A stretch of DNA of 62,252 nt, counting the filler, from Sphacelaria rigidula (Eukaryota), in NCBI GenBank assembly GCA_964200075.2. It is 6 parts of 6 records of this genome, joined end to end, with 100 filler letters (N's around TTAATTAATTAA, not from the genome) between each part and the next. Parts side by side here need not be neighbours in the genome. Positions count along the whole stretch, not along the records: positions 1 to 10,293 come from CAXNAA020006773.1; 5 more parts are not named here. One strand, given 5' to 3'. Below are positions 1 to 62,252 of this stretch, piece after piece. A model generated the notes under the pieces. It had not been told where the DNA came from, ran no database searches, and saw only the letters and a list, made by a program, of their open reading frames with translations. How positions within the stretch are numbered: position 1 is the stretch's first letter; each line of letters opens with the position of its first letter. The position numbers and the translations under genes are program-made.

Positions 1-134
1 TGAGATCTCTACGCCAAGGTATGCATATTGGTCTACGATCGGCAGTTCCTCGTCTCCCATCTTCCACTTGAACTATCCCCTCTCTCAACCACCCGTATCT
101 CTCTAGGTGTTCTTCCTCGTCTTCTTTGCGAAAA

Positions 135-715
135 GGGAGGGTGAGGGGGGTTGTTCTCATGATCATGCATCCCATAGTCATGAGCCTGTTGACCTCGCAT
201 CCCTACAAAGCCAGGACGGAGCACGCCGGATTTTCGCCGGACCCGTCTCACAATCAACCACCAAGCGCGAAGGGCCGTGGTGTGTTCGGCGGATCGCATC
301 AAGAGTGAGGTGCATCCTGCCAAGATTGTTCGGCCCGAAGCCTAATGATCGTCTTATATTTGGGTTACAGCCTACAATGAGTTGCTTCATTTTCTGGCAT
401 CGCCACTTTCAGAGACAGTCCTGGCTTCCACACTGCCTCATAAGTGCCTCACCATGTAAACACTACGCAGTATGACCATCCTCTTTACGCGAAATTGGGG
501 TTCTCCCACACCGCACAATATGATCTAGCTCGGGCCACGATCACGGTTACCGCCAAAAAAAAAACGCAAGCGCGGATGAAAAGCGGTAACCTAGTTGCCT
601 AGCTTACGAATTGAGTGGCGTGTTCTACAGCGCCACTACCAACCGACGCCAACCCCATAGGGGGTCCGTCTCTACAAAACCGGGACGGAGCACGCCGGGT
701 TTTCGCCGGACCAGG
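135..715 (-). mobile_element. Family B non-autonomous retroelement, long copy 1 (5' module + body + repeated module + LINE-like 3' tail + C-rich end)
   Basis: Colinear with 4294-4863 over its whole length. The motif (CCT)GGTCCGGCGAAAA.CCGGCGTGCTCCGTCC occurs twice (about 203-245 and 672-715). On the minus strand it ends in a C-rich tract. Confidence 0.75.
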
Positions 716-854
716 TCTCAGAAAACACACACATACACGAAAAATACGATACTGAGAGGTGCTGACGACGAAAGACGTACACGATGGTGCCTCAATGGCT
801 CATAGGAAAAGGGATGGGGCACGGAGCGAAATGGCTGCAAGATGAAGCCCCCTG

Positions 855-956
855 ATGATTGATGATTGATTGATTGTCGCACTTTGACTGGCCCTCCAGG
901 GATCCAGCAGTGGTCTCATGATAGACGTACCCAACAAAAACTAAACTGGAACACTA
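855..956 (-). repeat. Non-LTR retroelement 3' end with (CAAT)n tail
   Basis: Reverse complement matches 5222-5323 (GGGAACGTCTATGA...AAGTGCGACAATCAATCAATC). Confidence 0.6.
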
Positions 957-1726
957 GCCAAAGAAGAGGAGGAACAGAGAAGGAAAAAAAAGTCGAACAG
1001 AACGACATGGTACACTAAGACGTGACAAAAAAGACTAATAGAAAAAATCAACAAATGCAAAGCACAAAAAGAGATGGCCGAACTAAAACATAAAGAAAGA
1101 AAAATAAGAGGGAAATACAGAGCAAATGAAAGAGAATAAAATAATATGATGAACAAAAAGGGAAAAGCCCAAGGGATTCAGAGCAGCAGAGTAGATACAG
1201 ATACACACCAGTGGGCACCACAGAGCCACCCACAAGATCATAATCAACAACCAATATGAGCAGACAGGATTCTTCGATTGGCAGCCCTCGACGCAGCAGC
1301 CTCTCGCTTGTCCGCGCGTCGCCAGAAACCCCTAGTTGATGGATACTTCCACTCCATGAGAACGTTTTGCAGAGGTGGTACATGAGATGTTTTTCGTGTT
1401 CTTCTCCGGGAGGTGCAGTGCAAGCTCGGAGAGTTTCAAGTACGACTTTGCGAACCTCCGTCTCTCCGCGAGATGCAACAGCGGCACCTATGTACAAATT
1501 TCCAAGCGAATCATGCCACAGACAAAGAAAGACTAACCGATTGCTCCTATATATGATATATATCATGAACCAACATGCGTAAAATAGGAACACATTTCCT
1601 CGTGGAAGAGAAATCTACAGAGAAGAGGCCGACTCATTTGCGCCATACACTTATATATATATATATATTGCGTTTCCCTGTGGAACAATAATCTAACGTT
1701 CGCGCTAGTTCGCTGCAGCCCCTCAC

Positions 1727-1820
1727 CAGCCAAGGGGCGCTGCGCTCAACGCTGTCCCTTCCGACCCGCTCCGGGTCCGTGCCCGCCACGACTTGCGTGA
1801 TGAAATCTGGGTTAGTACAC
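1727..1820 (-). CDS. INTS1: INTS1-like exon (CTNPDFITQVV...SAPWL)
   Basis: tgcag acceptor, GTGAG donor, 94 nt; the phase fits the preceding exon. Confidence 0.8.
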
Positions 1821-4800
1821 CTGCAATAGCACGTAGCAAAAGCCGCCCAAGGTCTAGTCAAGCTGTCTAGCCAACGTCTGCTAGACTAGAATCATAAGTT
1901 ACAAACGTGCGCATTTGGAATCACTTCGACTCGGAGCAACTCGAGGCTCTCAATTTGAAGCTCGAGGTGAAAGTGCTTCTTCACTTTAACAGCCGAAACT
2001 GAGAGAGTAGCATGGTAGACCGAAACAAGGAAAGAAGGCACTGTATCTAGCACGGCTCAGACGCTACAGATATCGAAGCGCGTGCTGACCAGATCAGCTA
2101 GGAGTGTAACACCACCCAAACGGGAGAAGAAACATTGTCTCCACTCGAACAACCGAAATGAGTGTATCGAATGAAGCGGAAGCAACCGTCAACATGACAA
2201 AGCCGAGATGGATGACTCCAGGAGGGCGAAGGGGAGGGGGGGAGGGGGGGCGGGGGGGCGGGGGGACCTGACCTGCGCAGCTCTGCCCCGAGGCCCAAAT
2301 CGCGATCCAGCTCCTCCACCCGCTTGAGCACGTCGTCAGGAGGACGTCGAGCAGGCATGGCTACATCTAGTTTGATGTAATCGTCATATCGGACCTGAAC
2401 CCACGACATGATTCACAATCGGACGAGGGGGGTCGGGGGGTGAGGGGGTGGGCAATGCTGAACCCTTGGGCAGGAGAATCTCGTTTCGGAACAAGATCGC
2501 CGTCTCATCTTCAACGCCAACATCCCCGACGCCACAAGTAGCTAAGTGCCGCCTCTGTGTTCGCAAGCATCGCATATAGTAGTAGCATTTCAAATGATGC
2601 CAATTCCACGGATGACCACCCCTGGCGGCAAACGTTTAAAATCCAAGTAGGCGCAAACGTTATGACTGCACATCAATACAGGTATAAAAGGGGGAAGTAT
2701 ATGCACAACTTGGACACGACGTACGACACCCAAGCGACGATGGCAGCAGTTGTGCTCTGTTGACATTCTTACGACAGACCAACTAATCCATAGATGGAAC
2801 ATACTGCTCTAAAAGACTGTATTTAAGAGCATGTTCTGCTCCTTCAAGATCATCCCAACCGTTAACATATCACGCGAAATGGAAACAAAGTTCGATTATG
2901 CCGTGAGTGCCGAGATTTGGGATAAGCTGTAGTTGGATCGATGGTGATACTTTCATACAGAGCGGAAACAGCATATACCGAGCTTCCCTTTTACCTTAGC
3001 CTCCATGGGGTACGACTACGGAGCGGTTCTACGGTAGGGATGAAAAAACTGTTTTCGAGACTCTGCGCTTTAGAAGCCTCTCGATGACGAACATGTGGGC
3101 CTTAGTGCGCACAGCCTCAGAAAACGTTTGGGCTAAAAAGTGCACCCATTGTAGTATTACTCTCTGACTCATTGTGAAACTTGAATATGTACGACTGAAC
3201 CAGGTCATCCTCAGTAGATCAAATATACCCGCACCAGTGTGAGCTGGACATAATGCCGTCCAGTACAGATCAACCCCACATAAATTTCCAGTGCGTGAAG
3301 AACAGATGATCAAGTTCCTGTACCGTACGTGGGGAGTGCTTTGATTCCAGCCCTGCTTGCGCGGAAGTTTGCCCCCGAATCAATGGTTGAAACGACAGAG
3401 CTGAGACTTCATACAAACATGCAAATTGGCCCTGGATGTTATAGCTGCTTCACTTCAGCCTAGCTCGCATGGATATTGGGAGTTTTAACCAACGCAAAAA
3501 ATATAAATGCTGGGGCTTTTACAGCAACGTCAAAGTTGGTGATAGACATTGGGGACGGTAAAGGCAACGTACCTCAGGTGCGCCGGGCGGGTGCCAGTCA
3601 GGGTCAGACTCGTAGTCGTCATCCTGGATTGGCAGCAACTGGTCTTCATCCGAATCTTCTTCAACGTGAACCTGTTTAATCGTCTTCACCAGCCTCCTGC
3701 CCCGCTTAGAAAGCTGAACATGGGCCAGAAGTAAGAAGCATCGGCCGGCCGCGCACACACAGCATGGATCAAGAAACACGAATGGAGAATAAAATGCCAA
3801 GAAAAATATTCAAGAGAATAGAGAACGGCCAACACCGAGTAAATCTGAAGAGATGCACATGACCGCAACTTCTCATCAATTGGGGATGGGGATGGCACGA
3901 CAACATGGTCAATCTACATCATCCTAGTCTACCATGCTGTAAGTTGTTTTTTTTCGGGACTTTCCACTGAGCTGTTGTCGGGGCACTTTCCTCCATTTCC
4001 AGGGAGTACGATGGGGCCTAGAAAGTCTCATGCGGTCACAGATCACACGGATCAAATGCCGCATGTTTTCCGTACAAGTCGGGCCACGACTACACCGTCT
4101 GTCATGCATCTTGCGTGCATTGTACCAGCCTTTTAGTGGGACGTACATTCGCACAGAAGAAGCAATGGTTGAATGAAAAATGATCAGTACAAGCCGCCAC
4201 ATGATTGTGTGCTTCGGTAGATCCCGCGTGAAGACGAGTTACAGAGGTCGCCGCGTAACGCTTCAGCGCTGACCTCTCAGGTTTTCCGCCGTGAGGGAGG
4301 GGACGGGGGGTGTACTCATAATCATGCATGCCGTATTCTCAAGACCATTGACCTCGCACCCCTACAATGCCGGGACGGAGCACGCCGGGTTTTCGCCGGA
4401 CCAGGCTTGCACTCAATCACCAAGCGCCGTGGTGTGTTCGGCAAGTCGCATGAAGGGTGAGCTGCATCCTGCTAAGCTTGTTCGGCCGGAAGCCTGCTGA
4501 TTTTCTTGCACTTGGATGACATCCTACAATGACTTGCTTCATTTTCTGGTATTGCCACTTCCGGAGACACTGCCTATACACTGCCTCATGGGTGTCTCAC
4601 GATTTCAACACCACGTGGTACGATCATCCCCTTTGAGCAGAGTTGAGGTTCTCCCACGCCGCACAACATGATCTAGCTCGACTACCATCATAATTTCCGC
4701 AAAAAAAAAAACGCAAGCACGCAAAAAAAAACGGTAACCTGGTTGCCTAGCTTACGCAGTGAGTGGCGTGTTTAATAGCGTCATCGCCAACCGACGCAAA

Positions 4801-7800
4801 CCCCATCGAGGGTCCGCCCCTACAAAGCCAGGACGGAGCACGCCGGGTTCTCGCCGGACCAGGCTAATTTCTTCAGGTGTAGAGAAGAGTGCGAAACACG
4901 TGTGTGTGTGTGTGTGTGTGTGTCATGGGGTTTCAAGCTCGCTTCAATATACACGTATTCCATACTCCAAACCGCTAAATGTGGATTTTCTCCGCATGTG
5001 GGATGAATCCAAAAATATCAACACCATTCTCTTCACAATCATCTAGGGTATACCCATGTGTTTTTCCGAACACGCAATATTCCCCACGATGCGATTCACG
5101 CCTACTTGGCCTTACTGCCGACAGCTTTAGATGCTACTTCAGATATTGACGAGCTCGGCATTACCCTTTGTCAAAGCGTCCAACATTCAGGTCAAAAAGC
5201 ACGCGCTTGTTTTCTTGAACGAGTGTTTCAGTTTTGCTTTTCTTGGGAACGTCTATGATGCAACCACGGCTGGACCCATGGGTGGTCAGTTGAAGTGCGA
5301 CAATCAATCAATCAATCAATCAAAAACACACACACATTCCGGATCAGTTTTGAATGAAGCGATGATAGTACCAGCACAGCTACCTGTACACTGGCTTGCC
5401 TCGGCAGCAACCTAGCTGATTCAGCGGGCAAGCAGGCCTTCTTACATTCCTTGCGTTGCTATACTGCAAGGGAGAAGTTGTCACTTTGCGGGCTGCACAT
5501 TATCTCAAACCTTGGAAGATGACCAACTCAGGTAAAAAGAAAAGCGAAACGACGGTTTCTGGGGTGCTCAAACTTACTGTTGTCTGTGGTCAGTCTCGTT
5601 TTCGCCATCCGATGGATATCTTCACAGCTACCTGTCTTCGATGTACGCATTGCAAACAGGTGGGCGAACCACCCTGTACAACTTTCCAAGGTTGTGTGCT
5701 TCAGGGTATACGCGGGAGTGGGAAATCTTCGGGTAGAACACCAAACAATACCGGTATGTGCAATGTGCACCGAACATTCCTGTATGGTTCGGCAGATTAT
5801 CGAGCCCTGTTTCCAGCACTCCGATATGATTCGCAAGGGCACTTCACCGCTAAAAAACGTATTTTACACCTCCGTAAATATCCGAATTTCAGCCGGTATA
5901 CCGTACAGAGCACGACATTTGGGTATTACTAGTTTTCGGATCACTTCATGTGAGACAACGAGTCGAATAGAGTCACTCAGCTAGCCTTTGTCGTTAGCTA
6001 CCTCAACGATTTCTCCTCGGCGCTTGCGGGGCGCTAAAATCTTCGTGAATTAGACAATGCGAGACGGCCGATCGATGGGTTCATTGATCCCTCAAGACTA
6101 CATGCACAGACTAACTAGCTGTGAGGAAGCGGAGGAGGGGTTAGTTACATGTACGACAAAAAAAAAAGTTACGTCGTCGAAAGCGCGAGGACGCGAAAAA
6201 CAAAATGAATTCGAAGGGATATGAAGCAGTACGGGATTGCCCATCCAACCGATAGCAAAATGTGTAAGAAGGCGTGCGTACTATACCAGGGGAGAGATTG
6301 ATGGCTGTACGGCTTCATTAATTTCTCGACACCGATGGATGGTGCCATCATTCACATCAATCACCTGAACCGTTTCTCTCGGGCGCTTGGGCGGCGGAGG
6401 CGGCTGCGGAGGGCGGCGACGCCTCCGAGGCCGTGTGGCGAAGATCTCGTCCACCGCCGCACGCTCCTCCTGCCTCACTCGTTCATCCGCAGCGATCATG
6501 GCCCCTGCGCCGCCTCCGATAACACCGTTCGCTTCAGATGCACTTCCTGAGAGCAGATGTCCATGAACGTACGTGCAGTATGGACCAGACGAAGGAAACA
6601 ATGAAAATAAAGGTACCCTCACATGAACGTACTGGGCGAATGTATGTAGGCCGAATATCAATTTATATCGAAAAAGGCAAATGAACGGATGAATGACCGT
6701 ACAGAGAGTACGGCCCCCTCATGCTGGATGGCTAAATATATGAATTACTGAATTACTGAAAAGAGTATGGATCCTTCATGCCCGCGTGGAATGGAAGCAG
6801 TCGAATGTTACATGAACTGAAACGATGTACGGATGGGCCCATGAACCAATAGTTGGATGAATGGACCAACACATGATGGGGGAAACAACAAATATGATAC
6901 GTTGTGTCAGTTCGTGCCGGCATTTTGGGGTCCGGGACGATGGGCTATACGACAAGTAGGAAGTCCACAAAATTAGTCCACCCCTCGATCTATGCAAAAC
7001 TAGGGACGAGCAACTGTGATACTCCCTCTGTCCCATAAGTTAGAGCCGAACTTGTCATACAAGACCTTAACCGTGCGCGATGCTTTTTTCGCCCGTGTGT
7101 TGTTTTCAACAGGGTTATTCGGCGTTATTTTAGTGAAATACATGTTTTTTCTGTTCGCACATTATTCCAGGTGGGCATACGGCCAGGAAAAAAAAAAAAG
7201 TCGTATTTCGCCCCCATCCCGGGGGCATGTGTGTGTGTGCATGTGTGTGCGCGCGCGCGAGTGGCACTCTCTGCCGCCATGGCGTAACGCCGGCCAAACG
7301 ATAGTTTTCTACCACGTTCGCGAGGGCGGAGGGGAAGGGAAGGGGAGGGGGGCGGGGTGCTCGTGGGCGAGTCTACGGTGTTGTGTGTGGGTGGCTGGTG
7401 TGTACAGGTAGAATTTTTCGAATTTCGGGATTTTTCGACAACTTTCTTCAAGTATCATCTAAATTAGGCAATTTGGGGACAATTTGGTCCATAATTCAAT
7501 ATAAATAATTCAGAGTCTGAGTTACTTACATATGTTACCGTGAGCGCCGCTCCTGCGATGATACCATCTGCGCCCCAGTTCGGTCTCAACGTCTGACAGA
7601 AGAGTCGATAGTTTCGCAAACGCTCTGATGATATTACAAACAACGTACCTGCTACGCCGATCCTTCCGGCCTGCCCCTCACTGCCTCCACGCCCGCCCCC
7701 CGGCCGGGACTCCCGGCCATCCGCGCGCCGCACGGGGGACCCCGATCTCCGATTGCCATTGTTCGCGGATTGCAGCTGCGGCATGAAGGCGAAGGCGTCG

Positions 7801-9486
7801 GAGTCCCCTCGCCTGGATGATCTGACGGCGCGGCGATGACCATTTTCGTTATTGCTGCCGCCGCGGCCGTCAGTTTCGATGGACGCGCTGGTGCCGGCGC
7901 CGGTACCGGCGGTGAGCTGTTGCAGTTGCACATCTTCGGAGGCCGCGGCGGCGCCCGGCGGAGGGAAGCGAAAGTCTGTGCACACCAGCATCTGCGAGTG
8001 TTAAAAGTAAAACACAAGAAGAAAACGTGTAGCGTACTTTTCGGTTGGATTGGATTGGATGAGGACTTCAATGGACCGCAAAAAGGCGAAGCAAGTTGAC
8101 GATGACAATGCTCAACACAAAATAAGGGGGAACGATAAAAATCAACCGGCTGCGGTAGTGAGTCCGATCCAATGCTGGAGAACAAGATGCAGGCAGTACT
8201 GGGCGGGAGATGACTTAATCCCCGACATTACAAAGTCGTGCAGAAAGAGGGGAGGTATAGGGGAGTGATTCCAATCATGACAAAAAAAAAGGTCGCTCCT
8301 CGACACATCGGTTCAGAACCTTGAGCGCAGCAAGCGCAACGCTTCGCTAGCGGTACGTTGTGTTCCTTCTCTCGGAGTCTGCCAACAACCAATCGTACTT
8401 GACTCAATCTCTCACTTTCGCCTCAGGTTGAAAAATACACACGTTTGCTTCGCGCTGTAGAAGCTCGATCGGCAATGCGGGACCTTAGTCCGGGGGGGGG
8501 GCAGGGGGGTATTAACTCAACGGATCCGACGTGTGACGCCGCGGACAGTCAGTCCCACAGTACAAGGAGCGAAAACAAGAGTGTCACGGAAACAAGTAAC
8601 ACAACATTCACGGAAACGATGCGAGCTTGATTGCGGTTGCCGCCGTGGCCAACAGTGTGTATACTACGCGCAAGCGAGCCTGGCTTACAAATATTTGGGA
8701 ACGCTGTTGACCGAAAGGAGGGACGGGGGGAAACCCGACAGGACAATGTCAGCATGCGAAGCTAAACAAACACGCTGCAAGCATCATGGCTGCAAGCATC
8801 ATGGCCCTCTCCTCATTGATCGATTAATGATCGCGCATGAACCAATCCGTGACGGGTGTAGCTGTCGTGGTCATGATATAGCCGTATAACCCCCCCCCCA
8901 TCCCAACCTAGAGAAATGAACGTACGGATGCTCGCGATAGAAGCCTCGAGATGACAAAAGAACCACAACAGAATAGCGAAGAAACGATTACCCTCGACAG
9001 GAATCTGAACAACAACAACAACAACAACAAGATGCATGGAGAAAAATGTAACGTAGGAGATCAATTGACTAGGAAGAACACACAGACTTCCTGGAATGTG
9101 CCACGTACTGAGGTAGGACACCCGAGTATGACACAAACAAACGGGTACCTGCATGAGACAGCGCATAGTCGGAGACGTCTCCCACAGCTGCCGCCCCACC
9201 GTGCCGGGGTTGGTCGCCGCCAACACGAGGGAAACCACGGCGGCACGCCAGAACAGCTTCGCGTGCGCCAGTCGCGGCAAACTGTTTTGGGCCAAAACAT
9301 CGGGGGTGGGAACAGCCGGCGCTGGCTCGGGCGCAGTTGGGGCGGGGGGTGGCGAGGGGGCGCCGGGTGCCGTCTCATCCTCCTCCAAACTAGCGCTAGA
9401 GTCGCTGCCCCCACTGTCAGAGTCGCTATTCTCGCTTTGGTCGTCCGGGGAGCCGCCGCTGTCATCGCTGTCGGAGCCTTTGGAAC
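1727..9486 (-). CDS. INTS1: Integrator complex subunit 1-like gene, internal part. Exons: 9486-9149, 7991-7649, 6546-6365, 3671-3573, 2394-2273, 1820-1727
   Basis: All six exons have AG/GT boundaries with consistent phases. The spliced peptide contains LAHAKLFWRAAVVSLVLAATNPGTVGRQLWETSPTMRCLMQ|MLVCTDFRFPP and LDVAMPARRPPDDVLKRVEELDRDLGLGAELRR|CTNPDFITQVV...SAPWL. These match INTS1 motifs as I recall them (LYWKAW.LLLVVAAFNP..IG..AWEEYPTLKMLMEM and GPPRRPP..LD....L...LRLG..LCRSRNPDFLL...SMPWL), in the same order. Confidence 0.85.
2273..2394 (-). CDS. INTS1: INTS1-like exon (VRYDD...PARRPP...LGAELR)
   Basis: ttcag acceptor after a C-rich tract, GTCAG donor, 122 nt. Confidence 0.8.
3070..3172 (+). 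repeat. Dispersed repeat, second copy at about 30301-30400
   Basis: Shared TAGAAGCC..TCGATGAC.AA.AT.TGGGCCTTAGTG...AAGTGCACCC...TGACTC. Confidence 0.6.
3573..3671 (-). CDS. INTS1: INTS1-like acidic exon (VHVEEDSDED...PPGAPE)
   Basis: aacag acceptor, GAG|GTACGT donor, 99 nt, phase 0/0. Confidence 0.65.
4294..4863 (-). mobile_element. Family B non-autonomous retroelement, long copy 2 (in an INTS1 intron)
   Basis: Homologous to 135-715. Internal direct repeat at 4362-4405 and 4820-4863. The minus-strand end is ATGAGTACACCCCCC. Confidence 0.75.
5222..5323 (+). repeat. Non-LTR retroelement 3' end with (CAAT)n tail
   Basis: Inverted copy of 855-956. Confidence 0.6.
6365..6546 (-). CDS. INTS1: INTS1-like exon (GSASE...AADERVRQEERAAVDE...ETVQ)
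   Basis: ctcag acceptor, CAG|GTGA donor, phase 1 to 0. Confidence 0.75.
7649..7991 (-). CDS. INTS1: INTS1-like exon (MLVCTDFRFPP... Gly/Arg-rich)
   Basis: cgcag acceptor, G|GTACGT donor, GC-rich coding composition. Confidence 0.8.
9149..9486 (-). CDS. INTS1: INTS1-like exon (acidic stretch then LFWRAAVV...NPGTVG...PTMRCLMQ)
   Basis: cgcag acceptor, CAG|GTACC donor; strongest motif match. Confidence 0.85.
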
Positions 9487-9706
9487 CTGCGACAGAACAA
9501 CCAATACACGGTAGACCACGTAATGTGTGCCAGCCATTTACGAAGTTAACAGCAGGTCAGCATGTGGTGTGTGTGGACTTAACAGATCGGACACCCTGGG
9601 CGTTTTGCAGTTGTTTTTCCTCTGTCATGCGGGCCGCATGACCATCATTCCATACTCCACTTTGCGTTTTCTGGAACGATCAGCGCTTATTCTTAGTATC
9701 CATTAA

Positions 9707-9807
9707 CCTGTTCACCGCCGGCGTGGGGTCCTTCTGTTGAATTAAAATTCATTTTACTTGAAAAAATGGATGTGGTGACCAGGTGGCCCACCCCGGCGGT
9801 CAAAGGG
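9707..9807. mobile_element. Very short piggyBac-like MITE (second copy 13386-13487)
   Basis: TTAA|CCTGTTCACCGCCGGCGTGGG ... CCCACCCCGGCGGTCAAAGGG imperfect TIRs; similar ends at 13386-13487. Confidence 0.5.
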
Positions 9808-10214
9808 GTACTGTCGGCACAACGAAAGTTGCTTGCTACACATTATCATGACGCGCTCGTCCCATCATTCTACCGCTGATGATTATTTGCGTATTCGGTG
9901 CGACGTTGTACAGAAGGTCCTAAAACTCGATATATTTACTTCAGATCTTCATCTGTCGCGACGTGTGCGGTCTTGAGGACGTCGGGATGACTAGATAGAC
10001 CAACGGCGACGCCGGGGTACGCTTCGAAGTGAACGGGTCGGCGGGGAACGAGTTTTACAGCGCGGACGAACATTTCTCGAGGTGTGCGCGGGTACTTTGT
10101 TGTAAGCTTCACTCGCGTGAACTTGGCGGTCATGGCACAAGAAACCATTTCAGCACGCGCGGTTCGAAAGTGCTGCCCACATTCGTGTCACGATACACCT
10201 TCGGTTTGTGCGCA

Positions 10215-10293
10215 TGTGTGTGTGTGTTGTGTGTTGAGTGTTGTCGTCCCATTTATTCTGGGCGCCAGTCTACCCCTTTCGGGATGTGTGGGC
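10215..10293 (-). mobile_element. 3' end of tRNA-derived SINE with (CA)n tail, cut by contig end
   Basis: Matches 16277-16345 (GTGTTGTCGTCCCAT...CTGG.CGCC.GTCTAC). Confidence 0.7.
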
Positions 10294-10393
10294 NNNNNNN
10301 NNNNNNNNNNNNNNNNNNNNNNNNNNNNNNNNNNNNNTTAATTAATTAANNNNNNNNNNNNNNNNNNNNNNNNNNNNNNNNNNNNNNNNNNNN
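10294..10393. other. Artificial contig linker N44-TTAATTAATTAA-N44
   Basis: Identical 100-bp spacer occurs five times; TTAATTAATTAA gives stops in all six frames. Confidence 0.99.
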
Positions 10394-10411
10394 CCCACGC
10401 GCCCCCCCCAC

Positions 10412-10489
10412 TGCCCCGGCTCGAAAGGGATGCGTGGTCAATGGTCAAATGACTAAGGCAAGCAACAAAGGAGTACGCCCCCCCCCCCC
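10412..10489 (+). mobile_element. Family A LINE 3' end with oligo(C) tail
   Basis: CTCGAAAGGGATGCGTGGTCAATGGTCAAATGACTAAGGCAAGCAACAAAGGAGTACG followed by a C run; same as the end of 54711-55240. Confidence 0.8.
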
Positions 10490-11891
10490 TCCCTCATTTT
10501 CTCGGCAAACTTCAACTTCGTACGCGGATGATGCTATTCTCGGGCAATCAACATAAAATCTTTTTTTTTTTTCGTTTCCGGCGAGGGCTTCGCCATCTCT
10601 TGTCGGTCGCGCGGCCCAACACTTTTTTCGCACATTTCAGCCCGCTTCCCCAGGACGAGTCTATGGTCTCAAGGGATCAACCCATGAATTCAATCCCCTT
10701 CCATTTTTTGTTTTAATCGTTCTCGTTCTTGAGTGTAGCGATGCATGCCGTTTCATGGTAACACTGTCGTGGACATCTTTCTTGTGAAGGAGATATGTTG
10801 TACTATCAGTGTTATTTGCCGACTGCGCGTTGAGATGACTTCACCTGGGGACAGAATTCGACTCATCTTTCAGTTTCCCTTGAAGTAGATATTGTTACTG
10901 CCAAGTCATCCTGAACTCAAATCTTCATTAAGCCCTTCAGCGTGTTACAAATAGTGGTGGAATATGTCTCATTTTTTCTGTGTAGGCATAATTTTCCTGC
11001 ATTGATCGGAGGCTTCAGGTTCATCAGGCGATGTCTATCCTGGTCTTTCGAGAAGAATACGATACTCTACTCATAATAGCTCGCATTACCACGTGTACTT
11101 ACCTGCATTATCGTACAAGGTGTAGTAGACGGCGCGATCAACCCCATCAAAAGCGATAGGCGCACCTTGACCCACCGTCAGTCAGACCATGATCCCCCAC
11201 CAAGTGGATTGCGCAGTTGTCAGGCACCCAGAGTTCAGAATTCGATCGTTGGGCATGCTACAATTTTGGCGAATTTTCTTCGACGTTCATGTTTGGGTTG
11301 CTTGCTCCTGTATCTTCGCCATGTACTTTATCGACCAGATCCGAAATAGTACTCCCTATGTTGAAGGTCTCTGGTTCATGTGGTGCGCCTTGGTTATTCT
11401 GCGGAAGAAGCAGCGGCGGGTTGTGTTGTATCTTGGTCTCGTCTGTCACTGTAGAGAACGATGCTCCGTACGACTCATGAACGCACACTCACAGACTCTT
11501 TTCGCGGCCTTGGACGAAAAAAACCTCCACGCAGTGACCAAACAGCAGCGTTGAGGGTAACTTTGTGAATGTAATTGTGACTTCCACACCCACAGGTGTG
11601 ACCTAAAGGGCTCAAATACTAATCAGGTGATCCGGTATTTTCTCATCATTTTTCGCATGCAGAGATGCTCTTACTTTCCACCGCTATATGGTGCAGGGTG
11701 GTCTCAAGACAACTCCGCGAATCGGAAGAAATCAGCCCATCCCTCCCCCGGTACCCACCTTACGTTTTGGTATCGCGGATTAGGTCAGCACTCCTGCACC
11801 CCGCCGACCGTCGTCTGATACAGTCAGTCAAACATATATTTTTTGTATTCAAACCCTCGCATTTTCAACGACGGGAATGAGACCCTTCAGC

Positions 11892-11985
11892 AAAAAAGAC
11901 CAAACTAGGCGCATCTGGGAGTAGTCGAACCCGCGTTCCCCCCGCCCAAAGAGTACCCACTCTATCATGAGACAACCGGGGGCGA
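11892..11985 (-). mobile_element. tRNA-like SINE head (Pol III B box and T run)
   Basis: Minus strand: TCGCCCCCGGTTGTCTCA...GGGTTCGACTACTCCC...TTTTTT. No complete cloverleaf. Confidence 0.4.
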
Positions 11986-12535
11986 GGAAGCTAAATTACC
12001 TGAATTACTCAAGGTGCTCCCCCTACCCAACTTCTTTATTTGGCGGGAAAATAAGTTGGGGGTGCTGTGCCATGTGAAGAAAACACCACCCCTCTCGCGC
12101 GCCAAGTGTACCTGACGGTGTGTCACCTCCACGATAAAGCCCAACACGAAAACTGCGTTCGGTATCCAAACACAAAGCGTTCGCCGTTTTCCCTTTCCTC
12201 CTGCAAATCCCACCAAGACAAGAATCACATGTGTGTCCTGATACCCACGCGAACTGTGACCAAAGAATGTACCGCTGCACAGCAGACCCTGCAAGAAAGT
12301 ATACCCCATGGCCGCCACCCCGTGGGCCGAAACTTGCCTCACCAATCAATATCCCCATCTTCTCGCAGGTTGTTCTACCCTGCCCAATTTTTGTTCCGAT
12401 CAAAATTCTCCTCTCCGTATCCCGTCCTCTGCCGCATCGTGTCTCTCACGTGGTCACCCGGGCAGCGTGTTGAGCCAATTTTTCAGCGTACACCCGAAGG
12501 GAGAGCTTGCAAGAACCACCGGAAATCACAAGAAA

Positions 12536-15500
12536 ATGACACGGGCCTGTGGGCCCACACGGCGATGTGGAGCGATACTTTCTGCTCCGCTGCTCCTTCT
12601 GCTGCTGCTGCTACTACTGCTGCTCGAGGCATGCTGTACAGCTGCTCATGTACAGGCGCTTTTCGTGCCGTCACCATCGTCGCCTACAACAGCATCGTGG
12701 ATGATGACTGGTGTCCGTGATCTGTTGCCCGCAACGTCGACGAAGCAGCAGCCCCTGGGGCGCAGCAACAGCATCCGCCGCCTGACCAGCACCACCGGTT
12801 GCACCAAAAGTCGCCGTAAAGGGCACAGACACCTACCAAAGAGAAGAACCGACAGTCTCACGGTAGGTGCGAGGGTCCGATCGGAAGTCTGCCGTGAATC
12901 ACCAAGCATCCCCCTCCCCTCCCCTAAGTACACCCTCCCCTTGGTGTTCTGTTTCGCGTGATTATCCCCTTGTTGAGTGGGTATTGTTGTCACCAGTGTC
13001 CCAGATTATGAACTGGAGTCACTGATTGCTCTCCGAGCAAACGGTGACTATTTAAGCAACAATTGTCCGAAACGTGAAGTGATTGGGCGACCAGTAGTCA
13101 CTGCATTGGTATAATGCCCCTCGTCAAGGAAATCAAGACGGTCCAGTACCCCGCGATCCTCTCCCGCGGGGAGTATATGTGTCCAAGTATCGATCTCTTT
13201 CAGATTTTACTCCTGTGGCGGTTGCGCCCAAGGGTATGCTATCAAAGGTTGACTATTTTGAGATGTTGCGCGAGTACCGCGTCGTTCGTCTCGAGAAGAT
13301 CACGTTTGAAAACGTGCCTCCCGCGGGTGTCATATTCCTCCACTTACCGTAGCTTGCGCCGTTCGCCTCATCCCTACTTGTTCAACTCTTTGATCGCCAG
13401 GGTGAATTATTTGGGTCCTGACAGTAATTCTTGTAGTAGAAATGGCTTCGTTTCATGAAAACATGGCCCACCCTGGCAGCCAAAGGGGAACAACATCCGT
13501 TCGGTTGCCGAGCTGAGCGCCGGTAGTAAAAATAAATGTCAGGGCATTTGTAGGTAGTGCTAGCCTATCTGTTGTTCTACACGAGAGATAGGGTTCACCC
13601 AGGTATGCCTAGTCGAGTCCCTGTGTGCGAGTACGAGGGGATGTATTCCGATATCAGTATAGTCGATGTATTGAACTGATATGATACATCTTCAGAATAT
13701 ATGAACATGTATATTTTTCATGGCAAAAAAACGTCCATGTCTACCTCGGGCAGTATTGCGAGTCATTCGACTTCCGGGTATCGTCATCATCCTATCGCCC
13801 GCGTGTTCATGCACTGAATTCTCACCTGTGTACAGTAGTCTCTTCTCCGGGCAGCTTGTGGTGGAGAAATTCGTGTGTTTTTGTATTCATGTGAACACTG
13901 TCGTTGTGATGCTGCCATTGTGTCGGCATTTGGCGTGGGCGTTGCCCGTTTGCCGCCACTGCCTGTAGGAAGCCCTAAGCATGTACCTGATACATTGCGG
14001 TTATATCGGTATATCGACTGCAAAGACCTGGCGATCTGTGTAAAATATCATCGACTCGTATCGATAGACAGTCTTAGCAAGCGCTCATCTTCTGCGGTCA
14101 TGTCCGTGTAGGGGTTGAAACATGCGAGAAACCAAGCTCCGTCAACGGCAGTGTTCCTGGCTGGAAGAATCAATAGAACACAGTCTAGGCAATATCTGTA
14201 GCTACGCTCGAGACAAGTTATAGCTTCTGCTCAGGGGTAGTGTTGCTCGTGTTCTACAGTCTCCGGCACAGAGGCTGATGGCTACCACATGCCGACAGAT
14301 CCGACAGATAATAGTGAGTTCCACACGTTACAATTTTTGACCCGGCTCCTTTACTCAGCACATTTTTGGGAATCTAGTATTTTGGACTCTCCCTCGCTAT
14401 ATGGTGAGAGCTTGCCGCCATCAGATTTCCCTCCGCAATGCTACGAACAGTCGAGCAGCGCGGTGTGTACAGAGCGGAATGTACAGCCAGTGCTACATGA
14501 TATAGCCAGCATGGTAACATCAGTACAGGACAGGACAGTACACGACGACACGACATAAAAAGGCGCCGTGCCATGTCACAGATCTACCATGTACTCCATA
14601 GCAATCAAGTTATTTGGTTCTACACCTTACGCCTCCATCTCTAGAACGCACGTCATGGCAACATTGGTCCTCCTTCTAGGTAATGGGTTGGAGTGGAAGC
14701 AGCGCACCACGTCGCACCAGTTAGCTCTGTTTCCGCAGTATTGCAACACTGCTGACCGTCTCCCTTCCTCGGGGCGAGTCTGCAGTCACAAGGCATCAAC
14801 CCATCTCTCCGCATGTACAGATATCAGATTTTGGTAACGCAGATCGGATCATGACCAACCCTCCCGCACCGCGCTCAACCTTCGTCATATACAGTACTGT
14901 ATACTTTGTGTGCTACTCACGTCCTTACGTTTTCAAGGACAAAAATCAGAAACTTCTGAGAAAAAATCAAACTACAATGGACACATTTGACGGGAATCGA
15001 ACCGGCATTTTACCCGACCTGACGACATCAGCTGTAACATAGCCCACCGGGGCTGAGGAGGTGTGTTGGGCAACCTGTATCATGCGTGAGTCTTCATATA
15101 TGAAAGGAGATGACACATATATGTTATGCCTTTGATAAATTCATGTTGTCATCCCACCACTGTTATATATTCCCTCTGACCGGAAAAATAAGCAAGGTTG
15201 GAAATTCCGGTAATACAAGGAAGGTTTGTATGATATCGACAGAAACGTGCCATTTGGGCACGGTGGACGTCGGTCAACTTTGGCATACGATCAGATATCA
15301 TGTTGGAGAGAGAAAAACAAATCCTCTCGATGGGGGGAGGGGTGGTGGTACGTTACTATCCCCTGATCGGGGAAATGGCTGAAATCTGGCGTGATTGTAC
15401 CCAGTGCCGCAGAACCCCGTCCTTGCTGCCGGCGAGAAGATGGCGAATCAGCTGTTCTCTCTCCGATACGTTCAAATTCTCGCGTTTCTACCCCTGAGAG

Positions 15501-18500
15501 TCACTCCCATCAACGGACATGTCCCACCAGCAGATGGGAAGGCGTTTGACCGGGACTTCAAAGTTGGACTGCTGAAAGCGGGCGCCGTCTGCTGCGGTGG
15601 AATCGACCTTTTTCCGAACCCTTGAAAAAGACAACGGTTCTGCGCGCTGCGCGCCGGCGCGGCGGAACAAAAAAAACGTTCCGAAAAAGAGTTCTGTAGA
15701 CCCGAGTTAGACCGCATTTTGTCCAAACCTTGCTTATTTTCCCGGTCAGAGGGAGAATATATATGCATACAAGAGTTTCGGCGGCTTCGCCAATACGATC
15801 AGTGGATCGAATCCAAGATACATGCCTAACGGTAGTAGCGGTGTGCTTTGCGTAATGACAGGTCGAAGTTTTGAGAGGCCATAGCTGCTCATCAGCTGAA
15901 CATGTTTCGCGTGACGATTTAATTTTGAAGATTATGCCGGTTCCAAAAATGAAAAGTCTTGCCTCATGTGTAATGTGAAGAGGAATATAGGTGTCATGTT
16001 CACGGGGGCACATACAAGGGCTTGTCACTCGATGAACAACCCAAAAGTATCAAAGGTGAACCTCTGGAACTCATTGCCCCCGCCAAACCAAATGCACAGT
16101 TCGAGCCGTAGATGGTCACTACCTGAGCTGTGCATGACCTTGCTTAATTGTATCTGTTTAGAATCCAATGAGAAACGATGGTTTTTGAGACGCTCGCGAA
16201 CCGGTGCTACTGTCCAGAATCCAATGAGGAACGATCCGGAAAATGATGTCGATTCGATGTCTGGAGTGATGCCAATTGTGTGTGTGTTGTCGTCCCATCT
16301 GTCCTGGACGCCGGTCTACACTTTTCGGTATATTTGGGCGCACCAGCCGGGGTCGCACAGAAAAAAGGCCAACACAGCAGTTTTTTTTGTTTTTTTTCAG
16401 TTCTTCACCTTCCTTCTGCGATGCTTGCCTTATTTTTCATCGCGAAAGGGGCCCAGCACTCCCTTTTCATCGCCGACCGTTAAGTCGAACTTTGTGTACC
16501 CACGACATAGTCGCTCTCCACTGTTGGGCATGGTGTGAGAAAAAATACCAGGTCGCTCCGAGATCCGGACCCACGACCCGGCCGTCAGAAGGTTTTGAGG
16601 TTACCAGCTGAGCCACCGAGGCGACCGGCTGCTGAGAATTGATAAAACGCTGCACGCGCCGCGCCTCATCGTACAAAGTTGCTGCTCATCGCTTAAGCTG
16701 TGCGTGACCTTGCATAGACCTGTTCAGAATTCAATGAGAAACGATGATTTGTGTGGGACGCGCGCGAACCGGTGCTAATTACGTTCGTTGCGTTGTGGCG
16801 CAGGTCATGCTTCGAAGAAAACGCCGTAGCTGCTCATCAGCTGAACACGTTGTTCATCCCTTACACCGCGAGGGTAGGTCATCTGGCCATGCAGTGTATT
16901 TTTCAGGCAAAACTGATGCTGATTCCACAGATGACGCATGCTCGCGGTCAAAGGGTAACTACCTCGCACAAAGTGTTCAGAATCCATCGGGAGATGATCC
17001 TGAAAATGATGCCGATTCAATGTTTGGAGTGATGCCGACTGCGAAATAAAAAACGTGGCACGCACCGCGCCTCATAGTAAAAAAATGTTTTTTCTTTCGG
17101 AGCACCTTCATACGTGTGAGAATGTTGCTCGAAACCTTTACAACACTTGCATAATACGCTCGGGAAAGTTGCTTCGAGACTGGCAGAAGATCCGCTAACC
17201 TTTGGGCAAGTTGTTCTGAAGCGACGCGTGTCAGACGTGAGGGTATACAATGAAGCATACACATTGTAGCGCGCAGAGATCTTTGATATTCTGTCCTGTC
17301 GTGCGTCCGTGAAAACTGTATGTGACCGATCCTCAAAGTAAATATTCCGAATGTGTTGGAACATCTCACTCCGATCCAATAAAGTAATGACGCGGGCTGA
17401 TGTATTCTACAAGGGTGTTTCATATAGCTGTACTTGTCGCGTTCTATAGCCGTATGCGCTCGGCGTGCGTTTTACTGTGCCACTCGTAGAACATGTTTTA
17501 TGGTATGAGAGGGGAAACCTGTGCTACAGTAGTGAGCGGTCTAGCTATTCAGGGGTGTTTTGGGGTTTTCCCCGCGTACTACTCTTCGATAGAACTCGAA
17601 ATTGCTAGCGTCGGTAGATTTTGGTACAAAAAAAAAGATCATCATCGAAACACAGTGCCCAAGTCAGTGTTAGTTGGTGTCATCGGACGATTCCGGTAAA
17701 TACCCTGTTCATCATCAGGAGGGTGTGATTGACCGTGAAACACAGTTTTTCGACTCGAGTGCAATAAGTAGGGAGAATTTCGACAAAATAAAACTGTACA
17801 TCTCTTCACAAATATCGTCGGAACAGGCTCGATCGACCGACCCAAGAGTAAGAATCTGGGCTGAAACGTGACAGGACCTCCGATGATCGGTCGGTCCGTG
17901 AGTCACTCAATCTTGAGTACGGATGATTTTGTTTTCTTGGAATGTGGAGCGGATACAAATATCTTCAGATCCTCAATGTGATAGACGGTGGCAAGCGAAA
18001 AGAGCCCAAGAAAATCGCTAATTACGAAAAGAATCACAAAACCTCACTAAATGAATTGTAAGACCGCCCACTACTGCACAGCAAAAGAGGCCTTGACAAT
18101 CGCTTTCCACAATGAAGGGAAATGTCATCGAATGTCATACGCCACTTTTATTTCAAACGGCATATTTCACAAAAGCTCAATGCTACACGCAACATTTTCC
18201 ACCGTATTAAAAAAAAAGGAAGAATGTCAGGCTCGTCAGCATAATCTGAACCCACTGCAGGCCCGGCACTGTCTTCAGCAACGGTTCCCTGAACCCTGTT
18301 GTAGCATCGACCACCTCCTCCAATATGTCGGTATCGCTGTACGTGATGGTTCAAGTCGACTGCACATGATGGTCCATACCGAAGAGGGAAGAACCTCGTT
18401 CGTTTGTCTTACTCTCTGGACAACCGCTGCTGGAATTTCTGGCAGATCAGAAGTCACCGTGACGCCTATATATTCGAATATTTTGCGCAAAAATCGACCC

Positions 18501-19734
18501 CCCCCCCCCCCAGTTTTTCGTGGGGGGATCTGCAATAACGGGTAGAACTAGTTGCTCAACCTGTATTCGTGCCCTACTGTATGTCCAGGAAGCACTGCTC
18601 GATCGATCTTTTAAACCCCCTCAGTCTTTGCAGTACAGTACCGTCGAATATTTCACGCTTCTCGATGGCAATCCTGTCGACCACAGCCGAGCGATGCCAC
18701 ACAGTTCGTGAAGTGGGGTCTACTAGATACGACGCCGGTGACCCCATCGCTGACCTACGAACTCTCTACCTATCCTATACCTTGGCGACACCTAGCTGCC
18801 GTACGCACAGCCGAAAGTCGAGCTCACGCTAGCGTGTTGAACGCGTCATGCTTCGCACCGACTAGGCACGACCGATATACAATACGGCCAATCACAGACA
18901 GTGCAGACCGCGCAACGAAGGAGGGAATTCGGTAAATAGAAGCACATCACTCGATCAACCAGTGCAGAATACGCCGGGCTACGCCGAACTGTCTCAGGTC
19001 TGAAACCCCAGGCGCGGAAGTAGTATTATTGTATGTTGTCTCCCGAATGTGGAGAAACACCTGCTAGATTTCGGTCCCATCATCCCGTTTGAATACGCCC
19101 GCTGTGGGCTCTTGCACCAGAAAAACTCAGGCAAGTCGACGTCTGACGCACACAACGAATACATATAATGCCTCAGAAACACTGCCGTTTTGGAACGTTG
19201 TCCCTCAGCTACGCTCCAGGGATCGGAGCGTGTCCAGCCTACGAGGCTGAGTTTGATGCGAGATATATACTCTGAAAAAACGCAAAGGGCACCATCAGAT
19301 CTTTGGCAGGAGGAGGCCAGTCACACTCTAGCCAATCATATTCCAGCTGTATCTAGATGTCAGCGGTGTATAACGATCACTAGAACCCATTTATCCCGTT
19401 GTGTCAGCCCGACAAAATATTCTCGAGCATGGGGTCAATACTCCCACAGCCCGACTGTGTTCTTCGAACTGTGACCCCCCAAATACACCTATTTCTTTCA
19501 TGTCATTTTCCAGCATTTGAGCATGACGTCATCAGCCCCGCATCAACCGGAGGTGGTGATTGGCTCACGCTCGAATCGTGACGACAACAAGAACGACGCC
19601 ACCGGTGCTTGGGGTAGGGGTAGGAGCGAGGGCGGAGGTAGGACCAGGTTGGCGCAGGTGGCCTGCTGTGCCTTTGCCCTTCCTGCAGCGGTGAAGGGGT
19701 TGCCCTCGCTGGCTCCGCTCCTCACCAATCACTG
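12536..19734 (+). CDS. 5' part of a gene for a probable plastid-targeted protein of unknown function. Exons: 12536-12862, 19514-19734
   Basis: ATG, Leu-rich signal peptide, HVQA-LFVP (ASAFAP-like), then a Ser/Thr/Arg-rich transit peptide and an ACG|GTAGGT donor. It continues in phase after tttccag as HLSMTSS...LAQVACCAFALPAAVKGL, with a TG|GTGAGA donor. Confidence 0.6.
13386..13487. mobile_element. Short piggyBac-like MITE copy
   Basis: CTCTTTGATCGCCAGGGTG ... CACCCTGGCAGCCAAAGGG inverted ends. Confidence 0.45.
14980..15052 (-). mobile_element. tRNA-like SINE head
   Basis: Minus strand: CCCCGGTGGGCTA...GCCGGTTCGATTCCCGTC (B box). Confidence 0.4.
15170..15755 (-). mobile_element. Stowaway/mariner-type non-autonomous element with a transposase N-terminal remnant
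   Basis: About 33-bp TIRs (C/T)TCCCTCTGACCGG(A/G)AAAATAAGCAAGGTT in a TA-rich context. Minus-strand remnant MSVDGSDSQG*KRENLNVSEREQLIRHLLAGSKDGVLRH. Confidence 0.75.
15757..16110 (+). repeat. Dispersed repeat family, homologous to about 32290-32790; internal segments are reiterated at 16126-16273 and 16696-17037
   Basis: Shared GAGTTTC.GCGGCTTCG...ACGATCAGTGGATCGA..CCAAG.TACATG...GCGTAATGACA and GAACT...CCCCCGC.AAACCAA. Confidence 0.65.
16277..16630 (-). mobile_element. Full-length tRNA-derived SINE (about 355 bp) with (CA)n tail
   Basis: A box GGTGGCTCAGCTGGT, degenerate B box, T run and conserved body; five copies or fragments in the window. Confidence 0.8.
17640..19180 (-). pseudogene. 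Heavily decayed RTE-like LINE RT remnant
   Basis: Scattered peptides FEYIGVTVTSDL..AVVQRV (KYLG-like) and PTDHR...SIE..TIFVKR in the expected order; many stops. Confidence 0.3.
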
Positions 19735-19904
19735 GTGAGATCGAGGCTTTACTGAACATATTTTCGTTTTGTCAGACCTTCGGTCGCAATGGTATGGGGG
19801 AGTATCAACAGCAGTACGGTTCGTGATATCCGTGGGATAGCGTTTTCTTCGTCAAGGACAGCTGGAAATAAAAATATACCGATGCTTCCTATCGTCGAGA
19901 TGTT

Positions 19905-20000
19905 GGGGATGGGGGGGGGAGGAGGAGGGGGAGGGGGCGTACTCATTTGTTGCTTGCCTTAGTCGTTTGACCGTTGACCACGCATCGCTTTCGAGACGGG
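19905..20000 (-). mobile_element. Family A LINE 3' end with C-rich tail
   Basis: Reverse complement of CCGTCTCGAAAG.GATGCGTGGTCAA.GGTCAAACGACTAAGGCAAGCAACAAATGAGTACGCCCCC. Confidence 0.8.
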
Positions 20001-20686
20001 GTGAGAGGTGGAGGGGTTTAACGATCATATTACAATGTCTTCTCTGAAACGAACGCATCCCCCAAGGAAAAAATACGAAAAGACCCCGGAATATTGGATT
20101 TTGTATCACGGATTTTCAGGACCCGTACCAGGTAGGGGCCTACATTTGTGTTACTGTTGATGAGCTTTGGCCTCAGCCCAAACCTAATATCTGATTGGTT
20201 TCCCCCTTTGAGTGATGATAGTTTCGGTGGCGGGTGGGGGGTATTTGGGGCCATTTCTTTCACGACATTTTACCAGAAATCGTCGTTGAAAGCAGCGACG
20301 TTTGTTCGAACGCGCTTGTTACCAATAAGACACACTCATTCATACCACTTTACACCGTTTTCACCCAAATACAAACGCACCGCGGGTAGTTCGATCGTCT
20401 GACTCACCTGTGAGCCTGTGTTTTTCGTGCAATCAAACACCCCCCTTCCTCCCTGTCGTAGCGTCACTCATTTGTAGGATACGGGGTGTAGATATATAGT
20501 ATGCGGGTTGGGATCGAAAGAAGAACAATGTTCGAATTCATCGTTTCGTGAGGAGAAGGGTTCGTGACGTCAGAAAGTGTAGATTATTTCACGGTTAGGA
20601 CGAATCATCATGACTACGAATCGCCAAATCCACGATTTTTTTGGCCGGATTGCCCAAAAAGGAAAAAAAAGTTGACCGCTGGTCCA

Positions 20687-20786
20687 NNNNNNNNNNNNNN
20701 NNNNNNNNNNNNNNNNNNNNNNNNNNNNNNTTAATTAATTAANNNNNNNNNNNNNNNNNNNNNNNNNNNNNNNNNNNNNNNNNNNN
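20687..20786. other. Artificial contig linker
   Basis: N44-TTAATTAATTAA-N44. Confidence 0.99.
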
Positions 20787-20979
20787 CGGCGAAACAGGAC
20801 GGGGATAAGCTATGTAAAAGGTTTTTGTGTAATGTATGGAAGAAACGTAATGAGCTGAGGAAGAAACGTAACGAGCGCCGGAATGTTGGAGGTGTCTGTA
20901 TCAAGAGAAGAAACGGTGGTCCGTCTCGAAAGAGATGCGTGGTCAATGGTCAAACGACTAAGGCAAGCAACAAATGAGT

Positions 20980-21010
<31 letters not shown>
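20787..21010 (+). mobile_element. Family A LINE 3' fragment with about 30-nt oligo(C) tail
   Basis: Encodes AKQDGDKLCKRFLCNVWKKRNE...NVGGVCIKRRNGGPSRKRCVVNGQTTKASNK*, followed by a C run. Confidence 0.8.
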
Positions 21011-21012
<2 letters not shown>

Positions 21013-21940
21013 GGGTGCCCTGACCGCGCCCGACACTGGTGACGAGCAAAAAAAAACGAACGCAGTATTAGTAACNNNNNNNNNNCCCAAAAAAGAAGGG
21101 GGGTCAAATGCTAAAAACCAAAAGAAAGAAAAAAAAAAGGCCCCCCCCCCCCCCCCCCCCCCAGTCGATATGGGGTCCGTTCAAACGTTCGGAGATACTG
21201 TCGAACAGCACAATCAAACTTTGCTGACATTAGCACCCGCCAATCAGTACAGCACGGAACACAAATCAACAGTTTAACGTTCTTATTTGAAAGCAACGGG
21301 AATAAAACTGTTTGTAGGTAGGAAAAGGGGGATTTTCATACACGATAAACTCTGTGTTCCCCCGTGACCGTTACATGCACTCCAAAAACCTCTGTCGTCC
21401 TTCTTTCATACCTGGCGGGGAACGGGGAAGCCGCAATTCCTCAGATAACAAGAGTAATTTCAATCACGTGGACGTACTTTGGAAGGCCGAATTGTTTTGT
21501 TTCCATAGCTGTTCCGAATTCGGGTACATAACAACATGTTGTTACCGTGTGTGATCAGCTCTCGGCAGACGCTCTGCAGACGGAAGTCAGTAGAGTAGAG
21601 CAACGAAAGCTCCAGATTACAGCTGACGCACCCCTCTGCACCACGCTAGCAACAGTTAGGTCACCACCATAGATATATTTTTTCCACTCCGTATGTCAGG
21701 AAGGTCTCCACAAGGGTTTGATCTCTCTCTCTCTCACACACCCAAATGGCTTGTGGTAGGCTCTTGTGGTCGGGCGCCATGATGGTCAGATATGTCAGGG
21801 CAAAATCAACGATGAATAACACCCGCAACTTCAAATTGGATCATCTGTTATTTTTGCCGCAGTGCACCGTCCTTGCTGGCATGTGTGTGACAGAGAACAG
21901 TAGTAGCGGTGACGGGAACATTGATTGCCCTATTTTTCAG

Positions 21941-22084
21941 CGCACAGAGGCGCGTCCTGTCCGAAAAGAGAGGCAGAGGGAAATCGATCTTCGCATTAGT
22001 GACCTCCAGAGGAGACAAGAAGAGACGAAATCTCTCAACAGCTCGATGTTCTTTGGGGATACCTACCGGCACATGAGAAATTCG
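21941..22084 (+). CDS. Isolated candidate exon (RTEARPVRKERQREIDLRISDLQRRQEETK...)
   Basis: tttttcag acceptor, TCG|GTACGT donor, 144 nt open; no recognisable homology. Confidence 0.3.
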
Positions 22085-22651
22085 GTACGTGCTGGTAACA
22101 TGCATGATGCTAGTCTCTCGAGCGATTGGTAATCGCCCACCAAGGGCACACGAAGGACACGGGCGAGGAGCTTCCTCCCTGCCGTTGCTTCTCTCTCTGG
22201 CGATATCGTTATCGACAGGCGTGCACACCGCAGTCGTTCGGTGCACTCAGCCACAACTGATGATTCATAGTTGCAGAGTTTGGGGGAGAACGACGGTTTC
22301 GCTCTGTGTTACTGTTTCGCGTCATCCCTGCAAAAAACATATGCCACTTGAACCTCACTTTTGAGATCGACCCCATTTTCAGGATCCGCTGTTATATGGC
22401 TCCACCATGAGCGAGGGCGTTCTCGTAGCGTAAGACTGCGTGCCGTTTCATTTGTGACCCACGCCGTCGATCGCTGACCCGAAATGTCTTGTCTGAGATA
22501 GCTTGGGTTGTTCGGTTTCAAGGAGCGCAGCTGAGAGAAGACATGCTCGCATAGGCGTGTCGTGTGTTCTTCTAGGAAGCTTGGGACAACAAGAAGCCAG
22601 GGAATGTATATGGGGTATCTCACAGTACCGAGGAGACACGGCTCTATTGAA

Positions 22652-23070
22652 CAGCCTGGATCCGTTTTTGAGGTTCAACATTAGGGTGATGTTTAACTCG
22701 AAAACAGTGCTTTCCCTGACCTTAAGTCATGACCAATGAATTTCATATGGACGACCTCATGCCCCCCGATCTCCTTGAAACTTTTTTCGGGGTTGCCCGT
22801 CCTCCGTGCCTCCAAAGCGCATATGCGAAAGCACTAGTTTCGGGCTTAAAACATCCCGTTTTTCGCCCCGATATCGAAGCGAAAAGATGCTTTCGCACAT
22901 ACGCTATGGGGGCACGGAAGACCGGTAACCCTCAACAATAGTTTAAGGAGGTCAGGGGGCATGAGGTCGTCCACATGAAATTCATTAGTGATAACTTCAG
23001 GTGAGGGAAAGCACTGTTTTCGAGTCGAACCTTACCCGAATGTTGAACCTCAAAAAACGAATCCAGGCTG
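22652..23070. mobile_element. Foldback MITE / long inverted repeat (arms about 185 bp)
   Basis: CAGCCTGGATCCGTTTTTGAGGTTCAACATT... mirrored by ...AATGTTGAACCTCAAAAAACGAATCCAGGCTG. Arm fragments also end contigs 5 and 6. Confidence 0.9.
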
Positions 23071-23293
23071 GTATAAATAACACAAAACACTCACCGGACA
23101 AGTATCGTGACATAAATTTGTGATGCTTAGATATCCGTGCTATCGCGCGCTTCACGCTGCCAAGCCCACAGCGGTAGCTCAGTTGTATTTTCCTCGCGTC
23201 TCTGGAGCCCGTGCAATTAATCGTGACTTTTTTGGTGGACAAAATGTTTTTGCCTTCGGCAGCAGATGTGAAAGATTCTGGAGTTAATATCTC

Positions 23294-23892
23294 TTCATAG
23301 CCTGAAACGGGTGTCCCGAGCTGAGAAAAGGCGCCGTCCTCGGCTTCCCTAATATAGGCGTCGAGAGAACGATCTGTCGCGGTTTTTTTCGTGTGTATAA
23401 TGATGTGAACATTCCACACGTCAGACAAATCATGATCTGTCTGAAAATTACTTCTTCTCAGTATACTGATCCGGATCATAATCCGGATCATTTGCCCCCC
23501 CCCACCCCCCACCCCCTTCACGTTTGCTCCTCGCAGCATAGGACGCCGAGCACGCCGAGTAGCGTAAAGGTTACGGTTTTGTGTTTCTGACTCCGTGGTC
23601 ACATATTTTGTGTTTTCGGACCAACGGGTTCGAGAGTCTTCTTTGCTAACTACTAGCTGTTTCAGACGGATCATGAGCTGTCTGACGTGTGAAACATTTC
23701 AAGCAACGGAATTTATTATGCTCCAAAATACGCGCCGATGCACTATACTTCTCTTATGTACTATCCTCTTTGTTTCATTTCCAGAGATGCTTGAAAAAAA
23801 ACTGGCATCGTTTTTTCTAGACGCGCCACAGGGAAGTCGAGGACGACAGCGCGCCTTCTCTCACCTAGGGACACCCGTTTTCAGGCTATGAA
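23294..23892. mobile_element. Foldback/MITE element with segmented TIRs
   Basis: TTCATAGCCTGAAACGGGTGTCCC / GGGACACCCGTTTTCAGGCTATGAA, plus an inner inverted pair at 23415-23447 / 23660-23691. Confidence 0.75.
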
Positions 23893-24313
23893 AAGTTATT
23901 CATTTCGTATTCTCAGGACCCCTTGTTGTAGAAGAGAAGAAGTCGTTCTACTTGCTGCGTCGCTGGTGAGAGAGGAATTTCAACGCAAATTTCCGCAGAC
24001 GAATTTCACTCTAAAAATAAGTTGACTGACTTGGAAGATGAATCTACTTTGCCACTGACTGGATTTCCGGTGCGAGTTCTTCTCTCTGCTCTCTCTAGAT
24101 TTCTTACGATTTCCCGCGCATGCCCCCCCCCCTTGCCCCTGGGAAGCAGTAAACGAAAAAAATGGAGTAGAATCAAGTGCAGTCCGTTTTTTTTCGCGTG
24201 TATATGAGGGCGAGTTCTCATTATTTTTTCCCGTCAAGACGGGGTCTTGTGAATCAAACTTCGTCGTTCTGCTGTGTGTGGGCGATAGGGCTTCTGTGGA
24301 TCTTTTGCAGCTC

Positions 24314-24752
24314 GGGGTTGCCACATCGTGGACTAACGCTCCACAGTTGACACGTCCTTCCTGAGGTGTTCAGGAGTACACTTTTGCGTCGTGGCCTGGG
24401 CTGTTGACCTGGCTCGTTGAAGACATTCACTCTCACTGGCCTAGTAGTGAGGTTGCTCAGGCGTATTTACGCTGCGTGTACGATACGGATAACTTCGGTA
24501 TTTCAGTGAAGCGCGCGAGTGGCGGTTGCTGCATGGGGTTGCCACATCGTGGACTAACGCTCCGCAGTTGACACGTCCTTCATGAGGGGTTTATGAGTAC
24601 ATATTTCCGTCGTGGCCTGGGCTGTTTACCTGGCTCGTTGAAGACATTCACACCCACCGACCTAGGAGTGAGGTTGCTCAGGCGTATGCTGGGTGTACGA
24701 GACGGATAAACGTCGGTATTACAGTAAAGTGCGTGGGTGGCGGTTGCCGCAT
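24314..24752 (+). repeat. Tandem duplication of a unit of about 220 bp
   Basis: GGGGTTGCCACATCGTGGACTAACGCTCC starts at 24314 and again at 24535. Confidence 0.95.
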
Positions 24753-27700
24753 CCAGTCTATCATGTAGAACTCGGATTTTTTGTCCTGAAGATTTCGATG
24801 TTTTAAAGAACCGGTCTGCTAATAATGATGAACCCAGTGGCCTGAGGGGTATATTTCATCACAAGTTGAATTATGTGAATTATGTGAAATTCTTTACCTT
24901 CGTGTGCTAGTATGGCTTCATGCGAATTGAGTGTCGTCAGCGATATTGCCGAGAAGTGGTGATCATGCGCAGGAGAGGGCGAACGTTCAGGGTACGTTTC
25001 TTTGACGCCACTACCGCCTCATGACATACTCAACGATGTGAATGCAAGAGGGTTTTCGAAATCACCGACACACGAAGATACCCGCATGAATACACCACAT
25101 ATGGAAGATACCCGATAAGAGATAAAATACGACGAGGAGGAGGGGTTTTGTAACTGGATCCGATTCACTGACTGTGCTGTGCTGCTTGATTCTCCACTGT
25201 TGTACAAGGACAAGGATTGTACTGTACTGTGGCTTGGCGGACAGTTCAAATCTGGCAAGGTGCAAATTCACGTGTACATTATTGCAGTACACACCCTTGA
25301 AGCTGGTTAAGGACGGAGTAGCAGCGGCAGCTGAGAGCTGCCGCTGCTGCCGCCCCTGCTGATTCTGCTTCTGTCGCCCCTGCTGCTGCATGATCGAATT
25401 TGATGTTGCAGTGCTTCGATCACTTTACGGTTCAACGACAGATGAGAGGTCGGACGGTATCTTGAGATCATGGATCTTGCCGAACTCTGCGTGGTGCACA
25501 TGCACAAGCCATCGTCTCGAACATATTTCGGAATAAAATACGCCACACGATTGCTACGACGGGTTAGCCATACGACATTGCATGAACCCCTCACATCGAA
25601 GGCATCCGACCCATCCGCAGCAGCGAGGGCACTTGAGACTTGTCCGTGTATGCACTGGGGCGCGAGCGTCGAGAGTGAATTTGGGCGGGTTGTACGGATT
25701 TCAGAACAAAAACTGGAACACAGCTGACCGCTCAGCCCCGGACTCGGCGGTGCGGCACTGAGGGTTACTTGACGGCAGTCCACTTGTCTGACGATCTGTG
25801 GCAGGTTCAGGTATGTGCCATCAGGAGAGTGGTGCAGTAGAGTCTGGTACGCAGAGTATGTTAGACATCCTGTGCATGCTGGTGCATCTATGAGATTGCT
25901 ACGTGTAAGATTGCACGAGTATATACTGCTTTCATGTCGGCTTTCTTCCAGGAGAGTTTGCGGTCACACACACGCAGGTCTTCTCGCGTTGGTAGGGCTC
26001 TGCTTGACGCACAACGTTACGGTATGTTGATCATGCCGCCCGGTAACTGTACCGTACTGTGTACACAAGATTCCGCTGTAGCAACACCACAGTGCCAGTT
26101 CAGTGCAGCATCTGTGCATGTAAGGTCCGTTGTGTAAGGAAGTGTGTTGAGCTATGATTTTGCGCTTAGGATACGGGAAGCGGGGTGTCCAAGATCAGGC
26201 ACGACTCAACTCGTCCTGATGTTAGCTTTCTTCGTATGTGTCCTCCCTGTCGACTGTACATCATCTAGTACACAGCATTATTATGACCCGCACTATACAG
26301 TCCTTCGCCCGGTCGTATCAGAGTGTAGCAGTCCCCGCCAAATCTGTGCCCCCACAAGATCTACCTGTACCAGGCTAGTTGTTTTCATCACAGCATCATT
26401 ACAGGGTAAGCTTTGTTCCAGGATGCTTTTGCGGTTGCCGGCTCGTGATATATACTTGTTGCACGCCATAACGGCGAATGCGGCGTGGAATGAATAACGC
26501 CGACGTGAAAGTACGATTATTGTCATTGTGGTCTTCTAGGCATGCGCTACAGCCGCTAGTGCACCGCATGCAGCAATTGTAAGTTGAAATCATACCTGGT
26601 CAGTTGTACACTCTGTAGAGCTCTATTCGTTTATACTGACTGTCGTTGTAGTTGTTGGCTTGTGCGGTAATAGCCGAGCGCGCGAACATGCGTCTTGCGT
26701 TTTGCACTACCAGCCAACGAACATGATGGTGCTGCATCACTGATTCAGTACTGTAGCTGTAAACACTATTGTTGCTAACAGTGCGAGTACATGTCAACGT
26801 TGGTCAATATGTCGGCATATCTACGCTGACATCGAGCAATACTAGCGGGCGAGCTCACCCTATGTGCGTCATCAAGCTACAAATGCCGAGAAAATTCAGG
26901 TGAAGAAACACACATCCTCCCTTCCGCCCCTGGACAGGCAGCTTTCTTTCGGAGGTTTTGGTTTTCATGCCGACCCACTGGGATAAGCTACGACGAAAAA
27001 GCAGCCGGATTGGACGGACGAGGCCTTTCGAGTACCGAAGGCTCCTGAAGTCCCACACAACGGTATGCGTGACGTTTTCGTTTGATGCATGTTGGCAGTT
27101 GTGGTGGTGTGCTGTACCTCACATGGGCTGGGTCGACTTGCTCATGCCTGTGCAGTCGTCGAGGAGACGCAATTCCGGACAGATGCCAATTGTAACAGCA
27201 TTTCGCAGGGGTACGTTCATGCGCGTTGGGTCGCCAAAATTCATGGACGACACCTCCCTATTTTATATTGAACCGTGACCCGAGTCCTAACAGCCCCAAT
27301 GATCTCAAACACATCCGGGGCGGGGAAACAGGTTTAGACAATTTCTTCAGGTAGGGCATGCGCCGACAGGGCACAAACCGCCGCTACGGCGTCGTTTTGC
27401 GCAAAAACGCGTCGTGCGCTCGTTGCCGAGCACCGGGGACTGTCAGCCTCCCAAAGATCCGGATAATATCATCTTATGCGCATTCTAATGTCATGCTCTC
27501 TGAACCCCTCCCCTTCCCCGGAACGAGGCCGTGGTCTCAAGGTATCAATAACTCATCTCTTCGCCGTAACACGCCTTGCATTTTGATTCTGTAGATTGGA
27601 TCAGCACTGCCGCACGGCGTCAACTCTTGCCCAACAAACTTAGCTAATTACCTTTCGTCTACTCAACAAAAGCCCTCACGCCTCCGATTATGGAAATCAG

Positions 27701-30700
27701 ATCCTTTGAGGAAAAAACAAACAAACTATTACGAGCATCGAGAATCGAAACACATACATTCTCTCTCCCCTAAACCAAATAATGCTGACACAGTACAGTC
27801 GGATCACGCCGACTCCCCTTACACAAACTCAGTCGACAACCTTCTTTTGTTTACTCTCATGTCCACGCTTTCGACAGCGGGAATCAGATAGTTGGAAGGA
27901 AAAGACCAAATGCAGATTCGTGCGGAATCGAAGCCGCACTTTCTCTGAACCCTAGTAAGGAATGGTGACAGTCATCGGACCATTAGACCACCTAAATCGC
28001 AAGGGACCGAGTTCGGTCAACCATTGATTTCGGCCACCAACTCGCGTCATCAACGTGAGAAATAATAATAATTGATATCGTATTCTTTTTTAGGCGGCGG
28101 GTATTTTTTTGTACCACCCGACCACAAAATTGCGATTTTGCTTTTTATTCGTGGTATTTGAATCATTCTTCCGTCTGTACTACGCGTGTCTGCCAGTTTG
28201 ATAACATCGATGAAGTGCCGGCTGATCCCTGCTCATTATGATCCACGTACTGTGATGCGCAATACATGACTGTTCGCCGGTCGTATTTTTGGCTTTCGAA
28301 TGAGCAAGAACCCTCCTGGCAACCATATTCCTTCCCCACTACAGTCGAAAGGGCGTGTACCACCTGTCCTGGGAGTCGTGTACCCCCATAACCTTCAATT
28401 AATAAAACGGCGGGCAGGCAAGGCGGGGGCTGTGCGTTATTTTGCAGACGTATCGCCGTTGCTATAATTCACCATGAGGAAAATAAACAGATGTCTGGGT
28501 GGCAAGAGGCCCCACCAAGTGCAGGTTAGGGGCCATACCCCCGCCCCCCTCGGACGTTGTCGAAAAAAAAAGAAGACGAGGACATGGACCCCATCATTCT
28601 TCCTGATTTTCCACAGGTTGACACGGTTGGATAAGGCCGGAACCACACAGCAAAGGATTGCCGATATGTGAGCAGCTCAAACCCTAGAAGTTTTGGTGTC
28701 TCCGCCGTGTTGCGGGAGGGGGTTCGGGCCCCGACAGCACTTTGGTTCAAGGTCGCACTCACCATAGAAACGCCAATATTTCCACTTTTGGATTATGACG
28801 CTTATATTATATTGCCTCCATTCCCAGCTATCACGTGAGCTCAGTGTGGGATTTAATTACTTGAGCTCAGGGTGGTACCAACTATACTTGGTTGGTTCAC
28901 GCAAAGGCCACAACTGCTTTGTTTGGTTCCAGCGTGTCATGAGCACCCCTTCGTCCTGCTGTGTTCCATAATTCCTTGGGTTTTGTATGGTCAATAGAAT
29001 CAAATTTGGTGCCAGGAGAGTCAATCAACAACTTTGTTCCAGTGGGACCAAAAATCACTCGGTTTTGGTGTGATCGTCAATCACCCATTCCGTCGTCATC
29101 TCCTCGGCTTGAGGCTTGGGCTGCCGCATTGTACCCCGTATAATGTCCTGACACTGTACATCACCTATCATCGCCAATTCCCACGGTATCTAGGGAGTAT
29201 CCACCATTGGAAACAGGAATACCCTCCCCCTACTAGCCTCACTCAAAGCGATCTTTCGATGGATTTGGTTGTTGTTGTAGCTCCTAACCTGCAGTTCGTA
29301 GGGCGTGCGCTTGGTCTGTCAGAAAATCCATGGGGCTGGGAAACATTGAGAGAACTTTGTACTTCGCCCCCAACAGAACGAGTTATGACGACTGGGTGCT
29401 GCCTGGACTGTGTGAGAAATCCACATTTGCCGACAAGCAGCTGTGAAAAATCTCTACTTCCGTAGAAATAGCTTCGACGAATTCCTTTGCCATCACTTCC
29501 AGGAGCCTCACCTCCTCCCCCCCCTCCCAACCCGATATTTTGGGGCAAACTGAAGACTTGTCACAGTTGTGCCAAGGCGCACTGCAGACATACTCAAGCC
29601 CAGTCAGCGCCCACGTCACCTCAATATTTCACTTTCGGGGCAAAATGCCGAATTCTCCAAGTTTTTTAGACGCCAGATAAGAGCCCGTATTTCATATAGG
29701 CTCTTCACATTTACAGCCCAGGCATCTTTTTTCCCGCGAAAAACGGTGAATGCAGGTGTAAATGTGGCGGAGAACCGCGCAGTGCCATACGAAGCATCAA
29801 TCCACCGCCCCTGGCTTTTTCTAGGTCTGCAGCACAGTAGGCTGTGGCCCCTGAAGAACCTCCCCCGACGTGCCTTGTTTAACCCATGGAATCGGCTTGC
29901 GAGGAGGGGGCGGGGGGAACGTGACCTTGCGAAAAGATCAAGAGTGGCGTGCACCTCTGCCCTAGCAAGAACTTTGGCTTGTAGTCACTAGGGCCTGTCT
30001 CACCGCATTATTTTTCTATCGCAATTGTGCGGTGGAAAAGGAAAACTCTGATCTGATAGGTCATTATGCCAACTACTGTAATTATCGTACTTGATTCTGA
30101 AAATGATTGAAATCACGACCTACTACCGGATCAGAAATTTTGTTTTCCGCCACATTTTTTCGATCCAAAAATAATGCGCTAAAAACGCAGCCTTACTGCA
30201 CAGGCCATACCTTATCGAGGCAAGGAAAAAAAGCGGGAAGAGGGAAGAAAGAATGAGCAATGCTACGGTAGGTGTGCGTTTTTTTCTTGGGGCTCGGCTG
30301 TAGAAGCCCGTCGATGACAAATATATGGGCCTTAGTGTGCAGCCACTGGACACTTTTGGACTGGCTGAGAAGTGCACCCCTACTACCGTGACATGACTCG
30401 AATGCAGTTTGCCGGCCCACAAGAAGCGCCTTGGGTCCCGACAGATATTCACAACACTGGCTTCTTGGTGGGCAGAGCAGTGATGATTTTCCGTACCGGA
30501 CGCAGTCGGAAACAGGTATGGAAATCTCGACGGGCGTGACAGAAGCACGTTATACCTTCACAACACAGCCCGAAAAACGCGCCTGCGCAGATATTTCATT
30601 GCATGAGAGCGTCGCGACTGGCGCCAGCTCTTGCTAATCTATAGACGGTGCTCTTTGTCCAACGGCAATCCGCTGGTTGTTGGAAGAGGGCCGGCCGTGT

Positions 30701-30793
30701 TTGTGCAGCAAATCCTTGCTCGAGATGGGAGTCGTTCGCGTCTGTTGTGTGTGTGTGTGTGTGTGTGTTTGTGTGTGATTTCCTTCGTGTAGT

Positions 30794-31079
30794 GATGCGC
30801 CCCGGTGGCTCAGTTGGTAACCTCGAAACCTTCCGACGGTTGGTTCGTGGTTTCAAATCTCGGAGCGATCCGAGATTTTTTCTCACACCATGCCCAACAG
30901 TGGAGAGCAGCGATGTCGTGGGTACACAAAATTCGAGTCACCGTTCGACGAGGGAAAGGGACTGCTGAACCCCTCTCGCGATAAAACATGGAGACAAGCA
31001 CCGCAGAAGGAAGTTAGGGTACTCAAAAAAAAAAAAAAACTGTGTTGAACTTCCTCCTGTGTGACCCCGCCTGATGCAC
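30794..31079 (+). mobile_element. tRNA-derived SINE, 3' end cut by contig end
   Basis: A box GGTGGCTCAGTTGGT at 30804, B-box-like GGTTTCAAATCTC at 30849; body matches 16277-16630. Confidence 0.8.
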
Positions 31080-31179
31080 NNNNNNNNNNNNNNNNNNNNN
31101 NNNNNNNNNNNNNNNNNNNNNNNTTAATTAATTAANNNNNNNNNNNNNNNNNNNNNNNNNNNNNNNNNNNNNNNNNNNN
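31080..31179. other. Artificial contig linker
   Basis: N44-TTAATTAATTAA-N44. Confidence 0.99.
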
Positions 31180-33102
31180 AATGGGGCTCCGGTGCCATGT
31201 GGCTTCAGCAAAAGTGGGCTGACGACTTTATGCTGTCTTCTGTGTCGCCTTGACGCAGTATAGTTGACCATTGGGGAGGATAAGTTGATCCATCTTGATA
31301 TTATTGTGAACACCGAAATCCGGATCTTTTCATGGGAGCTGTGCCTCTACCATTCTCTGTGGCTTTCTTTTCTCCGTAAGTTCAGAGTTTGTCCACACTT
31401 GCCGCCAGGTGAGATGAGATACAAAGCTACGCTATCGACGGTGGCGTGGTGATGGCACCGAGTGCAGGAGAACGAGAGCTACTCTTGCCACTATCACAAG
31501 CGATGCACAGATGTGGGGGTAAATATCCGCACACGCGGAAGCCTCTAGGGGCTTGGTCAAAGGTTCAATTCTACACCTACCTGCCGAACATTCCACACAT
31601 GTGATGTATCAACCATCTGCAGTATCAAGAGTCATCCATGAGTGTAATCTATTCTGAGGCCGTCGGACAGGGGTGACGTGTTCGCATGTCGTGAAAACCG
31701 GCGAGGGTTGGAGGTGCTCTATTGCGCCCGTAGCCCAAACGGTTGCCCTAATTACTCATCGTCAAGGCCATCGATTGGGATGCAATTTTTTGCATCATTT
31801 GCGCCAAGACGGCAGCTAAAAACTCGGTAAACACATTTGTTTATCTCATCGGGATTCGAGTTTTATAACAAATTAAGTGAAAAAAACATGGGTTTTTTGC
31901 GATTTCCTCGATGACCACAACTCCTTTGGTTCTATCCTCTTTCCAGATTGTAGCTTGGACACATACACGCTGGTGAGTAGCCTAGGTACGCCGTGGTTTG
32001 TAGCCCGAGACGACGAAAATGGGAAATCGTCAAGTGGAAACCCCACTCAAATCACAAGTACTTGGGGGGATTTCACGGCGTGTATAATCAGGGGATGAAC
32101 GAGATCTGCGGTCTGTTCGTGCTTTTGGTCGGTGACACTTTTTTGTCTCATTTTGGGGGGTCAGGCGCACCCATAACAGTATGGAGAGTGCAGCAAAAGA
32201 GGAGCCGTAGGGCACCTCCGACATTTAGTCGCGTCTTGCCTGTCCCTGGCGTCGCCGTCACTTGTCGAAGGACCACTTTTATCCCTGACAAATATATATA
32301 TATATATATATATTTACACACGAGAGTTTCTGCGGCTTCGTCGCCACGATCAGTGGATCGACAGCCAAGGTACATGATCCCCAGTGGTAGCTGTGTGCGT
32401 GCGTAATGACAAAGGGCATTATACGTAGTTTGGAGAAGAAGCCGCAGCAGCTCATGGGCTGAGCACAGTAGAAAACCTGGATCATGGATATACTTTTTCA
32501 GTGAAGTTGATGACACTTCAACAGATGACCTACATTTCTCACCGTCAAAGGGTTGATGAACCGGCAGGAAGACTTTGTCGTGTTTTCTGATTGTTTTATG
32601 AGCATGATGCCGGTTCGATTTCAACAAAAATAAGTTGTTTGTTTCGTCTTCAGCCCGAGGAGCAACATGTATAATGAGCACGTACCAAGGGTTAACACAA
32701 GGCATCACAATCAAAAGTGAACCTGAGGAACTGACCGCCCCCGCAAACCAAGAACCCATATAGTGGCAACGAATTTGACCATTTGACCGACATGATAGGT
32801 TATCTGTTTTCAATCGGCATCTGTTACTCGGACTTCACAAATTACAGCGTGGTCGGATTCACCCTTTTGGGACCGGATTTTCCAGAAAACAGTGATTTGC
32901 ACGCAGGGGCCTTTGCATGAATCGACATCATTTTTAATCGTTTCCAACTAACAATGTTGCCGATTGATGCAAACGCCCCTGCGTGCAAACCACATGTTTC
33001 TTGGATTCTAGTCCCAAAGGGGTTCAAACAGTACAAATGAAGTGAAGTCGAGACCATGCGATATTCATGCATGATAGTCGTGTGCGTTACGTGTAACACA
33101 GA

Positions 33103-33350
33103 AGGAGGTCAACACAGGAATTCCTGTGGTGGTCGCCTTACTTTTTCATCGCCAGAGGGGTTCAGCGATCCCTTTCGCTCGTCGACCGTGAAGCCGAATT
33201 TTGTCTTCTCACGACATACAGTAGTCGCCGTCCATTGTTGAACATGGTGTGAGATAAAATTCCAGATCGTGTGACTGCACTGAAATTCGAATGGACGACC
33301 CAACCGCCATGAGGTTTGGGGGTTACCAACTGAGCCACCAGAGCGACCGT
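33103..33350 (-). mobile_element. Diverged tRNA-derived SINE copy
   Basis: GTCGACCGTGAAG.CGAATTTTGT...CATGGTGTGAGA...GGTTACCAACTGAGCCACC. Confidence 0.75.
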
Positions 33351-33675
33351 CTGCCGACTAAAATATGAAGAATGGAAGCCGGCGCCTCATGACGAAAAGA
33401 ACGCATGTATGGCAGAGCAGAAGAAGCAGCGACAACAACAGCAGTCCAGAGACAGGAAAAGGGAAATACAGTCGAGACGATGCGACATGCGGGCAAGATC
33501 ACAACATGCTCCCCGTGTGCGCCGAGATTGGACGGAGGGTCGTTCCGCACAGCCCATCCAACTGAGCATGATTCCGATTCAATTTTCAAGTGAAAACGAT
33601 ACCGGTTCCACGAAGGAATGCGGGGCCTGCATACGTGAAGAGGTGGCATCTCCGACGATCAAAGGGTCACAAAGA

Positions 33676-34080
33676 GACCCCGTTTCGCCGTATTCTAAAA
33701 GCGAGTAAAAAAAATGCACCTATCTCAGAGCTTCTGGGAACGATTCTGACAGAAAAGGTAGATAACGGCGGAACGATCGAAAGGCCTGTGTGCGGTGTGA
33801 GATGAACGCACGAAGGTTCTACCGCCACGGCGAGGAAAAAATGGCGTAGAACACCATGCAGAACACTGCCGGGGGGAGCGATGCTCCCGAAACCTTCTGA
33901 AGGGGAATAATGTAATGCCGCCTTGTCGGAGCTCGAGAGAACGAAATGACCCCGTTTCGCTGTACGCTAAAATCAAGTAAGAGAAAATCCTGGCCTCTCA
34001 GAGCTCCTGGGAAAGACGGAATGACCCCGTTTCGCCATAGTCTAAAAGCAAGTGAAGAAGTGCACCTGTCTGCAGGGCTC
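33676..34080 (+). repeat. Three copies of a unit of about 75 bp (33676, 33948, 34023)
   Basis: GACCCCGTTTCGC.....CTAAAA.C.AGT.A...CAG.GCT reiterated. Confidence 0.8.
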
Positions 34081-34252
34081 GCCAAACAACAAAGAAGGTG
34101 AAATGTATATCTGCTATACCCACATCCCTCTTCCCTCTAGTATTTCTAGGTGAGTCATTATTCAGTACCGACAAACGGTCACCGCTTCTTGTCGCCCGAT
34201 AAACGATTCATCCTTCTATCCGTCTTCCTTGTTTTCTTGTTACTAAACATAG

Positions 34253-34582
34253 GTGAAGCGCATGCCCTACGGCGAATTGGGCAACGTACACGAAATGAAC
34301 GTCTGCTGTTGCGTGGCTTTCAGCTCTAACCTGTCGAAGGGCTCGGGAGGGGGGGAAGGTAGCTCGGCCATTATTCCTGGAAACTGCTGCGAGAAAACCC
34401 TGGTTAACGAAATCGTCCGAGAGCTGAAGGCTAGAATGAAAAATCGGGGAGATACGGGTCAGATCAGGAGGGCGGAAGAGAATGCCCGCCAGCTGAAGCA
34501 CCTGCACGCGAAGATGGACGCCGTGATGACCCACCTCAACATACCGCCCGTTGCTGCCCCGATGGAAATAGAGGATCGCTGA
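34253..34582 (+). CDS. Terminal exon of a Cys-rich hypothetical protein with a C-terminal coiled coil
   Basis: Polypyrimidine tract and catag acceptor. VKRMPYGELGNVHEMNVCCCV...PGNCCEKTLVNEIVRELKARMKNRGDTGQIRRAEE...*; coding-like composition. Confidence 0.75.
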   Translation: MKRMPYGELGNVHEMNVCCCVAFSSNLSKGSGGGEGSSAIIPGNCCEKTLVNEIVRELKARMKNRGDTGQIRRAEENARQLKHLHAKMDAVMTHLNIPPVAAPMEIEDR

Positions 34583-35273
34583 TGGACCCATCTCCACGTT
34601 AACCCCCAGACGGCGGGAGTAGGTCATCTGTTGAATCGACATCAATTCCACTTGAAAACAGTAGGCATGATCCAGATGGACTACCCTCGCGGTCTAAGGG
34701 TTGAGGGTGACGACCCCAAAAAATCGTTGAAAAAACACAACACTTCCTCATGTTGGTGATTCCACACCCTGTAATTCTTTTAATGTAGTTGCTGCTCTCT
34801 ACTCTTTTGTTGGCAACTGATTGTACTTGTTTTGTAGCACCCGCATTAAGAGAACTACAGGGCATGGATCCCCAGATTATGATGAATGATTTCCTCGACG
34901 GACAGTTGTAGGAGATTTCCCCTTCCATGCGGCAGTGTACACATCACACCCCTCCCTCCTCGTATTGTCTTTGAGGAGAAGAGGCTTGTACAGGTAACGG
35001 TTTTCGTCGGCCAGCGGTGAGGACAGTTATGCCCCGTTTTTGTTCACGTGTCGTTTGCATGTGTTGTTGGACTGCCAAGTCATCAATATCCGCGGAAAAC
35101 GTTCTCGTGAGTTTGTAAACTCTGTTCGCTAGCTGTATGTCCGCCAGCTCTTCCTTGTCCCCCACCAATTTCACGACTTTATTTTTCCCCGCTTCACTTT
35201 GGGAATCCGTTGTTTTGTGACGTGAAAGCCGAGTAAAGGCCTGTACGAAGAACCGGATTTCACTCAACCTCTC

Positions 35274-35386
35274 CCCCTTCCTGGTCGGGTGAAAACCCGG
35301 CGTGCTCCGTCGTGGCTCTGTTGGGATGCGAGGTCAATGGTCTGATGACTACGGCATGCAAGATCATGACTACACCCCCTCCCCCC
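35274..35386 (+). mobile_element. Family B short copy (about 110 bp) between C tracts
   Basis: CCTGGTCGGGTGAAAACCCGGCGTGCTCCGTC...GCAAGATCATGACTACACCCCC. Confidence 0.8.
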
Positions 35387-37207
35387 GAGAGGAACTCTAC
35401 TGTGGTGGCGAAATTCGCCACAGTATGTTGGTCCCGGTTTCTTTGAAGATTCATTGGCGCATAAGCGGATTCACCGACTGCATTTTGGCCGCATGAATCC
35501 CACGGAGAAGTGCTCATTGGTACGGTACAGTCAAGAATTCTTGGATTTACATTGAGAGTGAACGTTATACCTTCAATTTGCGGTCCAGCTCGGTGCAAAA
35601 ACAATTTTGGGGCACATGATTCTTCACGCGTTTCTCTCGACGGCTCTGTTAATTCATGGGGGAGGGGGGAAGAGAGTTTGATCAAATTTGTCTCGATTCG
35701 TTTGATATACCTTTGGGTCGAAGGTGTGATGTTGGCAAATTGTATCTCAATGTGTATCTTTCTTGCAATTCATATATATATTTATATATTTATATCTATA
35801 AGGGCATTTTCTCGTGTTTTTTGCGGTATATTGAGAGAGGAAAAACGTTTGGGAAAGCTGCAGCAGCGCATCATCCACGGGACGATTTCAAATCCATATC
35901 TTTCATTTTTGATGCCATAATCTGCTTGAACACTCTTCAAGTCTTTCTCGTATATTCGCTGCGAAGACACACTTTCCTTATACAAAGTACATATATTTTT
36001 TCACCATTTTTTGTTGTTGTTATTGTTTGTTTCCCGTGGTCCAGTCGAGGTGGTAGTATAAACTCTGTATTTGCTCCGACGGCGTTTCCTTACATTTTTT
36101 TCCCGTTTTGTTTTTATTCGTCCTTTGTCCAGTCGAGTTGGTGTTGTCCTTTGGGGTTCCCGCGACGGCTATTCCTTGTGTGCGTTTTCATCCCCTTTTT
36201 CCTTCCATCCTGGATCATTCCAGTTGGTTCTTCGTTCGGGTTCGCGGCGATGGTGCTATCTCGTTTTACATTCGCCCTCGTTTTTTGTCCTTGATCCGCT
36301 CGAGTTAATTTCCCTTGCGGCTTGTTTCTCTCGGGGGCGCGGATGCTCCAAGCGAGACGGAACTTTCAAAATCATTGTCTTTTCTGACGAGATGTCGACG
36401 GTCTGATTCGAGTTGTTTTTTTTTGTGATTTTTTGCCTGCTATTATTTTCACAGCTGCCCAAAATTAGTTGAGAATCACCTTTTTTGTTTTTGCGGATAG
36501 CACGGCGAACCCGTTTGATGGGGGTAAGTACTTGTGTTGTGTTGTGCTGTGTTGTATTGTTTTGTTGTTCGGATCGTTGCGTGAGAAGTGTGCTCGGTTG
36601 GAGCAGTACTCGTTTGCTGGATGAAGCCTCAATACTAGGTATTGATTCTCACGTGGTTGTCCTGTACTGAACAGGGTGTTGAGCAAAAGCCAGATATTCG
36701 ATAAGATCAGTTATTTTTTTCTTTCGTGACTTTTCTCTTGATCCCTTCTTCTGTTGTTGTCTTGTGGCTGGTTTGTCAATTTGAGCGAGTGGCTTGCTCT
36801 CGAAATCTGGATATCTTATTTGGCCCGCTGTGATATTGAAGACTGTGATTTCCAGGTTGAGAGAAGATCCCGAAATATAAATATTTGATGGATATCTGGG
36901 TTAGACAGACATGCCATACATTTTTGTTTCTCCCGGTTCAGACTCATTTTTGAGCGCCGCAGTTGGTTTGCGACTTGTGTTGCTCTCTGGGATTGGACAT
37001 TCGGCGAGAATTCGCCAGGTCGTGCTTCGTATGTATATTCCTCTGTAGTACCTGCTGTTGCAGGGTGACGGGTCCTTCCCCGGCTCCCGCCGGGTGTAAA
37101 AAAAACGATGACACAGTTTTTTCGAGCCTTGGGGAAAATCGCCGACAGGCAGTTTACTTCGAATTCAATTTCCAAGGGCAGGTCGAGTAGACTATATGTA
37201 CTTTTGA

Positions 37208-37510
37208 ATACTCGGGTACAATACCCGAGTATCTACTCTACTCAAACTTTGGGTAGATTAAGTACGACACCAAAATATTCCACTCGAATGTTTGGTAGAT
37301 TGGGGACGGCCTCGAATGCTCTACTCAAAGTACGACATCGAGTACTCTACTCAAATATTGGGTAAGTATGCCCAGCAATACTTGGGTATAGAGTATGGCT
37401 TCGGTGTGACTTCAATACTCTACTCAAATAATGGATGGATTGAGTATGACCGACCTCAAATACTCTACTCAAATATTGGGTTAGCATTCCCAGTAATATT
37501 CAGGTATAGA
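37208..37510. repeat. Degenerate quasi-palindromic minisatellite (TACTCTACTCAAA core, period about 42 bp)
   Basis: Cores at 37234, 37276, 37317, 37343, 37416 and 37461; hairpin ATACTCGGGTA-CAA-TACCCGAGTAT at 37208-37232. Confidence 0.75.
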
Positions 37511-37751
37511 TTTTCAGTTGGGTATTATGAGTAAGCGTGACTGTCGGCGACTTCGTAACGTCACTCCACAGACTGTGTTGAATATATGGGTGAACGATGG
37601 CTATCAATGAGATGAATGACGTTACGTCACGGGTTGCAATGAGTATGAGCGAATGGTGGCCATAAAATAACAAAAAAAACGTGCAGGTGAAAAAACCTTC
37701 CTGCCCCGGCTCACCTGCCCACACCCATGGTATATTGCAGCGGATCCTAGT

Positions 37752-40700
37752 TATTGGGGTTGAACCAAAAAATAGAGATCGTCTGCCAGACGCTACAATA
37801 TCTAGATATTCTTCCGGCACTCTGTTAGAAGAGTCTGAATGAGAAGACGTGGGCTGCAGCTGAGAGCCAGTTTAGCCCGCAGACAGGAGGAGACCAACTT
37901 GAAGCGCACAGTAGTGGGAGACGCTCCGTGAGCTGGAAGACGCACAAGTCAGGCAAGAGTCTCTCCGTGAAGTGTTTGAAGCATAGCCGACAAGAGCTTT
38001 CGAGTAATTCAGATACCCAGTAATGCGGGATCTACGTAGAACCGGGGGTTGGGGTGACGTACGAGTACCGACAGTCAAGTGTGTGCAAATGTGATACAGT
38101 ACCCTTGATCATTCTCATTCATCTACTCACCACCTGATCAGCGCTCTCCCAAGTTATAGTAGGACTTGGGTGCTCTTCAATAGAAGATCTGAAACCATTA
38201 CCCTGTGCCTGAGCCAAGGAATACACTAGTGATCAATCGGTTGGGCAAATATGGCTAGGAACGATGGTAACGCCCCGTCTTCGGAATAAGGATTAGACGG
38301 GCTCACGAGTCAGGTTGAAGGTATGATGAGTCTGTTCAGTGGTCAGTTTAGCACACTGACAGAGATGGTTAGAGATGTACAGTCTACACAAACTGTAATA
38401 CAGAGTAGAGTAGATGGCATCGAAGATAGAGAGTCCGGAGGCGCGAGGTGGAGTGGCGTCGTCGAAAGCGAAGAGGATCAAGCAACACAACAACACCAGG
38501 CTGACAACTCAGCCAGACACAGCACACCTCACGGGCGACGACGTAGCCGAGAGGGCGAGCAGGGAGCTTCGAGCGGGAGGGACTACAGGACAGCAAGCGA
38601 CGGAGCAACGGGTGCAGATCCCGTAAGTGAGTCCGTCGCAATGTTCGGTCACGACCGACAGAGTGTCCAAAAGATTTCTGGGGTCCCGGTTTTCAAGGCA
38701 ACTGGACCTAAGTTCTCTGGAAAGGGTTCAGAGTTCAACCACTACAGTGACGAACTAATCATGTTTGCTAGGAGCGAAGCAGTTGATTGAGTGTTCACTA
38801 TGTCAGAAGATAGGACATACGATGTGGAGGTGGGAAACAAGGCGTTATCCTTACCTCATCTTGAAGCAAGGCACGGAAAGGGCACTGTAGCTGCAATCGT
38901 GAGAGCGAGGCAAATGCTGGCGGCGAGTCTCGAACATAAGCGGGACCGTGATGTTTTGTTCCGAATTCCGTCTCCAGCAGCCGTGTGGCGTGAATTGAGT
39001 GATTTCTACATTCCCAAGACCAACGGAGCTACATTAGCTCTTCTAGAAAAGTATGATCACGTGAAGATTGGAGTTCGCGATAATCCTGTTCAAAGACTAG
39101 TCGAGATGGAAGAGGTGGCGAGAGAGTTACAATCACACGACACCAACATCATCCTGACGGAGGCGCAAACCCTCCTCAAATTTGTCAATGTGCTTCCTTG
39201 CGAGTGTAACTATCAAAAACAGGCGTTGGAGGAGCGCGAAGGTCCGATCACGAGGGAAGTCGTAGTGACGTCGGTTCGAAAACGTTTTGAATCGGCACTT
39301 TTCAAGCAGGAACTCGCCAAGGGGAAGAAGGCTTCCCCGGGCGACCAGACCTTTGCTGTCAAAGGCCATCCCGGCAAACCTAACGATTCACACCGGGAAG
39401 GTAAACCGGGAAAGACCCAGAACCCAGGCCGCGCAGGTGATGGGGGGCAGGGCAAAAACAACCAGTCGCCGGCTTAATCGTCAACGAACCAGTCGGGGGC
39501 TGCGACGCCGTGGAGGTGCCACGTTTGTCAGAAGATGACCACACATCGGGCGAGAGACTGTCCAGACAGGCGTTGTGTTGGGTGCGGGAGGAGGGGACAT
39601 AGTTTGATTGACTGTCAGAGTACTGTGGAGGACGCGGCGACTGTGGAGGACGCGGTGATTGTGATGGGCGTGGCGGAAGACGTGGTGGACGACGACTCCG
39701 TCTGTTCGGATGCTGATGCAGAAGTGTTCACTAGCCTCGACATGACGGTGGACGAGGTCAACACAGGCGAGTATGCGTTCGCAACTGGGAAGGGGAATGT
39801 AGAGCAGTCAGATGTGGGCGAACCGTGGGTACTTGACACGGGGGCCACTTCGCACTTTTCCCCTGATTCAAGTAAGATGACGGACTATAGAAAATGCAGT
39901 GGAAGGGCACTACGGTGTGCGGGCGGTGGTACCTACCCGATCGTAGGAAGAGAAACTTGGCTCTATCTTTACGATCTGACGGACGCGATATAGTCTTGCA
40001 TTTGAAAAATGTAGACCACGCACCTTGTGTCCGTCACCATCTGTTGTCACTGACCAGGATGTCCAATGCGGGTCACACCTACGTTGGGTCTAGTGATGGC
40101 TTCCGGGTTGAGTAGAAGTCAGGCAATGCCCTGAAGATCCCCGGTCAACACAGACAGCTATTAATGTACGCCCACTGCATCTCTCCAAATGGTCATGACA
40201 AGCATGCGTCAGCATGCGCTGTGATTGCCCCGGGGAAACTTCCCAACCCCCAAGTTGAAGATATATATGATTTCCATTGCAAACACGCGCATGTTCACGA
40301 GGACCTGCTCCGGCGGACTGCAAACAGCTCGGAGTGGAGCTGCGCGGTGAGTTGAGACCGTGCCGAGGATGCTTGGAAGAAAAGGGACTTCGGCAACCCA
40401 TCCCAAGATCGACCCATACACGAGTAGTTGAGCCAGCTTCCAGAGTGTTTGTTGATCTCACAGGCCCAAAACCAGTTAGATCTCGGGGAGGAAAGTCGTA
40501 CATGATGATAGTACGCGATGATGCTCGCGGCACACTAGATTGTTTTTTCTGCGCACAAAGGATGAGTCCGTACAGTACTTTAGTAAATACATAGCAGAAA
40601 TTCACCCACGAAAAATCGAGAAGGTCCGCAGTGATGGTGGAGGTGAATTTTCGGAGGGGGCGTTCGAGGAGCTATGTGATAGAGAGAAAATAAAACAAGA

Positions 40701-41472
40701 GAAAACAACTGCTGACTCCCCACAGTTCAACGACGTAGCGGAGCGTGCAATTGGCATCATAGAGTCGGCCGCCCTTGCAGCCAAAATTCAGGCATCGGAG
40801 ATGTACCCGAACCAGAACATCCCAACTAGCAAGAATCTGTGGGCGGAACAGGCTAACTGGGCTCCATGTTTTGAACTGTACTGCGACCTCAGCTAACCCG
40901 GGAAACAAGACGCCACACGAAATGTGGCACGGAGTAACACCGGAAAACAACCTTCTTCCTTTTCCAAAGCCAGGATTTTGTAGAGTTCAGAGAACAGACA
41001 AGTTACAACGAAAAGCTCAGAGGTGCTGGTACCTTCAGCCCAGCCCCAGGATACCCGCGCGATGCTATGAGAGTGATGACGGAAACAGGACAAACTATTA
41101 CAACCAGTCACGTAACATGGGCGTATGTCCCCCCTACTCCTCTCCTTGCCCCACAACCAGCGATCCCGACGCCCGACGGAGCGAGGGATGACAAGATCGA
41201 GGGAGGGACGGCCGGCAGCGAGTCCGCGGAACGGCAAACTTCGGCGGCGCGTGCTTCACCCCGCGGTTCACGGCACGTGTCGTTCTTGCTCCCCAACCCA
41301 CCGCTGGACGCAAAAGCGGCACAACAGACCCCCGCTGTCGGCGGAGGGGGGTGAGATGACCTCGCCGCTTCCTTGCAGAAGCGGGGGGGGGGCGCGGGAT
41401 TTTACGCAACCCTGTCCGACATCACATTGATGACGGGGGATCAGCGCCCCCCACATCGCCGCCGACAGTCAC
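37752..41472 (+). mobile_element. Decayed Ty1/Copia LTR retrotransposon (probable 5' LTR about 37752-38152, gag, protease, integrase; truncated by contig end)
   Basis: Two CCHC knuckles (CHVCQKMTTHRARDC, CVGCGRRGHSLIDC), protease WVLDTGATSHF, integrase FVDLTGP...RSDGGGEF...PQFNDVAER in PR-IN order; stops and frameshifts. Confidence 0.92.
38251..41130 (+). pseudogene. Copia gag-pol pseudogene (gag, PR, GAG-pre-integrase, IN)
   Basis: ORF fragments 38323-38790, 38791-39477, 39535-39993, 40277-40594, 40540-40896 and 40775-41191. Confidence 0.9.
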
Positions 41473-41572
41473 NNNNNNNNNNNNNNNNNNNNNNNNNNNN
41501 NNNNNNNNNNNNNNNNTTAATTAATTAANNNNNNNNNNNNNNNNNNNNNNNNNNNNNNNNNNNNNNNNNNNN
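41473..41572. other. Artificial contig linker
   Basis: N44-TTAATTAATTAA-N44. Confidence 0.99.
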
Positions 41573-41691
41573 AAATCATCCGCGAACATCAAACCTGATA
41601 CCATATCTTCCCCCACCTGAACCCCTTGCTCTGCTGCTTCTATTGCTATTATCAAGTCATTAATAAATACCTTGAACAAAGTGGGTGACAG
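41573..41691 (-). pseudogene. Non-LTR (LINE) reverse transcriptase fragment
   Basis: LSPTLFKVFINDL...GLMFADD, RT motifs 4-5. Confidence 0.85.
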
Positions 41692-42571
41692 TTCATCGAA
41701 AATTGTTATGGTTGTTTCTGTCGACATTATTGGAAGATAATGAAATGTACAAACACTGACAAAAACGACAAGTGGCGGGCTTTGCGAGGCTCTATGTACA
41801 CAGTAGCTGATCGCATCCGCCAACGCCTCGGCAATAAACTAGCAGAAAGCAAGCTGGATGTTCCCCCTCGCCCCCGTCAAAAACTCGAATTTTCGATCTT
41901 GGGGCCTGCGTGTCCCGAAATATGTTCTTGACCGACCCTTGGACCCACCCAATTCGAGGTTACTGCGACGTACCGTAACTGGCATACGACTATTATAATA
42001 GCATTTGGGTTAGCGCTGGCCGCTCAGACGCTGTGCATTGTTGCAAGGCTACGATGCGGGTAGAGTGGAACTTTCATATTCTTAGTAAAGTGCATGCACT
42101 GCACCACGGTAGTGCAGAAGTACAGTAGAGTAACCACAGCGTGAATACAGTCGATCGCTGCAGCACGGGCAGTGTGGCAAGTAGAGCGAACGGTCCCAGA
42201 GGAATAGCAGCCTGGTTAAGTAGGGATACAGTAAGTGAGTGGGCAACAGCAAAGTACTTGACGGAGCGTGTTGACACGGTCACAATAAATGGACATTTAG
42301 GATTACGGTGTCAATACTGAAAAAACGTTCAGTGTGATATGACGGACCGTTTCAGCATGATATCGGCGATCAACCTCATGCGAGAGAGCAACAAATAAGG
42401 ATCAATCAACCTGCAAACAAGTGAGGAGAAGCTTTTTCTTGTACGGTTGATAGCCACGTATACCTACCGCATTAAACCGGAAGAAAAAATAGCCATTCCA
42501 GTGTGTCAGATAGGCATTTGATATAACATTTATTGAGCGTTTTGCACGCCTTTGACTGGCGTCGGGAAGTA

Positions 42572-42820
42572 CTCGTTAGTGATGCTGCGATAGGGTCTGC
42601 ACTTTTGGGGGCCAAAACCGGCCTGAGAAAATTCAATATCTGAGAACATTGTGACCTCCGCCCGAACCTCAGACTGGAATTATCTAATGAGTCATGGATG
42701 CATGTACCACCCCGCGGCTCTAAGAACTGTGGTGAGAGTCAAAGGTGATTCGACATGCCTAAATCCCGATTCCCTCTCAGGCCGCAAAAGCGCAGACCCT
42801 ATCGCAGCATCACTCTCGAG
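42572..42820. mobile_element. MITE of about 250 bp
   Basis: AGTGATGCTGCGATAGGGTCTGC.CTTTTG mirrored by CAAAAG.GCAGACCCTATCGCAGCATCACT. Confidence 0.8.
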
Positions 42821-43446
42821 TTTATTGTTGGCGTGGGCACCTTCTTGGACACTGCGTGGTCTTTTTTTTCACTTGGAGATGCCAAAGACGTGTAGTTTTC
42901 GCACCGGCGGGGGGTGGAGGGGTATCTGACATTCCAGTCTACGGGGGTACCTCAGGAAGGATCAACAAAAGTAGGCCTCAGCGAAAACATCGTGTGTCCG
43001 GTGTCATATATTGGAGGGTCGGGTGTGCGGTGTATGTATTCCACGTAACCCATACGTATCACAGGTGTATTCGCCAAGAATTTCGCACACAACCATTTGA
43101 TTCGGATCTTTGGGAAACACAGACATATTCGTCCCCCTAACATGCACAGAATAGTGCAAGAGGAGGGTGCAGTTGGACGGTTGAGGATGAGGATGCCCGA
43201 TGATGCTCCCGGACAAGTGCTGGGGATAGAGAACGAGTATCGTGCGTAACCACTCTATCATACCGGTTCATCTGCCACACTCCAACCAACATCAATCTCC
43301 ATGAGCAACCGATGATGGTGGACATCCACTGTGTCATGTGTAAGATCACCGGCTAATGCCTTTTCATCTGCCAGAGTCAAGTAAACGAAGATGTCCCCGA
43401 GCGAGTGCTGTTGTTGTATCACGATGGTAACGTGTAACCTCTACGC

Positions 43447-43892
43447 TGTAGCCCAAAATGGTGCCAAGCCGTTGCGTTTAACGTGTAGGACACTGGATGA
43501 TGATTATGTGACAGGGTACACTGTGGATGAAGACCCTCACCGTGGAGCCTTTGATGTGTAGTCAGTGGGCTGCTGTTGCTTACTTCGTGTGGAAGCTCCA
43601 AGAGAAGTTCTTACCGAGCGTGAGGCCAGTGGATTCTGGAGAAGTCCCTCACTGAATAGCCCTCTTGTCCAGATCGTCTGGTAGAAGCTATAATATCCAG
43701 ATATTGTTCGGCACTCTGTATGGAAGAGTTTGGGCTGAGGTACGAGACGGGTAGCCTGTACAGTTTGTGCCCAAGGAGATAGCGCTGAAAGCACTTGGTT
43801 GAAACGAGAGGAGCAGCTTGCAGCAAGACCAGCGTTTGGAGAGAGCTCCGCTGGCGACGATCAAGTCAGGCTTGGCTCAAGCGACGGCAACA
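43447..43892 (+). repeat. Gypsy 5' LTR
   Basis: Matches 48914-49149; 7-bp imperfect terminal inverted repeat. Confidence 0.9.
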
Positions 43893-43928
43893 CCACTGGT
43901 ATTGGGTGAGACGTGACATCCGCCGCAA

Positions 43929-46900
43929 TATGGTAAAGAGTGGAACGAAACAGCTAGTCGCAGGCTTTCGGGGCCTATTTCGATTAAAAACAGCGGTTGC
44001 GAGTCGCTAATGAAGAAGGAAGGGTGACACACGCGCAAGTGCCCGTTGGGCAGTTGATTCCTGCATACATTCGTCGATGTTTCGAAATCCTGTACACAGA
44101 CGGACGAACAATGGCTGCAGCGGAGCTCGTAGATGCTGTGAAGCAGCATGCTGGGTATACCACCACCGGTGGCCGAGAGGATAAAACTCGGGCTGCGGCT
44201 GATATCAAGCGCATTCTCAGGATGGCCCAAGACGGACCATTGTCTGTACGGGATAGGGCAATGACAGTCACTTCGAATTTGGAACAGTATTTTTCAAAAA
44301 CATTGTCGGTCGAAGCCATGTACAGGGCTCAAGACAGAAGCTGGCTGCCAGGTCCGGCAGAGTCAGTTTCCATTGCCATAGTGGACGGCATTGCGCCTCC
44401 GGTGGTTAAGGCTCATGTCAAGACTCTCTTGATGTACGAGGAGGGTTAGAAACGAAACCCGACTTTAGTGATGAAGACGATATTTGAGGCTGCTGACAAG
44501 TGGATACTTGTAGAATCTGTAGAACGCCGTGATGGTGGGGCAAATACGGGTGGATCTCGCCACAAACAACAACAGCAGCAGTCGTCTGCGCGAGGGACAT
44601 CTACTCGCGCATGCTAACACTGTGGCGACCATGAACATCGTTTTAAGGATTGTCCCAAGCCTCGCGCCAAGGGCGCTAATCAAAGTAGCCCGCAAGATCA
44701 GTCAGGATCCAGCGGCGGTCGTCATGGAGGAAGAGGTAGATGTCATGGTGGACGCGGGCGCGGTGGCCGCGGCAGCAATCGAGAGGCGACGGATGGTGGA
44801 CCCTCCACTACAGCACCTTCGGCTGCATCTTCAGAACCTGCCTCAGGCTCTTCTGGCCCGTCCATGCCGGGGCGGGTAGTTTATGAAGGAGGGAGTAGTG
44901 CTTCGATGGGTGGTGCTGGAGCGGACAGCTCGTAAACCTTCGGCCAGGAAGGATCCGTGTCTGGTATCGCTCCCGCTACTGCAACGATGGCAACGGCGCC
45001 GTCTACATATACGGAATCTTGGTCGGGGTGGAACGCCGATTCGGTGTCGACGATGCCACTTTCTGGAGCGCAGCCTTGGCGACAGGTGACTGTAGCCAAC
45101 AATCAAGGTTCCCCCCCGATAGGTGTAGTGCCTGTCGATCGCACCGCACAAAGCCCCCGTGCTGACCTTTCTTTACCAGGTACGGTAGGATCATAAATGG
45201 CACGAGTTATTCTGGACTCTGGGCCCGCGCTTACGCCTATCAGCGTGGGTTTGCTGGCTCAGTTGTCTTCAGTCTGCGGCAACGCTCAAATACAGTTGCC
45301 GTTCCAGAACGGTCCCCAAACCGCTCACACCGCTACGGGAGAGCCCGTGACGGTAACACACAAGACGGTCCCAATCTCCGTAAGTGTACGCACTCCGTGG
45401 GGGGCTGTGCAGATGCCACCCATCACCTTCGCTATTATGCCCGGCAGGGAGGATGCCATTCTCTTTGGCATGGCAACGATAAAGCAGATCGGCATCAATT
45501 TGTATCCTCTGGCGTTGGAGAACTTACGCCCCCATGCCGTGCCGGTTCAGACGGACGTCGAAAACTCTAGTCATCTAGCGGCTAGGCGGGTGAGCATCTC
45601 TGTCGATGCGTTTCAAACTGAGTGTGTGAAGGAAACTCATGCGGATGAGGCAGTGGAGCGATTGGTGGACCGGGGCCCGGACATCTTTCTGGACCCTGCA
45701 GAAGAGAAGGAGGGGAGAGATCGCGCGCTGGCAGATAGCGTGCGACAAGCCGAACAGCAGGGCCTGAGCGCCGAGGGCGCTTATCGTCTTCGCGATAGTT
45801 TGTCTCGTCGCGTAGATACTTTTTTTAGACGTGCGCTGTGCGGTGATCCGCCAGCGCGCGTAGAGCCGATGTGCGTGCAACTCAAGCCGCAGACGAAGGC
45901 TGTAAAAGCCAAGCCAAGGCGATACGATCCGGTGAAAACGGGTGGCTGGCTGCATGCATAGGGGCGTTGGTGGCGTTTGGTTTGGTGGTGGGGAATATAC
46001 AAGCGGTGTGGGCGAGTCCGGCGATGGCGGTGCCGAAGAGAGATACTTTCCGTTTGGTCAGTGACTACCAAGCGGTGAACGCGCAGGTAGAGCAGTCTCC
46101 GGGGGTAATGCGGAGTCAGGAGGACATGCGGGAGTTACTGGGAGTGCGATGCTTTGGCAAATTGGACTTATTGGCAAATGCCTTTGGCACCGGACGCACA
46201 AGAGTTCTTCACGATCGTCACACCAGAAGGTCTGTTTACGCTAACTCGTGTTCCTCAGGGTGTGCTGAATGCTACATCCTATTTTCAAGGTGTGATGACC
46301 GATCTTTTGCAAGGATTGGACTGCAAAGTGTGGGTCGATGATCTTTTTTATTTCGTCGATTCAGAAGAAGCGTTGCCGACATTGTTGGACGAGATTCTCG
46401 GACGTTTTGGAAAGTGTTGGCCTGTTCGTCGCAGCTCACAAGTGCACGTTTTTTTCTCGAGAAATAGCTGGGGTGGCAAGGTGTACTCGCACGGAACTGT
46501 GTCTCATGATCCAGTACGCATTCAAGGCCTGGGTACAATGCGACGTCCTCAAAATGCAAGTGAGCTGATGCAGTTTCTGCAGGCGGTCAATTGGTTGCGA
46601 ACTTCGCTACCTCGCATGGCAGAAGTAGTAGCGCCGCTTCGTGCGTTTTTTGAACAACTGATGGCAGGGGTGTCGCGTAGGACCAAGCGGGTGGCGCGAA
46701 ATCGTGTCATTCCGGAGGGCGCCTGGACGGGGGATCGGGTGCGGGCATGGCGTGCAGCGCAGGACTTGGTGGCGCAAGCGGTCCCACTGTATCGTCCTCG
46801 TCCTGGGTGCGTTGTGTTGATATTTCCCGATGCAACAGACTTTCACTGGGGGTCTTTTCTGACGCAGGTGCCTGTCACAGAGTTTAACAGTGGCATGGCG

Positions 46901-48832
46901 TTGGAAAATATGTCACACGAACCTTTGGGGCTTCTGAGTGGTAGTTTCAAGGGTTCACAGTTGCGGTGGGCCACAGTGGATAAGGAAGGTTTCGCGATTG
47001 TAAACACTTTCCGTAGACTCGAGTATTTGCACTGGGGTGGTGTTCGTATCTTCACTGATCATCGGAATCTGAAATACATTTTCAACCCTGAGGAGTGTGT
47101 CACCTCGGTCACAAGAGCCATGGCACAGAGACTGGAGAATTGGAAAGGTGTGCTAGGTCACCACCGATACGCAATTGAACATATCCCGGGAGAAATATTG
47201 TGTAGGAGATTTGTCGTCTCGTTGGGTACAGGTCTCTACCCTACCTATTCATTCCGTTGCTGTGTACAGCCCATGTGATGCTGATGATTCGCTGCCCTCG
47301 TTAGATGTAATTCGCAAGGCGCAGCGGAAAAGAGTCGGCGACAGTGTAACTTCTTTTCCGACGACCTTCGGTCAAGCTACCTTGGCTGATGATGGACTGT
47401 TTCGGGGGCATGTTGGCAGTCGTGATGTTTTGTGGATTCCGCCAGAGAACAAGACTCTCCAAAATAGCCCTATGGTGTGCGCTCACATGAGATCGGCTGG
47501 TCACCGTGGTGTGGCGCCGACTCTGTTTCGTCTGAAAGAATACTGTGTGTGGCCTCACATGGATTCTCAGGTTCGCGAGTTTGTTCGCCAGTGTTTACAC
47601 TGTGTAGACACCCGTGCTGGTGAAATTGTACCTCGTCCGTTTGGCGATACTGTGCATGGTACTGCGCCAGGTGAGGTGGTTTCCTTTGACTTTCTCTACG
47701 TTGGGAGTAGCGGGCCTGAAGGTGATGACGGTTTGCCTGAGGACGATGGTTTTCGATACGTACTAGTCATAATGAAGGGTTCATCTAATTTTGTTTGTCT
47801 GGAGCCGACCGGAGCTTGTACAGCCGTCACGGCTCAATATTTGTTGCAGTGGTGTAAGACTTTGGGGGTGCCACTGGTGTGGGTGAGCGATACAGCTTCG
47901 CATTTCAAAAATCAAGTGATAGCGCATCTGAGCGACGCGCTCCAGGTGAAACAACAATTTGCTGTTGCATACACCCCATGGTCACGCGGTGCATGTGAAC
48001 GTATGGTGAAGGAGGTTATTCGTGCGCTGAGGTCCATTTTATCAGAACAGAGACGACCGGTGTCGGATTGGGTTAATGTTCTACCGGCAGCTCAGTGGGC
48101 GCTATGTCTTTTCGTGAACGATACCGCAATACTCCATACTGTGCGATGTTTGGACGGGCGCCGCGTACCGCGTTTTCAGCGTTGATTTCTGCCACTGACG
48201 GCGAGTGGAAAATCGATGTCATGAATGCTGACGCGTTGCGTGATAAGGTTAAAAACGTCTTTCAAGAACAAGTGAGGTTTTGCAAAGAAGTGCAAGCAGC
48301 TGTTGCGGTGTCCCGAGAAACTAAACGTAAGCTTGCTCAGGGCCAAGCTGTGTTGCCCAAATTTGCGGTTGGTGATTTTGTTTTGTATGCTCGTGTTCGT
48401 AGGCAAGGTGTGACGCCTAAACTGATATCCACATGTACAGGTCCGTGGCGAGTGGTCGGGGCCGATCACACTCACGTGTATTCGATGCAGGATATTGTTT
48501 CTGGCGCCGTGCACTCGGCTCATCTCGCTCGTTTATGTTTTTATGCTGACTCACAGTTGCATAGCACTGCGGAACTCAAAGATGTTTTTCAGCATTCGTA
48601 TGCTCAGGGGGAGTGTCGGATGAATGCTTTGGTGCACGTCGCAGAGGACGATGATCGAAATGTCATAGTTTTGGTCGATTGGGATGGCTTCGATTCTGAA
48701 AAACGTACGTGAGAGTTTCTTCGGAAAATTCATTCTTCGGCGCCTGAATTTGTTGTCAAGGAATTGCGTAGACTGCGGTTGACTCGGGTGTTGACCAGTA
48801 AATTAGCGTCGGAGTATGGTATTTCTTTGTGA
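43929..48832 (+). pseudogene. Gypsy gag-pol pseudogene
   Basis: ORF fragments 43997-44449, 45197-45961, 45871-46341, 46154-47278, 47175-48185 and 48095-48712 in PR-RT-RH-IN order. Confidence 0.93.
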
Positions 48833-48913
48833 TTTGGCGCATGCTAATTCGGCTTCGTGATTTTTGTTGGTTGTCAAGCTCATTCGTTTGTCTTGAACTC
48901 GCTTTGGGGGTGC

Positions 48914-49149
48914 TCTAGCCCACAATGGTGCCAAGCCGTTGCGTTTAATGTGTGGGATACTAGATGATGATTATGTGACAGGGTACACTGTGGATGAAGA
49001 CCCTCACCGTGTAGTCAGTGGGCTGCTGTTGCTTACTTCGTGAATGGAAGCTCTAAGAGAAGTTCTTCTCGAGCGTGAGGCCAGTGGGTTCAGCAGAAAT
49101 CCCTCGCTGAATAGTCCTCTTGTCCAGATTGTCTGGCAGAGGCTATAAC
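48914..49149 (+). repeat. Gypsy 3' LTR, truncated
   Basis: Homology to the 5' LTR stops at GCTATAA. Confidence 0.9.
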
Positions 49150-51750
49150 ACCAAGCATATTTCACCTTCCAAGACCTGAGTAAAGATGATGTCCCCGAGC
49201 AAGTGCCCATGGTTAACGACGAGTGTCATATGCAAGATCCCTTGCTATTGATATTGCATCTGCCAGGGTGAAAAAACGATGCTCTCGGACAAGTGCTGGT
49301 GAAGGAGGAAGAGTATCATGCGTAACCACTGGATTATACCGGTTCATCTGCCAGGGTCGAACCTTAAACGACCTCCTTCATTGAACATGCTCACGCTCTG
49401 TCATGAACAAGATTGATGTAGAATATATTGAGGCACAAGTAGCATCAGCCGTGTTGACGTTGCGGAACATTATCATGGCCAAGCAGAGGAATAGTGTCTG
49501 ATGACATAGGTTATGAGAGCACAATATACTTCATGCGCAGACAAACGAGCGAGGAATCGCCCACGTTGTTCAGTTCGTCAGGTCAGATTTTGAGTGCCAT
49601 CTGCCTGCCTTGCTCTGGGGTTTGCATCAGTGTATGTGGTAAGTCCGTGTGTGTGGTATTCAGTGGAAGAGATTGAGCGTGTGTTATTGTGTGACTGAAT
49701 GAGGTTGATTGAAATCTGAGAGAGCAAAACAGGGCGAAGAGAAATAATCAAAATGTTTTTTAGGCCACTATCATCCACCCGAACCAAGGTGCTGGCTGCT
49801 GTTCACGCACTAGAGTTGTGTGGACGCTTACCCCCGTATCAGAGCGGTTTATTACGCTAGCGGGAAAGATTTACCGCCGTTGCAGAAGGGTTCGTAATTG
49901 GAGAGAGTTTGAGCAAGAGGAAAGTTTGAGTCGAAGATTTTTCAAGAGAGCGGTGTGAAGGTTTTCAGGTTTGAGTAAGGGTTGAGCAAGGTTGACAATT
50001 GAACTAGATTTGAATATGGAAGAGTATCAGCACCCCACGACCATGAAAGAGCAAGTGAGACTTCCAACTGAACAGATAAATCAGAATGCAACAGACAATG
50101 AACACTAAACCGGTAATGCCTGCCAATACAGCACAGCAAGCACCGTTCCACAACCCCAATTCCCTCCGTGTTCGCAGCAACAAAAGCATTCCACCTTGGG
50201 ATGAAAAAGCTGCAACATCCACTAATGCCGGGGACAGGTTCGGTGTGTTTTACATCCAGATGTGTGCTTGTCTCAAGGATGAATATTGCGATGACGCTTT
50301 GTCAGTTGACAACCCCATCAGATCACATCGTGAAAATGATGAGGATTTGCGAGCACATTTCGGAAACGTAGCTGTCGACAAAGCCAAAACGGTCATGAAG
50401 GTAATTCTGGATAAGGTAACCTATCTCCCCTTGGTAAGGCACATCGATATGCTTGCGAACTCAAGCCAAGCATGGGATTACATCGTCAAGTTCTACAGGA
50501 TTCCAGCGGCCACGGAAAAAGCCAAGTTGGAGTACGAATGGCGAACGTCATAGATGGCTGACGGTGAGTTACCGATGAACTTTCTCTCGCGGGCACAGTT
50601 TATTCGCACGAAGCGCGAAGAATTCAATGTAGTTCTCTCGGACTCTGAGGCGAACAGGCATATTGTTCGATGCCTCCCATCAGAATACGAGCACGGACGT
50701 AGGAATTTATTCGCACAACGTGAGATACACGTAGAAGAGGTCACCCGCCAACCAGAAAATGCGTATGCTGAAGCACAATTGTCGAAAGAGAGGCAAACGA
50801 CAACCTTGAACCATGCACTTTCCGCCTCTAGTACTAATGGTGGAAGGGATCATGGCTGACCAGGCAGAAGGCAGAACGGGGGGAGCCGAAGATCACACAA
50901 TTCCCGAAATCAATACAACTACCACAACATCCCTCCAAACTGCACCAATTCCCCACAACAATCAGGTTTCCATTCCAATCATGGCCCACATCAACACTTC
51001 AGCGGTGGTCATGGTGGTCGAGGGGGGTGGTATTCCCCGAGGCAACAGCCATGGCGACCGCACAGTTCATGGAACCGGTCGGGACCTGGCCGTGGTATGG
51101 TACACCAACCAAATCAACGAACCTACCAAATTCGCTGCCCATGCAACTGTTCTAACTGCCCTCGTCGCGAGCACCACGCCCAGCTGCACCACACCCACCA
51201 ACCAACATACACAGGCCCAGATCACCACCGTTCCTCAGGTACTCAGGGCTGAACACTCGAACAACAACAGCCCAACCACACAACCAACCATACATCACCG
51301 CAATCCCATAACCCGCATCCACAACATCAACAATCCACAAACATCCACCACAAGCCAACACCGTTCAACAGACTGATCCCGCCCACCAGCACCATGAGAG
51401 CGTTGATAACTTTGTCTATGAGGACGATGCCTTCAACGATGCCGGGTTTGCCCACAGAGTACAGCACCACACCTCCCAACATCAACTGCAGCCGCAACCT
51501 ACCACCATCACCAAACATCTTCCCTGCTACCCATCACAACCTCCACCGCCAGACCAATCCCACCATGATCCTTCCTCCGCTGCACAACCATCATACTCGT
51601 CACTCTACTACGAGCCATCCGACCATTATTCCCGTCCGTTGAACCCCCACCAAACGTCAACTTTCGAGCTGCCGCGTGCCGATAACCCTAGTGGTGGTGT
51701 GTACATGGCGCTTTCTGCCGCACCAGAAAAATCTGTTCTCAGTTTTCAGT
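49150..51750 (+). mobile_element. Second Copia-like element: remainder of 5' LTR, PBS and decayed gag
   Basis: PBS-like GTATCAGAGCGGTTT at 49836-49850 (initiator Met tRNA type). UBN2/gag-like AWDYIVKFY...EKAKLEYEW...MNFLSRA...HIVRCLPSEYE at 50086-50859. Confidence 0.7.
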
Positions 51751-51862
51751 TTGGGTAATTTCGATGTGAAGGGTAAAATGTTGCATCAAACAGCCGATTC
51801 TCGAAAATGGGGTTGAAAAAAAAAATGAGGTTCAAGTCAAAAGCCGTGCTTTCCCTGACCTA

Positions 51863-51962
51863 NNNNNNNNNNNNNNNNNNNNNNNNNNNNNNNNNNNNNN
51901 NNNNNNTTAATTAATTAANNNNNNNNNNNNNNNNNNNNNNNNNNNNNNNNNNNNNNNNNNNN
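51863..51962. other. Artificial contig linker
   Basis: N44-TTAATTAATTAA-N44. Confidence 0.99.
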
Positions 51963-52044
51963 CCCCCCCTGCTCCGTCTCGAAAGGGATGCGCGGTCAAT
52001 GGTCAAACGACTGAAGCAAGCAACAAATGAGTACGCCCCCCCCC
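51963..52044 (+). mobile_element. Family A LINE 3' end flanked by C runs on both sides
   Basis: CCCCCCC-TGCTCCGTCTCGAAAGGGATGCG...ATGAGTACG-CCCCCCCCC. Confidence 0.8.
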
Positions 52045-52175
52045 GTTTGTGTTTGAATATTTGTTTGTTTTGGATCATTGTCTTTTGGAGTGTGTGTATG
52101 GCCTCCGGGCACGACACGATCCATGAAAAGGAACGAAGCATGTGTAATTTTTCTTGGTCTGGATCATTGTTCAAT

Positions 52176-52208
<33 letters not shown>

Positions 52209-52522
52209 CGTGACCTCTCTCAACAAAAGAAAAATTCCTGAGTAAAAATAAATTATGTTCGCTCGACAACTCAAGAATCATTTGCGGTTTTTCTAAGGTT
52301 CATTTCATATTCAGTCACCCACACCACTATTTCCAATTAGTGCTGAATCTGCCTCCCCCTGTTCATGGTGGAGTCTGTTTTGCCTCCAATTTCGTGGGGG
52401 GTGCGGTACCTGAACCCTGTTCGAGAGACTGACAGAACGACAAAGATGAAGACGCGTGAAGATGCAAACGGATACCCGATGCCATCGTGGTGCTTTTGTT
52501 TTACACCCTCTTTACGTTCGTT

Positions 52523-52611
<89 letters not shown>

Positions 52612-52620
52612 ATTATTATT
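52523..52620. repeat. (GTT)n microsatellite (about 29 units) grading into (TAT)n
   Basis: Read directly from the sequence. Confidence 0.98.
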
Positions 52621-52723
52621 CGTTGCTGTCGTTCGCTCAGAGACGGCACAAGAATCGTTAACGCCCGACTATACCACAACTACTACGTAGAGCCCTCCTC
52701 CCCCTCCCCCCCACCCCCCACCC

Positions 52724-52817
52724 CCTGACGAAAACCCGGTGTGCGCCGTCCCGGCTTCAGGGATGCGATGTCAATGTTCATATGACTATGGCATGCAAGA
52801 TCATGAGTACACCCCCC
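52724..52817 (+). mobile_element. Family B short copy
   Basis: CCTGACGAAAACCCGGTGTGCGCCGTCCC...GCAAGATCATGAGTACACCCCCC, preceded by a 30-bp C-rich tract. Confidence 0.8.
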
Positions 52818-52880
52818 GTCCCTGTTCCTGTTCCCTTCCCCGTCAACTGTTTCATTATTTTCGATCCTAATCCTGAGCAG

Positions 52881-53057
52881 TCCGGTGACCTGAAAGATAT
52901 AGGATACGAGCTGTACATGAGCATGCTGGAGACGGCCATCATCGAACTTCGTGGAACAGATATCCAACCCGTGCCGAGATGTGACGTGGACATGGGACTC
53001 GGCAAGGAACTGGAGGGATCGGTACCGGACGATTACATGACCGGCGAACCGGAAAAG
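52881..53057 (+). CDS. mfd: Mfd-like exon (SGDLKDIGYELY...GEPEK)
   Basis: gagcag acceptor, 177 nt, probable GC donor AAG|GCATGT. Confidence 0.8.
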
Positions 53058-56000
53058 GCATGTGCTAACGTCTAGGGTATTGTGGGCCGGGAGATTGCAT
53101 CGCGTCTTTTTTTCGGGGGTGGGTTGGGGGGGGGGGGGGGAAGGGGGGTTTTTTTTTTTCGCGGTTGTACTGGGGGTGTCTTAAAGGGGGGGGCGGGGAC
53201 CAACCGCTCAATAAATGAGCTGGAATCTGTCAGAATCCACGAGTCAAAATTGTCTGCCATGTTTGTCGATGATGATGTGTTGATGGTGTTGCTGTTGCTG
53301 TTGCTGATACCGTTTTTTGTTTTTGTTTCTTACGGTATATTGGTATGGTTGGTTTACGTCGTTTCGGAGAAAGCGAGTGCTCCTGCGTCCTGTGAGGGGT
53401 CCATATTTTATGATGAAAGGAAGCTGACGGGGCGATCTTTGTCTCTTTCTGTTTGTCTCTTTCTGTTTCTCTCTCTCTGTGTCTCTTGGTGTCTCTCGAG
53501 TGGGTGTGCGTGCGTGCGTGTGATCCCGGAGAGCAGAAAGCCGTTTTGCGAGTTCTGCGCGATGGTGTTATTGCCGTCGAACTCCTTTGACATACAAAGC
53601 TGTTTGTCTACCCAAGCCACCGTGTTCTGTATACGTTGTGTACGTATTTTTTTCTTCACTTGACTGCTGCTCACCACGTCATGTAGTGAGACGACCGACC
53701 CTGCCCTGGAAAGTGAGAACTATCACATCGCGGGTCACGGAAGGTGAGCCGCGGGGACGAGGCTGTGTGTTCGTTATAGTATATGTCATACTCCTGTGTG
53801 TGTGGAGCTCGATGAGGCCTCGGGTGAAGAATATATAGAGAGGAGCGGAGTAGGCTGACGGTGGTGGGTCGGGGGGGTGGGGAGTACCCTGGCCCATCCT
53901 TGGAGTATGACGAACTCCAGTGACGGGAACGGATGATGACCCGAGGTGACGGTACATCCTGTCCGCAAGGAACGTTCTAGGAAACCCTCAGGGGCACGAT
54001 ACTTGCTGCATGTAGGCGTTCTAGGACCGGGGTCCAACCCGGTACATATCATATTGTAACATTTCACGCTTTCACTGTGACTGCTCTTTTGCTTCTCGAC
54101 ACGAATCAAAATGTTGTGGGTGCCCCGTGTATATTCCCCGTGCCCAAGGCCATACCGAAATACCCGTACTCCACGTTTGTACGCCTTCACGATGATGTGT
54201 ACGTCACGCGCCGGAAATCTCGCTTACTAGTATAATTTAAGGAACCAGAAGGTGTAATGAGTCACCGTCGTGTCTAGGTGGCGCTTAGAGAAAATGCTGA
54301 TTTCTCAGAGTGCTCCCCCCATCGAGCCTACGACAGCTCGGACGAACTGCAGCGTAATCGGTGCGGCCATCCAACCACCTTTCTGCCCTGCGTATATCTG
54401 ATTTGTAAATGTCGTGCGAATTTTTGGGCCCCGATTTTAGCTTAGCGTCTATCTATAATCAAATGCAGGGCAGCGCTGGGCAAGGGGAGGCGCGCATTTT
54501 GTTGAGCGCTTGGGCTTGCCCGGCCCGCGCCCAGTTGATCCATGATTTTCCCGCACCAAATGAGTCCGTGATCTGATTTATTATTTGTGCATTACCCATC
54601 CCATGTGAGGGCTGTGTGTTACGAAGATTTTTGATCGAACTGTCCTTGACGAAAAAACATCCAGTCCTTCTCAACAGGATTACTTTCTTTCCTCACCCCC
54701 CCTCTTCCCCATGAAAACATATTTGCATGGCTCAATAGACGCGGCGAAAAATTTGAAACTGCGATTTCGGGCTGGGGGTCTGGACCTGCTAGAAAGAAGG
54801 AAGATACAGTAGACAGTAGTCGAGTGGAGGAGGAAGTAGATGCACGGAATTGCCCCCGCGCAGCAAAGCAATAGAGAGCAGAAGTGATAACGTGGCAGAA
54901 TGTGAACTATACAAGGAGGAACGGGACGTGCTAGAGGAAGAAATGCGGGACGTGAACAAAGGTGGCATTTGATTGTTCGATGCACTAGACTGTAGCGAAA
55001 AAACCATGGCTATACTAGGAGATAGATGGTGGCCACAGACGGCGATACAGGACGGGGATGAGATATGTTGTGCAATGTATCGAAGAAAGATACTGAGAAC
55101 CTAAATGTTGTAGGTATCTCTATTAGGAGCAGGACCGGTGCTCCGTCTCGAAAGGGACGCATGATCAATGGTCAAACGACTAGGGCAAGTAACATATGAG
55201 TACAACCCCCTCCCTCCCTCCCTCCCTCCCTCTTCCCCCTTTCAGCGGGCGCGTCAGATAGACAGACTGCGGGTGGCGAACTCGTTCACAGAGCTGGTCA
55301 GGATTGCCAAGGAGTGGGTAGCCGACTACGGTCCGATGCCCCTGCCGGTGCGGCGTCTCTTCAAGCGCACACACCTGCACACCGCCTGTCGCCTCTTGGG
55401 CGTGTCGGAGGTCCGCCTCGAATATCTGCCCTCTGCGGACCGTGGCACTATGCTGATGGACGCGGGTCACGGCGAAGCTGCGGCACCTTCGCCGACTGCG
55501 ACAGGAAAAGAACCGGGCGCTCCGAACGGCGCAGGCGGGGTCGGTGCTGGTGCGGGTTTCAAGAGAGTGAATGGGCACGGCGGGTCTTCGGGAAATTCTG
55601 ATGGTGGAGGTAGTGCAAGTGGTGGTAGTAGTTCGTTGGAGCTCGGGGTTGAGAGCGTTCAGGTGGGGGGGGCTTTGACGTTCAAGCCGGCCACGGTTGC
55701 CGAGGCGCAGGCAGCGCTGAAGGCTGCGGCTGCTGCCCGTGCGGAGGGGGAGGCGAAAAAGTTGGTACCGGTCGCGATGTTGAGAGGGCCCGACGTGACC
55801 AAAGATCGATGGGAGGTAGGTCAGGCATTTGTTTTTGTTTTTCACGTCATGTCTTGATTTGTTTTTTTGTTCACAAATAGTTTCTGTTTTCTTGTTCCGT
55901 TGTTCTTTTCTTGGTTAGCCTAGACACACACACACAATGAGGGAATTATGATGAAAAAAAGTACACGCAGACAACTACCTCGTATGGTCGTCATCGTACA

Positions 56001-57940
56001 ACAAGAGGGCATTATTTTTTTGCTGTCTGGGGTACTACGCATGTACCCGATTTCGCTCTTCCTTATCCTCCCCTTTTCTTTACTTTTTACTGGTTTTGAT
56101 AACGTACCATCAGAGGAGATACATGAACAATTCATGAGGCCATCGTCCCGGAAAACGAAGCGAAATGATCGTATCTTATATTCTCGACCGCAAAAATAAA
56201 GGATTTGCCGGGGGGCCGCCCCCCGCCACTCTTCTCCACCCGTGCCCCATCACACCTATTCAAGGATGAGGGGCGGGAGTATTGTAATGAATATGGCGGG
56301 CTTCAATTGACGGTCTCGTGCGAGAAGGGTTTGTCAAGTCATAATATGGTTGGAGTTCCTGCGAGAATACGACTTGGATAAGTGAAGAAAAATCATGACG
56401 TCGTGTTCTGAGCTTCTAAGCTATCTCCTCATGTCTGCGTGTGGGATACAAGAATATGGGTGGCAGCGTCTCTCTCGAGATCTGCGATCGGTTTGCTGAG
56501 AGTCACAGGGTGGACAGTTTTATAGAGGAGCGAGGACGAGGCGTCTCCTCTTCCGTCCCCCGATGTTTGTGAAACTTTTGGCGGGCAGGAACAACTAACG
56601 CATGCTGATCTCTACTACAACCGCGAAGCTCGCGCTAAACAGCTATGTAGATGAAGGTGTTGATATAGATGTATTATGGCTGTCGGGGGTGGGATTGAGA
56701 GTGTGCAGCTATTACGCTTTGAGGTGGCTGCATGTCGCTCTCGAAACTTCGGCTGCCGTGCCGTCAACGGATCATCGTCCAGGATTCGGAATACCTATTT
56801 ACCCACGGACCAGGTTTGTGTGAGATACGTTGTGATGTATTGCCCTCACAGGGCAGTGAGAGGGTTTTGGTTCAGAGTTCCGAGGGAAGATCGCAGTTAT
56901 CGCGAGAAAAACTCGATCGCAGGACGTCGAGATGGCGCATGAGGTTGCGCCTACAAGTCTAAGATCGCGACCGCTGCGACAAAACAGCACCTTGGCGTGT
57001 TCGTGAGAAGATATACCACGGTAAAAAGTTGAGATTCGCATGAGAAAAATGCACCTAAACAACCGCGGCAGCTGCAGCAATACTTCACCCCGTCCACAAG
57101 CGAGTATTTCAGTTGAGGTTCGAGCGTTTTTTTTTTTTTGTGAAAAACTTGACACCTTTCACGACGGGCACGCTGCTTCTGTAAGTCTGACGGTACGTTG
57201 ACACAAGGGTAACTGGTTCCGGTCATGATGGAACATCAGTAAGTTGGTGGGGTCGGGGAACATGTGAGTTGTGGCACAGGGGTATGGTGAAAACGTCAAA
57301 AAATACCATCATCCAGGCCGCGTGGATGTTCGACAAAAACTTCATTTTTTCTCGCCAAATAATGATGAAGAAGTTTTCATGTCCCACAAGAGGTGTGGTC
57401 TTGGGAGCATGGCGCCTCACACACGATCACATCATGGACTAGATTTTTTATATTTGTTTCTGGGCAAAGAGTCTGTCTTGGTATCTGACTGCGTACGGCT
57501 GTTGACCTTTTACCAATTCTCGTGGGAGAAAGCGAGAACCTTTCTTTATGGTGGTGGGAGTGTGGAGTCAAAAGACAAAAACCTCGAAGAACACGCCCCG
57601 GCAAGCGTGCTTGATAGCTTTTGGTTACGGTATGACCCCGTCCCCTGTCCGCCCGCCCACCCAACATGCTCGGTGTCTCGCGCGCAACCCGTCAATCCAG
57701 ATCTTGTTCCGACAGGCGCCGCTGCGGCATGACATGCTGCAGTACGTGTCTTTCCGCGAAGATGCTGAGGGCGTGGCGTTACAGGCGGCTGAAGGGGGCG
57801 AGGAAATGTGGATGTTGGGCGATAGGGAGCAGTGGCTGGACCACTTACTGGCGCTGCTTTTGCCCATGGTTGAGTACGTGGAAGTCAAGCAGAGCTTACA
57901 CCACAAGGATAACCCGCTGCCTCGAAAGTTCATGTGCTAG
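52881..57940 (+). CDS. mfd: Transcription-repair coupling factor (Mfd/TRCF)-like gene, 3' part. Exons: 52881-53057, 55246-55815, 57701-57940
   Basis: (Q)SGDLKDIGYELYMSMLETAIIELRG...VPDDY...K|RARQIDRL..A.S..EL.....W...YGPMPLPV..L......ACRLLGV matches the Mfd QSG..+G++LY..ML..A+..LKG motif and the C-terminal TRCF domain. All junctions are phase 0; stop at 57938-57940. Confidence 0.88.
54711..55240 (+). mobile_element. Family A LINE 3' fragment (C-terminal Zn-knuckle-like region) in the Mfd intron
   Basis: MKTYLHGSIDAAKNLKLRFRAG.LDL.ERRK...CP...ES....VAECELYKEERDVLEEEM...AILGDRWWPQTA...NGQTTRASNI*, frameshifted, with a C-rich tail. Confidence 0.8.
55246..55815 (+). CDS. mfd: Mfd-like exon (TRCF domain with Gly/Ser/Ala-rich insert)
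   Basis: tttcag acceptor, GAG|GTAGGT donor, 570 nt. Confidence 0.85.
57701..57940 (+). CDS. mfd: Mfd-like terminal exon (alternative acceptor at 57716)
   Basis: atccag acceptor, phase 0, coding composition, TAG stop. Confidence 0.7.
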   Translation: MLFRQAPLRHDMLQYVSFREDAEGVALQAAEGGEEMWMLGDREQWLDHLLALLLPMVEYVEVKQSLHHKDNPLPRKFMC

Positions 57941-58909
57941 CGACAGGAAAATCCCAGCGCCAAAAACAGGGCCTAAGAACCGATAGATGGTTGGGGGGGG
58001 GGCTCTGCTATGTTCTGATGACGGGGGTTGGGGTTGTTTCTGAGCTCGAGATGTTCCGGTGTGAATTTGGGAGGGGAGCGGAGGGCGCGGAGGGGGGCAT
58101 CATCGCAGTAGTTGGAGTTCATTTTTCCTCTATGTTTCGTTGCTTCTTTTGTCGGTCGTTTCTCTTTTCCATCAAATCACCGTAGCCTGTTTCCTCTTCT
58201 TGTGCCTTGTTGAATTTTATTTGATGTCTCTGCCTCTCGCTCATTTGGATCGCGATGATTGATGTGTTGTCACAATGGGGGTAGGGCAACGGGGGGTAGG
58301 ACCTCACCCGCGAGAATGTGACTTGGACTATGGGTCATTTTTGTATTCTTGTACCTACCTTTCACCTGCAAAAGGGGATAGGGGTCAAGGGCGTCGGCAG
58401 GAGGAGGGAGTGTTGTAGATGTAACTGTTTTTATGAAGCACAGATGGTCTTGCTTTGAGGTGATGAACATCATCAAGAGGAGAGTGGGTTTACTAATGTA
58501 TTATTTCGCCCTTCGCTAACCAGATGCACAGTAGGTTTTCTCTCGTTCCCCTCCTCCTTTCTTCTGTTTCGACGCCCCCTCCCTCCCGTTTTGGTTCCTG
58601 TTCTCTCACCCGGCCTATCTCTTCACGAAGGGGGTGGTGAAATTGTAGTATTCACCATTTCAATCACCATGTCCATGTCAAGTCTGACCTCCCGTTCAAC
58701 CTTGAGTTCCAGTCGTATGATTTCTCTCGCTCTTCCGGCGCACTGCCTGAAGCGCAATACAGATCGAAACACAAGTGCTAATGCCGTGACGGAGCTTTTT
58801 CATCTCCTCCAATTTTATTGTGTTTCCATCCAATTTCCAATTTCACGAAGTGCAGTCGGTTTCTGCTGCGGGTAAAAATTCGACTGTTTGCGACTCCGAT
58901 TTTGCGTCA

Positions 58910-58950
58910 GGATTCTTGCGATCGGATTCTTGCGATCGGATTCTTGCGAT
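58910..58950 (+). repeat. 3 x 14-bp tandem GGATTCTTGCGATC
   Basis: Read directly from the sequence. Confidence 0.9.
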
Positions 58951-59456
58951 AATTTTTTTGCTAGATTTTTCACTCCAAAACCCCCCATCGATTTCGTTTT
59001 TTTGGGGATAACTTCTTCAGACGGACACCAAACGCATCCTGCTGCAAGTGGGACCTGGGCAAACAGCAGTTGCCGCTGCCCACCTGGTATCATCCTCCAA
59101 ATCGAAGTGTTAGGTAAGAACCCCCAGCGTTTGGTGCCCATTTACAAGGATGATTTACATCGAGTATCATGCTCCAAAACGTACCTGACAGGAGCATTGC
59201 TAGCGGATCCTACGTCCCGACAGTCTGTGACAGTCTGGCAGCCGGCAAGGTGCTTACGGTAGTGTCCTTCTAGTGATATCACCTTACAGTGCACTGGAGC
59301 AGAGCTTGCAGGTGGATATTTCGACGATTGCCACACCTGCAATTCGCCCAGATGTTGCCCCTGCTTGTATATGAAAAATGTACCCAACCGTGGACAAACA
59401 ACTTATACAGACAGTACAAACACGATGTGGAAAGTGTACTGCGCAACGTCCAGTGT

Positions 59457-59533
59457 GCTGTGTGTTTTGCCGTCCCATAAATTCTGGACGCCGGTCTCCG
59501 CCTTTCGGTATATGTGGGCGCACCAACCGCGGC
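59457..59533 (-). mobile_element. 3' end fragment of the tRNA-derived SINE
   Basis: CGTCCCAT...CTGGACGCCGGTCT...TTTCGGTATAT.TGGGCGCACCA matches 16285-16345. Confidence 0.7.
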
Positions 59534-60994
59534 TGTGTTTTCATACAGCTTCGCCCAAGATACAGGCAGCCATTACAGCGGTGGAGGCGGCCTTTCACTC
59601 CTGTGTGCGCCACCTGAGGCAAACACACGCTGTAGCTGCAACATGAACAGCTGTACAAAATGTGACACAACGCGTGGCGAGGAGGTTTATATCCTGCGTA
59701 CACCTTGGCTGCGATACAACGGCTGCACTCACGATGTGGCGAACTGCATAGGGCAACGCGAAATCAATGCAGGACAGGGATAGACTAAAGATGCGCGACG
59801 TTCTGCGGTGTGCTTTGTCACCCTGAACCCTGCCGCTGTGCAGTGAGCGGGTAGTACCGTCGCAGGCGTCACGCCGCGGTTGGTACACAGGATCGGTTCC
59901 ACACCCAAACGGTGACCTCTGCATTGAAATTCAATAAAACGCTCTAAATTAAATCACACGGGCGGAGCGCGTTATTTTCGAGCAGCACGCGCGCTAGCAT
60001 TTCCGTGTTGCCAACACTGTGCCAGCGCGCTTGTGCACTACAGCGTTGTACTCTCCTGCGACAGCCCGTCACGGTATTGCTCCTTACGTTTCATGACGCT
60101 TTATTCGAAAGCACGCAGAAGAAATGCCAGCGAGTCCATCGTTGTTGCACTTGGAGGTGCGGTGTACCAGTTAGTTTTTCGATCTAGTACTGCCGCATGC
60201 TGCGTGCTGTACGAACTAGTATAATACCGTACCAGTTCAAAAGCGGATATGCATGAAATAAACGCCACCGACATGCTCTGGTTATTGTGAACTGTACTGT
60301 GTACGAGGCGCGGGGACCGTAGTTTTTGACAAGGAATGCAAGGAGACAACCATACTGCAGTACAGGTAGTTTTTCATGAAGCACGTGATTCAAACGAGGC
60401 ACAAAACAAAGCATTAACATGATGATACCTGGGCGTTTTGGTACTAAAACGAGTCCACCCGTCCCTCCACTACCTACCCTAAGGAGATAATACCACGTTT
60501 AAATAAGAAATATGTTACGGGCAGACCTTTATTTTAGAGTCGAGGGCCAAACCGAGACCACTCCGGGTTCACCGCCGAAATCCGAGACGGCAACGTCACA
60601 AACACCGAAATAGATTGAAATTGGAAGCGCCCTGGACACAGGGCAATCTATATATTAGAGCCCCCCGAAAGGTTGAAGAACCGATTCTAGAGGTTGTGGA
60701 CTCAATCAACTGCTGAATCTGTCAGATCGATCCTGGCAAACATTTATCATATGGATGGAAGCGATCCAAGTATTTGCGGTATGAAGTTTCTCCGGAGTAT
60801 ATATGTGCCGCATGTATTTGTCATACATAACATCAGAGAGTTTCCTTGAAAATGTGGTTCAAAGTTGCGGTGAGTCTGAAGCTGCTTTTGGAGTTCCGCC
60901 ATTTTCGTGTAAATAGTTCGAAGAATGAATGCACTTTCGGCTAGCTAATTTTTCTTGACACAATGTCTGGGATTAAAATTGAATATTTTTTTGC

Positions 60995-61332
60995 AGTCTC
61001 AAACCGGGTGCGAAACTAAGAGAAGGCGCTTTCGCCGGCTTTCCACGGGCGTGAAGAAATACGATGCTACACCGTTTTACGCCCCCAGGAATAGTCGTGG
61101 AGCACCCAGTTTATTTCCATGAATCAAACCCCCTGCTTACGCCCTCATTAGGCGTTTCAGCAACGAAATTTCGGTTCATAAGCACGAAATGTGCGCTTTC
61201 GATCTCTGAAATACCACTGCCTTTATGCCATTCCCGGATATGTTTAAAAAACCTGTAGCATCGAATTTCTTCACGCCGTTGGGAAGTCGAGGAAGGCGCC
61301 TCATGTTAGCTTTTCGCACCCGTTTCGAGGCT
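60995..61332. mobile_element. MITE related to 23294-23892
   Basis: AGTCTCAAACCGGGTGCGAAA...AAGGCGC / GGAAGTCGAGGAAGGCGCC...TTTCGCACCCGTTTCGAGGCT inverted ends. Confidence 0.65.
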
Positions 61333-61441
61333 TGAAAAACGAAAGTGTGGGTAACTCCACCGATTGCTTCAACACAAATACAATCGCCAAAAGTGCTTTT
61401 GTCGTTGGAACTATTTACACGAAAATGGTTAAATTCTAGAA

Positions 61442-62190
61442 TGTGACGCCAGCCAGAAAAAGAACTGCTGGATAATTGCTGTTGAGGGACTCCCCCCGGT
61501 CCCACTGGCCTCCGTCTCAGTTGTCAGTCTTTGCAACATTTCATTATCCGGAATGCCCTTGCAAGCACAGCTTCATTAACCCGCAGGGTATATTTCCGTG
61601 TCCCCGGTCATTACCCAGAACCCTCCAGAATCCCCGTGCCCCCGGTCATTACCCAGATCATCACCATCAACTCAATGGAACGGCGTTTTTTCGTCACAAT
61701 ACCCCCAAAGCGCGTTGGACGAAAACCGTATAATTAGCTTGACACATATAAAGCGCCAAAACGATGAGCAAGTCGCAACTGAATCCAGACTCAAGCGTAA
61801 TACGAGCAGCAACGGCACGAGTCACGCGCATTATACGCAACTACTTCGTAAGAAACCCCGGAGCGGCCTCAAAAATATCCTTGAAAGGCTCCCATGTATG
61901 CTCCTCAACTTCGAAACCAACCCAGTCGACAAACACGATCAGCGAACGATCGTCTGCTCCTGCCACTGGGACGATACCAGTCATCTGAAATTGCCCCTGC
62001 TTGGAAGCGTGCTGGAACACGTCCTTAACGTTAAAACGTCAGCAGTAACATTGAGCTGCTAGTCTGCATAAAAACGCAAATGAGTTACATGGGCGGTCTG
62101 GATATGTCCCGAAACAATTTTCTGGATCTCAAACACGTGCGGGTGGTGAGTACCAACCACTCTTCATGGACCAGTCCATAACAACAAATT
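61442..62190 (-). mobile_element. 3' end of another chromodomain-Gypsy element, with a complete 257-bp 3' LTR (61442-61698)
   Basis: Minus-strand WTGP*RVVG...HLRFYAD...KDVFQH...VFVDWVGFEVEEHTWEP...AAPGF is homologous to 48430-48830. PPT GCTTTGGGGG, then LTR TGTGACG...CGTCACA. Confidence 0.88.
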
Positions 62191-62252
62191 GTGCGAATTG
62201 AGGTTTAACTTTGAGATGAGGTTCAAGCCTAAAACAGTGCTTTCCCCACACT

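Follow-up and report, generated by a model that had tools for sequence, protein, structure and literature searches.

The window described here, a stretch of 62,252 nucleotides from the genome of Sphacelaria rigidula, contains two long and two short copies of a repeat, family B, together with truncated remains of a partner LINE (Table 1). Family B is a non-autonomous retroposon of about 563 nt, with a fixed 3' end followed by a C-run and with C-rich target duplications. The two long copies, both on the minus strand, are 80% alike over 583 nt, and neither has a clean target duplication. Each carries twice the motif that the initial annotation had put at about 45 nt; it measures about 48 nt and lies at 715 and 246 in copy 1 and at 4863 and 4405 in copy 2. 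The short copies had been said to begin at this motif as well, which holds for the one at 35280, whereas the one near 52724 begins 6-10 nt inside it, without CCTGG.

Table 1. Family B copies, their parts and LINE-derived sequences in the window (consensus positions are those of family B)
Feature	Position	Strand	Remarks
Family B, long copy 1	152..717	-	13% from family consensus; then C-rich run to ~135
Family B, long copy 2	4311..4865	-	7% from consensus; then C-rich run to ~4294
5' copy of the ~48-nt motif	4818..4865	-	25-nt head plus duplicate of the first hairpin of the LINE tail; in copy 1 at ~668-717
Homologue of the LINE 5' head	4763..4806	-	consensus ~60-103; in copy 1 at ~615-658
Main internal 5'-start hot spot	4600..4605	-	consensus 260-262; without CCTGG
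3' copy of the ~48-nt motif	4360..4407	-	begins at consensus ~463-469, where a minor, discrete class of copies starts; in copy 1 at ~201-248
LINE-derived 3' tail, ~70 nt, putative RT-recognition element	4311..4383	-	in copy 1 at ~152-224
Family B, short copy	35280..35374	+	begins at CCTGG; C-rich flanks
Family B, short copy	52727..52811	+	C-rich flanks
Partner LINE 3' end, 5'-truncated, decayed	54711..55208	+	C-terminal coding part and tail
Partner LINE 3' end, 5'-truncated, with C-run	20789..20990	+
LINE tail alone	10409..10480	+
Further LINE tail	19935..20001	-
Further LINE tail	51967..52038	+
Partner-LINE coding fragments	1..134	-	directly after the C-run of copy 1; tblastn for 72-1, rest by eye

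Family B is an ordinary and very common mobile element that uses the copying machinery of a larger element. The 24-nt core of its motif has 1245 exact matches genome-wide, against 0 for the reversed control. Copies sit in C-runs and are mostly 5'-truncated, to a variable extent, while the 3' end is constant; these traits, together with the LINE tail, bear out the earlier designation as a retroelement. Target duplications of variable length were recognized by eye in copies L011, L013, L020, L037 and L045, and were scored in 5 of the 24 rows of a random set (40 unselected stretches, 393 kb), from which one row was dropped as a LINE tail, leaving 23 copies. Over the family B copies Rfam gave no tRNA, 5S or SRP match and ARAGORN reported 0 genes, in agreement with the lack of tRNA A and B boxes noted before. 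Classical Pol III SINEs are likewise short and abundant with a LINE-derived tail, but they have internal boxes and heads derived from tRNA, 5S or 7SL RNA, whereas the head of family B is partly LINE-derived. A likeness to the Alu domain of 7SL RNA, for which Rfam offered no support, was dropped.

In its last ~70 nt, family B has the 3' tail of an autonomous LINE that encodes endonuclease and RT and is present in the same genome. Compared with three LINE tails from metagenomes, the family B tail is 83% identical over 52 nt (two tails) and 90% identical over 39 nt (one tail). At locus L098 the tail profile has a match, with an RVT_1 match about 1.1 kb upstream and a C-run behind it; the C-run replaces poly(A) in this LINE, and the tail itself lies inside the last codons (~20) of the LINE. 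Full-length relatives of the partner RT are single EN+RT ORFs of 1328-1360 aa. Names were attached to 17 of its 33 matches, 16 of them from Ectocarpus sp., and the partner RT is 52-64% identical to most of these named Ectocarpus matches. With its single AP-endonuclease and RT ORF and its (C)n 3' end, as described for RTEX-1/2_Ec32, the partner LINE is of the RTE-X type, a clade label taken from the description in the Ectocarpus table. The LINE tail pattern was found in 0 cases among viral contigs.

The 5' end of family B is related to the same LINE. Its nucleotides 63-103 match six LINE heads (E 3e-6 to 1e-4), and the LINE 5' end is fixed across 25 aligned heads. The segment concerned (consensus ~60-103) comprises the hairpin 3 of the initial annotation and the 3' strand of its closing stem. 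The 5' module thus consists of a 25-nt head, which could be traced to no source, a duplicate of the first hairpin of the tail, and a piece of the LINE head. Because the tail is a LINE tail and nucleotides ~60-103 are a LINE head, the "5' four-way junction" is a mosaic. A covariance model of the 5' module yielded 26 matches in 546 kb, all but one of which (E 0.36) were family B modules or LINE heads, and in these 546 kb the motif was not found in unrelated elements. The folded parts of family B are pieces of a larger mobile element and not signs of a new self-cutting RNA. Judging from this homology, the first ~50 nt were probably gained by duplication of the element's own 3' unit (25-nt head and first hairpin), which would then have been placed ahead of the LINE-head-derived body; the motif would be present twice by descent, and not from selection of two equivalent junctions.

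Family B is very probably a bipartite non-autonomous derivative of a C-tailed (RTE-X-type) brown-algal LINE and the counterpart of RTEX-N1 of Ectocarpus. In excerpts of PMC12477816, RTEX-N1a is given as 607 bp long and sometimes tandem, with C-rich target duplications (supplement file 1), a 60-bp 3' end matching RTEX-1/2 at 83%, and weak homology to the 5' end of RTEX-2. By this description, RTEX-N1/N2_Ec32 resemble family B in being non-autonomous elements of ~600 bp in thousands of copies, with C-rich target duplications, a 3' ~60 bp that is 83% LINE-like, weak homology to the LINE 5' end, tandems and a shared 3' unit of ~100 bp; the length is 563 for family B and 604-607 for RTEX-N1. The internal duplicated motif and the hot spot at 260 are features of family B that the same excerpts do not mention for RTEX-N1/N2. 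Bipartite non-autonomous LINEs (RTE-N, RTESINE, Bov-A, NARTc and RIME), as portrayed in parts of PMC5786205, also lack an ORF and join a LINE 5' piece to a LINE 3' end, with 5' parts added by fusion. Unlike in these, a duplicate of the 3' unit stands ahead of the LINE-head piece in family B, ~360 nt of the body were traced to no source, and the tail is a C-run, with the shared part inside the last codons of the LINE. The value of these results is modest: they provide a concrete anatomy, with the 3' unit of the element duplicated ahead of a LINE-head piece, for a kind of element whose 5' region was left unexplained by the Ectocarpus TE study.

Since it is the 3' tail of an autonomous LINE, the 3' module of family B is most likely an RT-recognition element. 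The initial annotation had offered this function as one possibility and a self-processing motif that defines the 5' ends as the other; the shared tail favours the former for the 3' module, and the latter finds no support. By analogy with established LINE and SINE biology, the single endonuclease-RT protein of the LINE would bind the folded tail, nick the G-rich strand of a C-run and prime reverse transcription on the C-rich end of the RNA; the synthesis would end prematurely at scattered positions and at some hot spots. The ~70-nt candidate RT-recognition RNA would be a small, testable substrate for the question how such LINEs target C-runs.

Regarding the fold, it is indeed possible to draw the stems named in the initial annotation, and across 32 copies 93% of the 724 cells are paired. 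However, differences between copies, which had been thought mostly to keep pairing, do so in only 113 of 276 changed stem cells (41%), whereas 59% break it. The share expected from the mutation spectrum is 34% (nominal p 0.014, with cells that are not independent), and changes on both sides of a stem keep pairing in 3 of 9 cases. The two modules do not form the same four-way junction as had been proposed: RNAalifold gives the 5' module another fold, with 0 compensatory pairs of 24, and the LINE-type tail folds as a three-way junction of closing stem, hairpin and one extended arm. Pair counts for hairpin 1 in family B and LINE tails were left out, as automatic alignments shift this hairpin. Covariation did not exceed the control (0.096 against 0.097 after shuffling, with 249 of 500 shuffles as high), in a comparison of low power because the copies are ~7% from consensus and come from one genome. 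The z-scores for folding did not agree among themselves: the 5' module scored -0.18 and -1.22, the 3' module +2.06, -2.98 and -1.15. There are weak signs of constraint on the motif, namely its lower divergence and the modest excess of pair-keeping changes.

The fixed CCTGG 5' end of the initial annotation is not retained; the element begins 2-4 nt ahead of CCTGG, with a frayed end: of 30 near-full-length copies counted by hand, 18 have AG and 8 have TCAG in front of CCTGG. Among the 23 copies of the random set the starts are dispersed, though with hot spots: 1, 3, 56, 260, 260, 261, 261, 261, 269, 291, 295, 320, 359, 430, 436, 446, 485, 513, 516, 517, 521, 524 and 536. Two of them are at the 5' end, five at the CCTGG-free hot spot 260-261, and none at the internal CCTGG (consensus 460-470). 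An internal CCTGG start class nevertheless exists and is minor: in run X20, 382 contigs depart from the stretch at position 4407 of the window and continue into C-run flank, loose ends occur at 4403-4407 in run X5 from a second organism, and tandem joints of ~103 nt occur. At 260, 570 exact words lie just downstream and 142 across, a drop that may be inflated where the assembly breaks off within long copies; among the full-length rows, 6 of 31 match each word (hand count). An older subfamily without the 5' motif, suggested by five copies starting at 56-71, is left unproven, since the older-type sequence matches the genome exactly only 7 times and copies headed by the motif carry old-type alleles too.

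Under the reading of family B as a LINE derivative, transcription most likely starts at its true 5' end; the element and the LINE both tend to begin with TCA, which may be an initiator-like motif. For the internal hot spots, RT stopping just 3' of stable helices is the most likely cause. A predicted closing helix of 9 bp (105-113 with 246-254) ends shortly before 260-262, and a stop fits better here, with the helix end at 254, than at 463-469, immediately upstream of which pairing probabilities reach only moderate values. Against the preferred reading count the discrete internal-motif start class, the untraced 25-nt head, the lack of a clean target duplication in the two long copies, and a motif substitution of 6-8% against ~10% in the body, although in a shared-variant test (1 of 97 sites against ~23 of 439) the difference was not significant (p 0.10).

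As a less likely alternative, which deserves some weight, the ~100-nt 3' unit would be a short element in its own right that carries a start signal within the 25-nt head and from which the long element was built as a composite. The head would then be a small internal promoter or a protein-binding site, not a ribozyme. Alu dimers, which arose from monomers, offer an analogy. The discrete loose ends in two organisms, the tandem joints and the low divergence of the motif would agree with such a unit, as would RTEX-N2 of Ectocarpus (188 bp), which according to excerpts of PMC12477816 has its 3' 100 bp in common with RTEX-N1. On the other hand, the short copies start over 460-469, several of them carry the junction letters of the long element and not the TCAG start, and the internal start class is absent from the random set. 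Variant sites are common to short and long copies, with no diagnostic alleles at 24 listed sites. This alternative differs from the preferred reading only in the origin of the short copies.

It is improbable that the motif, or a structure near 260, frees the element from read-through transcripts as an unrecognised RNA that cleaves itself or is processed by a nuclease. L1Tc is reported to carry an HDV-like ribozyme at its 5' end. Ribozymes of this kind are also reported from the 5' ends of R2 and RTE-clade elements (parts of PMC3774820 and PMC5786205), and family B resembles them in its structured-looking non-LTR 5' end and recurrent start. The same motif stands at the full-length 5' end and at the minor internal start class, the start at 260 is sharp, and copy L208 ends at 259, followed by a short C-run. 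Ribozyme-made R2 junctions can be frayed, so that the frayed 5' end is compatible with cleavage. However, the two hot spots, 260 and the internal motif, have no sequence in common. The self-processing motif of the initial annotation is unsupported because the 5' ends are dispersed and the strongest internal start is without it, because covariation is at shuffle level and the two modules share no fold, and because most of the 5' module traces to the two ends of the LINE. Of the three outcomes that the initial annotation had named as refuting it, two have largely been observed: a lack of covariation, and 5' ends that are dispersed, though with hot spots.

That no ribozyme consensus could be fitted was borne out by Rfam. 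In window positions 1-6000, five weak matches (E up to 5) included no ribozyme on the element, and the only two models overlapping copy 1, a box C/D and a cis-element, were far below cut-offs; over 18 loci (LINE heads, family B copies and two metagenome tails) there was no ribozyme match, and one weak sRNA model overlapped a family B 5' module (E 0.57). HDV-like layouts, which comprise five helices in a double pseudoknot with a catalytic C in J4/2, were mapped by hand at the motif and at 260 and rejected (P1 could form if one mismatch is allowed, P3 has a single bp and P2 is absent). A pseudoknot between 5' end and loop was likewise rejected: of its 41 changed cells 6 still pair, where 12.8 would be expected. 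The hammerhead or retrozyme core (CUGANGA and GAAA, three stems) has 7 matches in the window, with 3.8 expected, and none in its family B copies; the CTGATGA-like site of family B belongs to a variable loop, as one of its variants. We doubt strongly that family B RNA is cut at 259/260, and perhaps at CCTGG too, by a hitherto undescribed processing element, be it self-cleaving or nuclease-guided. If it did, the cuts would release RNAs of ~300 nt and ~100 nt that retrotranspose as preferred units, and brown-algal C-tailed retroposons would have a 5'-end mechanism unlike the HDV-like, hammerhead and twister ribozymes; the importance of the hot spot at 260 would be much greater.

That family B is a non-autonomous Penelope-like (Chlamys) element or a retrozyme, with the repeated motif as a pseudo-LTR, is hardly credible: Chlamys elements favour (C)n targets, are 5'-truncated and have pseudo-LTRs and non-autonomous partners (PMC8557442), and they occur in Ectocarpus, but the family B tail belongs to an AP-endonuclease LINE, which largely refutes this origin, the repeat marks the beginning of the 3' unit and is not a truncated tandem copy ending at the 3' end of the element, and the 3' end of Ectocarpus Chlamys-1 is given as (A)n in excerpts of PMC12477816.

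Family B is a real, abundant and ordinary non-autonomous retroposon, whose remaining oddities are a 25-nt head and a sharp start at position 260 of its 563-nt consensus. Searching the 244-Mb genome yielded 7102 candidates at first look, 40 of them scored, and 393 kb of unselected stretches contained 23 copies or fragments, which extrapolates to roughly 14,000 copies (based on the initial 8.5-10 kb of each of 40 longer contigs). Divergence from the consensus was 5-13% in 30 near-full-length copies plus window copy 1; in the same set transitions amounted to 4-6% per site and a CpG excess was absent. The two long copies of the window are 80% alike across 583 nt, and the ~48-nt motif containing CCTGG was found twice in each, as the initial annotation had reported.

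Family B copies located in the window
Feature	Position	Strand	Basis
Family B long copy 1	715-152	minus	repeat comparison
Family B long copy 2	4865-4311	minus	repeat comparison
Family B short copy	35280	plus	repeat comparison
Family B short copy	about 52727	plus	repeat comparison

The 3' end falls at one and the same position in all intact copies and is followed by a C-run, and the left flanks are C-rich. Several copies (L011, L013, L020, L037, L045) visibly carry target duplications of ~9-17 bp that start in the C-run, and script scoring identified such duplications in 5 of 24 random-set rows; copies are often nested in each other's C-runs. Long copies begin 2-4 nt upstream of CCTGG (AG in 18/30, TCAG in 8/30, hand count), and 4 of the 30 near-full-length copies start inside the motif (hand count); these 30 were picked as the best full-length matches and alone cannot prove a fixed 5' end.

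Five further short repeats in the window are similar to the 3'-terminal 70 nt of family B. In locus L098, a profile built from both tails matched a site that lies about 1.1 kb 3' of an RVT_1 match and is followed by a C-run, and the five repeats are therefore 5'-truncated ends of a partner LINE. Truncation was heavy among 20 extended LINE copies, two of which attain about 4.7 kb. Thirty loci followed further upstream revealed a tandem array of 63-nt units and a fixed LINE head, starting with TCA after a C-run; 719 candidates were found and 25 heads aligned. The array, which lies between head and ORF (L154-L180), is variable, with 12-20 copies in two measured loci. Among the longer proteins, a protein-level search found 33 relatives, the best full-length ones being single endonuclease-RT ORFs of 1328-1360 aa; 16 of 17 named relatives were from Ectocarpus sp., which points to a brown-algal host. 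The LINE tail comprises the last ~20 codons of the ORF, with about 5 nt between stop codon and C-run. The putative 3' cis-element of the LINE therefore overlaps the ORF end, and the tail shows much stronger conservation than the remaining ORF (L221-L223, L098:3292-3356, P0002, P0004). Three metagenome LINEs showed 75-78% identity to the genome's own LINE across 865 nt and a nearly identical tail, 27 of whose 70 nt were fixed by the search pattern itself. The family B tail matched two of them at 83% over 52 nt and the third at 90% over 39 nt.

Consensus positions 63-103 of family B match six LINE heads (E 3e-6 to 1e-4). Over a greater length, a local alignment reached a score of 79 (300 shuffles: mean 54, maximum 75), so that only a ~44-nt core of this likeness is convincing. 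In its second half, the motif carries the LINE tail's first hairpin, with a 9-nt loop replacing GAAA. Judged by these likenesses, the 5' module is a mosaic made of one hairpin derived from the tail, one derived from the head and a short linker hairpin; its first 25 nt alone are without a matching source sequence. Both modules had been proposed to form the same four-way junction. In single-sequence and alignment folds, however, the 3' module is predicted as a three-way junction in which hairpin 1 and a single extended arm, whose tetraloop varies, join the closing stem, and RNAalifold favours a different fold of the 5' module, with compensatory pairs in 0/24. The best structural evidence obtained here concerns the tail, in which stems are kept while loops vary between family B and the LINE.

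Short copies had been thought to begin at the motif rather than at random truncation points. In the unselected set (393 kb; 24 rows less one LINE tail), starts were dispersed, at 1, 3, 56, 260 (twice), 261 (three times), 269, 291, 295, 320, 359, 430, 436, 446, 485, 513, 516, 517, 521, 524 and 536, and 0/23 lay at the internal motif. A class with internal-motif starts exists: 382 contigs of run X20 exit at window position 4407 into C-runs, loose ends occur at 4403-4407 in run X5 (a second organism), and tandem ~103-nt joints are present. Run X20, like X19, may stem from the source sample itself. The motif core has 1245 exact genome matches, about 75% of them of the 3' type (hand count, first 100), and a word across its upstream junction has 618; word match rates were 23/81 and 14/68, or 3/18 and 2/14 in copies not selected on family B. 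Roughly 10-25% of 3'-motif copies start at the internal motif, with wide uncertainty. Over window 4290-4890, X5 has related elements whose near-zero depth at 4500-4562 may point to a different middle, a gap in contig cover being no proof of one.

The hot spot at 260 was seen directly in the random set. Exact words numbered 570 just downstream vs 142 across it, a drop that assembly breaks may have inflated; by hand count, 6 of 31 full-length rows contain each of the two words. CCTGG is absent from the site, and a 9-bp helix predicted with confidence ends 6 nt upstream of it. In a single case (L208:8408-8611), a piece spanning 56-259 stops exactly at this hot spot, and a short C-run follows. More diverged copies (L041, L046, L136, L208, L028) start at ~56-71, with a LINE-head-like start and without the 5' motif; they possibly represent an older form, the word for which has only 7 exact genome matches.

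Family B shares with the LINE its tail and a piece of its head, and combines a constant 3' end, C-run targets and target duplications with truncation that is dispersed and also has hot spots. By analogy with established LINE/SINE biology, the LINE protein would recognise the family B tail, and target-primed reverse transcription would be primed at a nick in the G-rich strand. Pol II transcription may start at TCA, the first 50 nt may derive from a duplication of the 3' unit, and hot-spot starts could reflect RT stops.

That family B instead carries an unrecognised processing element, as originally suggested for the motif, is very improbable. In favour of the original reading, the motif is 6-8% diverged vs about 10% for the body; a shared-variant test gave p 0.10. 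Frayed junctions alone do not exclude cleavage, because ribozyme-made R2 junctions can vary (PMC3774820). Differences between copies had been said mostly to keep pairing. Across 109 copies, the seven stems contain 276 changed cells, and pairing is kept in 113 of these, where the mutation spectrum predicts 95 (nominal p 0.014, without independence of the cells); two-sided changes kept pairing in 3/9. The structure initially named pairs in 93% of cells in 32 5' modules, but no covariation above control was detected in them (0.096 vs 0.097 shuffled; 249/500 shuffles as high). Power is low because copies from a single genome mostly record post-insertion decay. Rfam gave no ribozyme match on family B or LINE heads, and no hammerhead core was found in the window's family B copies. 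A 5'-module covariance model run over 546 kb produced 26 matches, all family B modules or LINE heads save one at E 0.36. A hand-mapped HDV-like layout fails at P2 and P3, and a candidate pseudoknot is disfavoured (pairing kept in 6/41 changed cells vs 12.8 expected).

As a non-autonomous retroposon, family B fits RTEX-N1_Ec32 on each point described in PMC12477816, the comparison being by description rather than sequence. That element is ~600 bp long, with over 6000 copies, C-rich TSDs and occasional tandem copies; its 60-bp 3' end is 83% like LINEs, its 3' 100 bp are shared with RTEX-N2, and its head is of unknown origin with weak homology to the RTEX-2 5' end. RTEX-1/2_Ec32 each have one EN-RT ORF and end in (C)n (PMC12477816). 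The general kind is that of bipartite non-autonomous LINEs, as defined in PMC5786205. A Chlamys-type element, a reading prompted by PMC8557442, was rejected, as family B carries a LINE tail. Literature searches, with most subscription papers and Repbase outside coverage, found nothing on the origin of such a head or on ribozymes in brown-algal RTE-X elements.

Several further features of the window were recorded. On the minus strand, 4216-4288 gave a weak Rfam match to CPEB3 (HDV-like; E 1.8, 16 bits), which adjoins copy 2 on its 3' side, outside family B; a 7-bp first helix and CGAA can be drawn, P2 and P3 fit poorly, and among 223 loci examined it was seen solely in the window's own. It is probably a chance match. 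Positions 856-1330 and 5222-5322 are 3' ends of a different LINE family whose tail is (ATCA)n; loci L089, L093, L100 and L107 are similar. Decayed LTR retrotransposons occupy 43200-49350 and 38290-40000; one has direct repeats of ~260 nt as well as integrase domains, the other a copia-type gag. Long inverted repeats at 22652-23070, 32861-33023 and 60899-61428 are possibly MITE-like. At 55239-55857 (plus strand), an exon-like frame directly follows the C-run of a LINE tail; its match to a TRCF domain is weak and falls below the cut-off (E 1e-4).
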